Below, piece by piece: positions 1-64,000 of a stretch of DNA of 64,000 bases; within the stretch, counting starts at the first letter, position 1; each line of letters opens with the position of its first letter. The stretch is from Escherichia coli. Its GTDB lineage: Bacteria; Pseudomonadota; Gammaproteobacteria; Enterobacterales; Enterobacteriaceae. The notes below the pieces were generated by a model, which saw only the letters and a list, made by a program, of their open reading frames with translations, did no database searches and had not been told where the DNA came from. The stretch lies in NCBI RefSeq assembly GCF_003790525.1, contig NZ_CP033636.1; one strand, written 5' to 3'. Made by a program: the position numbers and the translations under genes.

Positions 1-1
1 T

Positions 2-448
2 GCTGCCGGGACCGTCGCGCCAAGCCAGATTCTGCGGAAACTCGCCTCCTATCCGCGGCAGAACGAGCTCGCGACAGCCCTGCGGGAAGTCGGTCGCGTC
101 GAGCGCACCCTGTTCATGATCGACTGGATTCTGGATGCCGAACTCCAACGGCGTGCCCAGATCGGGCTCAACAAAGGCGAAGCTCATCATGCGCTGAAGC
201 GGGCAATCAGCTTCCACCGCCGCGGTGAAATCCGCGACCGTTCCGCCGAAGGCCAGCATTACCGCATCGCCGGCATGAATCTGCTCGCCGCCATCATCAT
301 CTTCTGGAACACCATGAAGCTCGGCGAGGTCGTTGCAAACCAGAAACGCGATGGAAAGCTGCTATCGCCCGATCTCTTGGCCCATGTTTCGCCGCTCGGA
401 TGGGAACACATCAATCTCACCGGAGAATATCGCTGGCCAAAGCCTTAG
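2..448 (+). CDS. tnpA: Tn3-family transposase TnpA, C-terminal fragment (5' part lies outside window); Tn5393-like
   Basis: Frame open from window edge, ends ...[19 protein letters not shown]; same C-terminal motif as the other Tn3-family TnpA copies in this window; stop abuts a Tn5393-type terminal repeat. Confidence 0.8.
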   Translation, partial: AAGTVAPSQILRKLASYPRQNELATALREVGRVERTLFMIDWILDAELQRRAQIGLNKGEAHHALKRAISFHRRGEIRDRSAEGQHYRIAGMNLLAAIIIFWNTMKLGEVVANQKRDGKLLSPDLLAHVSPLGWEHINLTGEYRWPKP

Positions 449-481
449 CGTAGGATTCCGCCCCCTCCCGCAAACGACCCC
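401..481 (-). repeat. Tn5393-type terminal inverted repeat (about 81 bp, 38-bp core 444-481, GGGG terminus at 481)
   Basis: Reverse complement reads GGGGTCGTTTGCGGGAGGGGGCGGAATCCTACGCTAAGGC...; near-identical to the repeat at 2592-2672. Confidence 0.7.
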
Positions 482-1393
482 GTGATGACCCTGCAGGCAT
501 CCCCTGAGACCCGGTTAATGCGCGCCGAGGTGCAGCGGCATTATCCGCACATCTGGCAGGAGCTGGAGGGGCTGGCGCAGGGACTGGAGGCCACTGTTGA
601 TCAGGTCTTTGCCTGGAACTGCCGTGGCGATCTGGTGCGCTCAACGTCGGATGGCTGTACGACGGTGGCCGGGGTAAACGCCGCAGGCGAGCGGATTATC
701 GCGCATAATGAAGACGGTTTTCCTCAGTTACGGGATGAATGCTTGCTGGCTACCATTACTCCGAGTCGCGGTCTGAGCTTTACGAGTTTTGCCTATCCGG
801 GGTCGATTTGCGGCCACACCTTTGCGGTAAATGAAAAAGGTATCGTTAACACGGTGAATAACATCCGTGCAGTGTATCGTCCGCAGGGATTACCGCGTCA
901 GATCCTGGCTCGCGCCTCGCTGAATGCGAACACCCTCGACGAGGCCATCACTATACTTACCGGCCAGCCGCGATCCGGGGCGTTTCACCATACGCTCGGG
1001 CAGCTGGGCGATGCGCGGCTGTTCAGCGTTGAGGCCACCGGTCAAGGCTGTTCCGTTCTACCCCTGACGACGGTAACCGGGCATGCCAACCATCTGGTGC
1101 ATGCGGCACTGGCTGGCGTTGAGCAGATCGTTACCGACAGTTCAGCGTCGCGGCAGTTACGCCTCGTGCAGTGGCGGGAAACGCAACCTCCGTTTGACGC
1201 CGCGGCGGCAAAAACCATTCTCTCAGATACCCATGACGCAGAACTGCCAATTTACCGGCTGGCTGCCGACGATCCGGATGAGGAGAACACCCTCGCCACG
1301 GCAGTTTTCACCCTCGATGCCAACCACGTCAGGTGGCAAATTTTCGACATTAACCGCGACGATGCTAAATTTCATGGAGAAGTGCGTGGGTGA
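482..1393 (+). CDS. Ntn-hydrolase (peptidase C45 / acyl-CoA:6-APA acyltransferase-like) protein, probably 5'-truncated at the transposon end
   Basis: 303-aa ORF starting inside the IR; contains SDGCTTVAG nucleophile-like motif typical of Ntn hydrolases; assignment from motif memory only. Confidence 0.4.
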   Translation: MMTLQASPETRLMRAEVQRHYPHIWQELEGLAQGLEATVDQVFAWNCRGDLVRSTSDGCTTVAGVNAAGERIIAHNEDGFPQLRDECLLATITPSRGLSFTSFAYPGSICGHTFAVNEKGIVNTVNNIRAVYRPQGLPRQILARASLNANTLDEAITILTGQPRSGAFHHTLGQLGDARLFSVEATGQGCSVLPLTTVTGHANHLVHAALAGVEQIVTDSSASRQLRLVQWRETQPPFDAAAAKTILSDTHDAELPIYRLAADDPDEENTLATAVFTLDANHVRWQIFDINRDDAKFHGEVRG

Positions 1394-1546
1394 AATAGCC
1401 GGTCGTCAGTCATAAAGGGCAGGGGAGTACCGTTGGCCCGGCGTTCGATAGTACCGTCCGGATACTGCCAGATATCGGCGTCCAGGGAGATGTCCTGAAG
1501 CGCGGTGTCCGGAATTTCAGGTTTGTGTCTCTACAAAGACTAACTA

Positions 1547-2362
1547 TCAGAAAAACTCATCGAGCATCAAATGAAACTGCAATTTATTCATATCAGGATT
1601 ATCAATACCATATTTTTGAAAAAGCCGTTTCTGTAATGAAGGAGAAAATTCACCGAGGCAGTTCCATAGGATGGCAAGATCCTGGTATCGGTCTGCGATT
1701 CCGACTCGTCCAACATCAATACAACCTATTAATTTCCCCTCGTCAAAAATAAGGTTATCAAGTGAGAAATCACCATGAGTGACGACTGAATCCGGTGAGA
1801 ATGGCAAAAGCTTATGCATTTCTTTCCAGACTTGTTCAACAGGCCAGCCATTACGCTCGTCATCAAAATCACTCGCATCAACCAAACCGTTATTCATTCG
1901 TGATTGCGCCTGAGCGAGACGAAATACGCGATCGCTGTTAAAAGGACAATTACTAACAGGAATCGAATGCAACCGGCGCAGGAACGCTGCCAGCGCATCA
2001 ACAATATTTTCACCTGAATCAGGATATTCTTCTAATACCTGGAATGCTGTTTTCCCGGGGAGCGCAGTGGTGAGTAACCATGCATCATCAGGAGTACGGA
2101 TAAAATGCTTGATGGTCGGAAGAGGCATAAATGCCGTCAGCCAGTTTAGTCTGACCATCTCATCTGTAACATCATTGGCAACGCTACCTTTGCCATGTTT
2201 CAGAAACAACTCTGGCGCATCGGGCTTCCCATACAATCGATAGATTGTCGCACCTGATTGCCCGACATTATCGCGAGCCCATTTATACCCATATAAATCA
2301 GCATCCAGGTTGGAATTTAATCGCGGCCTCGAGCAAGACGTTTCCCGTTGAATATGGCTCAT
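1547..2362 (-). CDS. aph(3')-Ia: aminoglycoside 3'-phosphotransferase APH(3')-Ia (kanamycin/neomycin resistance, Tn903 type)
   Basis: 271-aa translation MSHIQRETSCSRPRLNSNLDADLYGYKWARDNVGQSG... matches the Tn903 kanamycin resistance protein. Confidence 0.95.
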   Translation of the reverse strand: MSHIQRETSCSRPRLNSNLDADLYGYKWARDNVGQSGATIYRLYGKPDAPELFLKHGKGSVANDVTDEMVRLNWLTAFMPLPTIKHFIRTPDDAWLLTTALPGKTAFQVLEEYPDSGENIVDALAAFLRRLHSIPVSNCPFNSDRVFRLAQAQSRMNNGLVDASDFDDERNGWPVEQVWKEMHKLLPFSPDSVVTHGDFSLDNLIFDEGKLIGCIDVGRVGIADRYQDLAILWNCLGEFSPSLQKRLFQKYGIDNPDMNKLQFHLMLDEFF

Positions 2363-2466
2363 AACACCCCTTGTATTACTGTTTATGTAAGCAGACAGTT
2401 TTATTGTTCATGATGATATATTTTTATCTTGTGCAATGTAACATCAGAGATTTTGAGACACAACGT

Positions 2467-2591
2467 GGATTTGTTGAATAAATCGAACTTTTGCTGAGTT
2501 GAAGGATCAGATCACGCATCTTCCCGACAACGCAGACCGTTCCGTGGCAAAGCAAAAGTTCAAAATCACCAACTGGCCCACCTACAATAAA
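2467..2591. mobile_element. IS903 terminal fragment (about 125 bp) upstream of aph(3')-Ia
   Basis: GGATTTGTTGAATAAATCGAACTTTTGCTGAGTTGAAGGATCAGATCACGC... matches IS903 end as found in Tn903; cut off by the Tn5393 IR. Confidence 0.7.
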
Positions 2592-2672
2592 GGGGTCGTT
2601 TGCGGGAGAGGGCGAAATCCTACGCTAAGGCTTTGGCCAACGATATTCTCCGGTAAGATTGATGTGTTCCCA
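2592..2672 (+). repeat. Tn5393 terminal inverted repeat (IRR, about 81 bp) downstream of strB
   Basis: GGGGTCGTTTGCGGGAGAGGGCGAAATCCTACGCTAAGGCTTTGGCCAACGATATTCTCCGG... Confidence 0.8.
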
Positions 2673-2697
2673 GGGGATAGGAGAAGTCGCTTGATAT

Positions 2698-3534
2698 CTA
2701 GTATGACGTCTGTCGCACCTGCTTGATCGCGGCCGCGATAGCTAGATCGCGTTGCTCCTCTTCTCCATCCGCGTTCCAAGCTGCGGAAAGGCACCCATAA
2801 GCGTACGCCTGGTCGAGCAGGCGACGCGGATCGACGTCCAGCGCACGAGAGAATGCGTCCGCCATCTGTGCAATGCGTCTAGGATCGAGACAAAGGTCGT
2901 CTCTGTCAGCCGGATCGTAGAACATATTGGCGGCGCCAAAGCCCACTTCACCGACCAGACCGACGGGATCTATCACCAGCCAGCCGCGACTGGAGAACAT
3001 GATGTTTTCATGATGCAGATCGCCATGTAGCCCACGCAGTTCCGAGGCATTGCTCATCATTTGATCGGCTATAATCGCCGCGTGGACGTAGTCAGTTTGA
3101 CAACCTGCGTTTTGATCATCGCGCGCCCGCTGAAACAAAGCTGCAAAGCGATCCCGGATCGGGAGAAGGGCAGAAGGCAGGGGTTCCTCAGATGCGGCAT
3201 ACAGCTTCGCCATTAGTTCCGCTGCAATTTCGGTCGCCTGGTAGTCGCCGTGCTCGGCAACGATGTGAGAGAGCATTCGCTCCCCGGCATATTCGAGCAA
3301 CATCAGATTGTTCTCACGACCGAGCAACCGGACTGCTCCCCTCCCATTGCGCCATACCAGATAGTCGGCCCCGCGCAGTTCATCAGCAATGTCTTCTATA
3401 GGTTTCAATTCCTTGACGATTGCAGGAGTCCCGTCTGGCAATGAAACTTTCCAAACGAGGCTGGAAAAGGTGTCCGCAATGAGAACAGGTTGCGAAACGT
3501 GCCAATGAGCAGGAAAAACAGGCGGCATGAACAT
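2698..3534 (-). CDS. strB: aminoglycoside 6-phosphotransferase APH(6)-Id (streptomycin resistance)
   Basis: Translation MFMPPVFPAHWHVSQPVLIADTFSSLVWKVSLPDGTPAIVK... (278 aa from internal ATG); overlaps strA stop by 1 nt. Confidence 0.95.
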   Translation of the reverse strand: MFMPPVFPAHWHVSQPVLIADTFSSLVWKVSLPDGTPAIVKELKPIEDIADELRGADYLVWRNGRGAVRLLGRENNLMLLEYAGERMLSHIVAEHGDYQATEIAAELMAKLYAASEEPLPSALLPIRDRFAALFQRARDDQNAGCQTDYVHAAIIADQMMSNASELRGLHGDLHHENIMFSSRGWLVIDPVGLVGEVGFGAANMFYDPADRDDLCLDPRRIAQMADAFSRALDVDPRRLLDQAYAYGCLSAAWNADGEEEQRDLAIAAAIKQVRQTSY

Positions 3535-4337
3535 CAACCCCAAGTCAGAGGGTCCAATCGCAGATAGAAGGCAAGGCGTTCGCGGTCGGGGGCTTCGATC
3601 CCCAATACATTGAATAGGACAGCGAAGGCGCGCTCTGCTTCATCTGGCGCTGCCCAGTTCTCTTCGGCGTTAGCAATCATGAGTGCCAAATCGGCATAGC
3701 GATCTGCTGTTCCGAGCCGCCCAAGGTCGATCAGACCCGTGCATTGAAGAGTTTTAGGGTCCACCATGAAGTTCGGCATGCAGGGATCACCATGGCAAAC
3801 AACCATATCGGTGCGCTCTTGGTCGAGCCGCACCGGTAGCTCTCGTTCGACACGAGCCAAAAGATCGAGCTGCGGCGTACTCTTGTCCTCGTCCGGTAAG
3901 AAGTCGGGATTGACGGCATTGCGGGACACCACATCAACGGCGCGTCCGAACATTCGCGACAGCCTGCGCTCAAACGGACATTGATCAACCGATAGGCTGT
4001 GAACAGCGCCAAGTTGCTGCCCCATTGACGGCCACGCTTTGAGCAAATCCGCTCCAGACAGATCAGCCGCCGGTACTCCCGGAATTGCCGTTATCACCAA
4101 GCATGCACCCTCCTGTTCCTCCTGCCAGTTGATCACCTCGGGGCAAGCCACACCTCGACCTTTGAGCCAAATGAGGCGGTCACGCTCTCCAGCGAGCTCA
4201 CCGCGGCGGGAAGCAGGTGCGATTTTCGCGAAGGCATGCCCGTCACCACGTCGAAAAACAAAATCACCAGATTCTCCGCCTCTGACAGGCAACCAGTCAG
4301 AATGCGATTCACCAAAAAAAATATTAGTTCGATTCAA
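3534..4337 (-). CDS. strA: aminoglycoside 3''-phosphotransferase APH(3'')-Ib (streptomycin resistance), TTG start
   Basis: 267-aa product LNRTNIFFGESHSDWLPVRGGESGDFVFRRGDGHAFAKIAPASRRGELAGERDRLIWLKG... within longer ORF. Confidence 0.95.
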   Translation of the reverse strand: MNRTNIFFGESHSDWLPVRGGESGDFVFRRGDGHAFAKIAPASRRGELAGERDRLIWLKGRGVACPEVINWQEEQEGACLVITAIPGVPAADLSGADLLKAWPSMGQQLGAVHSLSVDQCPFERRLSRMFGRAVDVVSRNAVNPDFLPDEDKSTPQLDLLARVERELPVRLDQERTDMVVCHGDPCMPNFMVDPKTLQCTGLIDLGRLGTADRYADLALMIANAEENWAAPDEAERAFAVLFNVLGIEAPDRERLAFYLRLDPLTWG

Positions 4338-4629
4338 TGGAGGTTCCTTCAGTTTTCTGATGAAGCGCGGAGGTGGCTCAACCTGCGAAAAGAAACGAGT
4401 TGCTATGGACTTGCACCGGTTGTGTTCCGGTCTATCTCTCATTTTAAGCGGCTTTTTTCTCAAATGCCACCGGCGATTTCCAGCCGAGTGTTGAATGTCT
4501 TCGGCGTGGATTATAAAAGCCATTTACCCATATAATGCGCCTACTTATCAGCCTTTGGGACGTTGGGACGGTATTTTTCACTATATACCCCCAAGTTTTT
4601 AGACATGAAAAAAGGGTAATGACTCCAAC

Positions 4630-5133
4630 TTATTGATAGTGTTTTATGTTCAGATAATGCCCGATGACTTTGTCATGCAGCTCCACCGATTTTGAGAACG
4701 ACAGCGACTTCCGTCCCAGCCGTGCCAGGTGCTGCCTCAGATTCAGGTTATGCCGCTCAATTCGCTGCGTATATCGCTTGCTGATTACGTGCAGCTTTCC
4801 CTTCAGGCGGGATTCATACAGCGGCCAGCCATCCGTCATCCATATCACCACGTCAAAGGGTGACAGCAGGCTCATAAGACGCCCCAGCGTCGCCATAGTG
4901 CGTTCACCGAATACGTGCGCAACAACCGTCTTCCGGAGCCTGTCATACGCGTAAAACAGCCAGCGCTGGCGCGATTTAGCCCCGACGTATCCCCACTGTT
5001 CGTCCATTTCCGCGCAGACGATGACGTCACTGCCCGGCTGTATGCGCGAGGTTACCGACTGCGGCCTGAGTTTTTTAAGTGACGTAAAATCGTGTTGAGG
5101 CCAACGCCCATAATGCGGGCTGTTGCCCGGCAT
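4630..5133 (-). CDS. insB: IS1 InsB
   Basis: 167-aa [61 protein letters not shown]... Confidence 0.9.
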
Positions 5134-5327
5134 CCAACGCCATTCATGGCCATATCAATGATTTTCTGGTGCGTACCGGGTTGAGAAGCGGTGTAAGTGA
5201 ACTGCAGTTGCCATGTTTTACGGCAGTGAGAGCAGAGATAGCGCTGATGTCCGGCGGTGCTTTTGCCGTTACGCACCACCCCGTCAGTAGCTGAACAGGA
5301 GGGACAGCTGATAGAAACAGAAGCCAC
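5052..5327 (-). CDS. insA: IS1 InsA
   Basis: 91-aa [46 protein letters not shown]... Confidence 0.9.
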
Positions 5328-5382
5328 TGGAGCACCTCAAAAACACCATCATACACTAAATCAGTAAGTTGGCAGCATCACC

Positions 5383-5561
5383 CGACGCACTTTGCGCCGA
5401 ATAAATACCTGTGACGGAAGATCACTTCGCAGAATAAATAAATCCTGGTGTCCCTGTTGATACCGGGAAGCCCTGGGCCAACTTTTGGCGAAAATGAGAC
5501 GTTGATCGGCACGTAAGAGGTTCCAACTTTCACCATAATGAAATAAGATCACTACCGGGCG
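5383..5561. promoter_or_regulatory. Tn9 catA1 upstream/promoter remnant (cat gene itself absent)
   Basis: ...ACGTAAGAGGTTCCAACTTTCACCATAATGAAATAAGATCACTACCGGGCG matches the region between IS1 and cat in Tn9/pACYC184-type sequences; ends at the IS10 junction. Confidence 0.6.
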
Positions 5562-6120
5562 CTGAGAGATCCCCTCATAATTTCCCCAAAGCGTAACCAT
5601 GTGTGAATAAATTTTGAGCTAGTAGGGTTGCAGCCACGAGTAAGTCTTCCCTTGTTATTGTGTAGCCAGAATGCCGCAAAACTTCCATGCCTAAGCGAAC
5701 TGTTGAGAGTACGTTTCGATTTCTGACTGTGTTAGCCTGGAAGTGCTTGTCCCAACCTTGTTTCTGAGCATGAACGCCCGCAAGCCAACATGTTAGTTGA
5801 AGCATCAGGGCGATTAGCAGCATGATATCAAAACGCTCTGAGCTGCTCGTTCGGCTATGGCGTAGGCCTAGTCCGTAGGCAGGACTTTTCAAGTCTCGGA
5901 AGGTTTCTTCAATCTGCATTCGCTTCGAATAGATATTAACAAGTTGTTTGGGTGTTCGAATTTCAACAGGTAAGTTAGTTGCTAGAACCCATGGCTCCTT
6001 TGCCGACGCTGAGTAGATTTTAGGTGACGGGTGGTGACAATGAGTCCGTGTCGAGCGCTGATTTTTTCGGCCTTTAGAGCGAGATTTATACAATAGAATT
6101 TGGCATGAGATTGGATTGCT
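5562..6120 (-). mobile_element. IS10 fragment (inside end plus 3' part of transposase gene), truncated by IS26
   Basis: CTGAGAGATCCCCTCATAATTTCCCC end; 172-aa ORF 5575-6093 matches IS10 transposase C-terminus (...EETFRDLKSPAYGLGLRHSRTSSSERFDIMLLIALML...). Confidence 0.8.
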
Positions 6121-6940
6121 GGCACTGTTGCAAAGTTAGCGATGAGGCAGCCTTTTGTCTTATTCAAAGGCCTTACATTTCAAAAACTCTGCTTACCAGG
6201 CGCATTTCGCCCAGGGGATCACCATAATAAAATGCTGAGGCCTGGCCTTTGCGTAGTGCACGCATCACCTCAATACCTTTGATGGTGGCGTAAGCCGTCT
6301 TCATGGATTTAAATCCCAGCGTGGCGCCGATTATCCGTTTCAGTTTGCCATGATCGCATTCAATCACGTTGTTCCGGTACTTAATCTGTCGGTGTTCAAC
6401 GTCAGACGGGCACCGGCCTTCGCGTTTGAGCAGAGCAAGCGCGCGACCATAGGCGGGCGCTTTATCCGTGTTGATGAATCGCGGGATCTGCCACTTCTTC
6501 ACGTTGTTGAGGATTTTACCCAGAAACCGGTATGCAGCTTTGCTGTTACGACGGGAGGAGAGATAAAAATCGACAGTGCGGCCCCGGCTGTCGACGGCCC
6601 GGTACAGATACGCCCAGCGGCCATTGACCTTCACGTAGGTTTCATCCATGTGCCACGGGCAAAGATCGGAAGGGTTACGCCAGTACCAGCGCAGCCGTTT
6701 TTCCATTTCAGGCGCATAACGCTGAACCCAGCGGTAAATCGTGGAGTGATCGACATTCACTCCGCGTTCAGCCAGCATCTCCTGCAGCTCACGGTAACTG
6801 ATGCCGTATTTGCAGTACCAGCGTACGGCCCACAGAATGATGTCACGCTGAAAATGCCGGCCTTTGAATGGGTTCATGTGCAGCTCCATCAGCAAAAGGG
6901 GATGATAAGTTTATCACCACCGACTATTTGCAACAGTGCC
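6121..6940 (-). mobile_element. IS26 copy 1 (820 bp)
   Basis: 14-bp terminal IRs GGCACTGTTGCAAA / TTTGCAACAGTGCC at exact 820-bp spacing; flanks ggattgct / acttgacc (no target duplication). Confidence 0.95.
6173..6877 (-). CDS. tnpA: IS26 transposase Tnp26 (IS6 family), G184 reference form
   Basis: 234-aa [35 protein letters not shown]... with ...[10 protein letters not shown]... Confidence 0.95.
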   Translation of the reverse strand: MNPFKGRHFQRDIILWAVRWYCKYGISYRELQEMLAERGVNVDHSTIYRWVQRYAPEMEKRLRWYWRNPSDLCPWHMDETYVKVNGRWAYLYRAVDSRGRTVDFYLSSRRNSKAAYRFLGKILNNVKKWQIPRFINTDKAPAYGRALALLKREGRCPSDVEHRQIKYRNNVIECDHGKLKRIIGATLGFKSMKTAYATIKGIEVMRALRKGQASAFYYGDPLGEMRLVSRVFEM

Positions 6941-6984
6941 ACTTGACCTGATAGTTTGGCTGTGAGCAATTATGTGCTTAGTGC
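6941..6984 (-). other. First ~44 bp of class 1 integron 3'-conserved segment, truncated by IS26
   Basis: Reverse complement GCACTAAGCACATAATTGCTCACAGCCAAACTATCAGGTCAAGT follows a GTTAGAT cassette boundary (6985-6991). Confidence 0.6.
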
Positions 6985-7029
6985 ATCTAACGTCAAAATC
7001 AGCGGCGCGTTTTTATGCGTCCGCTGGAT

Positions 7030-7851
7030 TTACTTGTTGTGCGGCGTCGCAGACTCATTGAACAACCTTTTTGCCTGCGCAATTACAGTTCTCGGAAGCT
7101 CGATATTCAGAGGTTCTGTCACGCTCTTGAACAATTCGAGACTCCACGTCCACGTTTGATGATAGGCTGCACATAGTGCTCTTGGTTCTGCACTGCTTGT
7201 GCATGCCAGATAGCGATTATACGAGTCCTCCGAGATATCCTTTTCGAGCGCGCGTGAAGGTGTCGGCCAGTGGTCTGTTGCCCCTTCGTGGAGTCGAACC
7301 AGCTTGAGTAGGTTTTCATGTGCTTTGCTGAGCAAAGCCCAGGCGCGAGCGTACTCTCCCCGATTTAAAAGATTGGCCCCAAAGAGCATCAGGCTGATGA
7401 GGTTCAACACAAGCCCTTCCACCAGCGGCGCGCCTTCACGTATCGGGGGACCGCCCACGAGAGCGCTTGCGTACCTTGACAACTCTCCTGATCGGTCCAA
7501 CAAAACAGCCGCCTCAAGCGAGGGAAACCACCCATAGCCTTGCCAAGTGGAAATGACCGGTATGTCCGATTTTCGCATGAAATGGAATTCACCGCGAATG
7601 CCGTTTTCAAAAAGTGCGGTGTGGTGGCCGAAGTCGTCCGGAAAGTAAGCAGCAACCGGACTTACGGCATTAAGCCACGAGCGCTGATCGAAATTTTCAA
7701 AATGGTCATCCTGGATGAACACTGCGAATTCGATATCAGAGAACTCGTCACCCTCTCCGATAGCAAATGAGCCGAACATCAATGCCGCGATTATTCGTGC
7801 ATCCTCATGACAACCTTCCTTGAAGAGTTCGATCATTTTCAGTTGAAGCAT
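7030..7851 (-). CDS. lnu(F): lincosamide nucleotidyltransferase Lnu(F) (gene cassette 2 of integron 1)
   Basis: 273-aa MLQLKMIELFKEGCHEDARIIAALMFGSFAIGEGDEFSDIEFAVFIQDD...; cassette context after aadA2 attC. Confidence 0.85.
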   Translation of the reverse strand: MLQLKMIELFKEGCHEDARIIAALMFGSFAIGEGDEFSDIEFAVFIQDDHFENFDQRSWLNAVSPVAAYFPDDFGHHTALFENGIRGEFHFMRKSDIPVISTWQGYGWFPSLEAAVLLDRSGELSRYASALVGGPPIREGAPLVEGLVLNLISLMLFGANLLNRGEYARAWALLSKAHENLLKLVRLHEGATDHWPTPSRALEKDISEDSYNRYLACTSSAEPRALCAAYHQTWTWSLELFKSVTEPLNIELPRTVIAQAKRLFNESATPHNK

Positions 7852-7923
7852 AGAAATATCCTTTTATTGAAGCCACAGATTATGAGGAAAGGTATACGCA
7901 GATTTTTGTTTTTTTTCGTCAGC

Positions 7924-7983
7924 ACAACGCCGGAGTTAAGCCGCCGCGCGTAGCGCGGTCGGCTTGAACGAATTGTTAGACAT
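7924..7983 (-). other. attC (59-be) of aadA2 cassette
   Basis: Reverse complement GTCTAACAATTCGTTCAAGCCGACCGCGCTACGCGCGGCGGCTTAACTCCGGCGTT, imperfect palindrome typical of aadA attC. Confidence 0.6.
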
Positions 7984-8774
7984 TATTTGCCGATTACCTT
8001 GGTGATCTCGCCTTTCACGTAGTGGACAAATTCTTCCAACTGATCTGCGCGCGAGGCCAAGCGATCTTCTTCTTGTCCAAGATAAGCCTGTCTAGCTTCA
8101 AGTATGACGGGCTGATACTGGGCCGGCAGGCGCTCCATTGCCCAGTCGGCAGCGACATCCTTCGGCGCGATTTTGCCGGTTACTGCGCTGTACCAAATGC
8201 GGGACAACGTAAGCACTACATTTCGCTCATCGCCAGCCCAGTCGGGCGGCGAGTTCCATAGCGTTAAGGTTTCATTTAGCGCCTCAAATAGATCCTGTTC
8301 AGGAACCGGATCAAAGAGTTCCTCCGCCGCTGGACCTACCAAGGCAACGCTATGTTCTCTTGCTTTTGTCAGCAAGATAGCCAGATCAATGTCGATCGTG
8401 GCTGGCTCGAAGATACCTGCAAGAATGTCATTGCGCTGCCATTCTCCAAATTGCAGTTCGCGCTTAGCTGGATAACGCCACGGAATGATGTCGTCGTGCA
8501 CAACAATGGTGACTTCTACAGCGCGGAGAATCTCGCTCTCTCCAGGGGAAGCCGAAGTTTCCAAAAGGTCGTTGATCAAAGCTCGCCGCGTTGTTTCATC
8601 AAGCCTTACGGTCACCGTAACCAGCAAATCAATATCGCTGTATGGCTTCAGGCCGCCATCCACTGCGGAGCCGTACAAATGCACGGCCAGCAACGTTGAT
8701 TCCAGATGGCGCTCAATGACGCTTAGCACCTCTGATAGTTGGTTCGAAATTTCGATGGTCACCGCTACCCTCAT
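7983..8774 (-). CDS. aadA2: aminoglycoside (3'') adenylyltransferase AadA2 (streptomycin/spectinomycin), cassette 1 of integron 1
   Basis: MRVAVTIEISNQLSEVLSVIERHLESTLLAVHLYGSAVDGGLKPYSDIDLLVTVTVRLDE...; start chosen at internal ATG of longer ORF that reads through attI1. Confidence 0.9.
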   Translation of the reverse strand: MRVAVTIEISNQLSEVLSVIERHLESTLLAVHLYGSAVDGGLKPYSDIDLLVTVTVRLDETTRRALINDLLETSASPGESEILRAVEVTIVVHDDIIPWRYPAKRELQFGEWQRNDILAGIFEPATIDIDLAILLTKAREHSVALVGPAAEELFDPVPEQDLFEALNETLTLWNSPPDWAGDERNVVLTLSRIWYSAVTGKIAPKDVAADWAMERLPAQYQPVILEARQAYLGQEEDRLASRADQLEEFVHYVKGEITKVIGK

Positions 8775-8922
8775 GATGTCTAACTTTGTTTTAGGGCGAC
8801 TGCCCTGCTGCGTAACATCGTTGCTGCTCCATAACATCAAACATCGACCCACGGCGTAACGCGCTTGCTGCTTGGATGCCCGAGGCATAGACTGTACCCC
8901 AAAAAAACAGTCATAACAAGCC
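8775..8922. other. attI1 recombination region of integron 1 (approximate)
   Basis: Lies between intI1 start (8923) and first cassette; contains the ORF-11-like leader translated as ...PRASKQQARYAVGRCLMLWSSNDVTQQGSRPKTKL. Confidence 0.55.
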
Positions 8923-9720
8923 ATGAAAACCGCCACTGCGCCGTTACCACCGCTGCGTTCGGTCAAGGTTCTGGACCAGTTGCGTGAGCGCATACGCTAC
9001 TTGCATTACAGCTTACGAACCGAACAGGCTTATGTCCACTGGGTTCGTGCCTTCATCCGTTTCCACGGTGTGCGTCACCCGGCAACCTTGGGCAGCAGCG
9101 AAGTCGAGGCATTTCTGTCCTGGCTGGCGAACGAGCGCAAGGTTTCGGTCTCCACGCATCGTCAGGCATTGGCGGCCTTGCTGTTCTTCTACGGCAAGGT
9201 GCTGTGCACGGATCTGCCCTGGCTTCAGGAGATCGGAAGACCTCGGCCGTCGCGGCGCTTGCCGGTGGTGCTGACCCCGGATGAAGTGGTTCGCATCCTC
9301 GGTTTTCTGGAAGGCGAGCATCGTTTGTTCGCCCAGCTTCTGTATGGAACGGGCATGCGGATCAGTGAGGGTTTGCAACTGCGGGTCAAGGATCTGGATT
9401 TCGATCACGGCACGATCATCGTGCGGGAGGGCAAGGGCTCCAAGGATCGGGCCTTGATGTTACCCGAGAGCTTGGCACCCAGCCTGCGCGAGCAGCTGTC
9501 GCGTGCACGGGCATGGTGGCTGAAGGACCAGGCCGAGGGCCGCAGCGGCGTTGCGCTTCCCGACGCCCTTGAGCGGAAGTATCCGCGCGCCGGGCATTCC
9601 TGGCCGTGGTTCTGGGTTTTTGCGCAGCACACGCATTCGACCGATCCACGGAGCGGTGTCGTGCGTCGCCATCACATGTATGACCAGACCTTTCAGCGCG
9701 CCTTCAAACGTGCCGTAGAA
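8923..9720 (+). pseudogene. intI1: class 1 integron integrase intI1, 3'-truncated by IS26 (about 266 of 337 codons retained)
   Basis: [44 protein letters not shown]... reading frame runs into IS26 IR at 9721. Confidence 0.9.
9010..9038 (-). promoter_or_regulatory. Pc cassette promoter, weak PcW configuration (-35 TGGACA, 17-bp spacer, -10 TAAGCT)
   Basis: Reverse strand reads TGGACATAAGCCTGTTCGGTTCGTAAGCT inside intI1 5' region. Confidence 0.6.
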
Positions 9721-10540
9721 GGCACTGTTGCAAAGTTAGCGATGAGGCAGCCTTTTGTCTTATTCAAAGGCCTTACATTTCAAAAACTCTGCTTACCAGG
9801 CGCATTTCGCCCAGGGGATCACCATAATAAAATGCTGAGGCCTGGCCTTTGCGTAGTGCACGCATCACCTCAATACCTTTGATGGTGGCGTAAGCCGTCT
9901 TCATGGATTTAAATCCCAGCGTGGCGCCGATTATCCGTTTCAGTTTGCCATGATCGCATTCAATCACGTTGTTCCGGTACTTAATCTGTCGGTGTTCAAC
10001 GTCAGACGGGCACCGGCCTTCGCGTTTGAGCAGAGCAAGCGCGCGACCATAGGCGGGCGCTTTATCCGTGTTGATGAATCGCGGGATCTGCCACTTCTTC
10101 ACGTTGTTGAGGATTTTACCCAGAAACCGGTATGCAGCTTTGCTGTTACGACGGGAGGAGAGATAAAAATCGACAGTGCGGCCCCGGCTGTCGACGGCCC
10201 GGTACAGATACGCCCAGCGGCCATTGACCTTCACGTAGGTTTCATCCATGTGCCACGGGCAAAGATCGGAAGGGTTACGCCAGTACCAGCGCAGCCGTTT
10301 TTCCATTTCAGGCGCATAACGCTGAACCCAGCGGTAAATCGTGGAGTGATCGACATTCACTCCGCGTTCAGCCAGCATCTCCTGCAGCTCACGGTAACTG
10401 ATGCCGTATTTGCAGTACCAGCGTACGGCCCACAGAATGATGTCACGCTGAAAATGCCGGCCTTTGAATGGGTTCATGTGCAGCTCCATCAGCAAAAGGG
10501 GATGATAAGTTTATCACCACCGACTATTTGCAACAGTGCC
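9721..10540 (-). mobile_element. IS26 copy 2 (820 bp)
   Basis: Exact IS26 IRs; flanks ccgtagaa / attctcac (no target duplication); truncates intI1. Confidence 0.95.
9773..10477 (-). CDS. tnpA: IS26 transposase Tnp26, G184 form
   Basis: Identical 234-aa product to copy 1. Confidence 0.95.
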
Positions 10541-10829
10541 ATTCTCACATGCGATCTCGAGTAGCCAGTTGTGGAAAACCGACATAAACATCCCCTGTTA
10601 CCCTGAAACTCTACTCACCATTTTTTCATAATTATATACAAACAGCCAGAAAGGCTGTTACAGGCGATTTGATCTGCAACCTATTGGTTAAATTAATGTA
10701 TCAAAAACGATGGTTTCTGTGACACATCCCTATAAGCAGTTGCCTATACAATAAAACGCTCTCCGGCTGTAACAAAACCCGTTACAGTATCAATACAACA
10801 AAAACGATGTAACAAAATAGGGTGGCAAA

Positions 10830-10976
10830 ATGATAATCGGCTATGCGCGTAAATCGACACATCTTCAGGATGTAACGCATCAGGTTGATGAACTGACAAA
10901 AGCGGGTTGCGAGCAAATCTATCATGAACAGATCTCACGCGGCGGCACTAAACGCGCCAAAAATGGTGCCCCGGAA
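10830..10976 (+). pseudogene. serine recombinase (resolvase/invertase family) 5' fragment, truncated by IS26
   Basis: MIIGYARKSTHLQDVTHQVDELTKAGCEQIYHEQISRGG... resembles N-terminus of Hin/Gin/TnpR-type recombinases; upstream region carries repeated GTTACAG/TGTAACA motifs. Confidence 0.6.
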
Positions 10977-12193
<1,217 letters not shown>

Positions 12194-12363
12194 TACGCCT
12201 ATTTTTATAGGTTAATGTCATGATAATAATGGTTTCTTAGACGTCAGGTGGCACTTTTCGGGGAAATGTGCGCGGAACCCCTATTTGTTTATTTTTCTAA
12301 ATACATTCAAATATGTATCCGCTCATGAGACAATAACCCTGGTAAATGCTTCAATAATATTGA

Positions 12364-13236
<873 letters not shown>

Positions 13237-13345
13237 CTGTCAGACCAAGTTTACTCATATATACTTTAGATTGATTTAAAACTTCATTTTTAATTTAAAA
13301 GGATCTAGGTGAAGATCCTTTTTGATAATCTCATGACCAAAATCC

Positions 13346-13383
13346 CTTAACGTGAGTTTTCGTTCCACTGAGCGTCAGACCCC
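13346..13383 (-). repeat. Tn3/Tn2 38-bp terminal inverted repeat (IRR) downstream of blaTEM
   Basis: CTTAACGTGAGTTTTCGTTCCACTGAGCGTCAGACCCC. Confidence 0.9.
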
Positions 13384-13997
13384 GTATATCGCTTGCTGAT
13401 TACGTGCAGCTTTCCCTTCAGGCGGGATTCATACAGCGGCCAGCCATCCGTCATCCATATCACCACGTCAAAGGGTGACAGCAGGCTCAGAAGACGCTCC
13501 AGTGTGGCCAGAGTGCGTTCACCGAAAACGTGCGCCACAACTGTCCTCCGTATCCTGTCATACGCGTAAAACAGCCAGCGCTGACGTGATTTAGCACCGA
13601 CGTAGCCCCACTGTTCGTCCATTTCAGCGCAGACAATCACATCACTGCCCGGTTGTATGCGCGAGGTTACCGACTGCGGCCTGAGTTTTTTAAGTGACGT
13701 AAAACCGTGTTGAGGCCAACGCCCATAATGCGGGCAGTTGCCCGGCATCCAACGCCATTCATGGCCATATCAATGATTTTCTGGTGCGTACCGGGTTGAG
13801 AAGCGGTGTAAGTGAACTGCAGTTGCCATGTTTTACGGCAGTGAGAGCAGAGATAGCGCTGGTGTCCGGCAGTGCTTTTGCCGTTACGCACCACCCCGTC
13901 AGTAGCTGAACAGGAGGGACAGCTGATAGAAACAGAAGCCACTGGAGCACCTCAAAAACACCATCATACACTAAATCAGTAAGTTGGCAGCATCACC
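13384..13997 (-). mobile_element. IS1 fragment (614 bp; insB 3' end and right IR missing), abutting Tn3 IRR
   Basis: Starts inside insB (GTATATCGCTTGCTGATTACGTGCAGC...) and ends with IS1 left IR ...ATCAGTAAGTTGGCAGCATCACC. Confidence 0.85.
13667..13942 (-). CDS. insA: IS1 InsA (within truncated IS1)
   Basis: 91-aa ORF identical in most positions to insA of the complete IS1 at 5052-5327. Confidence 0.85.
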
Positions 13998-14043
13998 CGA
14001 TGCAGCTTTCGTCAATCATGACAGTTATGAGTTTTCCGGTTAC

Positions 14044-14367
14044 TTATCCATTTTTGCCAGCGTGTTCCGCAACATCTGTTTTACTGTTTACACAGCACTC
14101 TTCACGTAAGAATTCGATGATAGCTTCCAGTATTTCGTATTGAGAGACACACATGAGCGTTCGACTCTCCCGGTTTTGTGTGACGAGCCCTACTGATACC
14201 AGGGCTGAAATATGATGACTTAACGTTGATGAGGGAATGCCAAGCTGCTTTTGCAATTCACCTACAGGCAAACCTTGTTCTCCAGCTTTTACAAGATGTT
14301 TGAATATGAACAAACGGGTCGGGTGACCCAGCTCTTTTAGTGCTTTAGCTACTTCTTCCAGTTGCAT
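14044..14367 (-). CDS. arsR: ArsR/SmtB-family metalloregulatory transcriptional repressor
   Basis: 107-aa MQLEEVAKALKELGHPTRLFIFKHLVKAGEQGLPVGELQKQLGIPSSTLSHHISALVSVGLV... winged-HTH signature; divergent from permease gene. Confidence 0.75.
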   Translation of the reverse strand: MQLEEVAKALKELGHPTRLFIFKHLVKAGEQGLPVGELQKQLGIPSSTLSHHISALVSVGLVTQNRESRTLMCVSQYEILEAIIEFLREECCVNSKTDVAEHAGKNG

Positions 14368-14472
14368 GTGACAACCCTCTGTCTAATGATATTTCGATAA
14401 TACCAGAAATATCTTGACCAGAATTATATTTCGATTATTCTAGAAACGTAGATTTTGTCAAGAGGGTTTAGT

Positions 14473-15606
14473 ATGAATAGTTGGATTTCTATGCTGCAAG
14501 ATGCCGCAGAGATGTTTTTGTTTTTGGCCGTCGAGCTATCTTTGCTGTTTATTGTCATCAGTGCCGGTGTGAGCCTGATAAGGCAAAAGGTCCCGGACCA
14601 TAAAATCCAGCAATTGATAGGGGCGAAAAAAGGAAAAGGCTACCTGCTGGCCTCGTTGTTGGGAGCCGTTACCCCTTTCTGTAGTTGCTCAACAATTCCA
14701 ATGCTACGAGGGTTGTTGTCGGCGAAAGCAGGGTTTGGTCCGACACTCACTTTTTTGTTTGTTTCACCGTTGCTTAATCCCATTATCGTGGGGTTAATGT
14801 GGGTTACCTTTGGCTGGAAAGTAACTTTGTTGTACGCGATCATCGCTGCCGGTGTCTCAGTCCTTGCCAGTATCGTATTGGATTTACTAGGATTTGAACG
14901 TCATATTGTTGATCACAAAAACTCAGCATCAAGTGGTTGCACCACGAAATGCGATGATTCCGAAGCTTCGGTAAAAACGTCGGCGGGTTCCAGTTGTTGC
15001 AGCACTAGCTCGACTCAATTGCCTTTAAAAACGAGTTGCTGTACTTCATCAGCGAACCCCATAATTAACTTAAGGACGGTAAAGAACGAGCAGAACGTAT
15101 CAGCGTGTTGTTCATCAATATCATCTGAACAACCAGCTGTTAGCTGTTGCAGCAGCGAGAATCTGGGCAATGTGAATCTCACAACGAATACCACCTCTGG
15201 CCCAATAAAGTTAGCTATGAAAGATGCCTTACAGCAGTTTAAGGATGTTCTGCCTTATCTTTTGTTAAGTGTATTAATAGGTTCATTTATTTATGGCTTT
15301 ATCCCTTCAGAGTGGATTGCAGCTCATGCCGGAGCAGATAATCCCTTAGCCATACCGCTGAGTGCAGTTGTTGGTATTCCGTTGTATATCCGCGCAGAGG
15401 CAGTGATACCACTTGCATCAGTGCTGATGACTAAAGGAATGGGCCTGGGGGCATTAATGGCCTTGATAATCGGTAGTGCTGGAGCGAGTTTGACAGAAGT
15501 AATACTGCTTAAATCAATGTTCAGAATGCCTATGATAGTCGCTTTTCTGACAGTAATCCTGGGTATGGCCATACTTATGGGGTATCTGACCCAATTGCTT
15601 TTTTAA
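14473..15606 (+). CDS. arsP: ArsP-like permease (putative organoarsenical efflux permease) with Cys-rich central insertion
   Basis: Contains TPFCSCS motif (AVTPFCSCSTIPMLRG) recalled as diagnostic of ArsP permeases; multiple TM segments; ~90-aa Cys/Ser/Thr-rich low-complexity segment; SD AGAGGG 6 bp upstream of ATG 14473. Confidence 0.7.
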   Translation: MNSWISMLQDAAEMFLFLAVELSLLFIVISAGVSLIRQKVPDHKIQQLIGAKKGKGYLLASLLGAVTPFCSCSTIPMLRGLLSAKAGFGPTLTFLFVSPLLNPIIVGLMWVTFGWKVTLLYAIIAAGVSVLASIVLDLLGFERHIVDHKNSASSGCTTKCDDSEASVKTSAGSSCCSTSSTQLPLKTSCCTSSANPIINLRTVKNEQNVSACCSSISSEQPAVSCCSSENLGNVNLTTNTTSGPIKLAMKDALQQFKDVLPYLLLSVLIGSFIYGFIPSEWIAAHAGADNPLAIPLSAVVGIPLYIRAEAVIPLASVLMTKGMGLGALMALIIGSAGASLTEVILLKSMFRMPMIVAFLTVILGMAILMGYLTQLLF

Positions 15607-15630
15607 TAATAATAGTAAGGGTCTTCTGGT

Positions 15631-16450
15631 GGCACTGTTGCAAATAGTCGGTGGTGATAAACTTATCATCCCCTTTTGCTGATGGAGCTGCACATGAACC
15701 CATTCAAAGGCCGGCATTTTCAGCGTGACATCATTCTGTGGGCCGTACGCTGGTACTGCAAATACGGCATCAGTTACCGTGAGCTGCAGGAGATGCTGGC
15801 TGAACGCGGAGTGAATGTCGATCACTCCACGATTTACCGCTGGGTTCAGCGTTATGCGCCTGAAATGGAAAAACGGCTGCGCTGGTACTGGCGTAACCCT
15901 TCCGATCTTTGCCCGTGGCACATGGATGAAACCTACGTGAAGGTCAATGGCCGCTGGGCGTATCTGTACCGGGCCGTCGACAGCCGGGGCCGCACTGTCG
16001 ATTTTTATCTCTCCTCCCGTCGTAACAGCAAAGCTGCATACCGGTTTCTGGGTAAAATCCTCAACAACGTGAAGAAGTGGCAGATCCCACGATTCATCAA
16101 CACGGATAAAGCGCCCGCCTATGGTCGCGCGCTTGCTCTGCTCAAACGCGAAGGCCGGTGCCCGTCTGACGTTGAACACCGACAGATTAAGTACCGGAAC
16201 AACGTGATTGAATGCGATCATGGCAAACTGAAACGGATAATCAACGCCACGCTGGGATTTAAATCCATGAAGACGGCTTACGCCACCATCAAAGGTATTG
16301 AGGTGATGCGTGCACTACGCAAAGGCCAGGCCTCAGCATTTTATTATGGTGATCCCCTGGGCGAAATGCGCCTGGTAAGCAGAGTTTTTGAAATGTAAGG
16401 CCTTTGAATAAGACAAAAGGCTGCCTCATCGCTAACTTTGCAACAGTGCC
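15631..16450 (+). mobile_element. IS26 copy 4 (820 bp), G184N variant type, flanked by 8-bp direct repeat CTTCTGGT
   Basis: Exact IS26 IRs; 15623-15630 and 16451-16458 both CTTCTGGT (target site duplication of a simple insertion). Confidence 0.95.
15694..16398 (+). CDS. tnpA: IS26 transposase, G184N variant
   Basis: ...[15 protein letters not shown]... Confidence 0.9.
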   Translation: MNPFKGRHFQRDIILWAVRWYCKYGISYRELQEMLAERGVNVDHSTIYRWVQRYAPEMEKRLRWYWRNPSDLCPWHMDETYVKVNGRWAYLYRAVDSRGRTVDFYLSSRRNSKAAYRFLGKILNNVKKWQIPRFINTDKAPAYGRALALLKREGRCPSDVEHRQIKYRNNVIECDHGKLKRIINATLGFKSMKTAYATIKGIEVMRALRKGQASAFYYGDPLGEMRLVSRVFEM

Positions 16451-16559
16451 CTTCTGGTTTCATGTTGAACAAAGAAGACCCTTTAGCTTCTGTAATCCAT
16501 TTAATCAGTCTGAATGAAATAGATTATAAATTCTGCTCTGCATACCTGCTTAACCAAAG

Positions 16560-16930
16560 TCTCATGATTCTGATTGTCGGTACAGTGCCTGAATGTGGCA
16601 TATCTGGGAGGTGCTGTACCCTGTTGCATCTGCCGTTTCTTTCTTGACCTGCCGGTAGTAAAGTACCTTTTGATGCCGTTCCTGAGCGACCTGTTTTCCC
16701 TGATATTTACCCAGCGTATGTGCGAGTTCAACTCCCTGCTTTTGGCGCTGGCGGTCAATTTGCTCGACCAGCAAAATATCATTGCGGTGACTGTCCATCA
16801 GTAAGCGACCCAGTTCCGGTCGGTCAAGTTTTGTACCGCTGATATTCTCCCGGTAGTAACTGGCTATTTTATGCCCCCGCTCCTAAACAAACTGCTCCAG
16901 CATCTCTTTTGCCCGATCGGTGAACTGATC
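16560..16930 (-). pseudogene. degenerate serine recombinase (resolvase-like) remnant upstream of tnpA
   Basis: Minus-strand translation ...YYRENISGTKLDRPELGRLLMDSHRNDILLVEQIDR... resembles the SG.K.DRP.L..LL...GD.LVV..LDRL core of serine recombinases but frame is interrupted. Confidence 0.35.
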
Positions 16931-17133
16931 TTCCGTCTATGCCCTTAAATAAGTGCTGATGAACATTTTTTCACCGCATTACCGCATTTAGGTTATTGCA
17001 TTTAATCTATCGCATATAGGCTATGTCGTTCATTGTGTGCCGTCACGTTTAGATTATGGTGTCAGGGTATACCCTTATGCGATAACCATTTTTGTTAAAA
17101 ATAACGCATCGAATAATTTATGAGGAAAACTAT

Positions 17134-20121
17134 ATGGCAAGGAGGCAGATTCTTTCTCTGTCGGAAAGAGAATCATTACTGGCATTACCGGACGATGAGT
17201 TAACGCTGACCCGAATGGCCTATTTCAGTGAGCATGATCTGGCGCTTATCAGTGCTCACCGTAAACCCGCCAGCCGTTTTGGTTTTGCCGTCCTTCTTTG
17301 CTATCTGAAAAATGTCGGCTTTGCCCCGGATAAAAAAATCTCTCCCTCTGATGCGCTGCTGAAGCATATCGCCAGCAGGCTAAAGCTTACCGGGGATCTC
17401 TGGCCTGCTTACCTTTCCGGCCGGGATACGACCCGGCGTGAGCATTTAACCGAACTGTACCGCTATCTTGGCGTAAAGGCGTTCACCGGCAAAATACAGC
17501 AGGACTGTATTACGCACCTGTTATCGATGGCGACGCGCACCGATAAAGGCATTCTCCTAGCCGAAGAGTTACTTGTCTATCTCCGGCAGAACAACGTGAT
17601 AATCCCCGCGATTGATGTCGTGGAGCGTACCTGTGCTGAAGTCATGGCAGGCGGCGATAAAATCGTATTTCAGACCCTGAATGCCCCGTTAACTCCGGCT
17701 CACAGGGATGCCCTGGATCATTTACTTGAGTCATCAGATAATCAGCCTTCCAGGCTGACATGGCTTCTGCAACCGCCGGGTAAAATCAATGGTAAGAACG
17801 TGCTGCAACATCTTGATCGGCTCAGCAGCATTGAATCGCTGGCATTACCTGAAGGTATAGATCGTACCATTCACCAGAACCGGTTGCTGAAACTGGCGCG
17901 GGAAGGCCGAAAGATGAGTAGCCGGGATTTGACCCGATTTTCAGCTGCCCGGCGTCATGCGATCCTGGTGTGCGTGCTGGAAGAAGCCAGAGCCACACTG
18001 ACAGACGAAGTGATTGAGCTGCATGAGCGAATGCTGAATAGTCTTTTCAGCAAAGCCAAACGAACACAGGCTGAGCGCCTTCAGCAGACCGGAAAGCTGA
18101 TCCAGTCAAAACTGAGGCAGTACATCGATGTCGGTCAGGCGCTGTCTGATGCCCGTGATTCCGGTGGCGATCCCTGGCTCGCAATAGAAAACATACTCCC
18201 ATGGGCTGAATTTGTCGCCAGTCTGGATGAAACACGCCATCTCGCCAGAAAAAATAATTTTGACCCGCTGCATATTATTACCGAGAAATACAGCACATTA
18301 CGGAAATATGCCCCACGCATGTTGTCCGCTTTACAGTTAGTCGCAACCCCGGCAGCGCAACCTCTGGCTGATGCACTGGTTGTGATCAAGGATATGTACC
18401 GGAAGCAGTCACGTAAAGTTCCGGCGGCAGCGCCGCTTGAGTTTGTCCCTGAAAGCTGGCGCAAGGTGGTGATTACACCTGTGGGTATTGACCGGCAGTA
18501 CTATGAGTTTTGTGCACTCAGCGAGCTTAAGGGGGCGTTGCGCTCCGGGGATATCTGGGTTAAAGGCTCGCGCCGCTACAAAAATTTTGATGATTACCTC
18601 ATACCCGAGAAGGACTTTGACAAACTCACACCGGCACTGCCACTGCCCGTATCTGCTGATTATCATGAGTACATTACCAGCCGTATGACCCTGCTTCAGT
18701 CCAGACTTGAAGAGGTCAATGCCATGGCTGCCCTTGGTGAACTGCCCGATGTGGAAATATCCGACAGGGGCGTAAAAGTCTCTCCGCTGGATAACTGCGT
18801 TCCGGCGCAGGTTTCACCGCTGGCAGAGCTGGTTTACAGCATGCTACCGCGACCTAAAATCACGGAAATTCTCGATGAGGTAAACAGCTGGACGACGTTT
18901 ACCCGACATTTTTCGCATATAAAAAATGACATTACCCGTCCCGATACCCGCTTGCTCCTCACCACCATTCTTGCGGATGGCATCAATCTTGGCCTGACCA
19001 AAATGGCAGAAGCCTGCCCCGGGAGCACCAAATCATCACTCGAAGATATTCAGGCATGGTACATCCGTGACGAAACCTATTCAGCCGCTCTTGCAGAGCT
19101 GGTAAATGCGCAGGGGAAAAGACCGTTGGCGGCATTTTGGGGAGACGGAACAACGTCATCATCAGATGGACAAAATTTCAGAACCGGCAGCTCAGGCCGC
19201 TACGCAGGGCAGGTTAACCCGAAATATGGGCAAGAGCCTGGACGTCAGTTTTATACCCATATTTCGGATCAATACAGCCCGTTTTACACCTGCATAATCA
19301 GTCGGGTCAGGGATTCAACCCATGTTCTCGATGGCTTGCTGTACCACGAAAGCGACCTGGAAATCAGGGAACATTACACCGATACCGCTGGTTTCACCGA
19401 TCATGTCTTTGCCCTGATGCATCTGTTGGGATTTGCGTTCTGTCCGCGAATCAGGGATCTCCACGACAAAAAACTGTTTATCAAAGGGAAAGCAGAGAAA
19501 TACCCGGCGCTTCAGTCACTGATATCAACGACCAGCCTGAATCTGAAAGAGATCGAAATCCACTGGCGTGAAGTGCTGCGTCTGGCAACCTCGATAAAGC
19601 AGGGAACCGTGACGGCATCCCTGATGCTGAAAAAGCTTGCCAGCTATCCCAAGCAAAACGGACTTGCCAAAGCACTGAGAGAAATTGGCCGCATTGAGCG
19701 AACCCTGTTTATGCTCGACTGGTTCCGCGACCCGGCTCTGCGTCGGCGGGTACAGGCGGGGCTGAATAAAGGCGAAGCCCGTAACGCGCTGGCGCGTGCG
19801 GTATTTATGCACCGACTGGGAGAAATCAGGGACAGAAAACCGGAAAATCAGAGCTATCGCGCCAGTGGACTGACGCTGCTGACGGCTGCCATATCCCTGT
19901 GGAATACCGTCTATATGGAAAGAGCGGTCGATGCCCTGAAGCGTAAAGGGGTGAAGATCAACGAGCAACTGCTGTCGCATTTGTCGCCGTTGGGCTGGGA
20001 ACACATCAATCTGACAGGTGATTATATCTGGAAAAGCAACCGGATACCGGCTTCTGGTAAGTTTCGTCGGCTAAGACCAGCTAAAGTCGAAAGGTCAAAA
20101 AACAGCCTTAACGTACAATAA
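17134..20121 (+). CDS. tnpA: Tn3-family (Tn21-subgroup-like) transposase TnpA, apparently intact
   Basis: 995-aa [44 protein letters not shown]... to ...[45 protein letters not shown]; SD GAGGA upstream; stop inside 38-bp IR. Confidence 0.9.
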   Translation: MARRQILSLSERESLLALPDDELTLTRMAYFSEHDLALISAHRKPASRFGFAVLLCYLKNVGFAPDKKISPSDALLKHIASRLKLTGDLWPAYLSGRDTTRREHLTELYRYLGVKAFTGKIQQDCITHLLSMATRTDKGILLAEELLVYLRQNNVIIPAIDVVERTCAEVMAGGDKIVFQTLNAPLTPAHRDALDHLLESSDNQPSRLTWLLQPPGKINGKNVLQHLDRLSSIESLALPEGIDRTIHQNRLLKLAREGRKMSSRDLTRFSAARRHAILVCVLEEARATLTDEVIELHERMLNSLFSKAKRTQAERLQQTGKLIQSKLRQYIDVGQALSDARDSGGDPWLAIENILPWAEFVASLDETRHLARKNNFDPLHIITEKYSTLRKYAPRMLSALQLVATPAAQPLADALVVIKDMYRKQSRKVPAAAPLEFVPESWRKVVITPVGIDRQYYEFCALSELKGALRSGDIWVKGSRRYKNFDDYLIPEKDFDKLTPALPLPVSADYHEYITSRMTLLQSRLEEVNAMAALGELPDVEISDRGVKVSPLDNCVPAQVSPLAELVYSMLPRPKITEILDEVNSWTTFTRHFSHIKNDITRPDTRLLLTTILADGINLGLTKMAEACPGSTKSSLEDIQAWYIRDETYSAALAELVNAQGKRPLAAFWGDGTTSSSDGQNFRTGSSGRYAGQVNPKYGQEPGRQFYTHISDQYSPFYTCIISRVRDSTHVLDGLLYHESDLEIREHYTDTAGFTDHVFALMHLLGFAFCPRIRDLHDKKLFIKGKAEKYPALQSLISTTSLNLKEIEIHWREVLRLATSIKQGTVTASLMLKKLASYPKQNGLAKALREIGRIERTLFMLDWFRDPALRRRVQAGLNKGEARNALARAVFMHRLGEIRDRKPENQSYRASGLTLLTAAISLWNTVYMERAVDALKRKGVKINEQLLSHLSPLGWEHINLTGDYIWKSNRIPASGKFRRLRPAKVERSKNSLNVQ

Positions 20122-20144
20122 TTTTCGATATCCAAACTGACCCC
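20107..20144 (-). repeat. 38-bp Tn3-family terminal inverted repeat belonging to the tnpA at 17134-20121
   Basis: Reverse complement GGGGTCAGTTTGGATATCGAAAATTATTGTACGTTAAG; differs from the Tn3, Tn21, Tn1721 and Tn5393 repeats present elsewhere in the window. Confidence 0.75.
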
Positions 20145-20403
20145 GAATACAAGGACAATGCCGGTACCGCCTGATTACTTCTGGCGTCGTCTACAATGTT
20201 ACTCCAGGCATATGCTGCGTCGTCCGGGGTTTGTTTTGGATCTATGTCCAATGTCGGCCAGACGTGGCCCTGATGATTCTTGCCCTTTGTACAGGAAGTG
20301 ATTAAGTGTACTGAGCGTTCAGAGAACATTATCTTCCTTACATACCCATAGAACAGCTTTCTAAGAACGGTGGGCTCGGCTGAAAATTACAAATCAGCCC
20401 CTT

Positions 20404-20766
20404 TCACGGCATCATTTTGATTCTTCGCGTCTGCCCCAGTAAGATGACCGGTTTTCTGCATGACAGTGTTATTCCTAACAAACGCAACACAAAACCACGC
20501 CAGCCAGAGCAAATTTTTTCATTTGCTGCGTAAAGCCTATTGTTTTCTCTTTTAAGCTTCGCCCACTCGTTACAGAGGGTAACATCATCAAGCGCTGTTA
20601 TATGCTTCGCCTCACCTTCGACGATAACGGTATGGATACCGTATGCTGTAAATCTCATACTATTTTCCAGAACCCAGTTGCGGTATTCGTCGAGTCCACC
20701 TTCGGAACCGGTAGCTCTGCGCCACATTTCAATTTGCTTGTGTGATGGGTCAAGTGTACTTGTCAT
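20404..20766 (-). CDS. hypothetical protein (120 aa)
   Basis: ORF only; no recognisable motif. Confidence 0.3.
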   Translation of the reverse strand: MTSTLDPSHKQIEMWRRATGSEGGLDEYRNWVLENSMRFTAYGIHTVIVEGEAKHITALDDVTLCNEWAKLKRENNRLYAANEKICSGWRGFVLRLLGITLSCRKPVILLGQTRRIKMMP

Positions 20767-21408
20767 TGAAGCCTCGTCTCAGCGATAACGCTTGAAATAG
20801 CCCGCTTTGGTCATCATGAAATTAGCCATCTGACTGGCGATTTGATTGTATCTTACTCATAGTGCCCTACCTATAGGTTAAAAAGGGGCATTTTCGCTTT
20901 ATAGCGTGTTCAGCAGCATCAATCCTCCCAAGAAAGGCTGGCTTATTAAGCCGGTCCATCATTTTCTGTATATCTCTCATCAATTTTTATATCCGCCCTG
21001 GAGTGCACCGTTCAAGCACACCGATTAGGCAGATAGTCACTAGTTAACTCTTTACTAGTGACTAAATTCCATTGATATACGTGACAACGTCACGTCATGA
21101 AAGCTTTTAAATGCCTATTTTTCATACAATGGGATTTAATTAGGAGTAAATCCCATAGGCTTACATAAGGATGACAATTAAAAGCGTTAAATATCAACCA
21201 GATAGAATGATTACCCCCAATTAATGGGCTCATCACATTATTTCACTGGCTGGGGTTATTGCTGGCATATCTGAAAGTGCTAATATGTTAGTCATTAGTA
21301 ATTAGTAAAGCCTTTACTAAACGCGTTTCTACGTAATTTCTATAGGTTTTATAGTGTCCTACCTTTGCTCAAATCAAAATGTTCTGACATACCAAAATGG
21401 AGTGTAAA

Positions 21409-22227
21409 ATGACTCAAAACCAGGGTTCTGAGCCAGTACCGGCGAGCCGGACAGGGCAGCTCATCAGCGCCCGGGATATGGCCATGCAGAAATTCGAAGA
21501 AGGGATGCGGTTAATCTCGGAAGCGTCGGAACTGTGCGGTCTCTCTCTCTTCACCAGCAGAATTATGCAGCCCAACGCATTTGGTCTTCCGTCGTCACTG
21601 GATCGCACCATCGAGGAGGGGCGTAAGGAAATTGACCGTAAAACGTGGAAAAGGCTCTTTGAAGAAACAGGTATGGACCGGTACTGGAACCATAAGCAAA
21701 AAGAAGCCTTTAACGAATCCCTTCGTACGGATCCGCCCGTCGCTTCCCTGGAGATTGTTAAGGGAACATTACAGCATGCACTGGCTAACAGACGAGACAC
21801 CCTTGCAGAAGGTTTCGTTGATGTTCTCAACAAGCTTGACCGAAGTTTCAAAAGCAATGCCAGGCAATATACAATGCCAAAAAAGCTTGTTCTTCGGGGG
21901 ATTTTTCCTGGTGTGAACGTGCTGAGGTACAACGGTTTCTCGCAGGACAATCACTTTTGTTTACGCGACTTTGAGAATATTGTATGCATCTGTTCTGATA
22001 CTCCAACACCTGCAACCGGCGGTGGGCTGAGTATGGTCGACAGGCTGACGGCCATGAGAAATACAGAATTCACAGGCGAGGTCAGTGATGAGAATGGCTG
22101 GCGGTGTCGCCTGTTTGAGAATGGAAACGTTCATATTTGCATCGACAGTATCTCGCTTCTGAATGCTCTGAACGATCTTATCAGCATATATTTTGCAAAC
22201 CAGCTTCCGGCCGCAGGAAAAAAATGA
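21409..22227 (+). CDS. hypothetical protein (272 aa), first gene of a two-gene operon
   Basis: ATG at 21409 preceded by GGAG; stop overlaps next start (ATGATGA); low-GC island. Confidence 0.5.
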   Translation: MTQNQGSEPVPASRTGQLISARDMAMQKFEEGMRLISEASELCGLSLFTSRIMQPNAFGLPSSLDRTIEEGRKEIDRKTWKRLFEETGMDRYWNHKQKEAFNESLRTDPPVASLEIVKGTLQHALANRRDTLAEGFVDVLNKLDRSFKSNARQYTMPKKLVLRGIFPGVNVLRYNGFSQDNHFCLRDFENIVCICSDTPTPATGGGLSMVDRLTAMRNTEFTGEVSDENGWRCRLFENGNVHICIDSISLLNALNDLISIYFANQLPAAGKK

Positions 22228-23429
22228 TGATTGAAAATGATAAAGAAAAAAGCCTGAACGATGCTACCCCGCCAGAGGTGCAGAATGACATCCGCAGCGA
22301 ATCCACTGAAAAATCAAAGGAAATGGGTCGTTCAAGGTACTCATCTATCGCGATGATCGATTACTTCAATGCAATCGAACGTCTGTGCAAAGAGAAAGAA
22401 ATTAACCCGGAAAATATCGATCTGAGCTTCAAAGTTCACTGGCTCAGAAACGCTGTTGGCGGCTCGTTTGCAAGGTCACAGGAGATGTTCGCGGAGTACC
22501 AGAAGTATGTTAAAGAGGTTCCTGAAGAGGCCCGTTACCTGGATATACCCGATGAGGTAAAGGTTGCACTCGGCGATATTATCTCGTACATCACCTGGCA
22601 CTACCGTAGAAGCTATACCGCAATACAGAATGATAGTGTTAAAAAAGCTGAAGCACGTAGCATGCAGCTGGAGGAGGAGGTAACGCAGCTGTTACAGCGG
22701 CTTGAGCAAAGCGCTACCGATATGGATGAGCTGAAACTTGAGAATCAGGCACTACAGGGTCGATTAGAGATCCGGGACAGTACCGTCAAGGAGTTAGAAA
22801 CAAGGCTGAATGTTGCCGAAGCAGAACTCGAAACCTGCCATCACCAGTTAGATAGCACACGGCATGAATTGAGCCTCGCACAGCAGTCAAATGACTCACT
22901 CTCCCAGCAACTGGCTGAACGTAAAACAGAGATCGCTGGTCACCTTGAATATCAAAAAAAGCTGAACGAAGAGATCAACACGCAGCGTTCTGATAACGCC
23001 GGTCTTTCCAGACAATGCGACCAGTTAAGTCAGACTGTGTCAGATACAAAGGCAGAGAGGGACAGGTTTGAACAGGAATTGATTGCTGCACAGAACCTTT
23101 GTACTGAGCTGAAAAGTGCACTGTCCGGGAAAGAGGGTGACCTGGTGGCGGTGAATGCCGAGCTTACTGAACTCCATAAACTAAACGAGTCGCTGAGCGC
23201 CGACCTGAATAAAGTAACTTTGGTCAGCCAGGGCTATGAAGCGGAAGTGGCTGAACAAAGCAATGAACTCAAAACGCTCCAGGCCAAAGTAATGAAGCTG
23301 GAAGCTACCCTGGAGGCGGAGAAAACAATCTCAGAATCCCTAAAAGGCACCATTGATACATTAACTGGTGCAATGGCAGGGGGAGGTACTGGAAAGTCAA
23401 AACAGCCGCGTAGCAGAAAAACATCATGA
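22224..23429 (+). CDS. coiled-coil protein (401 aa), KfrA-like architecture
   Basis: Long heptad-rich, Q/E/L/K-rich central region (…LEEEVTQLLQRLEQSATDMDELKLENQALQGRLEIRDSTVKELETRLNVAEAELE…) after a globular N-terminus; translationally coupled to upstream gene. Confidence 0.5.
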   Translation: MMIENDKEKSLNDATPPEVQNDIRSESTEKSKEMGRSRYSSIAMIDYFNAIERLCKEKEINPENIDLSFKVHWLRNAVGGSFARSQEMFAEYQKYVKEVPEEARYLDIPDEVKVALGDIISYITWHYRRSYTAIQNDSVKKAEARSMQLEEEVTQLLQRLEQSATDMDELKLENQALQGRLEIRDSTVKELETRLNVAEAELETCHHQLDSTRHELSLAQQSNDSLSQQLAERKTEIAGHLEYQKKLNEEINTQRSDNAGLSRQCDQLSQTVSDTKAERDRFEQELIAAQNLCTELKSALSGKEGDLVAVNAELTELHKLNESLSADLNKVTLVSQGYEAEVAEQSNELKTLQAKVMKLEATLEAEKTISESLKGTIDTLTGAMAGGGTGKSKQPRSRKTS

Positions 23430-23482
23430 TAAATGAAGCCAGGTTGATACACTTCTCTGCATCCCCTGGCACATAAGAACTT

Positions 23483-23507
23483 CTGCGGACATTCAGCCCG
23501 TCCGCAG
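23483..23507 (+). terminator. putative rho-independent terminator after the coiled-coil gene
   Basis: CTGCGGAC-ATTCAGCCC-GTCCGCAG stem-loop followed by GAGTTTTCG. Confidence 0.45.
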
Positions 23508-23708
23508 GAGTTTTCGTCCTTCAGTCAACAAATGCACTACCTTTTTTGAGTCTCCACTTTCCAGAGCAGAAAACACGTTACCGATTCTACCAACAGCTTG
23601 TATCTGAGTGATAACCCCAGTCTTGTAATCATCTAGGATCCCTGACAGGAAAGCGTTCAGTTTTGTCTGTTCGCTTAGCGAAAGCATGTAGGACATTTTT
23701 TCTCCATT

Positions 23709-25028
23709 TTAAGCAGGTGTGTCAGTTGAAAGAGGTTTGCGTGATTCTGGAAAATGAGGCAGCACCATAGTTTCAGATGCTGTGGTCGCATCCCAGTGCC
23801 ACCATCCATAAGGCCCATATTCACGGTTGTAATAATCTTTTTTGAGTTGCTTTCGGGCCAGATAAGCAGGAGTGGCCATACCAAATACTTCCATCGGGAA
23901 CGGCTTATCGCTTTTTGTGTCGAGCAGGTAGAAGTCAGGGAACACCTCACTAATACTCGCATCATAACGCATGGGCTTAACGTACTGCCGGTGCTCTGCA
24001 TCCAGCTTTTCTGCAACAACCGCCTCATAGGAGGAGTCCAGAGGTATCCAGTTCTCGCTAACGTGCATCAGCACAATTTGATGAGCTCTTACAGAAGGGC
24101 CTCTGCCGGTTACCGCAGCTGGTGACGTCAACGCAAAGACAACTATTTTCGCCCCGGATTTCCATGCTGCGTACTCCGATGAAAATCGTTTCTTTACGCT
24201 ATCCCAATGGACTTCTGAATTGAAAAAAATCAGCGGTAGCCCCCCAAAATTCCGCAGGGGTAAAAATTTAAGTGGCTTCTCATGCTTTTCAGCATCGTAG
24301 CGAGGTAAAACTGACAGGAGCATGAGACGTTTATCACTCATCGCCTGTGATGAAAGACGCTGAATTTGCGACTGAGCGACAGGTTGTTTCGGGTCAGGTA
24401 CACCAATGAATAAATGGTCACCTATGCAGGCTCTGCCGGTACGAATTTGTTTAGCGGTTTCAAGCAGACGATACCGTACCAGTGAATCGTTACGTTTCCC
24501 TGCCATTTTCGGGTACCAGACATTCAGACCAGACTCTGTCCACAAAAGACTAAGCAAGCCCAGGAGGGTCATTGAGGCCTGACCTCCTTCTGGTCGCTGA
24601 ACATGGGGCAGGGGAGGCACTTCTGATTTTTCAGGAGGATCTTTCTCTGTCATACCGATACCGAGCCTTACAGCCATATCACCTTCGGTTGTAATCCGGA
24701 CCACACCACTCGCATATCCTTTCAGGCCGGTATGCCGGGCATCAAGGGAGAAGAATACACAGGAAGGATCATGCTCAATGCCCGTGTTAGCGGCTTTGAC
24801 GAGAATAAAGGCATCACCGTTCGGTAAAGCACGAACATAAAGTCGCTTTTCTCCTTTTCCACGACATCCGCAGGTGATGACTGATTTTTGACCTGAGGTG
24901 TGGTGTGCCTTTTTAAGAGCCGACTGCCACCCTTTAGCAAACTCATCCTGCGTTTGAAAGTCAGGTGAATACCTTTTGACGTTTGGATCGTCGTCGTAAG
25001 CAATCATCACTGCGAATTTTTGGCTCAT
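23709..25028 (-). CDS. hypothetical protein (439 aa), last large gene of methyltransferase operon; candidate effector/restriction component
   Basis: SD AGGAGA 8 bp upstream of ATG; contains CGCRGKG and other Cys/His-containing segments; no confidently recognisable nuclease motif by eye. Confidence 0.6.
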   Translation of the reverse strand: MSQKFAVMIAYDDDPNVKRYSPDFQTQDEFAKGWQSALKKAHHTSGQKSVITCGCRGKGEKRLYVRALPNGDAFILVKAANTGIEHDPSCVFFSLDARHTGLKGYASGVVRITTEGDMAVRLGIGMTEKDPPEKSEVPPLPHVQRPEGGQASMTLLGLLSLLWTESGLNVWYPKMAGKRNDSLVRYRLLETAKQIRTGRACIGDHLFIGVPDPKQPVAQSQIQRLSSQAMSDKRLMLLSVLPRYDAEKHEKPLKFLPLRNFGGLPLIFFNSEVHWDSVKKRFSSEYAAWKSGAKIVVFALTSPAAVTGRGPSVRAHQIVLMHVSENWIPLDSSYEAVVAEKLDAEHRQYVKPMRYDASISEVFPDFYLLDTKSDKPFPMEVFGMATPAYLARKQLKKDYYNREYGPYGWWHWDATTASETMVLPHFPESRKPLSTDTPA

Positions 25029-25050
25029 AGTAGTCTCCTAAACAGGAAGT

Positions 25051-25218
25051 TTAATATCCCAACCAGAGCAACACTTCCTGAGCGTCATACTGTTCCTTTA
25101 CGCCCATGTCGCTAAAGAATTCTTCGAAATCTGTTTCGGGAACGCAATGCCTGGACAGTTCTTGTAATGCTCGTTCTTTAGATACCGTCTCACCTTCAGC
25201 TGATTCGAAATACGTCAT
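25051..25218 (-). CDS. small hypothetical protein (55 aa) between methyltransferase and 439-aa gene
   Basis: Own translation of minus strand: MTYFESAEGETVSKERALQELSRHCVPETDFEEFFSDMGVKEQYDAQEVLLWLGY; not in supplied ORF track (below length cut-off). Confidence 0.4.
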   Translation of the reverse strand: MTYFESAEGETVSKERALQELSRHCVPETDFEEFFSDMGVKEQYDAQEVLLWLGY

Positions 25219-25278
25219 GGTTGACCTCTGACATTATTACAACAATCTTAAGCATTTAAATTGATGAAGGAGCTCAGG

Positions 25279-26706
25279 TCAGCTGACTTCGTCGTAAAAC
25301 TGCCGCAAGCGCTGGGAGGCTGCAAATTCAATTCGTGACTTCAGCAGTTTGGCGACGGCCGCAAAGACATCAACGACCACGGAGTTCCCAAACTGTCTGT
25401 AAGCCTGTGTATTGGACACAGGGATACGGAAAACACTTTCCCCGGGTTTATCGAAGCCCATTAGCCTGCTGCATTCACGTGGCGTTAGCATGCGTGGCCG
25501 ACGGTCCATGTTGTATGTGTTATGGAAATCAGTTTCTCCCAGTTCATGAGACCAGCCCCGATCAATAAGAATTTCAGATCCGTCTTTCATATAGCGGCTT
25601 GAGAGGGTTCTGGTGACACTATTAACATTGGAAGGATCTACTAGTCCAAAACCAAAACCATTGCCTTTTGCCGCATGTTTCTTTGCATAGTTGTATAAGT
25701 ACTCCCAGAGTTTAGGGGAGAGGATGTATTTACTATCTACGCTCGGATCCAGTAAATCTGAGAGAGAAGGGCGCTTGTCCGGATAAAAGTCTTTAATGTC
25801 TCTCAGAGTAAAACCGTCTTTCAGACGTAGGTCGCGGCGAAAACCAATAAGGACGATACGTTCACGGTGCTGGGGTCGGAAATGACGGCCATCGATGACT
25901 TTAGGATCATCCGCGCCCGTGCTTTCGCTGTTTGCGACGTCGTAGCCAAGCTCATCGAGCGTTTTCATGATGATGTTAAAGGTATTACCCTTATCGTGAC
26001 TCTTCAGATTTTTTACGTTTTCCAGAACAAAAATTGCAGGTTGTTTTGCCCGGATGATCCTGGCCACATCAAAGAAGAGCGTACCCTGAGTGTCGCACTC
26101 GAAACCGTGTTTGCGACCCATAGAGTTCTTTTTACTGACACCGGCGATGCTGAATGGCTGGCATGGAAATCCCGCAAGAAGAACATCATGATCCGGGATA
26201 GAGGCATCGATAAATTTGTATGCCTCGTCATCAGTAACCTCGGGCCGGTTGCTAAGAGTGATGTCACGGATGTCTGAATTGAAGCGGTGCTCGTTCTCAT
26301 CGCAATACCAGTTCGCCCGGTAAGTACGGCTGGAATAAGTATTCCATTCGCTCGTGAAAAGACATTTACCACCGATGGCATCAAATCCGCTTCGCAGTCC
26401 ACCTATCCCTGCAAACAGATCGATAAAGCTAAAGTGCCTGTCCTCATAATCAGCAGGTCGTGAAGGTATTAAAGTCTGTAGATAGCGTCCATCTGCGATA
26501 CTCAGCTCACAATGCTCAGGTATGCATGTAACCTGACGTTTAAGGGATGCACGGGACCAATTACTGCCATTTTCATCATTTAATACCTGAGCCAGATATT
26601 TCAGGTCATAAATGGTCGAAGCTGTTAACAAAGTTTTGTGGATCAGAGATGGTGTTTTATCCACATCATTCAGGTCTGTCTCAAGATCATGAGTGTAACG
26701 TTTCAT
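25279..26706 (-). CDS. DNA (cytosine-5)-methyltransferase with ~100-aa N-terminal extension
   Basis: Motif [16 protein letters not shown], motif [13 protein letters not shown], motif VI ENVKNL, motif X QFGNSV; ATG at 26706 chosen (longer ORF to 26748 uses a GTG). Confidence 0.85.
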
Positions 26707-26917
26707 CCAAACTCTCTCAGGAATAATATCTTTGAGATAGATTAACACGCTTAATTTGGATTATTTTTTGGTTCAGGTTCTAAATTTATTGTGATTATTC
26801 TGCCTTTAAGTTGCAAAAAGATTGGTTTTAAGCCCGCCCATGAAATAATGACTTGTTAAAATACTGCCTGTAAATAGGCTTGTGGATACATGTCTGTACT
26901 CAACAAATCAAGGTGAA

Positions 26918-27436
26918 ATGATGTTTTTTTTAACAAAGTTACTTTTGCCCATCATGATTGTTGTATTCCCAGTGGCGTCCTGGGGGAACTCAACAACTTT
27001 TGAGGCAAAGGTGGTTAAGATTGTTGACGGTGACACCATAACTGCGTTGGATGCTCAAAACACAACCATCAAAATACGGATGTATGGTATAGACGCTCCT
27101 GAATCTAAACAGGCTTTTGGCCAAAAAGCAAAACAGGCCTTAACCACAGCTATAGCAACTAAAATCGTTACCGTGATAGACCATGGTACGGATATCTATG
27201 GCCGTATGTTAGGTACCATCTGGTTAGATGGATATGATATCAATGCCTCTATGGTGGACAGTGGATATGCGTGGGTTTATCGGTTCGAAGATAACGCCAT
27301 TGTCCCTGGCTATATCAAATATGAATCCGCAGCACAAAAGGAGGCAAAAGGGTTATGGGCAGACACCAACCCTGTCCCACCATGGCAGTGGAGACAGGCA
27401 AACGAAAAGCCCAGAAAGGTGAAAGAGAAGAAATAA
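26918..27436 (+). CDS. nuc: secreted thermonuclease (staphylococcal nuclease / SNase family)
   Basis: Signal peptide MMFFLTKLLLPIMIVVFPVASWG; SNase motifs VDGDT, RMYGIDAPE, YGR, GLW; SD AAGGTG upstream. Confidence 0.8.
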   Translation: MMFFLTKLLLPIMIVVFPVASWGNSTTFEAKVVKIVDGDTITALDAQNTTIKIRMYGIDAPESKQAFGQKAKQALTTAIATKIVTVIDHGTDIYGRMLGTIWLDGYDINASMVDSGYAWVYRFEDNAIVPGYIKYESAAQKEAKGLWADTNPVPPWQWRQANEKPRKVKEKK

Positions 27437-27438
27437 CC

Positions 27439-28335
27439 ATGATGAAAGAGCCTCATCCGTTACTTCAGTTGGTACTAAACGATTCCGGTCGTCTAACCAT
27501 GCCTGTTTATTATAGAGATCAACAGTATTGCCCGACTTGCCTTACAAAGGTGTTGAAGAGTGAGGATGGAAGTTTGGCGCACCTCGGGGAAATAAATCAA
27601 AATACATGTAGACCTTCTATTTCAGTAGTTGTGACAAAAGCAATTATTGAAATGTTATGTGACGGGGAAAAAATATATGTAAATCCAATACGACACCGAG
27701 GCCGGGTGCTGGCACCCTCAGTAATTTTTTCTCCCGACACTCACACTTTCAAACCGTTTATAAATACAGACTATCAGCCTGTGGGAGCAAACTGGAAAAG
27801 TGAAAAGGGATATAAACTCGGTCTGTTTTATCTCAAAGATCGAGCCAACTCTATCAATAAAGAGGAATTTGATTTCATTGCCGTTATAGACCCTGAGGCA
27901 ATGCAGAAAGAATTTATTTCGGCCTGGTCTGAGGTTGATGAAAAAAATCCATTGGAAACGCTGAAGCAGATCTTACGATCTAAAAACAACTCTTCTTTAT
28001 GGGTAAAATGGCCTGGCAAAATTGAGCATGCGCAAAAAGGAAATTACAACGAAAATTACTGGTTCGATTATCAATCTGATAATCAGGAAGTGAACTGTAC
28101 GGTCTCTGTTGTAGGTATCGAAGGTAACAGTTCCGGTGAGACAATTTATAGATTGCAAACTTTGCTAAAGCGTAAGCTCAATGAATATCAACTGGTTCGG
28201 TCTTTAGGAACTATTATGCTTCTTGATAATACCGGGAATATGATTCCATCAAACCATCCTTATTTTGAAGTCATCTCAAAAGCATGTATAAATGGAGTGC
28301 GTGACTTTGTTCGTCAAAACCCGTGGGTAGTCTGA
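27439..28335 (+). CDS. hypothetical protein (298 aa)
   Basis: Starts 2 nt after nuclease stop; no recognisable motif. Confidence 0.5.
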   Translation: MMKEPHPLLQLVLNDSGRLTMPVYYRDQQYCPTCLTKVLKSEDGSLAHLGEINQNTCRPSISVVVTKAIIEMLCDGEKIYVNPIRHRGRVLAPSVIFSPDTHTFKPFINTDYQPVGANWKSEKGYKLGLFYLKDRANSINKEEFDFIAVIDPEAMQKEFISAWSEVDEKNPLETLKQILRSKNNSSLWVKWPGKIEHAQKGNYNENYWFDYQSDNQEVNCTVSVVGIEGNSSGETIYRLQTLLKRKLNEYQLVRSLGTIMLLDNTGNMIPSNHPYFEVISKACINGVRDFVRQNPWVV

Positions 28336-28382
28336 CGGTCAACTATAAAGCATAATATAATTAGTAATAACAAGGAACAGAC

Positions 28383-28790
28383 ATGAATGAAAACTCAGTA
28401 ATCTTAATAAGTTTATTTTGGTTTTTTTTGGGATCGAGTGTTGTAGCTGGTTTTATGGATGCATCATTATATTGCTGGATTTTTGCAGCCATAAGCGCAT
28501 TGTTTCTTCTTTCGGTGATACAAACACCAAAGGAGTTAACGGTATCTATTAGTCATATGACAAGCAAAACGCTGATCTCAAAGACAGATGATGGATACAC
28601 ATTTAGCATTTCACCTTACGGAGACGGGTACCGCTTATCAGTCTCGCCTGAAAATCGTCACAATGGTACCCAAAGCTTTGACGGCTGGTTCCCACGTTTT
28701 TTTTCCGAACCACAGTATGCCAAATCATCTTTAACTAAATTTCTCGGTGAGTCCTTAGTATGGGAAGAAGATTCAAGTAATGCTCTATGA
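28383..28790 (+). CDS. hypothetical membrane protein (135 aa, two N-terminal hydrophobic helices)
   Basis: SD AAGGA upstream; hydrophobic N-terminus ILISLFWFFLGSSVVAGF... Confidence 0.45.
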   Translation: MNENSVILISLFWFFLGSSVVAGFMDASLYCWIFAAISALFLLSVIQTPKELTVSISHMTSKTLISKTDDGYTFSISPYGDGYRLSVSPENRHNGTQSFDGWFPRFFSEPQYAKSSLTKFLGESLVWEEDSSNAL

Positions 28791-28835
28791 GATTACTTAT
28801 TATAAATTTTTCTATTAATCTCCATGGAGTGATAT

Positions 28836-29090
28836 ATGAATTTGGCCTATTTTTTATTTTTGTCTATAACTGTTATGCTTACGAGCTTTATTATTAAATC
28901 ACTTGTCGTATTGGTAAAGTTCAAATTACTTCGTGATGAACGTCTCGAATATACCAGCAATAAAAATATTGATGAGATGTACGATTTAATGAATGCGAAG
29001 GAAGAAATCCTCATAAGGCATCATAAGCAGATGTTGGCATTGCATCTTTCACTATTAATATTCGTTCTATTTATTGCTTACATTTACTAA
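28836..29090 (+). CDS. small hypothetical membrane protein (84 aa)
   Basis: SD GGAG upstream; two hydrophobic segments. Confidence 0.4.
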   Translation: MNLAYFLFLSITVMLTSFIIKSLVVLVKFKLLRDERLEYTSNKNIDEMYDLMNAKEEILIRHHKQMLALHLSLLIFVLFIAYIY

Positions 29091-29127
29091 AAATAATTTT
29101 ATTCAACATTTCAACAAAGGGTTTTCA

Positions 29128-29415
29128 ATGGAAAGCTTCGAAACTGAACAAATGATTCAATATGCTTTCTACATAAATATCGTAATAACGACTGGTTTGG
29201 CATGGTTTTGCTTGCGGTCAGGATTGCATTACAATTTTTTCAGAAAAGCAGAGAGTGCCAGAACAAAAGGGCTGAGTAGTACCTCTACTGAACACGGTCC
29301 AGCAATAGTGAGACTAAAGAAGCTACAAGCATTAGTAGATTTTATTAGTAACTGTGCTTTTCTAATCCTTTCAATTGGCACAGCTTATATTTTGTATGTT
29401 TGGAGCCACAGTTAA
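29128..29415 (+). CDS. small hypothetical membrane protein (95 aa)
   Basis: ATG at 29128 within longer TTG-initiated ORF; two hydrophobic segments. Confidence 0.4.
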   Translation: MESFETEQMIQYAFYINIVITTGLAWFCLRSGLHYNFFRKAESARTKGLSSTSTEHGPAIVRLKKLQALVDFISNCAFLILSIGTAYILYVWSHS

Positions 29416-29484
29416 CTCATACGAGGTAACTTCGGCAGGTAACAACTTCTAATGCAGGACTTTAATAACTCTAAGGGATTCTAC

Positions 29485-29682
29485 ATGAAAAAAGACGATC
29501 TAATTACGCGTTGTAAATTACTTAAAGGCGAACGCGATGAGTCTATCTTTACCATATTAATTGGGATAGTAGTAAAGCTGGGGCTGGTAGGCCTGGCATT
29601 CTATCTGTTGCTTGGTTCCACGATTGATTGGTCAAGCTGGAAAACTTATGCCGCCATGTTGATCTTGGGAGCATTTCTCTAA
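29485..29682 (+). CDS. small hypothetical membrane protein (65 aa)
   Basis: MKKDDLITRCKLLKGERDESIFTILIGIVVKLGLVGLAFYLLLG...; SD AAGGGA upstream. Confidence 0.35.
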   Translation: MKKDDLITRCKLLKGERDESIFTILIGIVVKLGLVGLAFYLLLGSTIDWSSWKTYAAMLILGAFL

Positions 29683-29794
29683 AATCTTGAACCTTTTTTC
29701 ACTCATTACAAGCCATGACCTAGTGCGTAGATCATACGATCTTTAAACCTTATGTCATTGATTTATAAGTACATATAACAAAGATTATGTTAAA

Positions 29795-29812
29795 TACTGT
29801 ATGTATGTACAG
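29795..29812. promoter_or_regulatory. LexA-box-like palindrome (CTGT-N8-ACAG)
   Basis: TACTGTATGTATGTACAG about 200 bp upstream of the 30019 gene; could be chance in AT-rich DNA. Confidence 0.35.
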
Positions 29813-30018
29813 CATCAACAGTTGCCCCCCTCATATTGAGGTAATTGCTACATTCATACCACTATTCTTCTTATAGTATCGACATCCTGAATTATTGCAC
29901 CCTACTGCTTTGTCTTTAGCTGTTCCGAATTAAAATTCATTGCTCAATTTGGATCACATGACGATCAGCGTATTCCTTTGCTTTATCAAAGTTAAGTTTT
30001 TAAAACATAAGATATGTA

Positions 30019-30480
30019 ATGACAAATTCTCAATCTGATTTTCCTTTGAACGATCAAAATTTTCAGGCAGATTTGCTGAAAATCAAAAAGGTTTTCGCCG
30101 ACCTTATAACGCAGGCATCAGATGGTAAGATACCCATAAGGTCTTCTCATGTACACGGCTTACACCATTTCGAGGAGCTCTACATCCGGGCAAGAGCAGG
30201 CATGTGTTCGGTCCTGGGATATCCGGTCATGGTTGTTTCAACTATCTCAGTTAAAGAGCCCGGCACAGGCATTTTTAGAGCGCTTCTTGCAGAATTGAAA
30301 TGTATTGCAGATGAACAAAATTACATTTTGAAAATTGAAAATGTACTGCCTCCCCTATTCCGCAAATACCTTATTCAAGAAGGTTTTGTTTTCCCAGGTG
30401 AACCTTGGATGTGTGGTTCCGGCTATTGGTTTAAGAACCCACAAGTACTTCATGAAAATATTGAGTTATTATCTGTTTAA
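30019..30480 (+). CDS. hypothetical protein (153 aa), possible GNAT-like fold
   Basis: Segment VMVVSTISVKEPGTGIFRALLAEL loosely resembles acetyltransferase motif A; weak. Confidence 0.4.
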   Translation: MTNSQSDFPLNDQNFQADLLKIKKVFADLITQASDGKIPIRSSHVHGLHHFEELYIRARAGMCSVLGYPVMVVSTISVKEPGTGIFRALLAELKCIADEQNYILKIENVLPPLFRKYLIQEGFVFPGEPWMCGSGYWFKNPQVLHENIELLSV

Positions 30481-30509
30481 GTCGATCTAACAATTTCACT
30501 GGAGCTAAC

Positions 30510-30917
30510 ATGTCCCCGGAATTGGTATCAGACATTGCAAGAGTGGCGCATGAAAAGCTACTTTCAATTTTAACGGAGTGCGGCATAGAGAAGACGGCAG
30601 GCACTTGCCTTTTTGCAAGCTATCTTGTGTGTTATTTAGCAAAAACTAAAGGTCTAGATGCTGTTGTCCGTGGGGGTAACGGTGCAGATGATGGCGGTAT
30701 ATTTATAGAGTGTGGTGGCTTTGGCCATTATTGGTGTGAGTTGAATTTCGAAGAAGTGCAATATTATATTGACATCACTTCCGAACAGTTTGGGTTTCAT
30801 CCATACATAGTGAAACTCGCCAACGATATAACAGGATGGCCTCGATATATTCCTGGTGATCAGGAAACGGTCGATAGTCATTTAGAACAATTATTACGCG
30901 ACGGCTATACAGAATAG
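30510..30917 (+). CDS. hypothetical protein (135 aa), possible Cys/His hydrolase
   Basis: SD GGAG upstream; candidate catalytic Cys (AGTCLFASY) and His (GGFGHYWCE); speculative. Confidence 0.4.
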   Translation: MSPELVSDIARVAHEKLLSILTECGIEKTAGTCLFASYLVCYLAKTKGLDAVVRGGNGADDGGIFIECGGFGHYWCELNFEEVQYYIDITSEQFGFHPYIVKLANDITGWPRYIPGDQETVDSHLEQLLRDGYTE

Positions 30918-30967
30918 GCTGCGTATACCCTATCGCAGCCTTTCAGGCTCTTAACCCTTGTGACCTG

Positions 30968-31495
30968 TTAACGGAACCACTCAGGATGACGCTGCCGATC
31001 AACTTTGATAACCTGCGAATTAAATTCAACGACATCCGCTGGAGTAAGCATTAATTCATCAGGATTTACAATAAATGGTCTTAAAACCACTTCGCCACCG
31101 TCTTCTTTTGCACCGTAGATATTAATAAGAAAGTGCAGTCGTTGATTTCCTTCAGCATTGCGTTGCCATTCTCTAAAAGTCAAAGTTTGTTTAATATAGT
31201 TTGTTAAAAGAAATGCGAATTCAGATTCTTCCGTTTGTGAGATACCGATTTTGTTAGACATTTTTTTTAGTATCTTTCCGAGCATGGACACACAGGCATC
31301 TAGACTTAACGATGTTGAAATTTTGGTCGTATTAAAATCCTCCTGCGAAAGTGAAATCATCCATGTATTATCTTTATGATAGTCGGTAATATAAATAAAA
31401 TGAGATGTAAAAGGCGTTGAGTGATTGAACTCTCCTAAGTTCCATCCATACTGACTCACTGTATTTGAGCTAAGTTCTTTGTCGGTAATGTTCAT
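30968..31495 (-). CDS. hypothetical protein (175 aa)
   Basis: ORF with plausible SD; no motif recognised. Confidence 0.45.
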   Translation of the reverse strand: MNITDKELSSNTVSQYGWNLGEFNHSTPFTSHFIYITDYHKDNTWMISLSQEDFNTTKISTSLSLDACVSMLGKILKKMSNKIGISQTEESEFAFLLTNYIKQTLTFREWQRNAEGNQRLHFLINIYGAKEDGGEVVLRPFIVNPDELMLTPADVVEFNSQVIKVDRQRHPEWFR

Positions 31496-31661
31496 AATTC
31501 ATACCTTTCGATAAAGTCTGTAATGATAATTAGCTATCTCAAAGGACCAGAACAACTCTTGAAATAACCACACTCGAAGAATTTATCATATTGAACACCC
31601 CTACCTAATAACCTTGCCGACTTAATAAATCACAATAGCCCTCCCCTGACATTTTAAAATG

Positions 31662-32048
31662 CTACTTGAATTTTTGATAGCTTATGGTTGTTTTATGTTC
31701 TTTGTGATACGCATATGTCATCTTCTCTTTCCAGTACCAATCTTGTAGATCCTGCAAGTCTAGCCCATTTTTCTCACGTATGCTTTCGTGTAATTCGCTA
31801 AGCGCGAGTTTATCATTAGGTTTATAAATGGCTAATTTTTCTTCAAATAAATCCAGCCAACGTTTCCCCATCTTACGACGCAAAACAAACACCATCGTGA
31901 TAAATGTAATGAAATGCACAGCAATTAGTTCCAACTTATGCGATTGCTGACCAGATAAAATTACTATTGTAACAACAGGGATGGCCGTATATAAAGCAAT
32001 CAAAGCGACCATAAGTTGGTATGGTTTTTCCCGTATTACCATGTTCAT
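31662..32048 (-). CDS. hypothetical membrane protein (128 aa)
   Basis: Two hydrophobic helices; start lies 41 bp from the Tn1721 IR so promoter may be displaced. Confidence 0.4.
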   Translation of the reverse strand: MNMVIREKPYQLMVALIALYTAIPVVTIVILSGQQSHKLELIAVHFITFITMVFVLRRKMGKRWLDLFEEKLAIYKPNDKLALSELHESIREKNGLDLQDLQDWYWKEKMTYAYHKEHKTTISYQKFK

Positions 32049-32088
32049 GGGTAAACCAGAGGACGCTACTGCTTGCCAAAATCTTAAA

Positions 32089-32126
32089 GGGGAGCCCGCA
32101 GAATTCGGAAAAAATCGTACGCTAAG
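32089..32126 (+). repeat. Tn1721 38-bp terminal inverted repeat
   Basis: GGGGAGCCCGCAGAATTCGGAAAAAATCGTACGCTAAG. Confidence 0.9.
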
Positions 32127-33942
32127 GTTTTCCGGGCATCCGTAAGGGCCGAAACTTCCCGTCTTCCAGTCTGCGGCTCTGCCGCCAGACGTAATCGCCG
32201 GTTAGGTTGATGTGCTCCCAGCCCAGCGGCGACAGGAATTGCAGCAGCTCGCCGTCCACCGGCTTGCCGGCCTCGACCAACCCCTGGGTGGCGCGTTCCA
32301 GGTACACCGTGTTCCACAGCACGATAGCCGCCGTCACCAGGTTGAGGCCGCTGGCCCGGTAGCGCTGCTGCTCGAAGCTCCGATCCCTGATTTCCCCAAG
32401 GCGGTTGAAGAACACCGCCCTGGCCAGCGAGTTGCGCGCCTCACCTTTGTTCAGGCCGGCATGCACGCGGCGGCGCAGTTCAACACTTTGCAGCCAGTCC
32501 AGGATGAACAGCGTGCGCTCGATCCGGCCCAGCTCGCGCAGGGCCACGGCCAGTCCGTTCTGGCGCGGGTAGCTGCCGAGCTTGCGCAGCATCAGCGAGG
32601 CGGTGACGGTGCCCTGCTTGATCGAGCTGGCCAGGCGCAGGATGTCGTCCCAGTGGGCACGCACGTGCTTGATGTTCAGGGTGCCGCCGATCAGCGGGCG
32701 CAACGTCGGGTAGGCTTGCACGCCCTGCGGCACGTACAGCTTGGTTTCGCCGAGGTCGCGGATGCGCGGCGCGAAGCGGAAGCCTAGCAGGTGCATCAGG
32801 GCAAAGACGTGATCGGTGAAGCCGGCCGTGTCGGTGTAGTGCTCCTCGATCCGCAGGTCGGACTCGTGGTACAGCAGGCCGTCGAGCACATAGGTGGAAT
32901 CGCGGACGCCGACATTCACCACGCGGGTGCTGAACGGCGCGTACTGGTCGGAGATATGGGTATAGAACAGCCGTCCCGGCTCGCTACCGTACTTCGGGTT
33001 GACGTGCCCGGTGCTCTCGCCCCGGCCACCCGCGCGGAAGCGCTGGCCATCGGAGGATGAGGTCGTGCCGTCGCCCCAGTGGGCGGCAAAGGCGTGGCGA
33101 TACTGGTGGTTGACCAGCTCGGCCAAGGCCGCCGAATAGGTTTCGTCGCGGATGTGCCAGGCTTGCAGCCAGGACAGCTTGGCGTAGGTCAGGCCGGGGC
33201 TCGACTCGGCCATCTTGGTCAGCCCGAGGTTGATCGCATCACCGAGGATTGCGGACAGCAGCAACGTCCTGTCTTTGGCCTCGGCCCCGTCCTTCAAGTG
33301 GGTGAAGTGGCGGCTGAAGCCCGTCCAGTCGTCCACGTCCATCAGCAGTTCGGTGATCTTGATGCGCGGCAGTAACTGGCTGGTTTGGTCGATCAGCGCC
33401 TGCGCCCGATCCGGCACCGCCGCATCCAGCGGGGTGATTTTCAGCCCTGACTCGGTGAGGATGGCATCGGGCAGCTCGTTGTCCTTGGCCAGGCGGGTGA
33501 CGGTGGCCAACTGCTCGTCCAGCAGCTGCAAACGCTCTTCCAGGTACTGGTCGCTGTTCGGGTTGATCGCCAGGGGCAGGGCCTGCTCGCGCTTGAGTGC
33601 GGCGAACTTCTCGGCCGGCAGCAGGTAGTCGTCGAAGTCGCGGAACTGCCGCGAGCCCTTGACCCAGATGTCGCCGGAGCGCAGGGCGTTCTTCAGCTCG
33701 GACAGGGCGCAGATTTCGTAGAATTTCCGGTCGAGGCCTTCCGGGGTGATCACCAGCGGCTTCCAGCGCGGCTTGATGAAGGCCGTGGGTGCATCGGCCG
33801 GCACCTTGCGCAGGTTGTCGGCGTTCATCTCACGCAGGGTCTGCACGGCTGCCAGCACGCCTTGCGCGGCCGGCCCGTGCTGTTCCCCAACTTTTCGCTC
33901 GGCGAAGAGTATGAACATGCGCCGCCGGCGACGAATCGCCAA
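32122..33942 (-). pseudogene. tnpA: Tn1721 truncated transposase gene (tnpA', C-terminal ~585 codons)
   Basis: ...[74 protein letters not shown]... to ...[36 protein letters not shown]; N-terminal half absent. Confidence 0.85.
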
Positions 33943-34269
33943 ATCTCACCGTATCTCCCGAGCGGACGATTTCGCACCGGTCTGCCCGTCGAAGGGCTTG
34001 CGATCGAACGGGGCGACCTTTTCTATGCATGTCCGCGAGCCAGCGTCTTTTATGGCACGGCGCTCGACGCCGACCTTCGGACGCGCGGCGTAAGCACGCT
34101 TGTCATGGCCGGGATAAGCACCACCGGCGTTGTTCTTTCAAGCGTCGCCTGGGCTAGTGATGCGGACTACGACGTGCGTTTGGTCCAGGACTGCTGCTAC
34201 GACCCGGATCGGGATGCCCACGAAGCTCTGTTGCGTTCCGGGTTCGGCGGACGTGTACAGGTCGTGTAA
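33862..34269 (+). pseudogene. isochorismatase-family hydrolase fragment (Tn1721 tet module)
   Basis: ...YACPRASVFYGTALDADLRTRGVSTLVMAGISTTGVVLSSVAWASDADYDVRLVQDCCYDPD... resembles C-terminus of isochorismatase-like proteins; 5' end overlaps tnpA' junction. Confidence 0.4.
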
Positions 34270-34406
34270 TTTTCGGGCCTCGCATGATCGCGGCCATAGC
34301 CGCAGGTGGATTGGTGCGAGGCAGGGCCAGTCCAAGTCAGGGTGCGGTCATCGCGGCGCCTGCAACTCTCAAAAACCCATCGCCGTAGCGGAGGTCTTGT
34401 AATCGC

Positions 34407-35291
34407 ATGTCATTACGCACGCCCGATTTATTGTTCACAGCGATAGCACCTGCCATTTGGGGCAGCACCTACATTGTCACCACCCAATACCTGCCGAACT
34501 TCTCACCGATGACGGTCGCGATGCTGCGGGCGTTGCCGGCGGGTTTATTGCTCGTGATGATCGTCCGACAGATTCCAACGGGAATCTGGTGGATGCGCAT
34601 CTTCATCCTCGGCGCACTTAATATTTCGCTATTCTGGAGCTTGTTGTTTATTTCGGTCTACCGCCTGCCGGGCGGGGTCGCGGCGACGGTAGGCGCTGTG
34701 CAGCCGCTGATGGTCGTGTTCATCTCTGCCGCTCTGCTAGGTAGCCCGATACGATTGATGGCGGTCCTGGGGGCTATTTGCGGAACTGCGGGCGTGGCGC
34801 TGTTGGTGTTGACACCAAACGCAGCGCTAGATCCTGTCGGCGTCGCAGCGGGCCTGGCGGGGGCGGTTTCCATGGCGTTCGGAACCGTGCTGACCCGCAA
34901 GTGGCAACCTCCCGTGCCTCTGCTCACCTTTACCGCCTGGCAACTGGCGGCCGGAGGACTTCTGCTCGTTCCAGTAGCTTTAGTGTTTGATCCGCCAATC
35001 CCGATGCCTACAGGAACCAATGTTCTCGGCCTGGCGTGGCTCGGCCTGATCGGAGCGGGTTTAACCTACTTCCTTTGGTTCCGGGGGATCTCGCGACTCG
35101 AACCTACAGTTGTTTCCTTACTGGGCTTTCTCAGCCCGGGGACCGCCGTGTTGCTAGGATGGTTGTTCTTGGATCAGACGCTGAGTGCGCTTCAAATCAT
35201 CGGCGTCCTGCTCGTGATCGGGAGTATCTGGCTGGGCCAACGTTCCAACCGCACTCCTAGGGCGCGTATAGCTTGCCGGAAGTCGCCTTGA
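34407..35291 (+). CDS. pecM: PecM-like EamA/DMT family transporter
   Basis: 294-aa multi-TM protein in the expected position of the Tn1721 tet module. Confidence 0.8.
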   Translation: MSLRTPDLLFTAIAPAIWGSTYIVTTQYLPNFSPMTVAMLRALPAGLLLVMIVRQIPTGIWWMRIFILGALNISLFWSLLFISVYRLPGGVAATVGAVQPLMVVFISAALLGSPIRLMAVLGAICGTAGVALLVLTPNAALDPVGVAAGLAGAVSMAFGTVLTRKWQPPVPLLTFTAWQLAAGGLLLVPVALVFDPPIPMPTGTNVLGLAWLGLIGAGLTYFLWFRGISRLEPTVVSLLGFLSPGTAVLLGWLFLDQTLSALQIIGVLLVIGSIWLGQRSNRTPRARIACRKSP

Positions 35292-35322
35292 CCCGCATGG
35301 CATAGGCCTATCGTTTCCACGA

Positions 35323-36522
35323 TCAGCGATCGGCTCGTTGCCCTGCGCCGCTCCAAAGCCCGCGACGCAGCGCCGGCAGGCAGAGCAAGTAGAGGGCAGC
35401 GCCTGCAATCCATGCCCACCCGTTCCACGTTGTTATAGAAGCCGCATAGATCGCCGTGAAGAGGAGGGGTCCGACGATCGAGGTCAGGCTGGTGAGCGCC
35501 GCCAGTGAGCCTTGCAGCTGCCCCTGACGTTCCTCATCCACCTGCCTGGACAACATTGCTTGCAGCGCCGGCATTCCGATGCCACCCGAAGCAAGCAGGA
35601 CCATGATCGGGAACGCCATCCATCCCCGTGTCGCGAAGGCAAGCAGGATGTAGCCTGTGCCGTCGGCAATCATTCCGAGCATGAGTGCCCGCCTTTCGCC
35701 GAGCCGGGCGGCTACAGGGCCGGTGATCATTGCCTGGGCGAGTGAATGCAGAATGCCAAATGCGGCAAGCGAAATGCCGATCGTGGTCGCGTCCCAGTGA
35801 AAGCGATCCTCGCCGAAAATGACCCAAAGCGCGGCCGGCACCTGTCCGACAAGTTGCATGATGAAGAAGACCGCCATCAGGGCGGCGGCGACGGTCATGC
35901 CCCGGGCCCACCGGAACGAAGCGAGCGGGTTGAGAGCCTCCCGGCGTAACGGCCGGCGTTCGCCTTTGTGCGACTCCGGCAAAAGGAAACAGCCCGTCAG
36001 GAAATTGAGGCCGTTCAAGGCTGCCGCGGCGAAGAACGGAGCGTGGGGGGAGAAACCGCCCATCAGCCCACCGAGCACAGGTCCCGCGACCATCCCGAAC
36101 CCGAAACAGGCGCTCATGAAGCCGAAGTGCCGCGCGCGCTCATCGCCATCAGTGATATCGGCAATATAAGCGCCGGCTACCGCCCCAGTCGCCCCGGTGA
36201 TGCCGGCCACGATCCGCCCGATATAGAGAACCCAAAGGAAAGGCGTCGTCGCCATGATGGCGTAGTCGACAGCAGCGCCGGCCAGCGAGACGAGCAAGAC
36301 CGGCCGCCGCCCGAAACGATCCGACAGCGCGCCCAGCACAGGTGCGCAGGCAAATTGCATCAACGCATACAGCGCCAGCAGAATGCCATAGTGGGCGGTG
36401 ACGTCGTTCGAGTGAACCAGATCGCGCAGGAGGCCCGGCAGCACCGGCATAATCAGGCCGATGCCGACAGCGTCGAGCGCGACAGTGCTCAGAATTACGA
36501 TCAGGGGTCTGTTGGGTTTCAC
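35323..36522 (-). CDS. tet(A): tetracycline efflux MFS transporter Tet(A), GTG start
   Basis: 399-aa VKPNRPLIVILSTVALDAVGIGLIMPVLPGLLRDLVHSNDVTAHYGILLALYALMQF...LWSGAGQRADR. Confidence 0.95.
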   Translation of the reverse strand: MKPNRPLIVILSTVALDAVGIGLIMPVLPGLLRDLVHSNDVTAHYGILLALYALMQFACAPVLGALSDRFGRRPVLLVSLAGAAVDYAIMATTPFLWVLYIGRIVAGITGATGAVAGAYIADITDGDERARHFGFMSACFGFGMVAGPVLGGLMGGFSPHAPFFAAAALNGLNFLTGCFLLPESHKGERRPLRREALNPLASFRWARGMTVAAALMAVFFIMQLVGQVPAALWVIFGEDRFHWDATTIGISLAAFGILHSLAQAMITGPVAARLGERRALMLGMIADGTGYILLAFATRGWMAFPIMVLLASGGIGMPALQAMLSRQVDEERQGQLQGSLAALTSLTSIVGPLLFTAIYAASITTWNGWAWIAGAALYLLCLPALRRGLWSGAGQRADR

Positions 36523-36627
36523 GTCTGGCCTCCGGACCAGCCTCCGCTGGTCCGATTGAACGCGCGGATTCTTTATCACTGATAAGTTGGTGGACATATT
36601 ATGTTTATCAGTGATAAAGTGTCAAGC

Positions 36628-37278
36628 ATGACAAAGTTGCAGCCGAATACAGTGATCCGTGCCGCCCTGGACCTGTTGAACGAGGTCGGCGTAGACGGTC
36701 TGACGACACGCAAACTGGCGGAACGGTTGGGGGTTCAGCAGCCGGCGCTTTACTGGCACTTCAGGAACAAGCGGGCGCTGCTCGACGCACTGGCCGAAGC
36801 CATGCTGGCGGAGAATCATACGCATTCGGTGCCGAGAGCCGACGACGACTGGCGCTCATTTCTGATCGGGAATGCCCGCAGCTTCAGGCAGGCGCTGCTC
36901 GCCTACCGCGATGGCGCGCGCATCCATGCCGGCACGCGACCGGGCGCACCGCAGATGGAAACGGCCGACGCGCAGCTTCGCTTCCTCTGCGAGGCGGGTT
37001 TTTCGGCCGGGGACGCCGTCAATGCGCTGATGACAATCAGCTACTTCACTGTTGGGGCCGTGCTTGAGGAGCAGGCCGGCGACAGCGATGCCGGCGAGCG
37101 CGGCGGCACCGTTGAACAGGCTCCGCTCTCGCCGCTGTTGCGGGCCGCGATAGACGCCTTCGACGAAGCCGATCCGGACGCAGCGTTCGAGCAGGGACTC
37201 GCGGTGATTGTCGATGGATTGGCGAAAAGGAGGCTCGTTGTCAGGAACGTTGAAGGACCGAGAAAGGGTGACGATTGA
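36628..37278 (+). CDS. tetR(A): tetracycline repressor TetR(A)
   Basis: MTKLQPNTVIRAALDLLNEVGVDGLTTRKLAERLGVQQPALYWHFRNKRALLDALAEAMLAENHTHSVP...; divergent from tet(A). Confidence 0.95.
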   Translation: MTKLQPNTVIRAALDLLNEVGVDGLTTRKLAERLGVQQPALYWHFRNKRALLDALAEAMLAENHTHSVPRADDDWRSFLIGNARSFRQALLAYRDGARIHAGTRPGAPQMETADAQLRFLCEAGFSAGDAVNALMTISYFTVGAVLEEQAGDSDAGERGGTVEQAPLSPLLRAAIDAFDEADPDAAFEQGLAVIVDGLAKRRLVVRNVEGPRKGDD

Positions 37279-37669
37279 TCAGGACCGCTGCCGGAGCGCA
37301 ACCCACTCACTACAGCAGAGCCATGTAGACAACATCCCCTCCCCCTTTCCACCGCGTCAGACGCCCGTAGCAGCCCGCTACGGGCTTTTTCATGCCCTGC
37401 CCTAGCGTCCAAGCCTCACGGCCGCGCTCGGCCTCTCTGGCGGCCTTCTGGCGCTCCTGCTGCGGCGTCCGCTCGTGGGCCGTGGCGCGGGTCCGCGCGC
37501 CGGCCTCGTGCGCCTGGCGCTCGCGGGCGAGGTCCAGGGCGGCCGTCTTCACGTTCTGCCTTGCGCAGATGAGATAGGAGAGCATGAAAAACCTCGGGGC
37601 AGCCATCGAATGATGCCATCTACAGGGGTTAAAATAACCACCATCATTTCATAACAATACCTGCTGACT

Positions 37670-38260
37670 ATGAAGATCTACGTCATCAAAATAGCAGTTC
37701 ATGGAGTCAGTCCGATGGTCTGGCGTCGGCTGAGAATTGCTGCCGACACGTCACTGGCCGCGCTTCACTTCATTTTCCAGATAGTGCAGGGCTGGGGGGA
37801 CGACCATCTCCATCAATTTCACATTTATGGCAAAGATTACGGTATCTCCTACGAAGGAGGCATCGGTTTTGTCGATAATCCGTTCCGGGTCGTGATTGAT
37901 GATTTTGCTTTTGATGCTGGCGATCGCTTTACCTATGAATACAATTTCTTTGAGCACTGGCTTCATGACATTCGTGTTGAGGCCATTTATGAAAACTCTA
38001 CGCTGAAAGCGCCGTTTTGTATAAGCGGCCATGGTATGCCCGGAGCCACAGCTGCGGATGAGTTCGATAAAACCCTGGCGTTTCTTGAAGCTATCGTTAA
38101 TGCGGATGATGAAACAACGGTCGGCGAGATCCGCCCTTTTGCTGACGACCTGGATGCTGTCAGGTTCAACCGCCACAAAATCAACCGGCAACTGAGCAGG
38201 CTCGACCTTGCATCTCCGGTACTGGAGCCTGAAGTTATCTGGCTGGGCCGTCGTCGCTGA
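37670..38260 (+). CDS. plasmid pRiA4b ORF-3-like protein
   Basis: MKIYVIKIAVHGVSPMVWRRLRIAADTSLAALHFIFQIVQGWGDDHLHQF... matches the remembered IYQLKITL...PIWRR...LH..IQ...GW...HLH.F signature. Confidence 0.55.
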   Translation: MKIYVIKIAVHGVSPMVWRRLRIAADTSLAALHFIFQIVQGWGDDHLHQFHIYGKDYGISYEGGIGFVDNPFRVVIDDFAFDAGDRFTYEYNFFEHWLHDIRVEAIYENSTLKAPFCISGHGMPGATAADEFDKTLAFLEAIVNADDETTVGEIRPFADDLDAVRFNRHKINRQLSRLDLASPVLEPEVIWLGRRR

Positions 38261-38396
38261 CTGATGTCTATAAAGGTATACGTTTTCAGCATGCCTCTCA
38301 GATCCCCGAAAAAATGTCTATAAACCTCCCTAAATCAGTGTTTATGGATTATTCTTTAAATCTCTATGATGTTTAAAGACCTTCCGGAGGTTTTGC

Positions 38397-38969
38397 GTGC
38401 AATATGCCTACATCAGGGTAAGCTCGGCCGATCAGAATACGGCCCGTCAGGAAGAGGCATTGTCAAAGGCGGGTTTTCAGCCTGATAAAATTTGTGTTGA
38501 GCATGCCAGCGCGAAGGACACAAACCGCCCGGGGTTACAGGAACTCCTGGGGCAATTACGCCCTGGTGATACGCTTCTGGTTCATTCCATCGATCGCCTT
38601 TGCCGGAATATGTCGGATATGTGCGCTGTCACCACCCGGCTTCGTGACCAGGGCGTTACCCTTATTTTTCTGAAAGAGCAGCTGACGTTCAGCGCCGGCA
38701 CAAACAATCCGATGCAGGAACTGCAGCTGCACATGATGTCGGCATTCAGCCAGTTTGAACGAGCCTTACTGAAGGAAAGGCAGGCCGACGGCATCGCCGC
38801 GAAAAAAGCACGGGGTGAAAAAACAGGGCGCCCCGGCGCCGATATCAAAAAGATCCAGGAAATTGACGCACTCAGAAGCAGAGGGGTCAGGCTCAGGATC
38901 GCCTGCGACCATGCGGGCCTTGGCGTTTCCACATATTATAAGCTTCGTCACCAGATGAACAACCAGTAG
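38397..38969 (+). CDS. serine recombinase / resolvase
   Basis: MQYAYIRVSSADQNTARQEEALSKAGFQPDKICVEHASAKDTNRPGLQELLGQLRPGDTLLVHSIDRLCR...; upstream direct repeats ATGTCTATAAA x2 (res-like). Confidence 0.8.
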   Translation: MQYAYIRVSSADQNTARQEEALSKAGFQPDKICVEHASAKDTNRPGLQELLGQLRPGDTLLVHSIDRLCRNMSDMCAVTTRLRDQGVTLIFLKEQLTFSAGTNNPMQELQLHMMSAFSQFERALLKERQADGIAAKKARGEKTGRPGADIKKIQEIDALRSRGVRLRIACDHAGLGVSTYYKLRHQMNNQ

Positions 38970-39002
38970 CCGGGAGATAGTCATCCACCACAGCAGGAGG
39001 CA

Positions 39003-40397
39003 ATGATGCAACTGACGCTCCAGATAGTCATCACCGATGAATCAGGCTCCAGTCGAACGGAGGAACTGATGACAATCCAGAAATCAGGGGAGACCCGGAA
39101 CGACATCGGATTATCGGTGTCAGAATCCAAGCTGTTGCTGAATACGGTCCAGCAGTCGGTGGTCCAGCTGCAGGCAGACGAATATACTCAACACCATATC
39201 CGGTGCCCTCACTGCCTTGCTGCGCGCAGAATCAAAGGCAAACAGAAAATACGGTACCGGACGCTGTTTGGCGTTATTCCGGTATCCGGGCTTCGGGTGT
39301 ACCGGTGCCGTTGTGAAGAGAGTGATACAAAGACAGTCAGTTTGCTCAGCGACTGGGCCGGCGATTATTCTCACCCGGCACTGAAATATATTGAAACCCG
39401 CTGGGCCTCGATGATCTCCTATGAAATGACGACTCGTCTGCTGAAAGATATTCTGCCGGTGGGCCACAGCCTGAATGCCTCAACGGTGAGGAATCATTTA
39501 TGCCAGGTGGCGCAGCGTCTTGACGCTGAGGCTGAAGCTCATTCAGGTTTTCTTTCCGGCTGCCCCCGCGACTGGGGGAACCTGCCCAGGCCAGGAAAAC
39601 CGCTTGTGGTGGGTATAGATGGTGGTTATGTTCGCGATCGGGATGACAAAAAGCGTAATTTTGAAATTATTGCCGGGAAGTCTTTTTCCGTTGGTGCGCC
39701 TGCTGACACCCGCCGCTTCGGTTTTGTTCAGAAGGATGACTGTCATCCGGAACGCAGGCTCATGACCCACCTTTCAGCGCAGGGAATGCAGGCCAACCAG
39801 CAGATATTTTTTCTGTCCGACGGCGCGGATAATCTCAGGGACCTCCAGTTCGGTATGTACCCTGAGTCAACGCATGTGCTGGACTGGTTTCATATCACCA
39901 TGAGGCTGAAGGTGCTCATGCAATATGCCCGGGGACTGCTGGTATCAGATCCAGAGGCGGGGAGTAAAGTTCTGGCACTGCTGGAAAGCATTAAACGATA
40001 TCTCTGGCATGGCAATGTTGTCGCTGCGCTGGAACATATTGATAATTGCGTTATGTATTGCGATGACCCTGAACTCAGCTATCCTAGCCTGAAATCCCTG
40101 CAAAAACATCTGGATGAAATGTATACCTACATCCGGAATAATAAGATGATGATCCCAAACTACGGCGAAATGCGTCGGTACGGAGAGCCGGTATCAACCG
40201 CGTTTGTGGAATCCACGATCAATGAAGTGATCGCCAGACGAATGGCCAAAAAGCAGCAGATGCAGTGGAGCAGAAAAGGGGCTCATTATTTGTTACAGAC
40301 CCGGACCGCCGTTTTGAATAACGAACTGCAGGATAAATTTGTCTGCTGGTATCCGGGTTTTCAAAGTGACGGGAAGGGACCAGCGATGGCAGCATAG
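39003..40397 (+). CDS. DDE transposase, ISKra4-family-like (possibly ISKpn19-like element)
   Basis: 464-aa protein with CPHC...C.C zinc-finger-like N-terminal segment and large catalytic domain; family assignment from memory, unverified. Confidence 0.5.
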   Translation: MMQLTLQIVITDESGSSRTEELMTIQKSGETRNDIGLSVSESKLLLNTVQQSVVQLQADEYTQHHIRCPHCLAARRIKGKQKIRYRTLFGVIPVSGLRVYRCRCEESDTKTVSLLSDWAGDYSHPALKYIETRWASMISYEMTTRLLKDILPVGHSLNASTVRNHLCQVAQRLDAEAEAHSGFLSGCPRDWGNLPRPGKPLVVGIDGGYVRDRDDKKRNFEIIAGKSFSVGAPADTRRFGFVQKDDCHPERRLMTHLSAQGMQANQQIFFLSDGADNLRDLQFGMYPESTHVLDWFHITMRLKVLMQYARGLLVSDPEAGSKVLALLESIKRYLWHGNVVAALEHIDNCVMYCDDPELSYPSLKSLQKHLDEMYTYIRNNKMMIPNYGEMRRYGEPVSTAFVESTINEVIARRMAKKQQMQWSRKGAHYLLQTRTAVLNNELQDKFVCWYPGFQSDGKGPAMAA

Positions 40398-40420
40398 CTC
40401 ACGCTGCCCCAATATTTTTT

Positions 40421-40858
40421 ATGCTCTCGGTCGTATGGAAGCTGGACCGCCTCGGTCGTGATCTTCGTCATCTCATTAATACAGTGCACGACCTGACCGC
40501 GAGGGGGACCGGTCTGAAAGTGCTGACCGGTCACGGGGCGACTATCGACACAACAACGGCCGCTGGCAAGCTTGTCTTCGGTATCTTTGCCGCACTGGCG
40601 GAGTTTGAGCGCGAACTGATTGCTGAAAGAACGACTGCAGGTCTGGCATCAGCAAGAGCCCGTGGGCGGAACGGCGGCCGACCTTATAAAATGACGCCAG
40701 TCAAACTGCGACTGGCAATGGCATCAATGGGACAATCAGAAACAAAGGTCAGTACGCTATGCCAGGAACTTGGGATAACCCGGCAAACTTTGTACAGGCA
40801 TATTTCCCCTGTTGGTCAACTGCGGGCGGACGGGATCAAGCTGCTCAACCGTGGATAA
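40421..40858 (+). pseudogene. tnpR: Tn3-family resolvase gene fragment (C-terminal two-thirds)
   Basis: Begins at ...[67 protein letters not shown]...; lacks N-terminal catalytic serine region. Confidence 0.7.
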
Positions 40859-40908
40859 TTTGAACGGACGGAAAAATCTGGGGTTCCGGCGTAGTACCCC
40901 TATCACCT

Positions 40909-40928
40909 CCACATTTTTGCAACAGTGC
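40909..40928 (+). repeat. orphan IS6-family (IS26-like) terminal repeat
   Basis: CACATTTTTGCAACAGTGCC, ending in the exact 14-bp IS26 IR TTTGCAACAGTGCC with diverged subterminal sequence; no adjacent IS body. Confidence 0.4.
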
Positions 40929-41176
40929 CTTATAAATGGCAGCCTTATGTTTACTTGCCAAGATGGGCTACCATATGATGTTTTATACTGAGCAATATTA
41001 ATATTATCTTTAATGGAAAAATTAAGCCCACTAAGTGACCCACTGCTATATGGCTCTATTGTGAAGACGCCTGAGGGTAAAAATTTATACATGGTTGTCC
41101 CTATGTCTATTATTGCAAGGTTGACAATATTATTCGTTTTATAAATTTGAGCGTTTAAAATCACACATCAAAGCAA

Positions 41177-41833
41177 TTAGTCAGGATAAACAACAATACC
41201 CAGTGCTTCGAGAATCAGTTCTTGCTGCCAGGCTGCAATTTTGATACCTGATGTATCGACTTTGCGGGGATCTAAACCGTCGAGTTCGGCGTGGCATAAA
41301 TTGGCACCCTGTAGGCTAAATTGCCCCCAGACATCTTCGGAAAAAACACCTCGACTTAAGTCTGACTCTTTCAGTGATGCACCCGCTAGGTTCGTTCCTA
41401 TCCAGCGATTTTCAAACAACTCACATTTTTCTAAACAAACCCTCTCCATATTGGCATAGGAAAGATTACATCCAGAAATAAATGCTGAGCAAAAGTACAT
41501 ACGATTACTCACTTGATGGGCAAAGTTTGTTCGGGAAAAGTTGGCACCTTTTAAATCACACGCACGGAACTCTATACCGTAGCAATTGGCATTACTGAAG
41601 TTTGCCATCGCAAGTTGGCATTGTTGGAAACTTGCATCACGAAGATCTGCGACATCAAAGTGGCAGCCTTCGATATCACCCTGTTCAATGAACTTGCAGT
41701 TGACGAATGTCGTATCACGCAAGTTAGCACGTCGAAAGTCGCTGCGAATGAATGTGCAAGCGGTGAAGGTGAGATCACTTAAGTCTTTATGTGAAAAGTT
41801 GTGGTGCCGATATGTATGATTGTAGGTTTCCAT
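41177..41833 (-). CDS. qnrS1: pentapeptide-repeat quinolone resistance protein QnrS1
   Basis: 218-aa METYNHTYRHHNFSHKDLSDLTFTACTFIRSDFRRANLRDTTFVNCKFIEQGDIEGCHFDVADLRDASFQQC... Confidence 0.95.
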   Translation of the reverse strand: METYNHTYRHHNFSHKDLSDLTFTACTFIRSDFRRANLRDTTFVNCKFIEQGDIEGCHFDVADLRDASFQQCQLAMANFSNANCYGIEFRACDLKGANFSRTNFAHQVSNRMYFCSAFISGCNLSYANMERVCLEKCELFENRWIGTNLAGASLKESDLSRGVFSEDVWGQFSLQGANLCHAELDGLDPRKVDTSGIKIAAWQQELILEALGIVVYPD

Positions 41834-42136
41834 GAGTACTCCTTGTTGAAAGGAGGGCTAGACTACCATTATACATATGCCAAGACATTAAAATAAAAGC
41901 CTGTTACATCAACACATTACAACCCCTCAATTTACCTGTTTTAAGTGGTCAAATTGGCGCGTAGAGCGCCTATCGCTCTTGCATTGGCACGCGGCCCTGT
42001 TGAAAAAAGTTATTCGCTTTAGATAGGGTTAGGAGAGCCGTGCTTCGCCGGTAAAAAATCGGACTATCCGACGCAGGGCGGACTCATCGGCGGAGAAGCA
42101 AACTTTGACTATATCTCCCTACACTTGGAAGAGGGC

Positions 42137-42847
42137 TAGACTGGCCCCATAGATCACCAGACACTTCGACTCTCTTAAAATAAGAGGTAGTCTTGGAACT
42201 ATGTTTAATACCAGTCAGAACGATAAGATGGTTGAAGTGTTATCAGGACCTGAGCGGCGTCGGCGTCGTACACCGCAGGAAAAAATTGCCATTATTCAGC
42301 AGACTATGGAGCCCGGTATGACCGTGTCTCATGTCGCGCGCCTGCATGGCATCAATGCAAACCAGATATTCAAATGGCGCAAGCAATATTAAGACGGTTC
42401 ACTGACGGCTGTTGCATCGGGCGAGGAAGTGGTGCCGGCCTCCGAACTCGCTGCCGCCAATAAGCAAATTCGCGAACTCCAGCGCCTTCTGGGCAAAAAG
42501 ACGATGGAAGCCGAGATACTCAAAGAGGCCGTGGAGTTCGGCCGGGCAAAAAAATGGATTGCGCATGCGCCCTCGTTGCCTGGGAACGACGAATAAGCGA
42601 CGTTTGCAGAAGTCTTAGCGTGTCGCGTGCGCAGTTGAGCATTCGGGTTCACCGGCCATCTGACTGACAGGATCGCAGACGGCAGCCCCGTTCTGACGAT
42701 ACCACCGTATTGTCCCGGATAAACATGGCGGTGGCTGACCTGCCGACGTATGGTTATCGCCGTGTGTGGGCGCTGCTGCGACGGGAGTCGGAGCGGGACG
42801 GCCTGCCTGTGGTTAATGCAAAGCGGGTGTATCGCATTATGAGAACG
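42137..42847 (+). mobile_element. IS3-family (IS2-group, ISEcl2-like) element fragment: left IR, orfA and 5' part of orfB, truncated by IS26
   Basis: Begins TAGACTGGCCCC...; orfA 42201-42392 [63 protein letters not shown]; downstream frames continue IS2-like OrfB. Confidence 0.7.
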
Positions 42848-43667
42848 GGCACTGTTGCAAATAGTCGGTGGTGATAAACTTATCATCCCCTTTTGCTGAT
42901 GGAGCTGCACATGAACCCATTCAAAGGCCGGCATTTTCAGCGTGACATCATTCTGTGGGCCGTACGCTGGTACTGCAAATACGGCATCAGTTACCGTGAG
43001 CTGCAGGAGATGCTGGCTGAACGCGGAGTGAATGTCGATCACTCCACGATTTACCGCTGGGTTCAGCGTTATGCGCCTGAAATGGAAAAACGGCTGCGCT
43101 GGTACTGGCGTAACCCTTCCGATCTTTGCCCGTGGCACATGGATGAAACCTACGTGAAGGTCAATGGCCGCTGGGCGTATCTGTACCGGGCCGTCGACAG
43201 CCGGGGCCGCACTGTCGATTTTTATCTCTCCTCCCGTCGTAACAGCAAAGCTGCATACCGGTTTCTGGGTAAAATCCTCAACAACGTGAAGAAGTGGCAG
43301 ATCCCGCGATTCATCAACACGGATAAAGCGCCCGCCTATGGTCGCGCGCTTGCTCTGCTCAAACGCGAAGGCCGGTGCCCGTCTGACGTTGAACACCGAC
43401 AGATTAAGTACCGGAACAACATGATTGAATGCGATCATGGCAAACTGAAACGGATAATCGGCGCCACGCTGGGATTTAAATCCATGAAGACGGCTTACGC
43501 CACCATCAAAGGTATTGAGGTGATGCGTGCACTACGCAAAGGCCAGGCCTCAGCATTTTATTATGGTGATCCCCTGGGCGAAATGCGCCTGGTAAGCAGA
43601 GTTTTTGAAATGTAAGGCCTTTGAATAAGACAAAAGGCTGCCTCATCGCTAACTTTGCAACAGTGCC
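42848..43667 (+). mobile_element. IS26 copy 5 (820 bp), V171M transposase variant
   Basis: Exact IS26 IRs; flanks tgagaacg / cactagtg. Confidence 0.95.
42911..43615 (+). CDS. tnpA: IS26 transposase, V171M ([10 protein letters not shown]), G184 form
   Basis: Single substitution relative to copies 1, 2, 6. Confidence 0.9.
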
Positions 43668-44673
43668 CACTAGTGAGGGGCGGCAGCGCATCAAGCGGTG
43701 AGCGCACTCCGGCACCGCCAACTTTCAGCACATGCGTGTAAATCATCGTCGTAGAGACGTCGGAATGGCCGAGCAGATCCTGCACGGTTCGAATGTCGTA
43801 ACCGCTGCGGAGCAAGGCCGTCGCGAACGAGTGGCGGAGGGTGTGCGGTGTGGCGGGCTTCGTGATGCCTGCTTGTTCTACGGCACGTTTGAAGGCGCGC
43901 TGAAAGGTCTGGTCATACATGTGATGGCGACGCACGACACCGCTCCGTGGATCGGTCGAATGCGTGTGCTGCGCAAAAACCCAGAACCACGGCCAGGAAT
44001 GCCCGGCGCGCGGATACTTCCGCTCAAGGGCGTCGGGAAGCGCAACGCCGCTGCGGCCCTCGGCCTGGTCCTTCAGCCACCATGCCCGTGCACGCGACAG
44101 CTGCTCGCGCAGGCTGGGTGCCAAGCTCTCGGGTAACATCAAGGCCCGATCCTTGGAGCCCTTGCCCTCCCGCACGATGATCGTGCCGTGATCGAAATCC
44201 AGATCCTTGACCCGCAGTTGCAAACCCTCACTGATCCGCATGCCCGTTCCATACAGAAGCTGGGCGAACAAACGATGCTCGCCTTCCAGAAAACCGAGGA
44301 TGCGAACCACTTCATCCGGGGTCAGCACCACCGGCAAGCGCCGCGACGGCCGAGGTCTTCCGATCTCCTGAAGCCAGGGCAGATCCGTGCACAGCACCTT
44401 GCCGTAGAAGAACAGCAAGGCCGCCAATGCCTGACGATGCGTGGAGACCGAAACCTTGCGCTCGTTCGCCAGCCAGGACAGAAATGCCTCGACTTCGCTG
44501 CTGCCCAAGGTTGCCGGGTGACGCACACCGTGGAAACGGATGAAGGCACGAACCCAGTGGACATAAGCCTGTTCGGTTCGTAAGCTGTAATGCAAGTAGC
44601 GTATGCGCTCACGCAACTGGTCCAGAACCTTGACCGAACGCAGCGGTGGTAACGGCGCAGTGGCGGTTTTCAT
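43668..44673 (-). CDS. intI1: class 1 integron integrase IntI1 (last ~2 codons replaced by IS26 junction)
   Basis: [19 protein letters not shown]...[20 protein letters not shown] then reads into IS26. Confidence 0.9.
44558..44586 (+). promoter_or_regulatory. Pc cassette promoter, PcW configuration
   Basis: TGGACA-17 bp-TAAGCT within intI1 coding region. Confidence 0.6.
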
Positions 44674-44845
44674 GGCTTGTTATGACTGTTTTTTTGTACA
44701 GTCTATGCCTCGGGCATCCAAGCAGCAAGCGCGTTACGCCGTGGGTCGATGTTTGATGTTATGGAGCAGCAACGATGTTACGCAGCAGGGCAGTCGCCCT
44801 AAAACAAAGTTATGCAGCCAAATCCCAACAATTAAGGGTCTTAAA
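44674..44845. other. attI1 region of integron 2 (approximate)
   Basis: Between intI1 start and first cassette ATG. Confidence 0.55.
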
Positions 44846-45298
44846 ATGGTAAAAGATTGGATTCCCATCTCTCATGATAATTACAAGCAGGTGCAAGGAC
44901 CGTTCTATCATGGAACCAAAGCCAATTTGGCGATTGGTGACTTGCTAACCACAGGGTTCATCTCTCATTTCGAGGACGGTCGTATTCTTAAGCACATCTA
45001 CTTTTCAGCCTTGATGGAGCCAGCAGTTTGGGGAGCTGAACTTGCTATGTCACTGTCTGGCCTCGAGGGTCGCGGCTACATATACATAGTTGAGCCAACA
45101 GGACCGTTCGAAGACGATCCGAATCTTACGAACAAAAAATTTCCCGGTAATCCAACACAGTCCTATAGAACCTGCGAACCCTTGAGAATTGTTGGCGTTG
45201 TTGAAGACTGGGAGGGGCATCCTGTTGAATTAATAAGGGGAATGTTGGATTCGTTAGAGGACTTAAAGCGCCGTGGTTTACACGTCATTGAAGACTAG
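44846..45298 (+). CDS. arr-2: rifampin ADP-ribosyltransferase Arr (arr-2/arr-3 group)
   Basis: 150-aa MVKDWIPISHDNYKQVQGPFYHGTKANLAIGDLLTTGFISHFEDGRILKHIYFSALMEP...; allele number not verifiable here, arr-2 guessed from the cmlA-blaOXA-10-aadA1 array. Confidence 0.8.
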   Translation: MVKDWIPISHDNYKQVQGPFYHGTKANLAIGDLLTTGFISHFEDGRILKHIYFSALMEPAVWGAELAMSLSGLEGRGYIYIVEPTGPFEDDPNLTNKKFPGNPTQSYRTCEPLRIVGVVEDWEGHPVELIRGMLDSLEDLKRRGLHVIED

Positions 45299-45490
45299 TC
45301 CTTTGCATAACAAAGCCATCAAACCGGACGCCAGAGATTCCGCGCCTGTTGCGCATGGCTTCGCCATTTTATGCGCAATAGGCGCGCCACCCTGTCGCCG
45401 TTTATGGCGGCGTTGGGCGCACAATAAGGCTCCTCGCAGAGTTGCTTGAAAGTTGTTACGATTCAAATTCAATCATGAGATAGTCAGCAG

Positions 45491-45520
45491 ATGAGCACTT
45501 CCAAGAACGCAGACAAGTAA
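45491..45520 (+). CDS. cmlA leader peptide (translation attenuation)
   Basis: ATGAGCACTTCCAAGAACGCAGACAAGTAA encodes MSTSKNADK, upstream of cmlA SD AAGGAG. Confidence 0.6.
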   Translation: MSTSKNADK

Positions 45521-45618
45521 GCCGCAGCAACCTTCATTTTTCGGTTGTTGCGGCGTTCTCATGAATCCTTTTGCTCTACGGGAGCGCCGCCAAATCCTTT
45601 GTTCAAGGAGATGGTTTC

Positions 45619-46878
45619 GTGCGCTCAAAAAACTTTAGTTGGCGGTACTCCCTTGCCGCCACGGTGTTGTTGTTATCACCGTTCGATTTATTGGCATCAC
45701 TCGGCATGGACATGTACTTGCCAGCAGTGCCGTTTATGCCAAACGCGCTTGGTACGACAGCGAGCACAATTCAGCTTACGCTGACAACGTACTTGGTCAT
45801 GATTGGTGCCGGTCAGCTCTTGTTTGGACCGCTATCGGACCGACTGGGGCGCCGCCCCGTTCTACTGGGAGGTGGCCTCGCCTACGTTGTGGCGTCAATG
45901 GGCCTCGCTCTTACGTCATCGGCTGAAGTCTTTCTGGGGCTTCGGATTCTTCAGGCTTGTGGTGCCTCGGCGTGCCTTGTTTCCACATTTGCAACAGTAC
46001 GTGACATTTACGCAGGTCGCGAGGAAAGTAATGTCATTTACGGCATACTCGGATCCATGCTGGCCATGGTCCCGGCGGTAGGCCCATTGCTCGGAGCGCT
46101 CGTCGACATGTGGCTTGGGTGGCGGGCTATCTTTGCGTTTCTAGGTTTGGGCATGATCGCTGCATCTGCAGCAGCGTGGCGATTCTGGCCTGAAACCCGG
46201 GTGCAACGAGTTGCGGGCTTGCAATGGTCGCAGCTGCTACTCCCCGTTAAGTGCCTGAACTTCTGGTTGTACACGTTGTGTTACGCCGCTGGAATGGGTA
46301 GCTTCTTCGTCTTTTTCTCCATTGCGCCCGGACTAATGATGGGCAGGCAAGGTGTGTCTCAGCTTGGCTTCAGCCTGCTGTTCGCCACAGTGGCAATTGC
46401 CATGGTGTTTACGGCTCGTTTTATGGGGCGTGTGATACCCAAGTGGGGCAGCCCAAGTGTCTTGCGAATGGGAATGGGATGCCTGATAGCTGGAGCAGTA
46501 TTGCTTGCCATCACCGAAATATGGGCTTCGCAGTCCGTGTTAGGCTTTATTGCTCCAATGTGGCTAGTGGGTATTGGTGTCGCCACAGCGGTATCTGTGT
46601 CGCCCAATGGCGCTCTTCGAGGATTCGACCATGTTGCTGGAACGGTCACGGCAGTCTACTTCTGCTTGGGCGGTGTACTGCTAGGAAGCATCGGAACGTT
46701 GATCATTTCGCTGTTGCCGCGCAACACGGCTTGGCCGGTTGTCGTGTACTGTTTGACCCTTGCAACAGTCGTGCTCGGTCTGTCTTGTGTTTCCCGAGTG
46801 AAGGGCTCTCGCGGCCAGGGGGAGCATGATGTGGTCGCGCTACAAAGTGCGGAAAGTACATCAAATCCCAATCGTTGA
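45619..46878 (+). CDS. cmlA: chloramphenicol efflux MFS transporter CmlA (cmlA5-like), GTG start
   Basis: VRSKNFSWRYSLAATVLLLSPFDLLASLGMDMYLPAVPFMPNALGTTASTIQLTLTTYLVMIGAGQLLFGPLSDRLGRRPVLL... Confidence 0.9.
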   Translation: MRSKNFSWRYSLAATVLLLSPFDLLASLGMDMYLPAVPFMPNALGTTASTIQLTLTTYLVMIGAGQLLFGPLSDRLGRRPVLLGGGLAYVVASMGLALTSSAEVFLGLRILQACGASACLVSTFATVRDIYAGREESNVIYGILGSMLAMVPAVGPLLGALVDMWLGWRAIFAFLGLGMIAASAAAWRFWPETRVQRVAGLQWSQLLLPVKCLNFWLYTLCYAAGMGSFFVFFSIAPGLMMGRQGVSQLGFSLLFATVAIAMVFTARFMGRVIPKWGSPSVLRMGMGCLIAGAVLLAITEIWASQSVLGFIAPMWLVGIGVATAVSVSPNGALRGFDHVAGTVTAVYFCLGGVLLGSIGTLIISLLPRNTAWPVVVYCLTLATVVLGLSCVSRVKGSRGQGEHDVVALQSAESTSNPNR

Positions 46879-47142
46879 GAGAATGTGGCAAGCTATCGCC
46901 CAACAAATCGCTGCAGCCGACCCAAAACCGCTACGCGGTTTCGGTCGGCTGAGCTCAGGCGTTAGGCCTCGCCGAAGCGAAAGATCGCTACTTGAAGTGT
47001 TGACGCCTTTGTTTTAAAGTTTCGCGTCTATCTTTCTGATTTTGTTAAAAAATCAGACTTTGATTAATCATGTTAGACGTCAGAGGTATTTTGACTTAAA
47101 CGCCTCTGAGGTCGAATTAACGTTAGCCACCAAGAAGGTGCC

Positions 47143-47943
47143 ATGAAAACATTTGCCGCATATGTAATTATCGCGTGTCTTTCGAGTACGGCATTAGCTG
47201 GTTCAATTACAGAAAATACGTCTTGGAACAAAGAGTTCTCTGCCGAAGCCGTCAATGGTGTCTTCGTGCTTTGTAAAAGTAGCAGTAAATCCTGCGCTAC
47301 CAATGACTTAGCTCGTGCATCAAAGGAATATCTTCCAGCATCAACATTTAAGATCCCCAACGCAATTATCGGCCTAGAAACTGGTGTCATAAAGAATGAG
47401 CATCAGGTTTTCAAATGGGACGGAAAGCCAAGAGCCATGAAGCAATGGGAAAGAGACTTGACCTTAAGAGGGGCAATACAAGTTTCAGCTGTTCCCGTAT
47501 TTCAACAAATCGCCAGAGAAGTTGGCGAAGTAAGAATGCAGAAATACCTTAAAAAATTTTCCTATGGCAACCAGAATATCAGTGGTGGCATTGACAAATT
47601 CTGGTTGGAAGGCCAGCTTAGAATTTCCGCAGTTAATCAAGTGGAGTTTCTAGAGTCTCTATATTTAAATAAATTGTCAGCATCTAAAGAAAACCAGCTA
47701 ATAGTAAAAGAGGCTTTGGTAACGGAGGCGGCACCTGAATATCTAGTGCATTCAAAAACTGGTTTTTCTGGTGTGGGAACTGAGTCAAATCCTGGTGTCG
47801 CATGGTGGGTTGGGTGGGTTGAGAAGGAGACAGAGGTTTACTTTTTCGCCTTTAACATGGATATAGACAACGAAAGTAAGTTGCCGCTAAGAAAATCCAT
47901 TCCCACCAAAATCATGGAAAGTGAGGGCATCATTGGTGGCTAA
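47143..47943 (+). CDS. blaOXA-10: class D beta-lactamase OXA-10 type
   Basis: 266-aa [81 protein letters not shown]... Confidence 0.9.
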
Positions 47944-47959
47944 AACAAAGTTAAACATC

Positions 47960-48751
47960 ATGAGGGAAGTGGTGATCGCCGAAGTATCGACTCAACTATC
48001 AGAGGTAGTTGGCGTCATCGAGCGCCATCTCGAACCGACGTTGCTGGCCGTACATTTGTACGGCTCCGCAGTGGATGGCGGCCTGAAGCCACACAGTGAT
48101 ATTGATTTGCTGGTTACGGTGACCGTAAGGCTTGATGAAACAACGCGGCGAGCTTTGATCAACGACCTTTTGGAAACTTCGGCTTCCCCTGGAGAGAGCG
48201 AGATTCTCCGCGCTGTAGAAGTCACCATTGTTGTGCACGACGACATCATTCCGTGGCGTTATCCAGCTAAGCGCGAACTGCAATTTGGAGAATGGCAGCG
48301 CAATGACATTCTTGCAGGTATCTTCGAGCCAGCCACGATCGACATTGATCTGGCTATCTTGCTGACAAAAGCAAGAGAACATAGCGTTGCCTTGGTAGGT
48401 CCAGCGGCGGAGGAACTCTTTGATCCGGTTCCTGAACAGGATCTATTTGAGGCGCTAAATGAAACCTTAACGCTATGGAACTCGCCGCCCGACTGGGCTG
48501 GCGATGAGCGAAATGTAGTGCTTACGTTGTCCCGCATTTGGTACAGCGCAGTAACCGGCAAAATCGCGCCGAAGGATGTCGCTGCCGACTGGGCAATGGA
48601 GCGCCTGCCGGCCCAGTATCAGCCCGTCATACTTGAAGCTAGACAGGCTTATCTTGGACAAGAAGAAGATCGCTTGGCCTCGCGCGCAGATCAGTTGGAA
48701 GAATTTGTTCACTACGTGAAAGGCGAGATCACCAAGGTAGTCGGCAAATAA
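47960..48751 (+). CDS. aadA1: aminoglycoside (3'') adenylyltransferase AadA1 type
   Basis: MREVVIAEVSTQLSEVVGVIERHLEPTLLAVHLYGSAVDGGLKPHSDIDLLVTVTVRLDE...EFVHYVKGEITKVVGK. Confidence 0.9.
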   Translation: MREVVIAEVSTQLSEVVGVIERHLEPTLLAVHLYGSAVDGGLKPHSDIDLLVTVTVRLDETTRRALINDLLETSASPGESEILRAVEVTIVVHDDIIPWRYPAKRELQFGEWQRNDILAGIFEPATIDIDLAILLTKAREHSVALVGPAAEELFDPVPEQDLFEALNETLTLWNSPPDWAGDERNVVLTLSRIWYSAVTGKIAPKDVAADWAMERLPAQYQPVILEARQAYLGQEEDRLASRADQLEEFVHYVKGEITKVVGK

Positions 48752-48752
48752 T

Positions 48753-48812
48753 GTCTAACAATTCGTTCAAGCCGACGCCGCTTCGCGGCGCGGCTTAACT
48801 CAAGCGTTAACC
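48753..48812 (+). other. attC (59-be) of aadA1 cassette
   Basis: TGTCTAACAATTCGTTCAAGCCGACGCCGCTTCGCGGCGCGGCTTAACTCAAGCGTTAAC. Confidence 0.6.
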
Positions 48813-48816
48813 CAGG

Positions 48817-49299
48817 ATGAGAACCTTGAAAGTATCATTGATGGCTGCGAAAGCGAAAAACGGCGTGATTGGTTGCGGTCCAGACATACCCTGGTCCGCG
48901 AAAGGGGAGCAGCTACTTTTTAAAGCATTGACCTACAATCAGTGGCTTCTGGTGGGTCGCAAGACGTTTGAATCTATGGGCGCACTCCCCAATAGGAAAT
49001 ACGCGGTCGTTACCCGCTCAGGTTGGACATCAAATGATGACAATGTAGTTGTATTTCAGTCAATCGAAGAGGCCATGGACAGGCTAGCTGAATTCACCGG
49101 TCACGTTATAGTGTCTGGTGGCGGAGAAATTTACCGAGAAACATTACCCATGGCCTCTACGCTCCACTTATCGACGATCGACATCGAGCCAGAGGGGGAT
49201 GTTTTCTTCCCGAGTATTCCAAATACCTTCGAAGTTGTTTTTGAGCAACACTTTACTTCAAACATTAACTATTGCTATCAAATTTGGAAAAAGGGTTAA
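48817..49299 (+). CDS. dfrA14: trimethoprim-resistant dihydrofolate reductase DfrA14
   Basis: [80 protein letters not shown]... Confidence 0.9.
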
Positions 49300-49482
49300 C
49301 AAAGCTATGCAATCGACGGCAAAAAGCTTCGTTCGCTTCGCGCACTACGCCTTTTCCGCGATTGATAGCGACGTTATGTGAATATTGAAATGAGCATTCC
49401 AAAGAAAGGAAGTAGAAAAATTATCGTGGGCGAAAATGAGTTTTTGTGGCTCATTAGGTCAAAACTCACATATTCGCAGGAC

Positions 49483-50721
<1,239 letters not shown>

Positions 50722-50830
50722 CTGTCAGACCAAGTTTACTCATATATACTTTAGATTGATTTAAAACTTCATTTTTAATTTAAAAGGATCTAGGTGAAGA
50801 TCCTTTTTGATAATCTCATGACCAAAATCC

Positions 50831-50868
50831 CTTAACGTGAGTTTTCGTTCCACTGAGCGTCAGACCCC
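50831..50868 (-). repeat. Tn3/Tn2 38-bp IRR (second copy)
   Basis: CTTAACGTGAGTTTTCGTTCCACTGAGCGTCAGACCCC, followed directly by tet(A) internal sequence. Confidence 0.9.
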
Positions 50869-51770
50869 ATATCGGGCGGATCGTGGCCGGCATCACCGGG
50901 GCGACTGGGGCGGTAGCCGGCGCTTATATTGCCGATATCACTGATGGCGATGAGCGCGCGCGGCACTTCGGCTTCATGAGCGCCTGTTTCGGGTTCGGGA
51001 TGGTCGCGGGACCTGTGCTCGGTGGGCTGATGGGCGGTTTCTCCCCCCACGCTCCGTTCTTCGCCGCGGCAGCCTTGAACGGCCTCAATTTCCTGACGGG
51101 CTGTTTCCTTTTGCCGGAGTCGCACAAAGGCGAACGCCGGCCGTTACGCCGGGAGGCTCTCAACCCGCTCGCTTCGTTCCGGTGGGCCCGGGGCATGACC
51201 GTCGTCGCCGCCCTGATGGCGGTCTTCTTCATCATGCAACTTGTCGGACAGGTGCCGGCCGCGCTTTGGGTCATTTTCGGCGAGGATCGCTTTCACTGGG
51301 ACGCGACCACGATCGGCATTTCGCTTGCCGCATTTGGCATTCTGCATTCACTCGCCCAGGCAATGATCACCGGCCCTGTAGCCGCCCGGCTCGGCGAAAG
51401 GCGGGCACTCATGCTCGGAATGATTGCCGACGGCACAGGCTACATCCTGCTTGCCTTCGCGACACGGGGATGGATGGCGTTCCCGATCATGGTCCTGCTT
51501 GCTTCGGGTGGCATCGGAATGCCGGCGCTGCAAGCAATGTTGTCCAGGCAGGTGGATGAGGAACGTCAGGGGCAGCTGCAAGGCTCACTGGCGGCGCTCA
51601 CCAGCCTGACCTCGATCGTCGGACCCCTCCTCTTCACGGCGATCTATGCGGCTTCTATAACAACGTGGAACGGGTGGGCATGGATTGCAGGCGCTGCCCT
51701 CTACTTGCTCTGCCTGCCGGCGCTGCGTCGCGGGCTTTGGAGAAATTCTTCAAATTCCCGTTGCACATAG
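50869..51770 (+). pseudogene. tet(A): tet(A) fragment lacking ~124 N-terminal codons, with altered 3' end
   Basis: Starts ...IGRIVAGITGATGAVAGAYIADITDG...; ends ...LPALRRGLWRNSSNSRCT instead of ...LWSGAGQRADR; one internal difference from full copy (MTVVAAL vs MTVAAAL). Confidence 0.9.
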
Positions 51771-52342
51771 CCCGGCAATTCCTTTCCCTGCTCTGCCATA
51801 AGCGCAGCGAATGCCGGGTAATACTCGTCAACGATCTGATAGAGAAGGGTTTGCTCGGGTCGGTGGCTCTGGTAACGACCAGTATCCCGATCCCGGCTGG
51901 CCGTCCTGGCCGCCACATGAGGCATGTTCCGCGTCCTTGCAATACTGTGTTTACATACAGTCTATCGCTTAGCGGAAAGTTCTTTTACCCTCAGCCGAAA
52001 TGCCTGCCGTTGCTAGACATTGCCAGCCAGTGCCCGTCACTCCGCGGTCTTCACTGCGTGATCGAGTTGATCGACACCCGCCGTGACACGCTCCATGAAG
52101 TGCCTGCCTGCGTCTGTTAGCCGAACGCCCCGCGCATGGCGCTCAAATAGCAGGACACCAAGGTTATCCTCCAGCGCTTTCACACGCGCGCTGACGCTCG
52201 ACTGGCTGATACCAAGTGCCTTGGCCGCATGCCGAAAATTCAGATGCTCGGCGACGGCGATGAACTGAACAAGGGAAATGAGCGGTATCCTGCCAGACAG
52301 GATACCGACATTCACGAGGTTTCGATGGTTAGTGCGCCGCAT
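51771..52342 (-). pseudogene. truncated LysR-family regulator gene downstream of floR
   Basis: 101-aa ORF 52037-52342 carries the N-terminal HTH (…ISLVQFIAVAEHLNFRHAAKALGISQSSVSARVKALEDNLGVLLFERHARGVRLTDAG…); effector domain missing. Confidence 0.6.
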
Positions 52343-52369
52343 CGGAGCGGGCCTGCTACCAGTCGTCGG

Positions 52370-53584
52370 TTAGACGACTGGCGACTTCTCGGTGGCAGCC
52401 CCACGGAGCCGAAGGAGCACCAGCCCCAACGAAACCAGTACCGCCATCGCCGTGGCGTAACAGATCACGGGCCACGCTGTGTCACCGTTTAAAAGTGCCA
52501 CCGCCAATGTCCCGACAATGCTGACTATCAGGCTTTGAACGCAGAAGTAGAACGCGACCGCTGATCCCGCGATGTCGTCGAACTCTGCCAAAGCGCCGTT
52601 CGCGGTAACGGACACCGTGAAGACAATACCGACCGCGACAACCCACATCGGTAGGATGAAGGTGAGGAATGACGGCGAGCCGTAAAGTTCGCCGATCCCC
52701 AACAGGACCGCTCCGCAAACAAGCAACGCCATCCCACGCGCCACGCATCCTGCGATGCCCCATCTGGCGACAAAGGACTTCGCGAAACGGGTTGTCACGA
52801 TCATTACAAGCGCGACAGTGGCGAAGGCAAAGCTGAATCCGATCTCGGAATATTCCGCTTGGCCTATGAGCACACGGGTAGCCGTCGAGAAGAAGACGAA
52901 GTAGGTGCCCATACCGGCGCTAAAGCCGACAGTGTAAACCCAAAAAGCCGGACTCGCGAAGATCGGCAAGACAGATCGGCGCGTCTTGACTTGATCCAGA
53001 GGGCGGGTTTCGTGCCACCTGAAACCCGCATTTAGGAGTGCGAGCATCGCCAGTATAGCCAAAGTAATGAATATCGCCTGCCATCCCAAGAACTCGCCGA
53101 TCAATGCTCCGGCGATAGGGCCGAGCGCAGGCACGAACGCCAGCATCGAACTGAAAAGGCCGTAGATGACGACACCCTCAGGACGGTTGGCATAAACGTC
53201 GCGAACCGTCGCGAACGTCGCCACCAGCATGGCCGACGCGCCCACTGCTTGAAGTAGACGGAAAGCGACAAAGGCCGGTGCAGTTGAAGACCAAGCTGCT
53301 CCCAGAGACGCAATGACGAAAGCCGTTGCGCCCGCAAGTAGAATTGGCCGTCGCCCGATTCTGTCTGAGAGCGGACCAAAAATCACCTGGCCCACGCCGA
53401 GCATCACCATATAGAGGCTCAACGTGAGTTGGATCATAGCGGGCGTCGTGTTCAGGATGCCGGGCATCGCTGGAACGACAGGGAGATAAATATCCATCGC
53501 CAGTGAAGCGAGGATGTCGAAAGGAGCCATCAGCAGCAGTGCTGCCGGCAGCGTATAGGCCCACGCGGGGCGTGTGGTGGTCAT
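52370..53584 (-). CDS. floR: florfenicol/chloramphenicol efflux MFS transporter FloR
   Basis: 404-aa MTTTRPAWAYTLPAALLLMAPFDILASLAMDIYLPVVPAMPGILNTTPAMIQLTLSLYMVMLGVGQVIFGPLSDRIGRRP... Confidence 0.95.
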   Translation of the reverse strand: MTTTRPAWAYTLPAALLLMAPFDILASLAMDIYLPVVPAMPGILNTTPAMIQLTLSLYMVMLGVGQVIFGPLSDRIGRRPILLAGATAFVIASLGAAWSSTAPAFVAFRLLQAVGASAMLVATFATVRDVYANRPEGVVIYGLFSSMLAFVPALGPIAGALIGEFLGWQAIFITLAILAMLALLNAGFRWHETRPLDQVKTRRSVLPIFASPAFWVYTVGFSAGMGTYFVFFSTATRVLIGQAEYSEIGFSFAFATVALVMIVTTRFAKSFVARWGIAGCVARGMALLVCGAVLLGIGELYGSPSFLTFILPMWVVAVGIVFTVSVTANGALAEFDDIAGSAVAFYFCVQSLIVSIVGTLAVALLNGDTAWPVICYATAMAVLVSLGLVLLRLRGAATEKSPVV

Positions 53585-53800
53585 GACGAATCAACCCTCG
53601 ATTAAGGAATACCGGGCGACGTCTGCTCGTCAGCAATCAGATGAGACTAGCCTTACAGAGCGCCGCAACAACAATACTGGTTGTTGCGGCTTACTTGTCT
53701 GCTGACTTGGAATTTCCCATCTGATTACTCCACGCTTACGAATATGAATTGCTACATTTTATCCGATTATCTTTTGCTTCGCAATGCGGCATGGGCGCAC

Positions 53801-54685
53801 TCAGCGTTCCAGCCCCCTCTGCCGCCCTAACTGCCACGACACCGACCCGCCCTGCACGATGCCCATAACCTCGCGGCCGAGTTGGCGGTCGATGATCGGC
53901 CGCCACGGGACAAGGGTGAACTCATGGGATTTCTCGACCACGGCGAACTTGCCGCTCGATAGATGCACGGTTCCGGTAAACTTGCCGCTGACGCTCTCGC
54001 CGTCCGTGGCGGCGCGGAACGGCAGGCCCTTACTCAAAGCCATATCCGATCCGACGCCGGCTACCTCGCGCTCCCGCAGGATGGCGAGAAGGTTGCGCCG
54101 GTAGAAGACGCGGCTGTCCCGGCTGCGGGTGGCGTCGCCCTGTTCGATATGGTGCTCGCGGCGCTGGTCCATGGCTTCGCGGACTTGTTGCCCGAAGCCG
54201 GTTGGCGCAAGGTCGGCCGTCTCGCCGTGGATCAGCCGCCGGTCCAGCCAGGTCGCGCCGTCCGATCCGATCTGTTTGTTCAGATCGACCGGGGAAAGGA
54301 CGCGAACGCTGGCCTGACTGTCTCGGCCGGCGTCATGGGCGGCGGCACGGCTGACCAGATCATCGGGGATGCGCCATTGGTCGGCGTCGATCCGCTCGAC
54401 GATACCGGCCCGGCGTAGCGCCTCCAGCCGGCGCACATGGGCATCGACATAGCCCTCATAGTCGCCGCCTGGAACGCGGCACGTATAGGAAGAATAAACG
54501 CCCTTTTCACCCAAGTCCAACAGCTTTGGACCGCAGTTGACTCTTTCGACACCCCTGCGATGCAACCCAATCCGGCTGACGGGGAGCCAGCAACGCTGAA
54601 AATTTACCCTCCTCTTTCCCACTAGCGGCTCCTTTTCCGACAACCAGCACGGCGGATCCCTGCCGCGGCGCTGTGAACGCAGCAT
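53801..54685 (-). CDS. hypothetical protein of the floR module (position of the ORF often labelled virD2-like)
   Basis: 294-aa high-GC ORF between ISCR2 remnant and floR; product not confidently assignable. Confidence 0.4.
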   Translation of the reverse strand: MLRSQRRGRDPPCWLSEKEPLVGKRRVNFQRCWLPVSRIGLHRRGVERVNCGPKLLDLGEKGVYSSYTCRVPGGDYEGYVDAHVRRLEALRRAGIVERIDADQWRIPDDLVSRAAAHDAGRDSQASVRVLSPVDLNKQIGSDGATWLDRRLIHGETADLAPTGFGQQVREAMDQRREHHIEQGDATRSRDSRVFYRRNLLAILREREVAGVGSDMALSKGLPFRAATDGESVSGKFTGTVHLSSGKFAVVEKSHEFTLVPWRPIIDRQLGREVMGIVQGGSVSWQLGRQRGLER

Positions 54686-54715
54686 TTTGATTGGTATCGT
54701 TGGCCTTCAGGCTCG

Positions 54716-55547
54716 TCAGTCAAACAGACCCAGGAGCAGCTCAGCCGGTGGCGCCCGGCTTTCGGGTAACGCCCTGGTCCCGCTGGTTTCGGCTTTGTGC
54801 TTCAGGTGATCAAGGATCTGCTTGATCACTATAGGGTCTTCAATGCAGGCGATGACTTTCATGGCGCCGCCGCAGCCGCTGCAGGTCTCGATGTCGATAT
54901 TGAAAACACGCTTGAGCCGTTGCGCCCATGTCATCGACGCTCGCCGTTGTGCTGGTGTTGCCGGTTCATCAGCCACCCTGACCTTGTTGCCCCTGCCCCG
55001 TTTTGCCGGCGTGACCAACGCCCGGTGCCGACTGTTGGGTGCGAACACCCCGTGGAAGCGGGTTAGGTTGACTCTGGGCTTCGGTACCAGGGCGGCCAGC
55101 CTTGCAATGAAATCCAATGGTTCGAAAATGACGTGCGTGGTGCCGTCCCGGTACGGCGTCTTGAGCTGGTAGCGCACGTTGCCGCCTCGTGTTAACGACA
55201 GCCGCTTCTCGGATACCGCCGGGCGGCTGATGTACCGGCACAGCCGTTCGAGCTTCTTGCGTTCATCGGCCCTGGCCGCCACGCCGGCGTGCAGGCTGGA
55301 CCCGGCTACCTTGCCAATCCCGTCACCGAACGGATCACCACTGGTCGGCAGAGTTTGCAAAGTGAACACCTTTCGCCCCGCCTGTGAACCGACAGCGATA
55401 CGGTAAGTGATCGAGTGCCCCAGCAGGGGTGTCATCGGGTCGTCATCCACCGCATCCGAGGCCAGATAGCTGTTTTCGACATCCCGTTCCAGCAGGCCTT
55501 GCCGTTCCAGATAGCGACCCACCCGGTGGGCGATGGTGTGCGTCAGC
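54716..55547 (-). pseudogene. ISCR2 (IS91-family) transposase gene, 3' portion only; 5' part removed by IS1006-like insertion
   Basis: ...RLSLTRGGNVRYQLKTPYRDGTTHVIFEPLDFIARLAALVPKPRVNLTRFHGVFAPNSRHRALV...; reads into IS IR at 55548. Confidence 0.75.
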
Positions 55548-56366
55548 GGCACTGTTGCAAATAACCACGAATGGTAAGCTGAAGACTGTTTTAGCTAAAG
55601 GTGCAGCATATGAATCCTTTCCATGGTCGGCATTTTCAGGGCGAAATCATTCTTTGGGCTGTGCGCTGGTATTGTAAATATGGCATTAGCTATCGTGAAC
55701 TGCAGGAAATGCTGGCCGAACGGGGTGTGAATGTTGATCACACGACTATTTACCGTTGGGTTCAACGTTATGCTCCTGAAATAGAAAAACGTTTACGCTG
55801 GTATTGGCGTAATCCTACAGATCTGAGCTCGTGGCATATTGATGAAACCTATGTAAAAGTGAATGGACGATGGTCTTATCTGTATCGTGCAGTCGATCAA
55901 CGTGGCGATACCATTGATTTTTATCTTTCTTCTAGACGTAATACCAAATCAGCATATTGTTTTCTTGGAAAAATTTTAAATAATGTGAAGAAGTGGCAAA
56001 TTCCACAAGTGATCAACACGGATAAAGCACCCACATATGGACGTGCTTTATCACGGTTAAAACGGGAAGGTAAATGTCCACCAGACCTTGAGCACAGGCA
56101 GATTAAGTATAAAAATAACGTGATTGAATGTGATCATGGCAAGCTAAAGCGGATCATCAGGGCCACATTAGGATTCAAATCTATGAAGACGGCTTATGCC
56201 ACAATTAAAGGTATTGAAGTCATGCGTGCACTACGTAAAGGACAAGCATCGTCATTTTATTATGGTCAGCCTCAGGGTGAAGTGTGTCTAATCAACAGGG
56301 TTTTCGGTCTCTAAGTACTTTTTAAAGGGAACATCATCGACTCAAATCTCTATTTGCAACAGTGCC
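55548..56366 (+). mobile_element. IS6-family element, IS1006/IS1008-like (819 bp), sharing the IS26 14-bp terminal repeat
   Basis: Ends GGCACTGTTGCAAATAACC... / ...TTTGCAACAGTGCC; internal sequence and transposase clearly diverged from IS26. Confidence 0.8.
55610..56314 (+). CDS. tnpA: IS1006-like transposase (IS6 family)
   Basis: [105 protein letters not shown]... Confidence 0.85.
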   Translation: MNPFHGRHFQGEIILWAVRWYCKYGISYRELQEMLAERGVNVDHTTIYRWVQRYAPEIEKRLRWYWRNPTDLSSWHIDETYVKVNGRWSYLYRAVDQRGDTIDFYLSSRRNTKSAYCFLGKILNNVKKWQIPQVINTDKAPTYGRALSRLKREGKCPPDLEHRQIKYKNNVIECDHGKLKRIIRATLGFKSMKTAYATIKGIEVMRALRKGQASSFYYGQPQGEVCLINRVFGL

Positions 56367-56400
56367 AAAAAAACCAACTTCAAGTTGGTTTTTCTTTTTT
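56367..56400. terminator. bidirectional rho-independent terminator-like hairpin
   Basis: AAAAAAACCAACTT-C-AAGTTGGTTTTTCTTTTTT: 9-bp stem flanked by A-run and T-run. Confidence 0.5.
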
Positions 56401-56731
56401 AATCATCAGTGGCGACCTTAACACCATATCCAATTAAACCTGCAAGGCTAGCATAGGCTATTTTGGCATAAATCGAACCCCACCAGACCGTAATTTTACT
56501 GGCACCAAATTCCCGAACCGTTTGCCCCATAAAATTAGTGGTTTCATAGAAATTTTTAGCAGAATAACCTAACGCAATATGATCAAGGACAGGGAATAAA
56601 CTAAAAGCTAAACCTACTGCTGCTGCGGGGAAAGTAAACTCTCTTGATAGACCGAATTTTCCAGTAATAAATACAAGCGATACCACGATAATTAATCTAA
56701 TGATAGTCCATAGCATCACTGTGAAAGGCAA
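56399..56731 (-). CDS. hypothetical small membrane protein (110 aa)
   Basis: Hydrophobic N-terminal helices; ORF only. Confidence 0.35.
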   Translation of the reverse strand: MPFTVMLWTIIRLIIVVSLVFITGKFGLSREFTFPAAAVGLAFSLFPVLDHIALGYSAKNFYETTNFMGQTVREFGASKITVWWGSIYAKIAYASLAGLIGYGVKVATDD

Positions 56732-56797
56732 GTTAAAGATGCCTGCTCCCTGCCACGCAAGACCGCAAACAACTAGGGGTCGTCTCAGAAAACGGAA

Positions 56798-58124
56798 TCT
56801 ATGGTCACTCCCGTTTTTGCAACACCGATTTTGACGACAAGTTGGCTTGCTTGAATCTATCCGGCGTCTGAATGGGATTTTATTCCCGCGCCTCGATGAG
56901 TTCCGCGCCTGATGAACCTCCAGAAAATATACGGCTTCAATGAGCCTTTCCGTTTTACAGGTTCCTCAACAGGCCGGTGGGCCGTTAGTATCATCAATAT
57001 CAGTATTCGCAAAACCAGATGAATGATTGTTTAAACTGGTGTATTTCTGCCTTTATGCTTCGTAAGTTTGCTGTCGCGCCGTCAGTGCCCAGGCTATTCT
57101 GGCCAGCTTGTTTGCCAGAGCACAGGTGACGACAAAGTTGCTTTTCCGACACAACAACTCCCTGACCCAGTCGGCCAACTTGCCAGACTGGTGTTCCAGT
57201 TTTTGTATGAATACCCTGGCACACTGAACCAACAAAGTTCGGATCTTTTTGTTGCCCCGCTTGCTAATCCCTAACAATGTCGTCCGACCTCCCGTGCTGT
57301 ACTGTCGGGGTACCAGCCCTGTTGCCGCCGCAAAGTCACGGCTGCTGGCGTACTGCTTCCCGTCGCCAATCTCAGTTGAAATAGTACTGGCAGTCAGCGT
57401 TCCAACGCAGGGAATACTCAGCAAGCGCTGTCCAACCTCATCTTCGTCCAACTTTCGTTTCAACTGAGATTCCAGATCTTTAATCTGCTCAACAAGATAG
57501 TGATAATGCTGTTGTAATTTCAGCAGTAACTGGCTGAGATAAAGAGGCAAACTACTGTCCTCAAGAAGGGTACTCAGTCGACTAATAACGGCAGCACCTC
57601 GCGGAACGCTGATACCAAATTCCAGCAGAAAAGCATGCATCTGATTAGTTGTTTTCACCTTATCCTGAACCAGGGATTCACGGACACGATGCAGAGCTCG
57701 CATTGCCTGCTGAGATTCGGTTCTGGGCTGCACGAAACGCATAGATGGACGTGATGCTGCTTCACAGATAGCTTCAGCATCAACGAAGTCATTTTTGTTG
57801 CTTTTAACGAATGGGCGGACAAATTGCGGTGATATCAGCTTTGGAAAATGCCCTAACTCTTCCAGCTTGCGTGCCATAAAGTGAGAACCGCCACAGGCTT
57901 CCATCGCGATGGTTGTTGCCGGGCATGTCGCCAGAAATTCGATTAGCTTTGGTCGGGTGAATTTTTTACGGTAAACGGCCTTCCCACGATGATCCTGACA
58001 ATGAATATGGAAAGAGTTCTTACCCAGATCGATACCAATAAGCGCAATGTTTTCCATGATGGTTCTCCGAATGAAAGCCTGTCCTCAGCATAGTACTGGG
58101 AAGGAGGGAGTGACCATCTCATTA
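56798..58124 (-). mobile_element. IS4321/IS5075-like element (IS110 family, 1327 bp) inserted in the 38-bp IR of a Tn21-family transposon
   Basis: Interrupts GGGGTCGTCTCAGAAAACGGAA (56776-56797) | AATAAAGCACGCTAAG (58125-58140), the Tn21 IRtnp; 1327-bp length matches IS4321/IS5075. Confidence 0.85.
57053..58057 (-). CDS. IS110-family transposase (IS4321/IS5075 type)
   Basis: 334-aa MENIALIGIDLGKNSFHIHCQDHRGKAVYRKKFTRPKLIEFLATCPATTIAMEACGGSHFMARKLEELGH... Confidence 0.85.
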   Translation of the reverse strand: MENIALIGIDLGKNSFHIHCQDHRGKAVYRKKFTRPKLIEFLATCPATTIAMEACGGSHFMARKLEELGHFPKLISPQFVRPFVKSNKNDFVDAEAICEAASRPSMRFVQPRTESQQAMRALHRVRESLVQDKVKTTNQMHAFLLEFGISVPRGAAVISRLSTLLEDSSLPLYLSQLLLKLQQHYHYLVEQIKDLESQLKRKLDEDEVGQRLLSIPCVGTLTASTISTEIGDGKQYASSRDFAAATGLVPRQYSTGGRTTLLGISKRGNKKIRTLLVQCARVFIQKLEHQSGKLADWVRELLCRKSNFVVTCALANKLARIAWALTARQQTYEA

Positions 58125-58135
58125 AATAAAGCACG

Positions 58136-61087
58136 CTAAGCCGGTTGCAGAGGCCGTAGCGGCCTGAACTTCCCCGCGCCGATCTTGGCGCTGCTGCGCC
58201 ATAGGTAATCACCGGTCAGGTTGATGTGCTCCCAGCCGAGTGGCGACAGGTACTGCAATAGCGAGTCATCGACGGCATGACCATTGCCGCGCAACGCATG
58301 CGCCGCACGCTCCAGGTAGACCGTGTTCCACAGCACGATGGCCGCCGTCACCAGGTTGAGGCCGCTGGCCCGGTAGCGCTGCTGCTCGAAACTGCGGTCA
58401 CGGATTTCACCAAGGCGGTTGAAGAACACGGCACGGGCCAGCGCATTGCGCGCCTCGCCCTTGTTCAGCCCGGCATGCACGCGGCGGCGTAGCTCGACGC
58501 TTTGCAGCCAGTCGAGGATGAACAGCGTGCGCTCGATGCGGCCCAACTCGCGCAGCGCGACGGCCAAGCCGTTCTGGCGCGGGTAGCTGCCGAGTTTCCT
58601 GAGCATCAGCGAGGCCGTCACCGTGCCCTGCTTGATCGAGGTGGCCAGCCGCAGGATTTCGTCCCAATGGGCGCGGACGTGCTTGATGTTGAGCGTGCCG
58701 CCGATCATCGGCTTGAGCGCGTCATAGGCGGCATCGCCCTTCGGGATGTAGAGCTTGGTGTCGCCCAGGTCGCGGATGCGCGGCGCGAAGCGGAAGCCCA
58801 AGAGGTGCATCAGGGCGAAGACGTGATCGGTGAAGCCCGCCGTGTCGGTGTAGTGCTCCTCGATCCGCAGGTCGGATTCGTGGTACAGCAGGCCGTCGAG
58901 CACGTAGGTTGAGTCGCGCAGGCCGACATTGACCACCTTGGTGTGGAATGGCGCGTATTGGTCGGAGATGTGGGTGTAGAAAGTCCGTCCTGGGCTGCTG
59001 CCATATTTTGGGTTGATGTGCCCCGTGCTCTTTGCCTTGCTAGCGGTTCGGAAATTCTGTCCGTCCGATGATGATGTGGTGCCATCGCCCCAGTGCCCGG
59101 CAAAGGGATGCCGAAACTGAGCGTTGACCAGTTCAGCCAACGCTGTCGAGTACGTTTCGTCGCGGGTATGCCAGGCTTGCAGCCAAGCGAGCTTCGCGTA
59201 GGTCGTGCCGGGGCAGGACTCGGCCATCTTGGTCAGGCCCAGGTTGATCGCGTCGGCCAGGATCGTGGTCAACAACAGGTTCTTGTCCTTGGCCAGATCG
59301 CCCGATTTCAAGTGCGTGAAGTGCCGGGTGAAGCCCGTCCACTCATCGACTTCGAGCAGCAGTTCGGTGATCTTGACGTGCGGCAGGACCATGGCTGTCT
59401 GGTCTATCAGCGCCTGCGCGGTGTCGGGCACCGCCGCATCCAGCGGCGTGATCTTCAAGCCCGACTCGGTGATGATGGCATCCGGCAGGTCGTTGGCTGC
59501 CGCCATGCGGTTGACGGTGGCAAGTTGTGCTTCCAGCAGCGTCAGCCGCTCATGCAGATATTGTTCGCAGTCGGTGGCCACGGCCAGCGGCAATTCGCTG
59601 GACTGCTTGAGGCTGGTGAACTTCTCGGGCGGTACCAGGTAGTCCTCGAAGTCCTTGAACTGGCGTGAACCCTGCACCCAGATGTCGCCCGAGCGCAGGG
59701 AGTTCTTCAACTCGGACAGCGCGCACAGTTCGTAGTAGCGCCGGTCGATGCCGGCGTCGGTCATCACCAGTTTCTGCCAGCGCGGCTTGATGAAGCCGGT
59801 CGGTGCATCGGCTGGCAGCTTGCGGGCGTTGTCGGTGTTCATGCCGCGCAGCACCTCAATGGCATCAAGCACGTTTTTGGCGGCGGGCGCGGCCCGCAGC
59901 TTGAGCACGGCAAGGAATTCCGGTGCATAGCGGCGCAGGGTGGCGTAGCTCTCGCCGATGCGATGCAGGAAATCGAAGTCATCGGGTTGCGCGAGCTTCT
60001 GCGCCTCGGTGACGCTCTCGGCAAAGGAATCCCAGGACATGACGGCCTCGATGGCGGCAAACGCATCGCGGCCTGATTGCTTGGCGTCGATCAGCGCCTG
60101 ACCGATGCGCCCGTACAGACGTACCTTGGCGTTGATGGCCTTGCCTGACGCCTGGAACTGCTGCTGATGCTTATTCTTGGCAGCGTTAAACAGCTTACCC
60201 AGGATGCGGTCGTGCAGGTCGATGATTTCGTCGGTGACGGTGGCCAGCGCCACGAGAGTGGCGTAGCGCCGTTGCGGCTCGAATTTGGCCAGGTCGGCGG
60301 GTGTCATCTGGCCGCCCTCGCGGGCAATCTTGAGCAGGCGGTTCTGGTGAACCAGCCGCTCGATGCCGGTAGGCAGATCGAGTGCCTGCCATGCCTTGAG
60401 GCGTTCGATGTGTTCCAGCATATGCCGCGAATTTGGCTTGGCCGGAGACTGGCGCAACCAAGCCAACCAGGTCGTCTTGCCGTTGTCCCGGCGCTTGAGC
60501 AGATCGTCGAGGCGGCGGCGATGCGCGTCCGCCAGTGGTTCGGCCAAGGCGTCGTAGATGCGCCGGTTAGCACGGGTGATCGCCTCGGCACTCGCCCGCT
60601 CGACGGCGTTGAGGGCGGGCAGAATGACCGACTGCCGCCGCAGGTGCCCGATCAAGGCGCTGGCCAGCACGATGCCTTTGTCGGTTTGCATCGCCAGCTC
60701 GGTCAGCATCTGGACGGCCTGCCGGTAATGGCTCATGGTGAAGGGCCGGAAACCGAACACGGTTTGCAGCTCGCTCAGGTGCTCGCGCCGGGTCTGCTCC
60801 CGCTGGCCGTACTCGTTCCAGCTTTCGACGCCGACCTTGAGCTGGTCGGCGACCAGCTTCAACAAGGGCGGGAACGGTAGTTCATCGACGCCCAGGATGA
60901 CGCCGGGAAAGCGCAGGTAACAGAGCTGCACCGCGAAGCCCAGCCGATTGGCTGGCCCGCGCCGCTGTCGGATGATCGAGAGGTCGGTATCGTTGAATGT
61001 GTAATGTCGGATCAGGTCGTCCTTGGAGTCCGGCAACGCCAGCAGGCTTTCCCGCTCGGCGGCGGACAGGATGGAACGACGTGGCAT
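58136..61087 (-). CDS. tnpA: Tn21-family transposase TnpA
   Basis: 983-aa [66 protein letters not shown]...; stop within IRtnp. Confidence 0.9.
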
Positions 61088-61089
61088 AT

Positions 61090-61502
61090 TTACTGATCCG
61101 TTCTCAAGTATTGATACAGGGTTTCGCGACTGATTCCGAATTCACGAGCAAGCTTGGTCTTTTGCTCGCCAGCCTCGACACGTTGGCGCAGTTCGGCAAT
61201 ACGCTCAGACGACAGGGATTTCTTCCTGCCACGGTAAGCCCCGCGTTGCTTGGCGAGCGCAATACCCTCGCGCTGACGCTCGCGGATCAGGGCGCGCTCG
61301 AACTCGGCGAACGCGCCCATCACCGAGAGCATCAGGTTCGCCATCGGAGAGTCTTCGCCAGTAAAACTGAGGTGTTCCTTGACGAATTCGATATGCACGC
61401 CGCGTTGTGTCAGCGTTTGCACGATCCGGCGCAAATCATCGAGATTGCGCGCCAGGCGATCCATGCTATGCACCACCACGGTGTCGCCGGTGCGGGCGAA
61501 GC
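61090..61502 (-). pseudogene. tnpR: Tn21-family resolvase tnpR, 5'-truncated by IS26
   Basis: ...FARTGDTVVVHSMDRLARNLDDLRRIVQTLTQRGVHIEFVKEHLSFTGEDSPMANLMLSVMGAFAEFERALIRERQREGIALAKQRG...YLRTDQ. Confidence 0.85.
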
Positions 61503-62322
61503 GGCACTGTTGCAAATAGTCGGTGGTGATAAACTTATCATCCCCTTTTGCTGATGGAGCTGCACATGAACCCATTCAAAGGCCGGCATTTTCAGCGTGA
61601 CATCATTCTGTGGGCCGTACGCTGGTACTGCAAATACGGCATCAGTTACCGTGAGCTGCAGGAGATGCTGGCTGAACGCGGAGTGAATGTCGATCACTCC
61701 ACGATTTACCGCTGGGTTCAGCGTTATGCGCCTGAAATGGAAAAACGGCTGCGCTGGTACTGGCGTAACCCTTCCGATCTTTGCCCGTGGCACATGGATG
61801 AAACCTACGTGAAGGTCAATGGCCGCTGGGCGTATCTGTACCGGGCCGTCGACAGCCGGGGCCGCACTGTCGATTTTTATCTCTCCTCCCGTCGTAACAG
61901 CAAAGCTGCATACCGGTTTCTGGGTAAAATCCTCAACAACGTGAAGAAGTGGCAGATCCCACGATTCATCAACACGGATAAAGCGCCCGCCTATGGTCGC
62001 GCGCTTGCTCTGCTCAAACGCGAAGGCCGGTGCCCGTCTGACGTTGAACACCGACAGATTAAGTACCGGAACAACGTGATTGAATGCGATCATGGCAAAC
62101 TGAAACGGATAATCAACGCCACGCTGGGATTTAAATCCATGAAGACGGCTTACGCCACCATCAAAGGTATTGAGGTGATGCGTGCACTACGCAAAGGCCA
62201 GGCCTCAGCATTTTATTATGGTGATCCCCTGGGCGAAATGCGCCTGGTAAGCAGAGTTTTTGAAATGTAAGGCCTTTGAATAAGACAAAAGGCTGCCTCA
62301 TCGCTAACTTTGCAACAGTGCC
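61503..62322 (+). mobile_element. IS26 copy 7 (820 bp), G184N variant type
   Basis: Exact IS26 IRs; flanks ggcgaagc / aatcttcc. Confidence 0.95.
61566..62270 (+). CDS. tnpA: IS26 transposase, G184N variant
   Basis: ...[15 protein letters not shown]... Confidence 0.9.
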   Translation: MNPFKGRHFQRDIILWAVRWYCKYGISYRELQEMLAERGVNVDHSTIYRWVQRYAPEMEKRLRWYWRNPSDLCPWHMDETYVKVNGRWAYLYRAVDSRGRTVDFYLSSRRNSKAAYRFLGKILNNVKKWQIPRFINTDKAPAYGRALALLKREGRCPSDVEHRQIKYRNNVIECDHGKLKRIINATLGFKSMKTAYATIKGIEVMRALRKGQASAFYYGDPLGEMRLVSRVFEM

Positions 62323-62580
62323 AATCTTCCCGCCTTTACCATCGAAAGCGATAAACCAGAAATCGTCCGTGCCAGTTTCAAGATTTCTGCAACGTTTCAG
62401 ATGCCATCCGCCTTCTCTCGCCCAGATGGTACGGTTATTTCTGGCATTCGTTTTGTCATACCCGTGCTCGTCAAGCCAGCTATCAAAGCTGGTCAGCCCC
62501 AGGTCCTGAACCTCCAGAGAAGGTACACGAATGACCTGCAAGGTATGGCGTGGTCTTGGCTCTCTCATCTTGATCTCTTC

Positions 62581-62991
62581 CTAGCGCTGGTCTGGGAAAT
62601 ACGGATATTGCGGGCCATATTCATAATCATGCGGGCCTGGCTCAACTTCCCAGAATGGACGGCCGCTAATTGTCTTTGGACCGCGCTCGTTTACGATGTC
62701 TTCTACATCCTGAATATTAAATGGCATCGTTGCCAGTAACAGCTGATCTTCGGGTGTCAGCGTCACAGTTGCACCGTCGATACGGCTGTAAAGGTCGGCA
62801 AACTGTTTACCTGCACCGTGCAACCGGTGCTCCGCTACACTTCTGATTGCGTGTAAGTCCAGCTCCGCCGCTTCCATGCGATCCACGTATAGTTTCATTT
62901 CTTTACGCAAAGCGCTCAGCTCACGGGTTTTAATAAATCCGTAGGCGTACCCACCCAGGGCGATAACTGCAATGATTGCTAAAATAGCCAT
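62581..62991 (-). CDS. hypothetical protein (136 aa) with N-terminal membrane anchor
   Basis: MAILAIIAVIALGGYAYGFIKTRELSALRKEMKLYVDRMEAAELDLHAIR...; single N-terminal TM then helical region. Confidence 0.4.
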   Translation of the reverse strand: MAILAIIAVIALGGYAYGFIKTRELSALRKEMKLYVDRMEAAELDLHAIRSVAEHRLHGAGKQFADLYSRIDGATVTLTPEDQLLLATMPFNIQDVEDIVNERGPKTISGRPFWEVEPGPHDYEYGPQYPYFPDQR

Positions 62992-63092
62992 TTATTTTCT
63001 CTTACGTTACTGCGGCCGCCGCTTTAGTCTTAATGTGAAGCCTGGGAATTCGCTGAATGAAGAATACGTTTTCACCCCCAGGCCGACAGCTG

Positions 63093-63299
63093 TTAAGGCG
63101 CGATCCCAACACTCCATTTGTAAGTATCAGGCCCATCTTCTCCGCTGGTGGCATCAGCTACAATCTGTGCATAACGTTCTCCAGCAAGTTCTCTTACCAT
63201 CTGATCCACGACCCATTGCAGATGATGCATTTCATCGGTTCCGCCGTAACGACAAGCCAACTCAATAGCCCGCTCTATTCTTTTTTGTTCTTCAGTCAT
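63093..63299 (-). CDS. small hypothetical protein (68 aa)
   Basis: ORF only. Confidence 0.3.
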   Translation of the reverse strand: MTEEQKRIERAIELACRYGGTDEMHHLQWVVDQMVRELAGERYAQIVADATSGEDGPDTYKWSVGIAP

Positions 63300-63359
63300 A
63301 CTGAATCCTCACGCTTACATCAGCTATTCTGAAAACATGCACACTATAAATTGCGGCTG

Positions 63360-64000
63360 TCATTTCTCAGCCAGGCGCCTGCATTGCTGCCTCATTCCAT
63401 CAAAAATACTTTCCGCAAGCTGCTGGGGGAACTGGTCCGGAAGAAGCCCGCTAACACGTTCAATGACACCTGGGGTTCTGGCGATGATTTCCTCTATCAT
63501 CGCCTCTGTCTGCTGTTTACTCAGGCCGGTTATCTCACCATGCCTGATCCAGTGGCGTCGTTGTATTCGATATATCTGGTAATAGTTGCTACTGCCACGT
63601 ACGGCCATCGCCAATTTGCACTTCTGCCAGGATATCTGATTGTTCCCATGACCGATCACCGGCCATGCCGACAACACATCATAGTTTGGTGTAAGGTGAT
63701 AACGTCCCTGTGGCCCAATAGAAATACTGAAATTTTTAGCGTGGCCATCTGTTGCGGCCATCATCCAGAAAATTATCTGCGTCATAAAAAACTGCGCTTT
63801 GTCACGCTCAGCACGGTCTGAATTACTCAGAACCTCCATAATTTCCGATATACCTGGCCCGCCGTCCGCCTGATATTTTCGTAATGGCGAAACGCCCAGG
63901 GCCTGACACATATCCTCCTGGGGTAAACGAATGATCCATTGTCCGTCTCCTGACCATTTTCGGTCAAAACGTTCTACCACCAGCGCTTTCTGATCTTCAA
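63360..64000 (-). CDS. hipA: HipA-family serine/threonine kinase toxin, C-terminal part (gene continues beyond window)
   Basis: ...ERFDRKWSGDGQWIIRLPQEDMCQALGVSPLRKYQADGGPGISEIMEVL...ATDGHAKNFSISIGPQGRYHLTPNYDVLSAWPV... closely parallels E. coli HipA C-terminal kinase core including the DGHAKN motif; frame open to window edge. Confidence 0.75.
   Translation of the reverse strand, partial: EDQKALVVERFDRKWSGDGQWIIRLPQEDMCQALGVSPLRKYQADGGPGISEIMEVLSNSDRAERDKAQFFMTQIIFWMMAATDGHAKNFSISIGPQGRYHLTPNYDVLSAWPVIGHGNNQISWQKCKLAMAVRGSSNYYQIYRIQRRHWIRHGEITGLSKQQTEAMIEEIIARTPGVIERVSGLLPDQFPQQLAESIFDGMRQQCRRLAEK

Follow-up and report, generated by a model that had tools for sequence, protein, structure and literature searches.

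How did an element that carries both a transposase and a serine resolvase come to lie against the broken resolvase gene of a different transposon, next to the quinolone-resistance gene qnrS1? The question is raised by a 64-kb stretch of Escherichia coli DNA (assembly GCF_003790525.1, contig NZ_CP033636.1), referred to here as the window, in which an earlier note had described positions 37670-40858 as a composite element, possibly ISKpn19-like, inserted into and splitting a Tn3-family tnpR. Our reading, which we hold with high confidence, is that the window contains an intact ISKpn19, an element Tn3-like in its logic, in a copy whose flanks come from two different targets.

Identity and gene content of the element

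The element and its parts are listed below.

37578..40428, plus strand: complete ISKpn19, 2851 bp (ISKra4 family, ISAzba1 group)
37578..37603, plus strand: left terminal inverted repeat (IRL), GAGAGCATGAAAAACCTCGGGGCAGC, 26 nt, of which 22/26 are complementary to 40403-40428
37670..38260, plus strand: pRiA4b ORF-3-like gene, 196 aa (PF07929, E=8e-32, residues 2-168)
38397..38969, plus strand: gene for the small serine recombinase (resolvase/invertase type) of ISKpn19, 190 aa, GTG start (PF00239, E=1e-39)
39003..40397, plus strand: gene for the ISKra4-family DDE transposase (Mutator-like, p-MULT 4), 464 aa, or 463 aa from the second ATG
40403..40428, plus strand: right terminal inverted repeat (IRR), GCTGCCCCAATATTTTTTATGCTCTC, with a fortuitous ATG inside it at 40421

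Three lines of evidence fix these boundaries: the terminal inverted repeat, the points at which homology to pTPqnrS-1a and to pK432-TEM stops, and the ISKpn19 entry in Table S1 of a catalogue of Mutator-like transposases of prokaryotes (Guérillot et al. 2014, PMC3942029), which shows the same length, the same repeats and the same first ~400 nt. Both terminal repeats match those in that table, and over the ~400 nt printed there, which is the part of the reference covered by the comparison, the window copy is identical to the reference copy, that of Klebsiella pneumoniae pK245 (NC_010886 35120-37970; PMC3942029). The two share the same 2851 bp, 26-nt repeats (22/26), gene set and 463/464-aa transposase, with no difference detected. 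The public records speak for the same identity: PGAP names the transposase 'ISKra4-like element ISKpn19 family transposase', the region 37300-41200 recurs at ~100% identity in more than 1000 PLSDB plasmids with a transposase annotated as ISKpn19 family, the window copy is 99.9-100% identical to copies that PGAP names ISKpn19 family, and the other ISKpn19 copies examined differ from it at 0-2 nt. Of 5426 complete E. coli genomes, 718 carry ISKpn19 sequence; when metagenome contigs were scanned for exact matches to both ends of the element, 2 loci only were returned.

Since public annotation, length, repeats and gene content all agree, 37578-40428 is, by every one of these measures, ISKpn19 itself and not just something like it. 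It is one unit with a single pair of terminal repeats rather than a composite, and although the features that had been described between 37670 and 40858 are all present, the element starts at 37578 and ends at 40428, at the 26-nt imperfect inverted repeats (37578-37603 / 40403-40428) that had been left to be located.

ISKpn19 has three genes, all on one strand: the first is pRiA4b-ORF3-like, the second encodes a serine resolvase and the third a DDE transposase of the Mutator-like type. The last had been recognized correctly as an ISKra4-like DDE transposase of 464 aa: it matches NCBIfam NF033572 ('ISKra4 family transposase') over residues 25-442 with 380.7 bits, above the curated cut-off of 205, and a Pfam search of the 464 aa gave no match, including none to a Tn3 transposase. 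The pRiA4b-ORF3-like gene is the first ORF of the region described earlier, where it had gone unnamed; its product matches PDB 2I1S (a hypothetical protein) with E=2e-12, and the gene stands first in the relatives too.

Is the pairing of a serine resolvase with this type of transposase unusual, as had been supposed? It is not: ISKpn19, ISEc51, ISAfe13 and ISCot1 were catalogued in 2014 with 'pRiA4b_ORF-3, S Recomb' (PMC3942029), and the order pRiA4-resolvase-transposase is kept in nine of the ten full-length relatives that we fetched (50-94% transposase identity), with conserved order in Erwinia, Morganella, Pantoea, Photorhabdus, Xenorhabdus and Photobacterium. Where the transposases are 87-94% identical the resolvases are 95-97% identical, so that the resolvase is the more conserved of the two. 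One close relative, L017 (Enterobacter asburiae), is without the resolvase gene.

The flanks and history of this copy

Outside the element the window reads as follows.

37279..37577, no strand: left flank, a Tn1721 segment lying between tetR(A) and the site of IRRI, the internal 38-bp repeat
40429..40858, plus strand: ΔtnpR, 3' remnant of the Tn6292 resolvase gene (residues 63-204 of 204), a pseudogene with no catalytic serine
41177..41833, minus strand: qnrS1 (NF000056 QnrS, 517 bits; QnrS1 in matching records)
42137..42837, plus strand, approximate coordinates: ΔISEcl2 (IS2-like, IS3 family), left part, truncated by IS26

To the right of the element, the ORF 40421-40858 matches the resolvase-domain profile at positions 68-144 and is labelled by PGAP as a recombinase family protein, incomplete, with its N-terminus missing. 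Because its ATG at 40421 lies inside the right terminal repeat of ISKpn19, the true resolvase remnant starts at 40429. The right end of ISKpn19 adjoins codon 62 of the Tn6292 tnpR, upstream of qnrS1, and in an alignment of the qnrS1-ΔtnpR segment with pTPqnrS-1a, which has an intact 204-aa tnpR, the identity is 99.8% and homology ends exactly at 40429. The intact gene was located by tblastn against plasmids; candidates for an intact, 100%-identical tnpR among database proteins were rejected, the near-identical matches there being fusion artefacts (orf5-ΔtnpR, or read-through from the IS end). It occurs in pTPqnrS-1a and in pOXA-181-type plasmids, beside an ORF with DUF4158 (the N-terminal domain of Tn3 TnpA), and pIMP-1495 carries a tnpA 3' end together with a repeat ending ...GAACCCC. 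The transposon with the intact tnpR has been named Tn6292 (Feng et al. 2016, PMC5027574), and ΔtnpR itself has been described (PMC5034289, PMC5027574). By its homology, then, the remnant at 40429-40858 is a Tn3-family tnpR, that of Tn6292; it had rightly been taken for the C-terminal two-thirds of another resolvase gene, with qnrS1 next to it.

Beyond qnrS1, ΔISEcl2 is recognizable by an IS2-type end, TAGACTGGCCCC, at 42137, an orfA-like ORF at 42201-42392 and the onset of IS26 homology from ~42838, and it has been named as part of the qnrS1 platform (PMC5034289). This 'ΔISEcl2-qnrS1-ΔtnpR-ISKpn19' platform is widespread (Sun et al. 2016, PMC5034289); positions 37578-42837 of the window have the same order, orientation and breakpoints, and the exact IRR|ΔtnpR junction is found in 1148 PLSDB plasmids. 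ISKpn19 next to ΔtnpR-qnrS1 is already known and is among the commonest quinolone-resistance contexts in the Enterobacterales. Tn6292, pTPqnrS-1a and the IncX3 pOXA-181 plasmids are unlike the window: they have an unbroken tnpR, with ISKpn19 inside tnpA.

Did a single simple insertion into an intact tnpR produce this arrangement, so that the element would have one half of the gene on each side and a target duplication? The right end of the element does meet tnpR exactly at the repeat boundary, and to this extent the earlier claim of an insertion into a Tn3-family tnpR stands. However, the 62 N-terminal codons were not found anywhere in the window, and the res/tnpA side of Tn6292 is absent from it as well. 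To the left lies Tn1721 DNA, and the 9 bp that flank the element on its two sides are unequal (ATGAGATAG vs GGTCGTATG). The expected reciprocal junction, tnpR N-terminus|IRL, which was sought in PLSDB with a chimera of tnpR codons 12-62 and IRL, occurs in 0 of the ~1870 plasmids that match the query; the sole two-piece match, in pK432-TEM, is to another ISKpn19 junction, which lies 107 bp deeper in tnpR. A simple insertion of this kind is very improbable, and the flanks as they stand refute it for this window: the gene is not split, residues 63-204 being all that is present, and since the left flank is Tn1721 and the tnpR N-terminus is absent, there is no target duplication for this copy of the kind that a comparison with an uninterrupted tnpR had been expected to reveal.

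On the left, the 9 bp that directly precede the element (37569-37577, ATGAGATAG) form the 'outside half' of an insertion site at the tip of an inverted repeat. The uninterrupted Tn1721 of pFORC74_3 reads GATGAGATA|GGGGAGCCCGCAGAATTCGG at this place, which puts the window junction 1 bp inside the repeat tip. The exact Tn1721|ISKpn19 junction is present in 189 PLSDB plasmids; elsewhere the left flank varies (relE, umuC, blaLAP-side DNA, Tn6292 tnpA and others) and the right junction is fixed, and pSTLIN_17 combines the left junction of the window with another right junction. The reciprocal Tn1721 junction, IRR|ATGAGATAG GGGAGCCC, was found in no PLSDB plasmid, and a PLSDB query with IRR + GGGAGCCCGC... 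returned one different site only, with the spacer TCATACTG, at the outer Tn1721 repeat. As neither reciprocal junction was found in PLSDB, the stepwise history of the window copy is not reconstructable.

How, then, could flanks from two targets have been brought together? We propose that the transposase joins the ISKpn19 ends to a target with a 9-bp stagger, a reaction from which cointegrates would be possible, and that the resolvase would then separate the two copies at the candidate res described below. Failed resolution, or recombination between copies in different places, would give copies with flanks from two targets. On this view an insertion at the internal Tn1721 repeat, right at its tip, would have left its 'outside half' beside the left end of the window copy, and at the right end an earlier junction, with the Tn6292 tnpR at codon 62, would have been kept and would have brought qnrS1 along. 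From the mismatched flanks and adjacent deletions that are seen around ISKpn19 copies, we infer replicative transposition, and for the mismatched flanks an origin by cointegrates or by recombination; ISKpn19-mediated plasmid cointegration has been cited, with reference to Xie et al. (2018).

A different route to the truncated tnpR would be intramolecular replicative transposition, giving an inversion or a deletion, from a nearby ISKpn19 copy, either the one in the Tn6292 tnpA (pTPqnrS-1a, IncX3 pOXA-181 plasmids) or one in ISEcl2 downstream of qnrS1. In plasmids with the intact tnpR an ISKpn19 does lie 521 bp away in the opposite orientation, the Tn6292 copy sits between tnpA codon 58 and the last ~190 bp of that gene, pointing to an adjacent deletion of ~2.6 kb, and inverted copies surround ΔtnpR-qnrS1 in L007 and pP10164-3 (PMC5034289) in the inversion-type geometry that this route predicts. 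Yet the left flanks that it predicts, a tnpA 5' fragment or ISEcl2 DNA, are not seen, Tn1721 DNA being there instead, the start of ISEcl2 is uninterrupted on the right, and extra steps would be required either way. We consider an intramolecular origin possible but rather doubtful, and a single inversion from the pTPqnrS-1a / pOXA-181 arrangement was rejected as a full explanation because the left flank predicted from it is absent.

Insertion sites of ISKpn19 and Tn3-family repeat tips

The target duplication that the window copy lacks can be seen in pLH09-a-B, where ISKpn19 has GCTGCATAG on both sides, a 9-bp duplication; the empty site, as reconstructed, is present without a break (240/240) in 13 plasmids. 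This one insertion, compared with its matching empty site, proves that ISKpn19 duplicates 9 bp. A simple insertion with duplication fits cut-and-paste transposition equally well.

A second regularity emerged from the junctions: at 12 independent sites, in at least 77 plasmids, exactly 8 bp separate ISKpn19 from the tip of a Tn3-family terminal repeat, with the element on the outer side. Does the element seek out these tips? We give about even odds to the reading that ISKpn19 is targeted, its end being placed exactly 8 bp beyond the outer tip of the 38-bp terminal repeat of Tn3-family transposons in either orientation and with a 9-bp duplication. On this reading the targets would be Tn3/Tn2, Tn1721 and a KPC-associated relative, and the 9 duplicated bp would consist of the first G of the repeat together with 8 flanking bases. 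The left junction of the window, one half of an event at the Tn1721 internal repeat, agrees with the repeat-tip rule. A left tip of GGAGAGC with an 8-bp duplication was also considered; it was rejected because the repeat-facing IRL junctions have no constant base in front of GAGAGC (G, C, G, A, T, A, G) and the 8-bp spacing is equal at both ends.

The 2014 catalogue gives neither direct repeats nor a target preference for ISKpn19 and places 0 of 45 junctions near promoters (PMC3942029), and no earlier report of a repeat-tip preference was found in the searchable literature. Around the relatives in Morganella, Pantoea, Xenorhabdus and Photobacterium we saw no clear case of a 9-bp duplication. 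One relative, L024, has a possible 5-bp flanking repeat, TATTT.

If the repeat-tip reading is true, homing of this kind, combined with cointegrates or recombination between copies, would lead to the build-up of ISKpn19 and qnrS1 in resistance regions rich in Tn3-family transposons. Annotators would gain a rule for spotting ISKpn19 insertion sites and recombinant copies, and the element would be a tractable example of how members of one transposon family home to the ends of those of a different family.

The resolvase, its candidate res and known systems

Upstream of the resolvase gene lies a region with the following parts.

38265..38379, no strand: candidate res, three dimer-type subsites (repeat above chance and conserved architecture)
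38265-38291: candidate site A, TGTCTATAAAGGTATACGTTTTCAGCA, with central GTATAC
38315-38348: candidate site B, TGTCTATAAA...TTTATGGA
38353-38379: candidate site C, TCTTTAAA-11 nt-TTTAAAGA

That the element has a complete serine resolvase, as had been noted, is borne out by the PF00239 match and the intact catalytic residues. The protein aligns to Gin invertase, Sin and the Tn3 and gamma-delta resolvases with these residues conserved and a C-terminal helix-turn-helix, and its R7, S9, D65, R66 and R69 align to R8, S10, D67, R68 and R71 of Tn3 resolvase (5CY1). The res-like repeats reported upstream of the gene also held up: the 11-mer ATGTCTATAAA occurs at 38264 and 38314, exactly twice in the 64-kb window (0.01 expected by chance), within a conserved region of three inverted-repeat subsites of 27-34 bp each, ~115 bp in total. 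This architecture is kept in eight elements with 50-94% transposase identity, and the half-sites of site B co-vary among them (TCTATAAA/TTTATGGA -> TCTCTAAA/TTTAGAGA -> TCTATAAA/TTTATAGA). From its position and conservation, the three-site region would act as res, and the crossover is predicted at the central TA of GTATAC (38276-38281). By analogy with Tn3, the ISKpn19 resolvase probably resolves cointegrates; cointegrate resolution was proposed by the 2014 authors (Guérillot et al. 2014, PMC3942029).

Might the resolvase and its sites instead be passenger cargo with no role in transposition, serving plasmid multimer resolution and stability or acting as a DNA invertase switch? The closest solved relative of the protein is Gin invertase, which is not a resolvase, L017 keeps the transposase and pRiA4 gene in the absence of the resolvase gene, and other ISAzba1-group members have no recombinase or have a tyrosine recombinase instead. 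On the other hand, the gene and its upstream sites hold the same position in chromosomes and plasmids of distant genera, and each element has a single site cluster with no second inverted site, against what an invertase switch would need. The tyrosine recombinase of ISCep1 sits in the resolvase slot, so that the resolution role could be filled by either type of recombinase, as in the Tn3 family. The cargo explanation is in our view improbable, and cointegrate resolution remains the role that we prefer.

Among the closest known systems are ISEc51, ISAfe13 and ISCot1 (ISAzba1 group, p-MULT 4; Guérillot et al. 2014), which have the same three genes and terminal repeats of the GAG...GGGG type. The relatives that we fetched share the synteny of ISKpn19 and its res-like region, with 50-94% transposase identity and in other hosts. 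With the Tn3 family ISKpn19 shares a resolvase gene after a ~115-bp three-subsite region, mismatched flanks, adjacent deletions and reported cointegrates, but the transposases are unrelated (DDE_Tnp_Tn3/DUF4158 in the one, ISKra4/Mutator-like in the other), and a 5-bp duplication and 38-nt repeats in the Tn3 family stand against 9 bp, 26 nt and genes all on one strand in ISKpn19. ISKpn19 is Tn3-like in its working and is not a member of the Tn3 family.

Other mobile elements, too, home to a structural part of a different transposon family: IS4321 and IS5075 (IS110 family) insert inside the 38-bp repeats of Tn21-type transposons, and the Tn5053 elements are 'res hunters'; in this respect ISKpn19 would be like both. 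In contrast to IS4321/IS5075, ISKpn19 lands just outside the repeat, which stays intact, does so in both orientations, and has a DDE transposase and a 9-bp duplication. Elements of the TnGBS, ISLre2 and ISKra4 groups, whose transposases belong to a related superfamily, also insert at a fixed distance from a DNA feature, although for these it is the sigma-A promoter, 13-17 bp upstream of which they are found (PMC3942029), whereas for ISKpn19 it would be the tip of a Tn3-family repeat.

ISKpn19 and its gene content

Four ORFs share one strand in this region, and qnrS1 lies after them on the other strand; all the features that the earlier note had described from the sequence (a resolvase, ATGTCTATAAA twice, a 464-aa transposase, a partial second resolvase and qnrS1) are present. 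The two copies of ATGTCTATAAA in the window start at 38264 and 38314, against a chance expectation of 0.01.

Features of the region (window coordinates, strand, description)
37670-38260, +, pRiA4b-ORF3-like protein, 196 aa (PF07929, E=8e-32)
38265-38291, candidate subsite A, central GTATAC
38315-38348, candidate subsite B
38353-38379, candidate subsite C
38397-38969, +, serine recombinase, 190 aa (PF00239, E=1e-39)
39003-40397, +, ISKra4 family transposase, 464 aa (NCBIfam, 381 bits vs cut-off 205; no Pfam match)
40421-40858, +, second-resolvase ORF (resolvase-domain match confined to profile positions 68-144)
41177-41833, -, QnrS1 (profile match)

An imperfect 26-nt inverted repeat (GAGAGCATGAAAAACCTCGGGGCAGC, 22/26 matching) bounds 37578-40428, a length of 2851 bp, and homology to other contexts stops exactly at both ends; this is the repeat pair that the earlier note had proposed to look for. 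ISKpn19 of pK245 has the same length and the same two repeat sequences in the 2014 catalogue of Mutator-like transposases (Guérillot et al., 2014, PMC3942029, Table S1), which gives it a 463-aa transposase and the extra ORFs "pRiA4b_ORF-3, S Recomb" and classes it among the Mutator-like p-MULT 4 transposases, group ISAzba1. Positions 37300-41200 are ~100% identical in >1000 PLSDB plasmids, where PGAP names the transposase "ISKra4-like element ISKpn19 family transposase", and ISKpn19 sequence is found in 718 of 5426 complete E. coli genomes. By length, repeats, gene set and PGAP name, the element once called "possibly ISKpn19-like" is therefore ISKpn19 itself. Overall, the earlier note read the structure correctly, and that structure is very common and already published (Sun et al., 2016, PMC5034289); what was wrong was its interpretation of a split gene and an unusual gene pairing.

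The first gene is annotated as 181 aa in PLSDB records (WP_001493763, start 37715) and as 196 aa in newer RefSeq (WP_012477564, start 37670); the longer form has the Pfam domain from residue 2 onward. NCBI labels a protein of this family in another genome (NZ_CP146941) "IS1096 element passenger TnpR family protein", so that the domain is found as an accessory gene in an unrelated IS as well. Its recurrence in IS1096 suggests that the first gene of ISKpn19 may have a part in transposition.

The truncated Tn6292 resolvase gene

Did the element split a second resolvase gene, as had been proposed? In pTPqnrS-1a, a small Salmonella plasmid, qnrS1 lies beside an intact 204-aa resolvase gene (tnpR), and this segment is 99.8% identical to the window as far as base 40429, where the alignment ends. 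Codon 62 is broken after its second base, which leaves residues 63-204 in the window (ΔtnpR); the ATG at 40421, inside the right repeat (IRR) of ISKpn19, is fortuitous. The region 5′ of intact tnpR has palindromes of the TGTCACA type and, in divergent orientation, an ORF with a Tn3 TnpA N-terminal domain (PGAP: DUF4158). In pIMP-1495 the far side of the IS has the 3′-terminal ~190 bp of tnpA, together with a terminal repeat that ends in GAACCCC. The source transposon is the Tn3-family Tn6292 (Feng et al., 2016, PMC5027574).

The IRR|ΔtnpR junction is present in 1148 PLSDB plasmids, and Sun et al. (2016) describe the arrangement ΔISEcl2-qnrS1-ΔtnpR-ISKpn19 as widespread. The N-terminal 62 codons of tnpR, res and the tnpA fragment occur nowhere in the whole window, the left flank of the window's ISKpn19 is Tn1721 DNA downstream of tetR(A), and a chimeric query of the tnpR N-terminus and the left repeat (IRL) found no direct junction among ~1870 plasmids. 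On these grounds we conclude that the gene is not split here.

The 145-aa ORF that starts in the right repeat (40421-40858) has been called as a protein publicly (cluster P0001, 291 member sequences), as have longer read-through fusions from the IS end (clusters P0003 and P0036); all three are annotation artefacts of truncated tnpR. Two other contexts of the gene were also seen. A qacEΔ1-sul1-orf5 segment is in-frame with the same ΔtnpR in a Logan contig (SRR6185862_204, 1402-2001), with the orf5-ΔtnpR fusion point 2-3 bp from the window's breakpoint and without ISKpn19. In pK432-TEM (NZ_OP821751, 2101-6257), tnpR is 100% identical over codons 1-97 behind a Tn5053/Tn402-type tniA-tniB-tniQ module; homology to the Tn6292 version begins only 41 bp upstream of the tnpR ATG, beside the palindrome TGTCACATAATCGAACGTATATGTGACA, and this context looks like a hybrid from recombination at a res site. 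There, ISKpn19 interrupts tnpR 107 bp downstream of the window's breakpoint, immediately before a GGGG run.

Target duplication and preference for repeat tips

The window's copy has different 9-bp sequences on its two sides, so there is no target duplication here of the kind the earlier note had hoped to find, and the 2014 catalogue gives direct repeats as 0 for every ISAzba1-group entry examined, ISKpn19 included. Plasmid pLH09-a-B carries both flanks, ...GGGCTGCATAG|IS|GCTGCATAG|GGGTCTGACGC, and 13 other plasmids have its reconstructed empty site without interruption (240/240 in one piece). This shows that ISKpn19 makes a 9-bp duplication (GCTGCATAG in pLH09-a-B), composed of the eight bases next to the repeat and the repeat's first G.

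When flanks were compared, 12 independent sites had an ISKpn19 end at a distance of exactly 8 bp from the outer tip of a Tn3-family 38-bp terminal repeat, on its outer side, and both orientations occurred (window 37569-37577; L039 320-3179; junctions in the fetched loci L004, L007, L012, L036-L038 and L040-L045). The IRR-facing spacers are CACTATAC, ACAGGATC, TGCGATTA, TCATCCTT and GCTGCATA before GGGGTCTGACGC, and TCATACTG before Tn1721 GGGGAGCCCGC; those facing IRL are TTCAAGTG, TTGAAGTC, TAAAAGCG, TCTTAATA, TAATCTGT, AAGGATGA and AATGAAGG, the last adjoining a different Tn3-family repeat. Since AAGGATGA is the reverse complement of TCATCCTT, one site was hit in both orientations. The arrangement was matched in 38 IRR-facing and 39 IRL-facing PLSDB records, with all full-coverage alignments among the matches listed exactly 116 bp long; by a rough estimate, ~0.1 would be expected if insertion were random. 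Uninterrupted Tn1721 reads GATGAGATA|GGGGAGCCCGC and the window ...GATGAGATAG|IRL; by this comparison the window's left junction follows the 8-bp rule and is the "outside half" left by an element inserted at IRRI, the internal repeat. Exceptions are the tnpR codon-62, tnpA codon-58 and ISEcl2 sites, which are not beside such repeats. We found neither the 9-bp duplication nor this target preference of ISKpn19 described in the open literature. The preference, which lies outside what the earlier note proposed, is alone in being potentially new.

The right junction (IRR|ΔtnpR) is constant and the left flank differs from plasmid to plasmid: Tn1721 in 189 plasmids and, in others, relE, umuC-like genes and an IS30-family fragment, DNA beside a Tn3 repeat, or Tn6292 tnpA. 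A Shigella plasmid (L036) pairs the window's left junction with a different right junction. Together with the varying left flanks, this means that ISKpn19 copies exchange flanks.

Some further sites deserve mention. Two different umuC-like genes are cut by IRL (L012/L038, ...GACAATTTG|; L014, ...AGCAAATTG|) at positions that look homologous by codon, by eye, and lie outside the repeat-tip rule. A site 56 bp inside the ISEcl2 left end, just upstream of qnrS1 and uninterrupted in the window (42192), is IRL-joined in one plasmid and IRR-joined in one E. coli chromosome at the same nucleotide (L034 4501; L007, minus strand), being either a second hot spot or an inversion product. The window itself is a heavily rearranged multiresistance region with at least seven IS26 copies (6120-6940, 9721-10543, 10977-11797, 15631-16450, 42838-43667, 49481-50302 and 61499-62323); ISKpn19 lies beside none of its repeat tips at 13383, 50868 and 32089 (two Tn3-type and one Tn1721).

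The resolvase, its candidate res and proposed cointegrates

The pairing of a serine resolvase with this transposase, which had been thought unusual, is normal for the ISAzba1 group, as both the 2014 catalogue and the synteny of relatives indicate. The pRiA4 ORF is common to 12 ISAzba1-group elements, five with a serine and one with a tyrosine recombinase, and ISEc51, ISAfe13 and ISCot1 have the same gene set as ISKpn19 (PMC3942029). Among relatives gathered by a transposase scan, one genome per species, the pRiA4-resolvase-transposase order is kept in Erwinia, Morganella, Pantoea, Photorhabdus (n=2), Xenorhabdus (n=2) and Photobacterium (n=2), with one element of each of the last two pairs cut by a contig end. 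Conservation is higher for the resolvase than for the transposase (95-97% identity where the transposase has 87-94%, and 63-69% where it has 52-59%), and the resolvase has catalytic residues that correspond in alignment to those of Tn3 resolvase. A closely related 2155-bp element of Enterobacter asburiae (NZ_VRKN01000051) has the pRiA4 gene and a transposase (89% identity) but neither a resolvase gene nor a res region; as a naturally occurring deletion variant, it could reveal whether the resolvase is dispensable.

Between the pRiA4 and resolvase genes lie three inverted-repeat subsites (A-C) covering ~115 bp, and ATGTCTATAAA is the left half-site of two of them. In an eight-element alignment, ATAAAGGTA in site A is invariant, the adjacent central GTATAC bases are nearly so, and the half-sites of site B co-vary (TCTATAAA/TTTATGGA, then TCTCTAAA/TTTAGAGA, then TCTATAAA/TTTATAGA), as would be expected of dimer-binding sites. 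The res of gamma-delta/Tn3 has a similar size and three-site layout. The "res-like upstream repeats" of the earlier note thus belong to a cluster conserved in eight elements, and we infer that sites A-C may function as res.

ISKpn19 combines a DDE transposase and 26-nt ends with a 9-bp duplication, an intact resolvase and this conserved site cluster. Most likely, its transposition can go through cointegrates that the resolvase would then resolve at res; unresolved cointegrates, or recombination between copies, would leave ISKpn19 copies with mismatched flanks. The window's copy, with a new left junction in Tn1721 and the old right junction with ΔtnpR-qnrS1, fits such a picture, as one of the two junction-bearing copies that would arise if a qnrS1 donor had formed a cointegrate with a target that carries Tn1721. 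Alternatively, it may have arisen by recombination between two ISKpn19 copies, and either route would have moved qnrS1. The adjacent deletion of ~2.6 kb of tnpA in Tn6292, the inverted ISKpn19 copies that flank ΔtnpR-qnrS1 in some plasmids, and the ISKpn19-mediated plasmid fusion cited in the literature are consistent with cointegrates, though not proof of them. Cointegrate resolution as in Tn3 was likewise proposed by Guérillot et al. (2014).

What the first reader, a model, noticed from the sequence alone, without database searches (positions are those of the whole stretch)
40859..40928. Orphan IS26-family terminal repeat between the truncated resolvase gene and qnrS1
CACATTTTTGCAACAGTGCC ends in the exact 14-bp IS26 IR but the preceding bases differ from IS26, and no IS body is attached. 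It may be the footprint of an IS6-family element that once delivered qnrS1, or a cryptic site that IS26 can still recognise.
Basis: seen in the sequence. Interest (0 to 1): 0.4.

Follow-up and report, generated by a model that had tools for sequence, protein, structure and literature searches.

The report
Dead end-piece of an IS26 relative
The flagged stretch next to the quinolone-resistance gene qnrS1 is two transposon scars side by side: the end of a Tn3-type transposon and a 29-base leftover of an IS26-like insertion sequence that marks exactly where Vibrio-derived DNA begins. It is a useful historical marker but an inert, ordinary relic.

Summary
One unpaired 14-bp IS26-type terminal repeat lies at 40916-40929, one base beyond the reported end.

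The flagged interval holds two things:
- **40863-40900:** the complete 38-bp right inverted repeat of a ~3.9-kb Tn3-family transposon (tnpA-res-tnpR). It starts 4 bp after the tnpR stop codon.
- **40901-40929:** a 29-bp fragment identical (29/29) to the transposase-proximal end of an 819-bp IS26 relative, here called "ISX". ISX is 90% nt and 95% aa identical to IS26, and intact copies occur in Serratia marcescens assemblies. IS26 itself matches only 24/29.

The outer base of the fragment is exactly where homology to Vibrio mytili-type chromosomal qnrS loci stops, inside the neighbouring amidase gene. About 1,860 plasmids carry the junction at ≥99% identity.

So an IS26-family element was joined to the qnrS1 segment early, and a Tn3-family transposition event then cut it. 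Whether ISX made the first capture is unresolved, because a Tn3-family tnpA fragment bounds the other side.

I found no sign that IS26 uses the site. Ordinary relic, modest interest.

The parts
37572..40428 (+). ISKpn19 (ISKra4 family, 2857 bp, with its pRiA4b-ORF3, recombinase and transposase genes). It truncates tnpR at its 5' end.
   Evidence: 99.9% identical over 2857 bp to the ISKpn19 copy in L012, in the opposite orientation. Annotation of the same element in L001 and L012.
40429..40858 (+). Truncated tnpR (resolvase). It corresponds to nt 186-615 of a 615-nt gene encoding 204 aa, from a ~3.9-kb Tn3-family transposon.
   Evidence: ORF 40421-40858. Full-length 204-aa homologues. Intact copy in IncX3 plasmid L012 at 8343-8957 with the same downstream sequence. 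Complete related transposons L008 and L016.
40863..40900 (-). 38-bp right terminal inverted repeat (IRR) of the Tn3-family transposon. Outer end (GGGG) at 40900. Sequence: GGGGTACTACGCCGGAACCCCAGATTTTTCCGTCCGTT.
   Evidence: The first ~33 nt are near-identical (one T/A difference at position 6) to IRL and IRR of complete relatives L016 and IRL of L008. Homology in unrelated plasmids L004 and L006 ends exactly at CCCC. Single copy in the window.
40901..40929 (-). 29-bp relic of the transposase-proximal end of an IS26 relative ('ISX'): GGCACTGTTGCAAAAATGTGGAGGTGATA. The 14-bp terminal repeat is 40916-40929, with the outer end at 40929.
   Evidence: 29/29 to intact 819-bp elements in L020/L101-L106 (Serratia marcescens assemblies) and L021. 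28/29 to a S. liquefaciens plasmid element, 27/29 to the L018/L005 relative, 24/29 to IS26.
40930..41092 (-). 5' part (about 54 codons, frameshifted) of a Vibrionaceae amidase gene, cut by the IS end.
   Evidence: Alignment to L097, where the amidase gene is at 5742-6974. Homology ends at 40930. Intact amidase next to a qnrS variant in L107.
41177..41833 (-). qnrS1
   Evidence: ORF. Annotated as QnrS1 in matching plasmids.
40930..42045 (.). Vibrionaceae-derived segment (1116 bp), 93.4-93.6% identical to V. mytili-type chromosomal loci.
   Evidence: blastn to L022, L097, L100 and L107. Both ends are sharp.
42046..42136 (.). 91-bp internal fragment of a different Tn3-family tnpA.
   Evidence: 96.6% identical to L107 5229-5317, inside a tnpA pseudogene with 66% aa identity to window ORF 32122-33942. 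In PLSDB its distribution closely tracks the qnrS1 context: 1967 records, 1943 at >=99% identity.
42137..42847 (+). Truncated IS2-like IS3-family element (ISEcl2 of the literature). Its left repeat starts at 42137 and it is cut by IS26.
   Evidence: Sequence TAGACTGGCCCC... followed by an orfA-like ORF at 42201-42392. The name comes from PMC5027574. The resemblance of the IR to IS2 is from memory.
42848..43667 (+). Complete IS26 (820 bp), a later insertion.
   Evidence: Paired 14-bp repeats and Tnp26 ORF.

Best explanation
The interval holds two abutting transposon ends. Bases 40901-40929 are the last 29 bp of the transposase-proximal end of an IS26 relative, here called ISX. ISX is 819 bp, about 90% nt and 94.9% transposase aa identical to IS26.

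Shown: the 29 bp are identical to intact ISX copies. Their inner, broken end is joined to the outermost base of the Tn3-family repeat. Their outer end is joined to Vibrionaceae chromosomal-type DNA inside the amidase gene downstream of qnrS1. This triple junction is fixed in about 1,860 plasmids.

Inferred order of events: (1) ISX became joined to the amidase gene beside qnrS1 by its own transposition (insertion, cointegrate formation or adjacent deletion). This happened either in the Vibrionaceae source or on an earlier mobile element. (2) A Tn3-type transposition event joined the right end of the tnpR transposon to ISX position 30. The event was either insertion into ISX or an intramolecular event that deleted the rest of ISX. 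It destroyed the IS. (3) ISKpn19, ISEcl2 and IS26 arrived later.

Today the 29 bp are an inert scar with no partner end and no transposase. I put ISX as the first agent that took qnrS1 out of the chromosome at about 35-40%. In the other scenario it is a secondary arrival that trimmed an already mobile segment.
For: - The 14-mer is far above chance, and only this copy is unpaired.
- 29/29 identity to intact 819-bp elements found by a 25-mer scan of metagenome contigs. The same element is present in three S. marcescens assemblies.
- Graded matches to relatives: 28/29, 27/29 and 24/29.
- The Tn3-family repeat is identified by complete relatives with tnpA, tnpR and matching IRL/IRR. Unrelated plasmids lose homology exactly at CCCC.
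- The Vibrio homology ends exactly at 40929|40930.
- The junction is at >=99% identity in 1859 PLSDB records, and in 8 of 10 distinct QnrS1 contexts from a separate collection. The other 2 are shorter, not longer.
- The amidase 3' part is absent from PLSDB apart from a Photobacterium replicon and one Edwardsiella plasmid carrying a different qnrS allele.
Against: - The reciprocal junction (IRL of the transposon joined to the rest of ISX with a 5-bp duplication) was not found. So insertion and deletion cannot be told apart.
- No sequence shows intact ISX next to qnrS1 or next to a Vibrio amidase gene.
- ISX was seen only in Serratia and one unassigned metagenome contig, not in Vibrionaceae.
- The other boundary of the Vibrio segment carries a Tn3-family tnpA fragment. 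That fragment offers an alternative first mobiliser.
- The closest chromosomal loci are only ~93.5% identical, so the true source genome has not been sampled.
Confidence: 0.85

Rival explanations
1. ISX was a late arrival, not the deliverer. A Tn3-family element first captured qnrS plus amidase from a Vibrionaceae chromosome, as seen on Edwardsiella ictaluri pEI-2234-3. ISX later inserted into, or deleted up to, the amidase gene on a plasmid.
For: - Window 42046-42136 is 96.6% identical to an internal part of the tnpA pseudogene that abuts Vibrio DNA upstream of a qnrS variant in L107.
- There, 38-bp Tn3-type repeats (L107 4690-4727 and 8369-8406) bracket delta-tnpA, qnrS and an intact amidase.
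- The qnrS1 arrangement equals the L107 arrangement minus 551 bp.
Against: - The qnrS regions of the two contexts are only 93.6% identical, so they are not products of one recent capture.
- No record shows the qnrS1 allele with an intact amidase or with the L107-type repeats.
Confidence: 0.4
2. The repeat is a live, cryptic site. Tnp26 from the IS26 copies on the plasmid recognises it, either as a target for conservative cointegration or as one end of a large composite unit.
For: The 14-bp repeat is identical to that of IS26. Purified Tnp26 binds DNA carrying the 14-bp repeat (PMC8477213).
Against: - Every listed top-ranked plasmid record was a two-piece match. A continuous junction of IS26's transposase-proximal end with 40930 would have scored higher, so none appears to exist. 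The other IS26 end was not tested.
- The two nearby IS26 insertions I read lie elsewhere: inside tnpR in L002 and 36 bp to the right in L015. In 76-77 further records, match spans imply varied distances.
- The targeted reaction required extended identity and failed with 16 shared bp (PMC7885326).
- There is no partner end in the right orientation nearby.
Confidence: 0.04
3. It is a decayed remnant of IS26 itself, with point mutations inside the repeat.
For: The 14-bp repeat is identical, and 24 of 29 bases match IS26.
Against: - Five of the 15 subterminal bases differ from IS26.
- All 29 bases match another natural element exactly.
- The seven IS26 copies in the window differ from each other at no more than 4 positions in 820.
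- The 29 bp are invariant across all 14 other fetched loci that carry them.
Confidence: 0.03
4. It is one arm of a miniature element or mobile insertion cassette bracketing qnrS1, as described for qnrS2.
For: qnrS2 is reported inside a cassette with 22-bp inverted repeats.
Against: - No second copy of the repeat lies on the other side of qnrS1 at up to 1 mismatch.
- The other boundary is a tnpA fragment followed by ISEcl2.
- The 29 bp belong to a full-length IS elsewhere.
Confidence: 0.02

Closest known systems
IS26 (IS6/IS26 family, 820 bp)
   Same: Identical 14-bp terminal repeat. The relic aligns with the transposase-proximal end, including the GGTGATA subterminal block. The parent element has the same size and layout, and its transposase is 94.9% identical.
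   Different: Only 24/29 bases match, and the parent element is about 90% identical in DNA. Here there is only a 29-bp fragment with no transposase gene and no second end.
Unnamed IS26 relatives in Serratia and Klebsiella plasmids (L020/L101-L106 S. marcescens, L108 S. liquefaciens, L018 K. variicola, L005 E. coli)
   Same: The S. marcescens element matches 29/29. The others match 28/29 and 27/29, and all share the GCAAAAAT..AGGTGATA end.
   Different: These are complete or differently truncated copies, unlinked to qnrS1. I could not check whether they carry an ISfinder name.
Tn6292, the qnrS1-carrying 'Tn3-family unit transposon' proposed in PMC5027574
   Same: Same DNA: ISKpn19, tnpR, qnrS1, delta-ISEcl2 and IS26.
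   Different: That model places qnrS1 inside the transposon, between tnpR and a distant IRR. Here a complete 38-bp IRR lies 4 bp after tnpR, followed by the IS relic. So qnrS1 lies outside the tnpA-res-tnpR module. I could not retrieve the paper's records to inspect its IRR.
qnrS2 mobile insertion cassette, and TIME-COMPs carrying qnrS1 (PMC13367494)
   Same: Short repeat-bounded, non-autonomous structures associated with qnrS genes.
   Different: Those have two repeats and flanking target duplications. This is a single IS end fragment.
Tn3-derived qnrS element on Edwardsiella ictaluri pEI-2234-3 (NZ_CP053782.1)
   Same: Same Vibrionaceae gene neighbourhood (qnrS followed by amidase), and the same tnpA sequence upstream of qnrS.
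   Different: It carries a different qnrS allele (93.6% nt over the segment), an intact amidase, no ISX relic, and its own 38-bp repeats.

Membership tests
IS26 family (IS6-family clade) element end | 14-bp terminal repeat GGCACTGTTGCAAA | tested here: met
   Exact match at 40916-40929 on the - strand. 17 matches in the window against 0.04 expected.
IS26 family (IS6-family clade) element end | Subterminal sequence continuous with a known family member | tested here: met
   29/29 to intact 819-bp elements L020 and L021. 28/29, 27/29 and 24/29 to other members.
IS26 family (IS6-family clade) complete element | Second inverted terminal repeat about 820 bp away, enclosing a DDE transposase gene | tested here: not met
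   No partner repeat and no transposase ORF. The neighbouring DNA is a Tn3-family repeat and tnpR. It is a fragment, not an element.
IS26 family (IS6-family clade) complete element | 8-bp target-site duplication | not testable with these tools
   The other end of the IS is absent from every sequence examined.
IS26 itself | Sequence identity with IS26 beyond the 14-bp repeat | tested here: not met
   5 mismatches in the 15 subterminal bases.
Tn3-family transposon terminal repeat (40863-40900) | About 38-bp terminal repeat beginning GGGG, matching the repeat at the tnpA end of complete copies | tested here: met
   Matches IRL and IRR of L016 and IRL of L008 over the first ~33 nt, with one T/A difference at position 6.
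Tn3-family transposon terminal repeat (40863-40900) | Linked tnpA (DDE_Tnp_Tn3), res and serine resolvase genes | tested here: inconclusive
   The window keeps only a truncated tnpR. tnpR is intact with 180 bp of tnpA in IncX3 plasmids, and the full module is present in relatives L008 and L016. No copy of this exact transposon with intact tnpA was found.
Tn3-family transposon terminal repeat (40863-40900) | 5-bp target duplication flanking both repeats | not testable with these tools
   The IRL of this copy was not found in any record.
Mobile insertion cassette / MITE | Two inverted repeats bracketing the cargo, with flanking direct repeats | tested here: not met
   Only one arm is present. 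The other boundary is unrelated.
IS26 targeted-conservative reaction site | Extended sequence identity with the incoming IS at the reacting end | tested here: not met
   Only 14 contiguous bases are shared with IS26. The published requirement exceeds 16 bp (PMC7885326). No natural IS26 junction at 40930 appeared among listed hits for the transposase-proximal end.

The most novel reading that the evidence does not exclude
The 29-bp relic preserves the original capture junction of qnrS1. In this reading an IS26-family element, rather than ISEcl2 or a Tn3-family transposon, inserted into the amidase gene of a Vibrio mytili-like chromosome and carried qnrS1 into the plasmid pool in a single event. 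All of today's qnrS1 contexts would descend from that event. This would give an exact sequence tag (ISX end plus amidase position) for hunting the still-unsampled source species.
Probability: 0.35. Interest if true: 0.5.

Novelty: new member of a known kind. Interest (0 to 1): 0.33.

Why it matters
qnrS1 is among the most widespread transferable quinolone-resistance genes. Reviews state that its exact source and its mobilising element are unknown (PMC3270319).

This analysis contributes four points:
- It defines the Vibrionaceae-derived segment to the base, 40930-42045.
- One boundary is the end of an IS26 relative that was later cut by a Tn3-family transposon.
- The other boundary is a tnpA fragment shared with a qnrS-bearing element in a fish pathogen.
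- All sampled qnrS1 contexts share these junctions, which implies one ancestral assembly.

It also suggests that the published 'Tn6292' model needs revising. In practice the relic is inert. It changes how this region should be annotated, not how resistance spreads.

Tried and rejected
- **Chance match:** rejected.
- **Mutated IS26:** rejected by 29/29 to another element against 24/29 to IS26.
- **Origin from the 819-bp IS26-family element at 55548-56366:** rejected, its ends do not match.
- **IS26 targeting of the site:** I inspected plasmids with IS26 nearby. L002 has it inside tnpR and L015 has it 36 bp to the right. I then queried an artificial junction of the IS26 transposase-proximal end with the 40930 flank, and only two-piece matches were listed. 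The other IS26 end was not queried.
- **Reciprocal junction (IRL joined to the rest of the IS):** searched with a chimeric query. No contiguous hit.
- **Intact ISX next to qnrS1:** none found.
- **Scan of 100,044 species-representative genomes for the 24-mer:** zero hits.
- **ISX in PLSDB:** the best match is only 92%.
- **pIMP-HZ1 and pP378-IMP, to inspect the Tn6292 repeats:** KX711879 (the paper's pP378-IMP accession) and KU886034 (my recalled accession for pIMP-HZ1) are not in the collections.
- **Literature:** searches found no description of this relic. Key subscription papers (Partridge 2018, Poirel 2007, Strahilevitz 2009) are not held, so prior description cannot be excluded.
- **Mistaken lead:** I first guessed the 91-bp piece was ISCR-like. 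Translation showed it is Tn3-family tnpA.

Full report
**1. The observation**

The sequence CACATTTTTGCAACAGTGCC lies at 40910-40929. The IS26-type 14-mer GGCACTGTTGCAAA is on the minus strand at 40916-40929, so the finding's end coordinate is one base short. The 14-mer occurs 17 times in the window against 0.04 expected from shuffles. Sixteen of these are the paired ends of eight elements. Seven are IS26, differing from each other at no more than 4 of 820 positions. One, at 55548-56366, is a different 819-bp family member only 75% identical to IS26. The seventeenth has no partner and no transposase gene.

**2. What the flagged 70 bases contain**

A blastn of 40859-40929 against 72,556 plasmids gave 1857 records covering at least 80% of the 71-base query, and 1859 records at ≥99% identity. 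It also gave hundreds of partial hits covering only query positions ~9-45 in unrelated plasmids. In an E. coli IncF plasmid (L004) and a Pantoea plasmid (L006), that homology ends exactly at ...GGCGTAGAACCCC. In Pantoea it is preceded by a resolvase 3' end like the one here.

The truncated resolvase belongs to a family of 204-aa proteins. Complete relatives were recovered:
- In Salmonella contig L008, a 1009-aa Tn3-type tnpA is divergent from tnpR.
- In K. pneumoniae plasmid L016, tnpA and tnpR are bounded by GGGGTTCTACGCCGGAACCCCAGATTTTTCCGTC... at both ends.

Window 40863-40900 is therefore the complete 38-bp right inverted repeat of a ~3.9-kb Tn3-family transposon (IRL-tnpA-res-tnpR-IRR). 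It starts 4 bp after the tnpR stop, and its outer GGGG is at 40900. In this window ISKpn19 (37572-40428) has removed the first 185 nt of tnpR. In IncX3 OXA-181-type plasmids tnpR is intact, with the same downstream sequence.

**3. The remaining 29 bases**

Bases 40901-40929 read, from the outside in, GGCACTGTTGCAAAAATGTGGAGGTGATA. They align with the transposase-proximal end of IS26 (GGCACTGTTGCAAATAGTCGGTGGTGATA) at 24 of 29 positions. A truncated IS26 relative on an E. coli IncY plasmid (L005) and an intact copy on a K. variicola plasmid (L018) match 27/29.

An exact 25-mer scan of metagenome contigs was designed to exclude the qnrS1 context. It returned two contigs, each with an intact 819-bp element whose end is 29/29 identical. 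One of them is an NCBI Serratia marcescens assembly. Its 234-aa transposase is WP_046899122.1, and the element sits at the same locus in three S. marcescens assemblies. This element, here called ISX, is 90% nt and 94.9% aa identical to IS26. A S. liquefaciens plasmid relative matches 28/29.

No other ISX-specific sequence exists in the window or in any qnrS1 locus fetched. PLSDB holds no ISX copy above 92% identity.

**4. What lies on the other side**

A peptide-pattern scan of species-representative genomes with QnrS1 gave 75 Vibrionaceae and related loci. The best is Vibrio mytili CAIM 528, at 97% aa and 93.4% nt, but its contig ends early. The same protein on a 64.5-kb metagenome contig (L097) has the full flank.

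Homology to the window runs from 42045 down to 40930 and stops exactly at the outer base of the IS repeat. The window reads ...GCCATTTATAA|GGCACTGT, and the Vibrio type reads ...GCCATTTATAA|TGCCTTGT. The break is about 54 codons into the amidase gene that follows qnrS in Vibrionaceae.

So the IS end is joined directly to chromosomal-type DNA. This is the signature of an IS-mediated event: insertion, cointegrate formation or adjacent deletion.

**5. How old the junction is**

- The triple junction (IRR, 29 bp, amidase) is at ≥99% identity in 1859 PLSDB records.
- Of ten distinct QnrS1 contexts drawn from a separate collection, eight keep it. Two are truncated closer to qnrS1. None extends further into the amidase gene.
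- The amidase 3' part is absent from PLSDB, apart from a Photobacterium replicon and one Edwardsiella ictaluri plasmid with a different qnrS allele.

The junction therefore predates the diversification of the qnrS1 contexts sampled here.

**6. Mechanism**

The broken inner end of the IS fragment meets the outermost base of a transposon repeat. Such precision is expected only from a reaction catalysed at the Tn3-family end. Two reactions fit: insertion of the transposon into ISX at position 29/30, or intramolecular transposition that deleted everything between the transposon and that position. I could not tell these apart. The IRL of this transposon copy, and with it the reciprocal junction and any 5-bp duplication, was not found. 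This step is inferred.

**7. Did ISX deliver qnrS1?**

This claim is weaker.
- The upstream limit of Vibrio homology is sharp at 42045/42046 in three species.
- The next 91 bp (42046-42136) are 96.6% identical to an internal part of a Tn3-family tnpA pseudogene on E. ictaluri plasmid pEI-2234-3 (L107).
- On that plasmid, 38-bp Tn3-type repeats bracket delta-tnpA, a qnrS variant and an intact amidase gene.
- The qnrS1 arrangement equals that one minus 551 bp.

A Tn3-family element is therefore a credible alternative first mobiliser, with ISX arriving later. Against a shared recent capture, the two qnrS segments are only 93.6% identical. I rate ISX as first mobiliser at 35-40%.

**8. Is the site still used by IS26?**

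I found no evidence for it.
- The two IS26 insertions I read lie elsewhere: inside tnpR (L002) and 36 bp to the right (L015). In 76-77 further records the match spans imply varied distances.
- An artificial junction of the IS26 transposase-proximal end with 40930 returned only two-piece matches among the listed top hits.
- Harmer and Hall showed that the targeted conservative reaction needs identical transposases and extended identity. It did not occur at ends sharing only 16 bp (PMC7885326). Here 14 bp are shared.
- Tnp26 does bind the 14-bp repeat in vitro (PMC8477213), so binding without a productive reaction remains possible.

**9. Comparison with the literature**

PMC5027574 proposed 'Tn6292', with qnrS1 as cargo between tnpR and a distant IRR. 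The complete IRR directly after tnpR, followed by an IS relic, argues that the tnpA-res-tnpR module ends at 40900 and that qnrS1 lies outside it. I could not fetch the records behind that model. No searchable paper describes the relic. Several relevant reviews are not held, so prior description cannot be excluded.

**10. Verdict**

This is an ordinary, inert IS relic, precisely characterised. It has modest value as a historical marker for how qnrS1 was assembled.

Noticed in passing
window 42046-42136; L107 (NZ_CP053782.1) 4690-8406: The 91 bp between the Vibrio-derived DNA and ISEcl2 are a fragment of a Tn3-family tnpA. The same tnpA (96.6% identical) sits upstream of a qnrS variant on Edwardsiella ictaluri IncC plasmid pEI-2234-3. 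There, 38-bp repeats (GGGGTCACACGACAATTCGGAAAATATTGTATGCTAAG) bracket a 3.7-kb non-autonomous unit made of delta-tnpA, qnrS and an intact amidase.
   Followed up: partly
window 55548-56366: An 819-bp IS26-family element with the same 14-bp terminal repeats but only 75% identity to IS26. It is a different family member, name not determined. The window therefore holds seven IS26 copies plus this relative, not eight IS26.
   Followed up: partly
window 10977-11796, 15631-16450, 61503-62322: Three IS26 copies share four substitutions relative to the copy at 42848, including GG->AA at positions 613-614. From memory, this may be the G184N 'enhanced activity' IS26 variant. The copy at 15631-16450 is flanked by an 8-bp direct repeat, CTTCTGGT.
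   Followed up: no
L008 10628-10715; L010 1168-1262: In Salmonella and colicin-plasmid relatives of the tnpR transposon, the right inverted repeat is split by an insertion of about 65 bp between ...GGAAAAATCT and CCGGCGTAGAACCCC.
   Followed up: no
window 37572-40428 versus L012 5150-8006: ISKpn19 occupies different positions and opposite orientations relative to tnpR in the two main context types. In this window it cuts tnpR at nt 185. In IncX3 OXA-181-type plasmids it cuts tnpA, leaving tnpR intact.
   Followed up: partly
window 40930-41092: Compared with the Vibrio-type locus, the amidase remnant carries a 12-bp deletion and a 1-bp deletion that causes a frameshift. The 135-codon ORF listed at 40757-41164 (- strand) is a read-through artefact that crosses the IS relic and the Tn3 repeat.
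   Followed up: no
L022, L097, L100 (Vibrio mytili-type qnrS loci): The closest chromosomal relatives of the qnrS1 segment are V. mytili-type loci at 93.4-93.6% nt identity (97% aa). That is much closer than the V. splendidus genes cited in reviews (about 84% aa), but not close enough to be the direct source.
   Followed up: partly
PMC5027574 versus window 40863-40900: The published Tn6292 model treats qnrS1 as cargo of a Tn3-family unit transposon. The complete IRR 4 bp after tnpR contradicts that layout.
   Followed up: partly

Follow-up and report, generated by a model that had tools for sequence, protein, structure and literature searches.

The exporter gene cmlA5 is the second cassette of a class 1 integron in the window, by which we mean the whole 64,000-nucleotide stretch of DNA analysed here. 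The order is intI1 (43561-44673, minus strand), attI1, arr-3 (44846-45298), cmlA5, blaOXA-10, aadA1 and dfrA14. In other contexts, after aadA2 or after IS26, identity to the window begins at GTTGGGC, 45412, and Bissonnette and co-workers reportedly gave the cassette length as 1,549 nt in 1991. At the other end of the integron IS26 (window 42893-43700) adjoins and replaces the 3' end of intI1, so that the frame continues into IS26 as an ORF of 370 aa. Because this C-terminus of IntI1 is foreign, the integrase is probably inactive and the cassette array fixed. A scan of 44500-47200 against Rfam 15 returned no family on 45413-45640 at E <= 10. The sole significant match of the neighbourhood is AAC_AAD_leader at 44763-44829 (77 bits, E = 6e-16), which is attI1; this correspondence between the proposed aminoglycoside riboswitch and attI1 has been pointed out (review, PMC8876359). 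All features are collected in Table 1.

Table 1. Features of the cmlA5 cassette, its regulatory region, the integron promoters and the floR locus in the window
Feature	Position	Strand	Basis or remark
Pc, TGGACA-17-TAAGCT, no TGN	44558..44586	+	sequence
P2, 14-nt spacer, inactive	TTGTTA 44677-82 / TACAGT 44697-702	+	sequence
cmlA5 gene cassette, 1,549 nt, from arr-3 attC core GTTGGGC (TT) to own attC core GTTAGGC (G)	45413..46961	+	sequence
Candidate promoter TCGCAG (45434-39), 17 nt, TACGAT (45457-62), the latter preceded by TGT (extended -10-like)	45434..45462	+	conservation; putative function
Alternative candidate promoter TTGAAA (45446-51), 16 nt, TTCAAT (45468-73)	45446..45473	+	-10 ends about 145 nt before GTG
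Weak leader Shine-Dalgarno sequence GAGA	45477..45480	+	anti-SD duplex -2.7 kcal/mol
Leader ORF MSTSKNADK and TAA	45491..45520	+	sequence; arrest site from PMC11190716
Arrest codons GAC (Asp8, P site) and AAG (Lys9, A site)	45512-14 and 45515-17	+	published toeprinting, PMC11190716
Segment 1, GCCGCAGCAACC, 5' arm of helix 1:2	45521..45532	+	folding; starts right after leader stop
Segment 2, GGTTGTTGCGGCGTTCTC	45543..45560	+	pairs with segment 1 (45543-54) or segment 3 (45550-60)
Segment 3, GGGAGCGCCGCCAAATCCTT	45580..45599	+	pairs with segment 2 (45580-90) or segment 4 (45582-99)
Segment 4, cmlA translation initiation region, within helix 3:4	45605..45626	+	SD AAGGAG 45605-10, GTG 45619-21
cmlA5, chloramphenicol efflux MFS transporter, 419 aa, GTG start	45619..46878	+	ORF; annotation of identical plasmid sequence
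floR CDS	52370-53584	-	
Homologous 9-codon leader MGNSKSADK upstream of floR, then same hairpin	53691..53720	-	sequence; putative attenuator in PMC5890775, PMC8256890

Ahead of cmlA5 the sequence reads ATG AGC ACT TCC AAG AAC GCA GAC AAG TAA (45491-45520) and is translated into MSTSKNADK followed by a stop. The stop codon occupies 45518-20, and 98 nt (45521-45618) separate it from GTG 45619-21, which opens a frame of 419 codons that ends at 46878. The same GTG is the CmlA5 start in the PGAP annotation of an identical stretch of the Salmonella plasmid NZ_CP028170. An earlier note on this DNA had placed a 9-codon leader MSTSKNADK 98 bp upstream of the cmlA GTG, and sequence, translation and annotated start agree with it exactly; the interval 45491-45618 given there extends from the leader ATG through the last base ahead of the GTG. 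A degenerate 36-nt pattern built on the leader and the first hairpin arm has 2 matches in the window, one at cmlA and one at floR, with 0.00 expected from 100 shuffles, and the 171-nt region folds with a z of -3.7 relative to shuffles. A mini-ORF of two codons, ATG AGA TAG (45475-45483), overlaps the Shine-Dalgarno (SD) sequence of the leader, and ATG AGA TAA is found at its position in several Xenorhabdus and Acinetobacter relatives (L009, L010), not in all.

The full-length cmlA leader that has been characterized by toeprinting consists of Met, STS, the arrest motif KNAD and Lys9, and at sub-inhibitory chloramphenicol the ribosome stalls on it while Asp8 occupies the P site and Lys9 the A site (PMC11190716). 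Alignment of the window with CmlA1-annotated cassettes gives 0 differences in the leader ORF, so that the sequence deviation named in the earlier note as refuting evidence is absent. According to a review, Stokes and Hall described a leader of 9 aa together with two alternate stem-loop pairs, one of which sequesters the SD sequence and the start codon of cmlA (PMC8876359). Such alternative structures are also found here in silico. In the minimum free energy (MFE) fold, helix 1:2 joins 45521-32 with 45543-54 over 12 bp from the leader stop onward, and helix 3:4 joins 45582-92 with 45612-26, includes an inner hairpin of 45595-99 with 45605-09 and covers both AAGGAG and GTG. Helix 2:3 (45550-60 with 45580-90, 11 bp) is mutually exclusive with both of them. 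Calculated in isolation, the helices 1:2, 3:4 and 2:3 reach -21.1, -19.4 and -18.3 kcal/mol, respectively, and the inner SD hairpin -2.6 kcal/mol. The cmlA SD sequence itself is strong, with an anti-SD duplex of -8.5 kcal/mol, and that of the leader is weak (Table 1); relatives carry GGAG, AGGA or AGGAG at the same position. Hence, the match to the described cmlA attenuation arrangement that the earlier note had drawn, and for which it proposed RNA folding as a check, is borne out by the identity of the leader peptide with the toeprinted one and by the helices recovered. The MFE fold contains a further 8-bp helix, UCAUGAGA / UCUCAUGA (45473-45480 with 45557-45564), that encloses the leader ORF and hairpin 1:2 and would pair the weak SD sequence of the leader with the 3' flank of this hairpin. 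Just 3-5 bp of it are seemingly kept in relatives inspected by eye. This outer helix may reflect an SD/anti-SD-like composition, and it could modulate translation of the leader.

Under constrained folding the alternative helices act as a switch. We blocked the bases covered by a ribosome, approximating its footprint as P site -12 to +15, and calculated the ensemble cost of opening 45603-45633. This cost is 14.5 kcal/mol in free RNA and does not fall when the leading edge of the ribosome stands at 45518-21, that is with codons 5-6 in the P site (13.5-15.3 kcal/mol). With the leading edge at 45524, 45527 or 45530 it amounts to 8.3, 6.5 and 5.9 kcal/mol. A ribosome arrested at codons 8/9 lies over most of segment 1, and with this stall masked the predicted cost of exposing the cmlA start site is 6.5 instead of 14.5 kcal/mol. 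Since the cost falls for stalls at the 3' end of the leader alone, the switch is flipped just where the published toeprint lies. An early stall at Lys5/Asn6 (penultimate residue Ser4) does not qualify as the trigger, as masking to 45518-21 brings no drop in cost and the toeprint lies at codon 9.

What lies ahead of cmlA5 is very probably the intact translation attenuator of cmlA cassettes, which responds to chloramphenicol, in its common cmlA5 form. In the absence of the drug, ribosomes would translate the nine codons of the leader and terminate, and in the mRNA the helices 1:2 (45521-32/45543-54) and 3:4 (45582-99/45605-26) would bury AAGGAG and GTG. At sub-inhibitory chloramphenicol, a ribosome carrying MSTSKNAD-tRNA would stop at codons 8/9, Asp8 being in the P site and Lys9 in the A site. 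By covering most of segment 1 it would free segment 2, which could then pair with segment 3 (45550-60 with 45580-90) and thereby release segment 4, so that drug-free ribosomes could initiate cmlA. A regulation that takes place chiefly at the RNA level, with transcription attenuation at hairpin 1:2 or a stabilization of the mRNA that depends on the drug instead of unmasking of the ribosome binding site (RBS), would fit the strength and the G+C-rich nature of this hairpin, and it would fit reports that the mRNA of floR, which has a homologous leader and hairpin, rises upon addition of florfenicol or chloramphenicol (PMC5890775, PMC8256890). We regard it as very unlikely nonetheless. The terminator scan predicts no intrinsic terminator at helix 1:2 and no T-run follows the hairpin, the conserved and mutually exclusive pairings 2:3 and 3:4 include the SD sequence and the start codon, as predicted for a translational switch, and more mRNA is the expected secondary effect of translation that protects the transcript. 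Given the induction at the mRNA level reported for floR, stabilization or transcription attenuation may still have a share in the regulation within the family.

The attenuator of cmlA1 (In4 of Tn1696; Stokes and Hall, 1991; Bissonnette et al., 1991) has the same MSTSKNADK peptide, the same spacing of 98 nt, SD sequence and GTG; all four pairing segments are alike and segments 1-3 are identical. The element in the window is the cmlA attenuator that was described in 1991 and has repeatedly been reviewed since; it is already known and extremely common. Over 45430-45640 the window is 99.1% identical to cassettes annotated as CmlA1, which are plasmid copies and not the Tn1696 record itself, with 2 differences in 211 nt (45435, 45622) and none of them in the leader ORF, helix 1:2 or helix 2:3. 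At 45435 the window (cmlA5) has C where cmlA1 has T, inside a conserved -35-like hexamer. At 45622, the first base of codon 2, it has C where cmlA1 has A, which changes Ser to Arg. With C45622, helix 3:4 regains a G-C pair, and opening costs 14.5 kcal/mol compared to 13.4 kcal/mol with the cmlA1-like A. C looks ancestral at this position because the closest relatives (L007-L009) carry it. From the sequence we predict that, with C45435 and C45622 together, cmlA5 is expressed at a lower basal level than cmlA1.

The 211 bp of 45430-45640 are found in 1,216 plasmid records; among the plasmid matches listed, about one third are identical (cmlA5 type) and most others have 99.1% identity (cmlA1 type). 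The 13.2 kb around the attenuator match several large plasmids of Salmonella and E. coli at 100% identity, and among 5,426 complete E. coli genomes 424 contain the 189 bp of 45430-45618. Among RefSeq E. coli records, 12 of the 442 that match 45430-45618 were listed and none of these 12 has the feature annotated, which means that genome-based resistance prediction ignores the leader.

Relatives of the element reach far beyond the mobile cassettes. An alignment scan with CmlA5 and FloR, using one genome per species, yielded 80 loci with a protein identity of 47-99%, among them loci of Xenorhabdus, Achromobacter, Thalassospira, Halomonas, Pectobacterium, Rhizobiales (many), Sphingomonas, Paracoccus, Azospirillum and Myxococcus. 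A short ORF is present in 79 of the 80 loci (L006-L085); this ORF, mostly of 9 codons, ends about 100 nt before the transporter start and is directly followed by the hairpin GCCGCAACAAC / GTTGTTGCGGC (region ~1320-1500 of each locus); in the exception, L026, the match starts at residue 29. The nucleotides of this hairpin are more conserved than the transporter proteins. In one locus (L054) the leader stop codon reads TAC and the frame runs on. As one of the 79 leaders lacks the final codon, 78 were counted, and these 78 species encode 56 distinct leader peptides. In 77 of the 78, Ala, Ser or Thr precedes the P-site residue, in line with the statement that chloramphenicol prefers nascent chains with these residues (PMC10192921). 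The P-site residue is Asp in 67/78 and the last codon Lys or Arg in 69/78. In a few natural variants D is replaced by V, I, E, T or R (for example MSKKAVK, MSTTEKAIK and MGTTETATR), the Xenorhabdus leaders have 11 codons and end in TDR, and leader codons vary synonymously, such as GAC/GAT and GCA/GCC/GCG. Masking applied to 71 homologous leaders gave a mean fall in opening cost of 6.3 kcal/mol and a fall of at least 1.4 kcal/mol in each, compared to 0.44 +/- 2.1 kcal/mol in dinucleotide shuffles and 1.65 kcal/mol for an early stall.

These relatives bear on the explanation that the nine codons form an ORF by chance and that the hairpins are leftovers of integron recombination sites without a regulatory role. 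Short ORFs are plentiful, with 100 of at least 20 aa in 6 kb, and attC sites are imperfect inverted repeats, as seen for 45341-56 with 45371-86. However, the distance of leader and hairpins from the attC core is at least 78 nt, which places them well within the cassette, and they are kept ahead of chromosomal, non-integron homologs in Xenorhabdus, Achromobacter, Rhizobiales and Myxococcus with synonymous or conservative codon changes. Ribosome arrest on the leader has moreover been demonstrated experimentally (PMC11190716). A chance origin is refuted by these observations, and we assign it practically no probability.

The pairing pattern of the attenuator is likewise conserved, although relatives share a phylogeny and the following counts are not independent. 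Helix 1:2 is paired to 96-99% across relatives and to 96% in an alignment of 68 sequences. Helix 2:3 is paired to 93% in these 68 relatives and to 30-57% when the partners are slid by 1-3 columns, and 6 of its pairs have changes on both sides. At its closing pair, 25 of the 68 relatives have double changes that keep the pair (21 C-G, 4 U-G) compared to 38 with G-C. Members of the cmlA clade hardly differ in sequence, so that covariation among them is sparse, with 3 double changes in helix 2:3. RNAalifold recovers helix 1:2, the lower part of 2:3 and the inner SD hairpin for this clade, not the full outer helix 3:4. The helix 3:4 of the window is paired to 79-87% in the cmlA clade and to 62-72% over both clades, the lower value arising because the floR clade uses a different register. 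A single 3:4 register for the cmlA and floR clades was rejected on the ground that the cmlA register is just 62-72% paired over the whole alignment. We consider it reasonably likely that nearly all CmlA/FloR-type MFS exporters of Proteobacteria carry a leader of 7-11 codons that ends in [Ala/Ser/Thr]-Asp-[Lys/Arg]-stop, followed by a four-segment switch. In the literature searched, which is itself incomplete, we did not find such a breadth of the leader family across chromosomal exporters.

The second member of the family in the window precedes floR, with the attenuator region at 53563-53735 on the minus strand. The putative floR attenuator (Li et al., 2018, PMC5890775; Qian et al., 2021, PMC8256890) has MGNSKSADK where cmlA has MSTSKNADK, and its first hairpin is near-identical to the family hairpin given above. 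For floR, one hairpin has been described that does not overlap the floR RBS, and its role was left open (PMC5890775, PMC8256890). RNAalifold finds that the floR clade has a 3:4 hairpin of its own, CCGCC(A/G)A ... U(U/C)G(A)GCGG, which holds the SD-like GAGCGG. The alternative helix 2:3 is found in the floR clade as well. For the mobile floR, masking predicts a weak switch with a fall in opening cost of 2.5 kcal/mol. Together, this modelling suggests that floR has a four-segment switch like that of cmlA, and the floR hairpin would then work through an exchange of the pairings 2:3 and 3:4. The family-wide conservation and this four-segment model of floR are the sole, mildly new points of our analysis.

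Several known systems follow the same principle. The attenuators of cat-86/catA and fexA share with cmlA a short leader ORF, a chloramphenicol-dependent arrest and the release of a sequestered RBS. The cat attenuators, as Lovett's reviews are said to describe them, consist of a single stem-loop with its 5' arm inside the leader ORF, and arrest takes place at codon 6. In cmlA, in contrast, there are two alternate helix pairs and arrest is at the last sense codon; the regulated gene encodes an MFS exporter in cmlA and an acetyltransferase in cat. Inducer and arrest motif of cmlA are those of the cat leaders, and a common arrest ('crb') motif has been reported for the cmlA and the cat/fexA leaders (PMC11190716). 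The ermC attenuator follows the same four-segment logic, being off with 1:2 and 3:4 formed and on with 2:3 after a stall over segment 1, a comparison that has also been drawn in a review (PMC8876359). It differs from cmlA by its macrolide inducer, a longer leader, another arrest peptide and the lack of sequence homology.

The integron promoter Pc here is the weak variant PcW, the weakest of the Pc variants. The Pc variants are also listed in PMC6491665. P2 is inactive because its spacer is 14 nt long. Under a weak PcW and an inactive P2, the promoterless cassettes arr-3, blaOXA-10 and aadA1 should be weakly expressed. For cmlA, promoter-probe assays showed activity of a promoter, PcmlA, that is located 145 bp ahead of the start codon, and cmlA5 was expressed from the seventh position of In53 (review, PMC8876359). 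A sigma-70 consensus scan finds no promoter in the cmlA UTR and leaves the candidate TCGCAG-17-TACGAT unflagged; the assignment is hence based on literature and conservation. A pattern TTGCAN-16/17-TAYGAT is conserved 5' of the leader in many chromosomal relatives, with TCGCAG as the -35 hexamer in the window and TTGCAG in cmlA1. TTGAAA-16-TTCAAT, which is not conserved in relatives and from which a transcript would lose the SD sequence of the leader, is the weaker of the two candidate promoters. Transcription of cmlA5 may start from a cassette-borne promoter. The earlier note had held cmlA expression to be probably inducible and partly independent of Pc, and both can reasonably be presumed from the literature, the latter especially so with a weak PcW.

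Expression of cmlA5 could nevertheless be essentially constitutive, through Pc read-through, the own promoter or both, with an attenuator that is present and plays a minor part in resistance. In a clinical collection, carriage of cmlA1/cmlA5 was a good correlate of phenotypic resistance, as determined by standard tests in which the cells were not intentionally pre-induced. The folding leaves some room for such a reading, too, as the inner SD hairpin persists in the stalled state, where opening still costs 6.5 kcal/mol, and the uninduced cost of 14.5 kcal/mol is about one standard deviation above shuffles (10.9 +/- 3.8). However, the drug used in an MIC test is the inducer itself, and the clinical correlation is therefore uninformative. 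Moreover, compared with cmlA1 the switch carries no weakening mutation, the G-C pair at C45622 adds to helix 3:4, and the strong purifying conservation of leader and helices over 79 species argues for their importance. We judge a largely constitutive expression to be very unlikely and infer that, in this replicon, resistance would be induced through the translation attenuator.

For the window, the finding matters solely for annotation and for the interpretation of the phenotype. Because the cassette brings its own regulatory region, inducible resistance is expected despite a weak Pc, and cmlA5, although second in an array under the weakest Pc, should still confer inducible chloramphenicol resistance. 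For the family, the comparison offers a testable model of floR induction, which was left open in the literature, and the 56 leader variants are a natural library for context-specific chloramphenicol arrest. If the attenuator is indeed as widespread as the relatives indicate, the mobile cmlA and floR would have inherited their regulation from chromosomal ancestors, and the Val, Ile or Glu variants in place of Asp as well as the differences at 45435 and 45622 would tune the basal level or the range of inducers.

Follow-up and report, generated by a model that had tools for sequence, protein, structure and literature searches.

What lies between dfrA14 and the IS26 copy that follows it? We analyzed a stretch of 64,000 nucleotides of Escherichia coli contig NZ_CP033636.1 (assembly GCF_003790525.1), referred to here as the window. 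Downstream of dfrA14, a short open frame runs into IS26. An earlier note had proposed that an ATG at 49390 opens this frame, that no 3'-conserved segment (3'-CS) follows dfrA14, and that the frame might be the start of a further cassette or of a backbone gene. The first two points were borne out: the frame can be read from this ATG into IS26 at 49483, qacEdelta1 and sul1 are absent, and a blaTEM fragment lies beyond IS26. Whether the frame, called the stub below, is a cassette, a backbone gene, a chance frame or an expressed peptide is addressed in the following sections. The features concerned are listed in Table 1.

Table 1. Features of the dfrA14-IS26 region and of the opposite end of the integron unit (window positions)
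Feature	Position	Strand	Remarks
IS26 at the opposite end of the integron unit	42848..43667	+	removes the last two intI1 codons
dfrA14 CDS	48817..49299	+	100% identical to annotated dfrA14
attC of the dfrA14 cassette	49294..49379	+	bottom-strand fold; endpoints of other dfrA cassettes
Second gene cassette, 5' 109 bp	49374..49482	+	16-nt leader and codons 1-31
Truncated ORF	49390..49482	+	N-terminal 31 codons of a 104-aa protein of a ~105-aa family
IS26 truncating the cassette	49483..50302	+	820 bp; terminal repeat GGCACTGTTGCAAA starts at 49483
Read-through of the stub frame into the IS26 left end	49483..49509	+	GTVANSRW, stop at 49507-49509

The truncated frame and its protein family

From the ATG at 49390-49392 to position 49482, the frame holds 31 sense codons (MSIPKKGSRKIIVGENEFLWLIRSKLTYSQD, MSIPKK...TYSQD). 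An upstream GTG at 49378 is an alternative start in the program-made ORF list and gives a 43-aa ORF. Translation from the ATG through the IS26 end would give a 39-aa hybrid peptide, consisting of the 31 residues and eight further codons. This hybrid ORF is already present in protein databases (entry P0007).

A profile (A3) was built from full-length relatives only, and sequences derived from In191, the integron lineage treated below, were left out. The 31-aa peptide matched it over residues 1-31 with 53.5 bits (E 1e-18). The peptide conforms to the family signature M-x-I-P-K-K-G-S-R-x-I-x-V-x(4)-Y/F-x-W-x-I-R-x-K-P-T-Y-x-Q. It keeps the invariant Trp20 and the near-invariant Gly7, Arg9, and Arg23, and it has Leu at position 26, where the consensus is Pro. 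An exhaustive HMMER search with an N-terminal profile returned 229 cluster representatives, nearly all of them 100-125 aa long and matched at their own residues 1-50. A full-length profile added 384 further clusters from Streptomyces, other Actinobacteria, Cyanobacteria, and Proteobacteria, all labelled hypothetical. Neither the fragment nor full-length relatives could be assigned to a family by Pfam, NCBIfam, and PADLOC scans, and the 101 aligned members had no consistent match in Pfam. The family profile matched no PDB sequence (best E 0.21), and a convincing relative by structure did not emerge. A word-indexed protein search with the 48-aa In191 peptide returned only fragment copies and one marine variant.

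The structure of a relative (P0009) was modeled. The predicted fold has five strands and two helices, with strands 3-5 and the long helix located past residue 35. The intact 104-aa product is a small, soluble protein of the alpha/beta type, and its basic N-terminus is conserved. The stub covers 31 of its 104 residues (the N-terminal 30%); it spans two strands and a short helix in the model and does not make up the full-length fold. The gene neighborhoods of distant relatives, including those in Streptomyces and Acaryochloris and a locus adjacent to an AAA_15/DUF4276 pair, had no common partner gene. In the Acaryochloris copies (L022-L026), a family gene of ~106 aa is preceded, at a distance of 4 bp, by a 73-aa ORF and followed by a Uma2-family endonuclease gene. 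These three genes may form a small operon, which could hint at function.

Could the 39-aa hybrid peptide be expressed, with a retained or new activity that explains its persistence? Its start codon is intact, and it forms the end of a cassette array that is transcribed; both points also speak against inertness of the stub. The exact stub::IS26 junction was found in at least 387 plasmids, 100% identical. However, hitch-hiking with dfrA14 and IS26 accounts for this conservation; the junction is as identical as the DNA around it and so shows no trace of selection acting on the peptide. The peptide holds only the two strands and the short helix, and the In191 form, which ends differently (48 aa), is equally common. 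We consider an active hybrid peptide very unlikely. Because about 70% of the protein is missing, and with it most of the predicted sheet and the main helix, no functional product is expected. The stub is almost certainly non-functional.

The possibility of a chance open frame in a non-coding flank of the dfrA14 attC was also considered. The frame has only 31 codons, no clear Shine-Dalgarno sequence and AT-rich surroundings, and it is unannotated in most database records. The profile score stands against this, because it was obtained with independent full-length relatives, as do the 229 family representatives and the intact 104-aa parent described below. Comparison of 42 codons with a marine homologue gave 14 synonymous differences, 13 amino-acid changes, and 15 identical codons. 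The share of synonymous differences suggests that the sequence evolved as a protein. A chance frame is therefore extremely improbable.

The dfrA14 attC and the start of a second cassette

The dfrA14 ORF starts with the ATG at 48817 (48826 under the AMRFinder definition) and ends with TAA at 49297-49299. The stop codon lies within the inverse core GGTTAAC of the attC, whose core site reads GTTATGT. As expected of an attC, the bottom strand forms an imperfect hairpin (-19.9 kcal/mol, z -3.4). The crossover falls between G49373 and T49374 (G/TTRRRY type). Positions 49300-49373 are thus dfrA14 attC and lie outside the cassette of the stub. The earlier note had named non-coding attC-flanking sequence as the result that would speak against it; this holds for 49300-49373 and fails for 49374-49482, the start of another cassette.

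If the stub were the second ORF of a two-ORF dfrA14 cassette, the two would be expected to travel together, and the stub accompanies dfrA14 in ~1400-1500 of ~1750-2040 matching plasmids. However, a complete attC separates them. For many dfrA14 cassettes in other arrays, and also for dfrA5 and dfrA30 cassettes, the match to the window ends at 49376-49379. In pMS2H5VEB-1, the stub stands behind aadB without dfrA14, and there the aadB attC leads into an identical TTATGTG (TTATGTGAATATTGAAATGAGC). The upstream partner is exchangeable at this base, since the aadB attC is joined there, as integrase-mediated recombination predicts. A two-ORF cassette has next to no probability.

Relatives of the cassette were compared at their 5' ends. 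A marine-metagenome homologue with 69% amino-acid identity aligned at the DNA level from GTTATGTG onwards, and its upstream sequence was unrelated. In five full-length environmental relatives and the truncated marine copy, a GTTATGTG-like core precedes the ATG by 16-25 nt. The distance from crossover to ATG is 16 nt in the window, In191, the parent contig (L029) and relatives L003, L006, and L015. Where the ORF is complete (five relatives), its stop codon is located within an ...ATAAC inverse core or shortly before it, and an attC follows. One of the relatives belongs to an array with five or more attC sites. The stub itself has a 5' boundary at an attC crossover and a single promoterless ORF near that boundary, two of the marks of a cassette. 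Its own 3' attC, present in the relatives, is missing in the window, where IS26 abuts codon 31. Sequence comparison thus assigns 49374-49482 to a cassette other than that of dfrA14.

The marine homologue (TARA contig L003, 245-806) stops after 59 codons. Downstream, the contig is very AT-rich and carries an unrelated 172-aa ORF without an attC. Either a degenerate cassette or a chimera of the assembly could explain this.

Metagenome contigs were scanned for an In191-specific continuation of the frame, with one base required to differ from In191 just past the suspected breakpoint. The scan found a complete parent cassette in contig VFQT010104480.1 (L029). It was identical to 49374-49482 of the window at 107 of 109 positions, the differences being at 49399 and 49466, and to the In191 stub at 144 of 146 positions. 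Identity with In191 ended sharply after ...GTTGAACCGG (GAACCGG). The parent protein has 104 aa and scored 127 bits against the family profile. The cassette lies between two attC sites of one ~130-nt type. The contig is only 1015 bp long and cuts the downstream attC, of which the inverse core and the left half are visible; the length of the complete cassette, ~450 bp, is an estimate for this reason. Of this length, 146 bp are kept in In191 and 109 bp in the window. A second metagenome match (L030) was rejected as an intact cassette, being an In191-derived fragment in a different context. The exact parent sequence was not found in the GTDB genomes scanned.

These comparisons also bear on the backbone-gene alternative of the earlier note, in which IS26 would have cut into the beginning of a gene of the plasmid backbone or of a transposon, with no relation to the integron. 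The missing 3'-conserved segment fits this alternative, and so does the In191 sequence, which enters a mobilization gene fragment. However, similarity to the homologues starts at the attC core, and the closest relatives and the parent are attC-flanked cassettes. The upstream cassette is dfrA14 or aadB, with the identical joining base. The mobilization gene fragment in In191 corresponds to the last ~76 residues of the ~193-aa MobC (the 3' 40% of the gene); it is in another frame than the stub and is itself 5'-truncated. We regard a backbone gene as excluded for practical purposes. The further-cassette proposal was upheld by the attC boundary, the exchangeable aadB partner, and the intact metagenome parent.

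In191 descent and the IS26-bounded unit

The 193 bp from 49290 to 49482 are present in 1756 plasmid records, and 49294-49482 of the window is identical to the In191 reference (L002). In the In191 references (pHCM1 and Klebsiella IncF plasmids), the stub frame runs for 48 codons and is followed by the mobC fragment and IS6100. In191 is described in the literature as intI1-dfrA14-mobC-IS6100 with the 3'-conserved segment replaced. We found no description of the partial cassette, in In191 or in the IS26-bounded array, in the searchable part of the literature.

In191 (pHCM1 and many Klebsiella IncF and IncN plasmids) and the window are identical from dfrA14 through stub codon 31, and both are without a 3'-conserved segment. 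They differ on both sides of this segment. In191 has a 146-bp stub, truncated mobC and IS6100, whereas in the window IS26 cuts the stub at 109 bp and the rest of In191 (the remaining stub, mobC and IS6100) is absent. The window has arr-2, cmlA5, blaOXA-10, and aadA1 in addition, ahead of dfrA14. As truncated mobC and IS6100 are absent, the window carries an In191 derivative, not In191 itself. Truncation by IS26, as the earlier note had it, is correct for the junction at 49483, but it was not the first cut: the cassette had already been reduced to 146 bp in In191 by mobC-IS6100.

Other arrays carry the same 3' end. In pMS2H5VEB-1 (NZ_LC542924.1, 2930-3560), cmlA5-blaVEB-1-aadB is followed by the same 146-bp stub, truncated mobC and IS6100, which indicates that stub-mobC-IS6100 serves as the 3' end for more than one cassette array. 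In Klebsiella plasmid OW967891.1 (600-2560), a group II intron with an LtrA-like ORF lies between arr-2 and the distal part of the dfrA14 attC; dfrA14 is missing, and the stub, truncated mobC, and IS6100 are kept.

The IS26 at 49483-50302 is flanked by CGCAGGAC on the left and CTTTTTTG on the right, without an 8-bp target duplication. The missing duplication points to IS26-mediated deletion, cointegration, or recombination and not to a clean insertion. Its right end is directly abutted by a blaTEM 3' fragment (50303-50721, the C-terminal ~140 aa). At the other end of the unit, the intI1 frame (43561-44673, minus strand) encodes 335 IntI1 residues and then runs into IS26 42848-43667.

Some plasmids with the stub::IS26 junction have only intI1-dfrA14 ahead of it. 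The whole unit from IS26 (42848) through intI1-arr-2-cmlA5-blaOXA-10-aadA1-dfrA14-stub to IS26 (50302) was 100% identical in at least 167 plasmids. According to PMC10026359, IS26-intI1-arr-2-cmlA5-blaOXA-10-aadA1-dfrA14-IS26 is a common module of Klebsiella, E. coli, and Salmonella plasmids. That unit has the same structure as the one in the window and does not differ from it in sequence. It is given there as ending in dfrA14-IS26, and we found no mention there of a 109-bp partial cassette in between.

Further observations concern neighboring parts of the resistance region. The IS26 copy at 55548-56366 has 819 bp, compared with 820 bp in the seven other complete copies of the window, and it is out of register when aligned to the reference copy. 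PMC10026359 mentions an IS26 of this resistance region that has lost one base. Among the IS26 copies of the window, only that at 15631-16450 retains an intact 8-bp target duplication (CTTCTGGT), a sign of simple insertion; the flanks of the other copies are unlike each other. At 47921-47960, the aadA1 cassette start (GTTAAACATCATGAGGGAAG) almost directly follows the blaOXA-10 stop codon, without a full attC between them. The blaOXA-10 and aadA1 genes behave as a fused cassette.

Taken together, 49374-49482 is very probably the inert leftover of a promoterless cassette formerly located 3' of the dfrA14 cassette, of which only the first 109 bp survive here. It could have arisen as follows. IntI1 would have captured the cassette behind dfrA14. 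Later, mobC-IS6100 would have replaced the 3' part of the cassette and the DNA downstream, presumably the 3'-conserved segment, in line with the literature on In191. IS26 would then have entered, and an IS26-mediated deletion or recombination would have removed the remaining In191 end. The arr-2-cmlA5-blaOXA-10-aadA1 cassettes may have reached their place before dfrA14 either through insertion at attI1 or through recombination of two integrons. The IS26 truncation probably preceded the gain of these four upstream cassettes, or was recombined with it; this order is based solely on the existence of intI1-dfrA14-stub::IS26 plasmids.

Source of the cassette and meaning of the remnant

A 20-mer from the parent attC was searched in species-representative genomes. 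It occurred at 40 loci, all of them bona fide attC sites. Arrays of 3-10 parent-type attC sites with cassette-like spacing were found only in Cellvibrio, Cellvibrionaceae, and related gammaproteobacterial genomes; other genera had single copies. In three of these genomes (two of Cellvibrionaceae and one of Cellvibrio), the array locus also encodes an integron integrase with 43-46% identity to IntI1. No family member is encoded at any of the Cellvibrio attC loci that were retrieved. The distribution of the arrays suggests that the cassette came from a Cellvibrionaceae chromosomal integron.

In Zoogloea sp. 1C4 (contig positions 8517-10800), an integrase 93-98% identical to IntI1 is split into two pieces, perhaps by a frameshift, and lies ~1.2 kb from a cassette with a Cellvibrio-type attC. 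This may be an environmental class 1 integron sampling the Cellvibrio-type cassette pool.

The parent and its relatives share their layout with the gcu cassettes (cassettes of unknown function) of chromosomal integron arrays: a single small promoterless ORF that begins 16 nt past the crossover, a stop codon in the inverse core, and a 3' attC. The window cassette differs from these in lacking its 3' three-quarters, its own attC included. Since this attC is missing, the cassette can no longer be excised or moved by an integrase. Tentatively, the stub could be the fossil of an environmental cassette whose product family has no described domain, and the 3' end of In191 could come from chromosomal integrons of the Cellvibrionaceae group. 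We give this wider reading slightly less than an even chance.

The stub belongs to structures that have already been described, and it is in itself ordinary and of low interest. Its sole practical role is that of a sequence tag for the In191 descent of this dfrA14. The 109-bp tag and the exact IS26 junction help to trace dfrA14 into the five-cassette, IS26-bounded unit of E. coli, Klebsiella, and Salmonella. For annotators, the recurrent "hypothetical protein" calls at this position represent a truncated cassette and not a gene. The intact relatives define an unnamed family of ~105-aa proteins, and the parent cassette suggests that integrons of the Cellvibrionaceae type are one source of cassettes for clinical class 1 integrons.

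Follow-up and report, generated by a model that had tools for sequence, protein, structure and literature searches.

The stretch of DNA considered here (the window) comprises 64,000 nucleotides of Escherichia coli (GCF_003790525.1 NZ_CP033636.1). Between positions 54481 and 56775, it holds a truncated copy of ISCR2, a complete insertion sequence of the IS26 family, and a short fragment of Acinetobacter plasmid backbone, all in the neighborhood of the florfenicol resistance gene floR. The insertion sequence, delimited by its exact ends and its length, spans 819 bp (55548–56366, + strand). The 14-bp repeat GGCACTGTTGCAAA is found, exact and inverted, at both its ends (left, 55548–55561; right, 56353–56366), and a single intact ORF (55610–56314) encodes a transposase of 234 aa. 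The latter covers all positions (1–202 of 202) of the NCBIfam IS6-family model NF033587, with 279.5 bits (E = 1.5e-83) against a cut-off of 125. A size of ~0.8 kb, 14-bp repeats, and a single DDE transposase of ~234 aa place the element in the IS26 family. A preliminary description of this DNA had already pointed to an 819-bp element with IS26-identical 14-bp ends and a diverged transposase; the ends are indeed exact, and 199 of the 234 residues (85.0%) are identical to those of Tnp26.

Copies with 100% nucleotide identity to the whole element occur in plasmids of both Acinetobacter and Enterobacterales, where depositors and NCBI's pipeline have labeled them “IS6-like element IS1006 family transposase” or “IS6 family transposase IS1006.” At the same position of the collinear plasmid pHNGD64-NDM, the protein is annotated as WP_001067784.1 in RefSeq. 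The ISfinder isoform rule, as usually applied, asks that an element match the type sequence at 95% or more of its nucleotides. We base the name on identity to annotated copies, combined with agreement with the published length (819 bp; PMC7885321) and the published nucleotide identity to IS26 (75.4%; PMC7885326), for which 75.6% was measured here. Nucleotide identity, length, and annotation all agree, and they provide strong, if indirect, evidence that the element is IS1006 itself. Between IS1006, first found in Acinetobacter, and the copy in the window, no sequence difference could be detected, whereas the setting does differ, as this copy resides in an Enterobacterales IncHI2-type resistance region.

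IS1006 and IS26 are alike in their identical 14-bp terminal repeats (16 bp at the left end), their organization, their 234-aa DDE transposases, and their ability to rearrange DNA without target duplications. They are unlike in most of their sequence (75.6% identity at the nucleotide and 85% at the amino acid level), with a longest identical internal run of 17 bp and a GC content of 41% for IS1006 versus 52% for IS26. IS1008 and the natural IS1006/1008 hybrid of pJ9-3 belong to the same clade as IS1006 and carry the same terminal repeats. The published overall identity of IS1008 to IS1006 is 87.4%, and the hybrid sets a precedent for hybrids among IS26-family members (PMC7885326). The band of plasmid matches with 80–90% identity to IS1006 is probably IS1008, and an IS1008 copy matched by our junction query was 96.4% identical across 253 bp of the IS1006 left end. 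No IS1008 segment is present in the element of the window. As for the transposases, the identities to Tnp26 quoted in the literature are 85.2% for Tnp1008 and 83.7% for Tnp1006 (PMC7885326), and the 85.0% measured here is nearer to the former figure.

The 14-mer of the terminal repeats occurs 17 times in the 64-kb window, versus 0.04 times expected by chance. These matches are accounted for by seven complete 820-bp copies of IS26, the 819-bp element, and an orphan end at 40916–40929. The seven copies, a number that the preliminary description had given correctly, start at 6121, 9721, 10977, 15631, 42848, 49483, and 61503; all are at least 99.6% identical to IS26 over their whole length, and just one of the seven is flanked by an 8-bp target duplication. 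Two of them bound the segment under study, namely the copy at 49483–50302 (- strand) on the left and that at 61503–62322 (- strand) on the right, the latter being the variant that encodes Tnp26 G184N.

Directly against the left end of IS1006 lies a 1067-bp piece of ISCR2 (= ISVsa3; 54481–55547, - strand), recognized by profile search and alignments. It keeps the 3′ 832 nt of the 1494-nt transposase gene; missing are the 5′ 662 nt (44%) and the terIS side. The ORF at 54716–55552 (- strand) matches the ISCR clade Ia profile NF052416 at positions 233–508 of 509 only (E = 4.4e-103), and its 345 bits fall under the cut-off of 925 because the gene is truncated. The GTG “start” of this 278-aa ORF, contributed by the terminal repeat of IS1006, is an artefact created by the ISCR2–IS1006 fusion. 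At its other end, the remnant terminates at 54481 in …TTCCTATACGT on the - strand, where …GCGTTTATTCTTCCTATACGT is what we take to be an oriIS terminus of the IS91/ISCR type. Exactly at this position, homology begins with Acinetobacter nosocomialis plasmids of different neighboring DNA; edge and terminus together therefore set the remnant to 54481–55547, beyond the stop codon at 54716 from which the preliminary description had counted it. Salmonella plasmid pSH696_135, with a complete ISCR2/ISVsa3, is 99.93% identical to window 52800–55547, after which the match ends. This ISCR2 is thus a remnant and not functional, with oriIS kept and the 5′ part of the gene and terIS gone, and, lacking a start codon and terIS, it is presumably inert here. 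An outward promoter of IS1006 acting on the remnant or on floR was considered and dropped, as the remnant is devoid of a genuine start codon and floR is ~2 kb off in its usual module (stop at 52370, start at 53584; IS1006 from 55548).

Further to the left, we find the remnant of a relaxase gene (virD2/RlxS; 53801–54685, - strand), annotated as a DUF3363 protein and matching positions 435–651 of 654 of the RlxS profile. This protein is the usual occupant of the space between floR and ISCR2 in the module of other plasmids. The floR gene itself (52370–53584, - strand), encoding a florfenicol/chloramphenicol efflux function, was identified from its ORF and from the annotation of identical DNA. Beyond lysR–floR follow 310 bp (51734–52043, - strand) left over from the terIS end of a second ISCR2 copy and made up of the first 192 nt of the ISCR2 gene and upstream DNA. 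This piece is 99.68% identical to an ISCR2-bearing reference, in which the match lies at 3219–3528 and the ISCR2 gene at 1917–3410.

To the right of IS1006, a 409-bp fragment with 39.4% GC (56367–56775) is assigned to Acinetobacter plasmid backbone by its matches to Acinetobacter plasmids, and it contains the 3′ part of a hypothetical-protein gene (ORF 56399–56731, - strand) whose product counts 145 aa when intact in Acinetobacter. Next comes the 38-bp terminal repeat of a Tn21-family (TnAs3-like) transposon (56776–58140, - strand), recognized by its sequence and split into 22 and 16 bp (56776–56797 and 58125–58140) by the 1327-bp IS5075 (56798–58124). The latter, with its transposase gene at 57053–58057, is supported by an IS110-family model and by the annotation of identical plasmids. 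The TnAs3-family transposase gene (58136–61102, - strand) takes its name from the annotation of pHNGD64-NDM, which is collinear with window 50000–62114 at 99.88%, and the transposon is interrupted by the IS26 at 61503.

With the 819-bp IS1006 as a query, 940 of 72,556 plasmids gave a match, 748 of them at 99% identity or higher. By genus, the 940 records comprise 414 from Acinetobacter, 219 from Escherichia, 173 from Salmonella, and 65 from Klebsiella. The association with Acinetobacter in the preliminary description thus stands, and only its wording “IS1006-like” gives way to IS1006 itself, with 100% identity over 819 bp. Its assumption that the element would not be a known Enterobacterales member of the IS6 family holds for the origin, yet the counts above make IS1006 a common annotated passenger in these hosts. 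Among 5426 complete E. coli genomes, 242–246 (~4.5%) carry IS1006, mostly plasmid-borne and at a median of one copy, whereas Acinetobacter plasmids hold multiple copies, in up to seven places per record.

A 501-bp query across the junction of truncated ISCR2 and IS1006 was at least 80% covered in 591 plasmids, which belong to many replicon types; the 409-bp flank is present in 512 plasmids, nine of which are from Acinetobacter. The exact 40-bp junction had no match in one-genome-per-species contigs, and the species range of the junction derives from the plasmid collection alone. A wider context of 4.3 kb (at least 80% covered) is shared by at least 84 plasmids, mostly large and of the IncHI2 type, from E. 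coli, Salmonella, and Klebsiella, with 100% identity in all 40 records among the matches listed. Moreover, IncHI2 plasmids of the pNDM33-1/pNDM-TJ33 type are collinear with the final 25 kb of the window, at 99.9% identity. A long form also occurs in Enterobacterales, where IS1006 is followed by 1253 bp of Acinetobacter backbone that end at an IS26. At its left, Leclercia pYUSHP29-1 has the same ISCR2 remnant, and the pPvSC3-like plasmids of Proteus/Providencia have a remnant of a Tn3-family transposase gene.

The combination has also been described before. In pE648CTX-M-65, floR is reported to be “flanked by IS1006-truncated ISVsa3” (PMC7533269), and IS1006 and ISCR2 are listed together in IncHI2 resistance regions (PMC5324782, PMC6288184, PMC8398143). 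In all, IS1006 and IncHI2 are named side by side in 31 papers. The genes, order, and junctions of the IncHI2 floR module (pE648CTX-M-65, pHNSHP45-2-like plasmids, pHNGD64-NDM, pNDM33-1) match those of the window, and no difference was found from the published IS1006-truncated ISVsa3–floR module (PMC7533269, PMC8398143). The module of IS1006, truncated ISCR2, and floR is therefore already known, published, and very widespread.

How the junction between ISCR2 and IS1006 came about can be read in part from its flanks. The preliminary description had IS1006 inserted into ISCR2. It does directly abut the 5′-truncated ISCR2; however, the flanking 8-mers are unlike (left, GCGTCAGC; right, AAAAAAAC), so an 8-bp target duplication is lacking and this is not a simple insertion of IS1006 into ISCR2, and the same junction is found in Acinetobacter plasmids. 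In the IS26 family, target duplications are usually missing after cointegrate resolution, conservative reactions, or adjacent deletion. Their absence bears on the history of this IS1006 copy, not on its membership of the family.

The Acinetobacter plasmids are more telling. In five of them (from A. lwoffii, A. ursingii, A. indicus, and two from A. pittii), the sequence of 56367–56775 is uninterrupted and without IS1006, beside an AAA-ATPase gene and traD. The homology of the 409 bp to Acinetobacter backbone has two sharp limits, the IS1006 end and 56775. Window 54481–56775 (2295 bp), in turn, recurs with 100.000% identity in A. nosocomialis p2014S01-097-1 and with 99.74% identity in p2014N23-120-1, in both of which the order is ISAba1, sul2, glmM remnant, truncated ISCR2, IS1006, hypothetical protein, AAA ATPase, and traD. 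The shared part runs from the oriIS end of ISCR2 through the breakpoint and IS1006 into the backbone, of which it includes the first 409 bp. The two settings differ on both sides: next to oriIS, A. nosocomialis has the glmM remnant and sul2, whereas the window has the virD2 remnant and floR, and the backbone on the right, which runs on for kilobases in both A. nosocomialis plasmids, is free of the Tn21-family transposon that interrupts it in the window. The ISCR2/sul2 part of the block is itself foreign to Acinetobacter.

Since the junction sits on native Acinetobacter backbone, the truncation of ISCR2 was most likely made in Acinetobacter and the block imported ready-made. The loss of the 5′ half of the gene, which the preliminary description ascribed to IS1006 at this very place, is real (662 of 1494 nt, plus the terIS side), but most likely inherited with the block and not produced in this plasmid. 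Its suggestion of DNA exchange between Acinetobacter and Enterobacterales, on the other hand, is borne out by the 409-bp backbone flank and by the 2295 bp shared with A. nosocomialis. The direction of the transfer, from Acinetobacter to Enterobacterales, is suggested by the continuity of the backbone and by GC content.

In the history that we propose, IS1006 would have been resident in an Acinetobacter plasmid backbone, beside the hypothetical-protein gene. Among the Acinetobacter plasmids in PLSDB, no simple IS1006 insertion with a target duplication was found at this backbone site, so this first step is reconstructed, not observed. An IS1006-mediated event without target duplication would then have joined the left end of the element to the middle of an ISCR2 carrying sul2. 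Two routes could have led there: copy-in into ISCR2, with the DNA in between later lost or resolved, or a reaction of two IS1006 copies, by cointegrate formation or by recombination. The block so formed (ISCR2 remnant, IS1006, and backbone) would have entered Enterobacterales in essentially one transfer. Its simplest route onto the module of floR, virD2 remnant, and ISCR2 would be a recombination in the 1067 bp of ISCR2 that the two have in common; the window matches the pSH696_135 module over 52800–55547 and the Acinetobacter block from 54481 onward, and the overlap lies in ISCR2. A Tn21-family transposon would subsequently have inserted 409 bp to the right of IS1006, after which the block may have traveled as passive cargo, shuffled by IS26, with IS1006 intact and essentially static. 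The similar numbers of non-Acinetobacter plasmids with IS1006 (~526) and with the 409-bp flank (~503), together with the 591 plasmids that share the junction and the single copy per E. coli genome, point to essentially one import followed by passive spread.

Two other histories have to be weighed against this one. IS1006 might have transposed into an intact ISCR2 in the present Enterobacterales lineage and deleted its 5′ half on the spot, which would suit the position of the IS1006 end directly against the ISCR2 breakpoint as well as the habit of IS26-family elements to make adjacent deletions without target duplications (PMC7885326). Yet breakpoint and right flank recur with 100% identity in A. 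nosocomialis, where the flank is native backbone, the right flank is Acinetobacter DNA and not the missing half of ISCR2, and the junction, being common to 591 plasmids of many replicon types, predates this plasmid. Such a local insertion is already largely refuted, and we regard it as extremely improbable. An assembly of the block in Enterobacterales followed by its export to Acinetobacter deserves slightly more attention, given the high GC content of ISCR2, sul2, and floR, their frequency in Enterobacterales, and the occurrence of the ISCR2–IS1006 junction in a handful of Acinetobacter plasmids versus hundreds from Enterobacterales. However, the low-GC flank is a mere stub of 409 or 1253 bp in Enterobacterales, ended by the transposon end or by IS26, whereas in Acinetobacter it continues into the AAA ATPase gene, traD, and more of the plasmid's genes, and in the five plasmids mentioned above it has no IS1006 at all; IS1006, moreover, is multi-copy in Acinetobacter plasmids and single-copy in E. 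coli. Export in that direction is, to our mind, very unlikely. We consider it highly probable that the locus is a known module whose junctions come from Acinetobacter and which spread passively after roughly a single import.

A different question is whether IS1006 acts as a working partner of the seven IS26 copies, with cointegrates and hybrids formed via the shared repeats shaping the resistance region, as the preliminary description had anticipated. In recA- E. coli, IS1006 alone forms cointegrates by both the copy-in and the targeted conservative route (PMC7885326), and the copy in the window, being identical in sequence, would be expected to do the same. Mixed pairs of IS26 and IS1006 behaved differently: cointegrates appeared at copy-in frequencies only (~1e-6 to 1e-7; PMC7885326, Harmer and Hall 2021), and none of the 18 screened was targeted, all being attributable to untargeted copy-in by each IS alone (PMC7885326). 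Harmer and Hall concluded that the two partners must share their transposase as well as extended identity at the end that reacts (PMC7885326). The seven IS26 copies and the IS1006 of the window include no hybrid or mosaic IS, the latter being 100% IS1006. When PLSDB was searched with chimeric queries carrying either IS26 end, the IS1006 breakpoint in ISCR2 was never occupied by IS26; only two-piece matches came up, in which IS26 interrupts ISCR2 at other positions. Cross-talk between IS26 and IS1006 at this locus thus goes against experiment, has left no trace in the window, and is not supported. What speaks for a working partnership is a single Providencia stuartii plasmid, pM2-1, in which IS26 exactly replaces IS1006, and this is the sole case of IS26 at the right-hand junction among the ~500 plasmids with the 409-bp flank. 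We rate the partnership as unlikely.

The case of pM2-1, the only IS26/IS1006 exchange encountered in related plasmids and located outside the window, merits a closer look. An 820-bp IS26 occupies the exact position and orientation that the 819-bp IS1006 has in the sister plasmids pNDM_NMG38-2 and pPvSC3, and the flanks agree base for base over 5180 bp on the left and 2073 bp on the right. The paper in which these three plasmids are compared never mentions IS1006 (PMC8615141). Any crossovers would have to lie in the 14–16-bp ends, and a genuine swap would thus point to the transposase more than to RecA; an error in finishing is just as conceivable. That IS26 and IS1006 exchange in vivo via their shared terminal repeats, despite the negative laboratory result, is a doubtful reading, drawn from this one plasmid. 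If it were true, the lone IS1006 of the window would be a latent docking site for IS26-mediated events, and the occasional replacement of IS1006 by IS26 would bear on the Harmer–Hall model of the targeted conservative reaction.

The locus adds no new type of element or mechanism to what is known of the IS26 family. The block of ISCR2 remnant, IS1006, and backbone does serve as a clean marker that part of the florfenicol resistance neighborhood of IncHI2 and related plasmids has passed through Acinetobacter. As such, it is of modest value for tracing the flow of resistance genes between animal-associated Acinetobacter and Enterobacterales.

An IS26 of 820 bp lies at positions 5181-6000 of L004, the sequence of plasmid pM2-1 from P. 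stuartii (NZ_MT813046.1), and an 819-bp IS1006 occupies the same site in pNDM_NMG38-2 from Proteus sp. (5182-6000 of L008, the sequence of that plasmid), as it likewise does in pPvSC3 (L009). When compared with these two plasmids, pM2-1 carries IS26 in the exact place of IS1006 with flanks that are otherwise identical, no mismatch being found in the 5180 bp to the left of the swap or in the 2073 bp to its right. This is the sole IS26-for-IS1006 swap among the approximately 500 plasmids that carry the Acinetobacter backbone flank, and it goes unmentioned in the paper comparing these plasmids (PMC8615141). It is either the product of a rare end-directed exchange between IS26 and IS1006 in vivo or else an assembly or finishing error.

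Within the window itself, three of the seven IS26 copies (10977-11796, 15631-16450, and 61503-62322) have three nucleotide changes in common and encode Tnp26 with G184N; this is the IS26 variant reported to have enhanced activity. Another copy (42848-43667) has V171M. Only the IS26 at 15631-16450 has the same 8 bp (CTTCTGGT) directly repeated on its two sides, and it is therefore the only one resembling a simple insertion; the remaining window copies and IS1006 are without duplications. In addition, an orphan IS26-type 14-bp end (TTTGCAACAGTGCC) without an IS body is found at 40916-40929. Its neighbors are a truncated resolvase gene (40421-40858) on one side and, on the other, a pentapeptide-repeat gene (41177-41833, minus strand, 218 aa) that looks like qnrS1. 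Immediately inside this end, the bases differ from those of IS26 and also from those of IS1006.

Beyond lysR-floR lie 310 bp (51734-52043) left over from a second ISCR2 copy, at its terIS end, and the floR segment therefore sits between two opposite ISCR2 remnants. To the right of IS1006, a Tn21-family (TnAs3-like) transposon has its 38-bp terminal repeat split by a 1327-bp IS5075 at the site where this element is usually found (56776-58140, repeat and IS5075 together). The transposon had in turn inserted into a hypothetical-protein gene of Acinetobacter origin. Elsewhere, window 2589-3949 is ~99.4% identical to the aph(6)-Id/aph(3'')-Ib (strAB) region of A. nosocomialis plasmids that also carry the IS1006 block, where strAB lies a few kb from IS1006; this match probably reflects merely the ubiquitous strAB module.

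The Acinetobacter import also occurs in a longer form in Enterobacterales (Leclercia pYUSHP29-1, pNDM_NMG38-2, and pPvSC3), where the Acinetobacter backbone after IS1006 extends for 1253 bp before IS26 cuts it off. In pPvSC3-like plasmids, the remnant of an AT-rich Tn3-family transposase gene replaces the ISCR2 remnant to the left of IS1006 and, given these different left neighbors, IS1006 has gained at least two left junctions.
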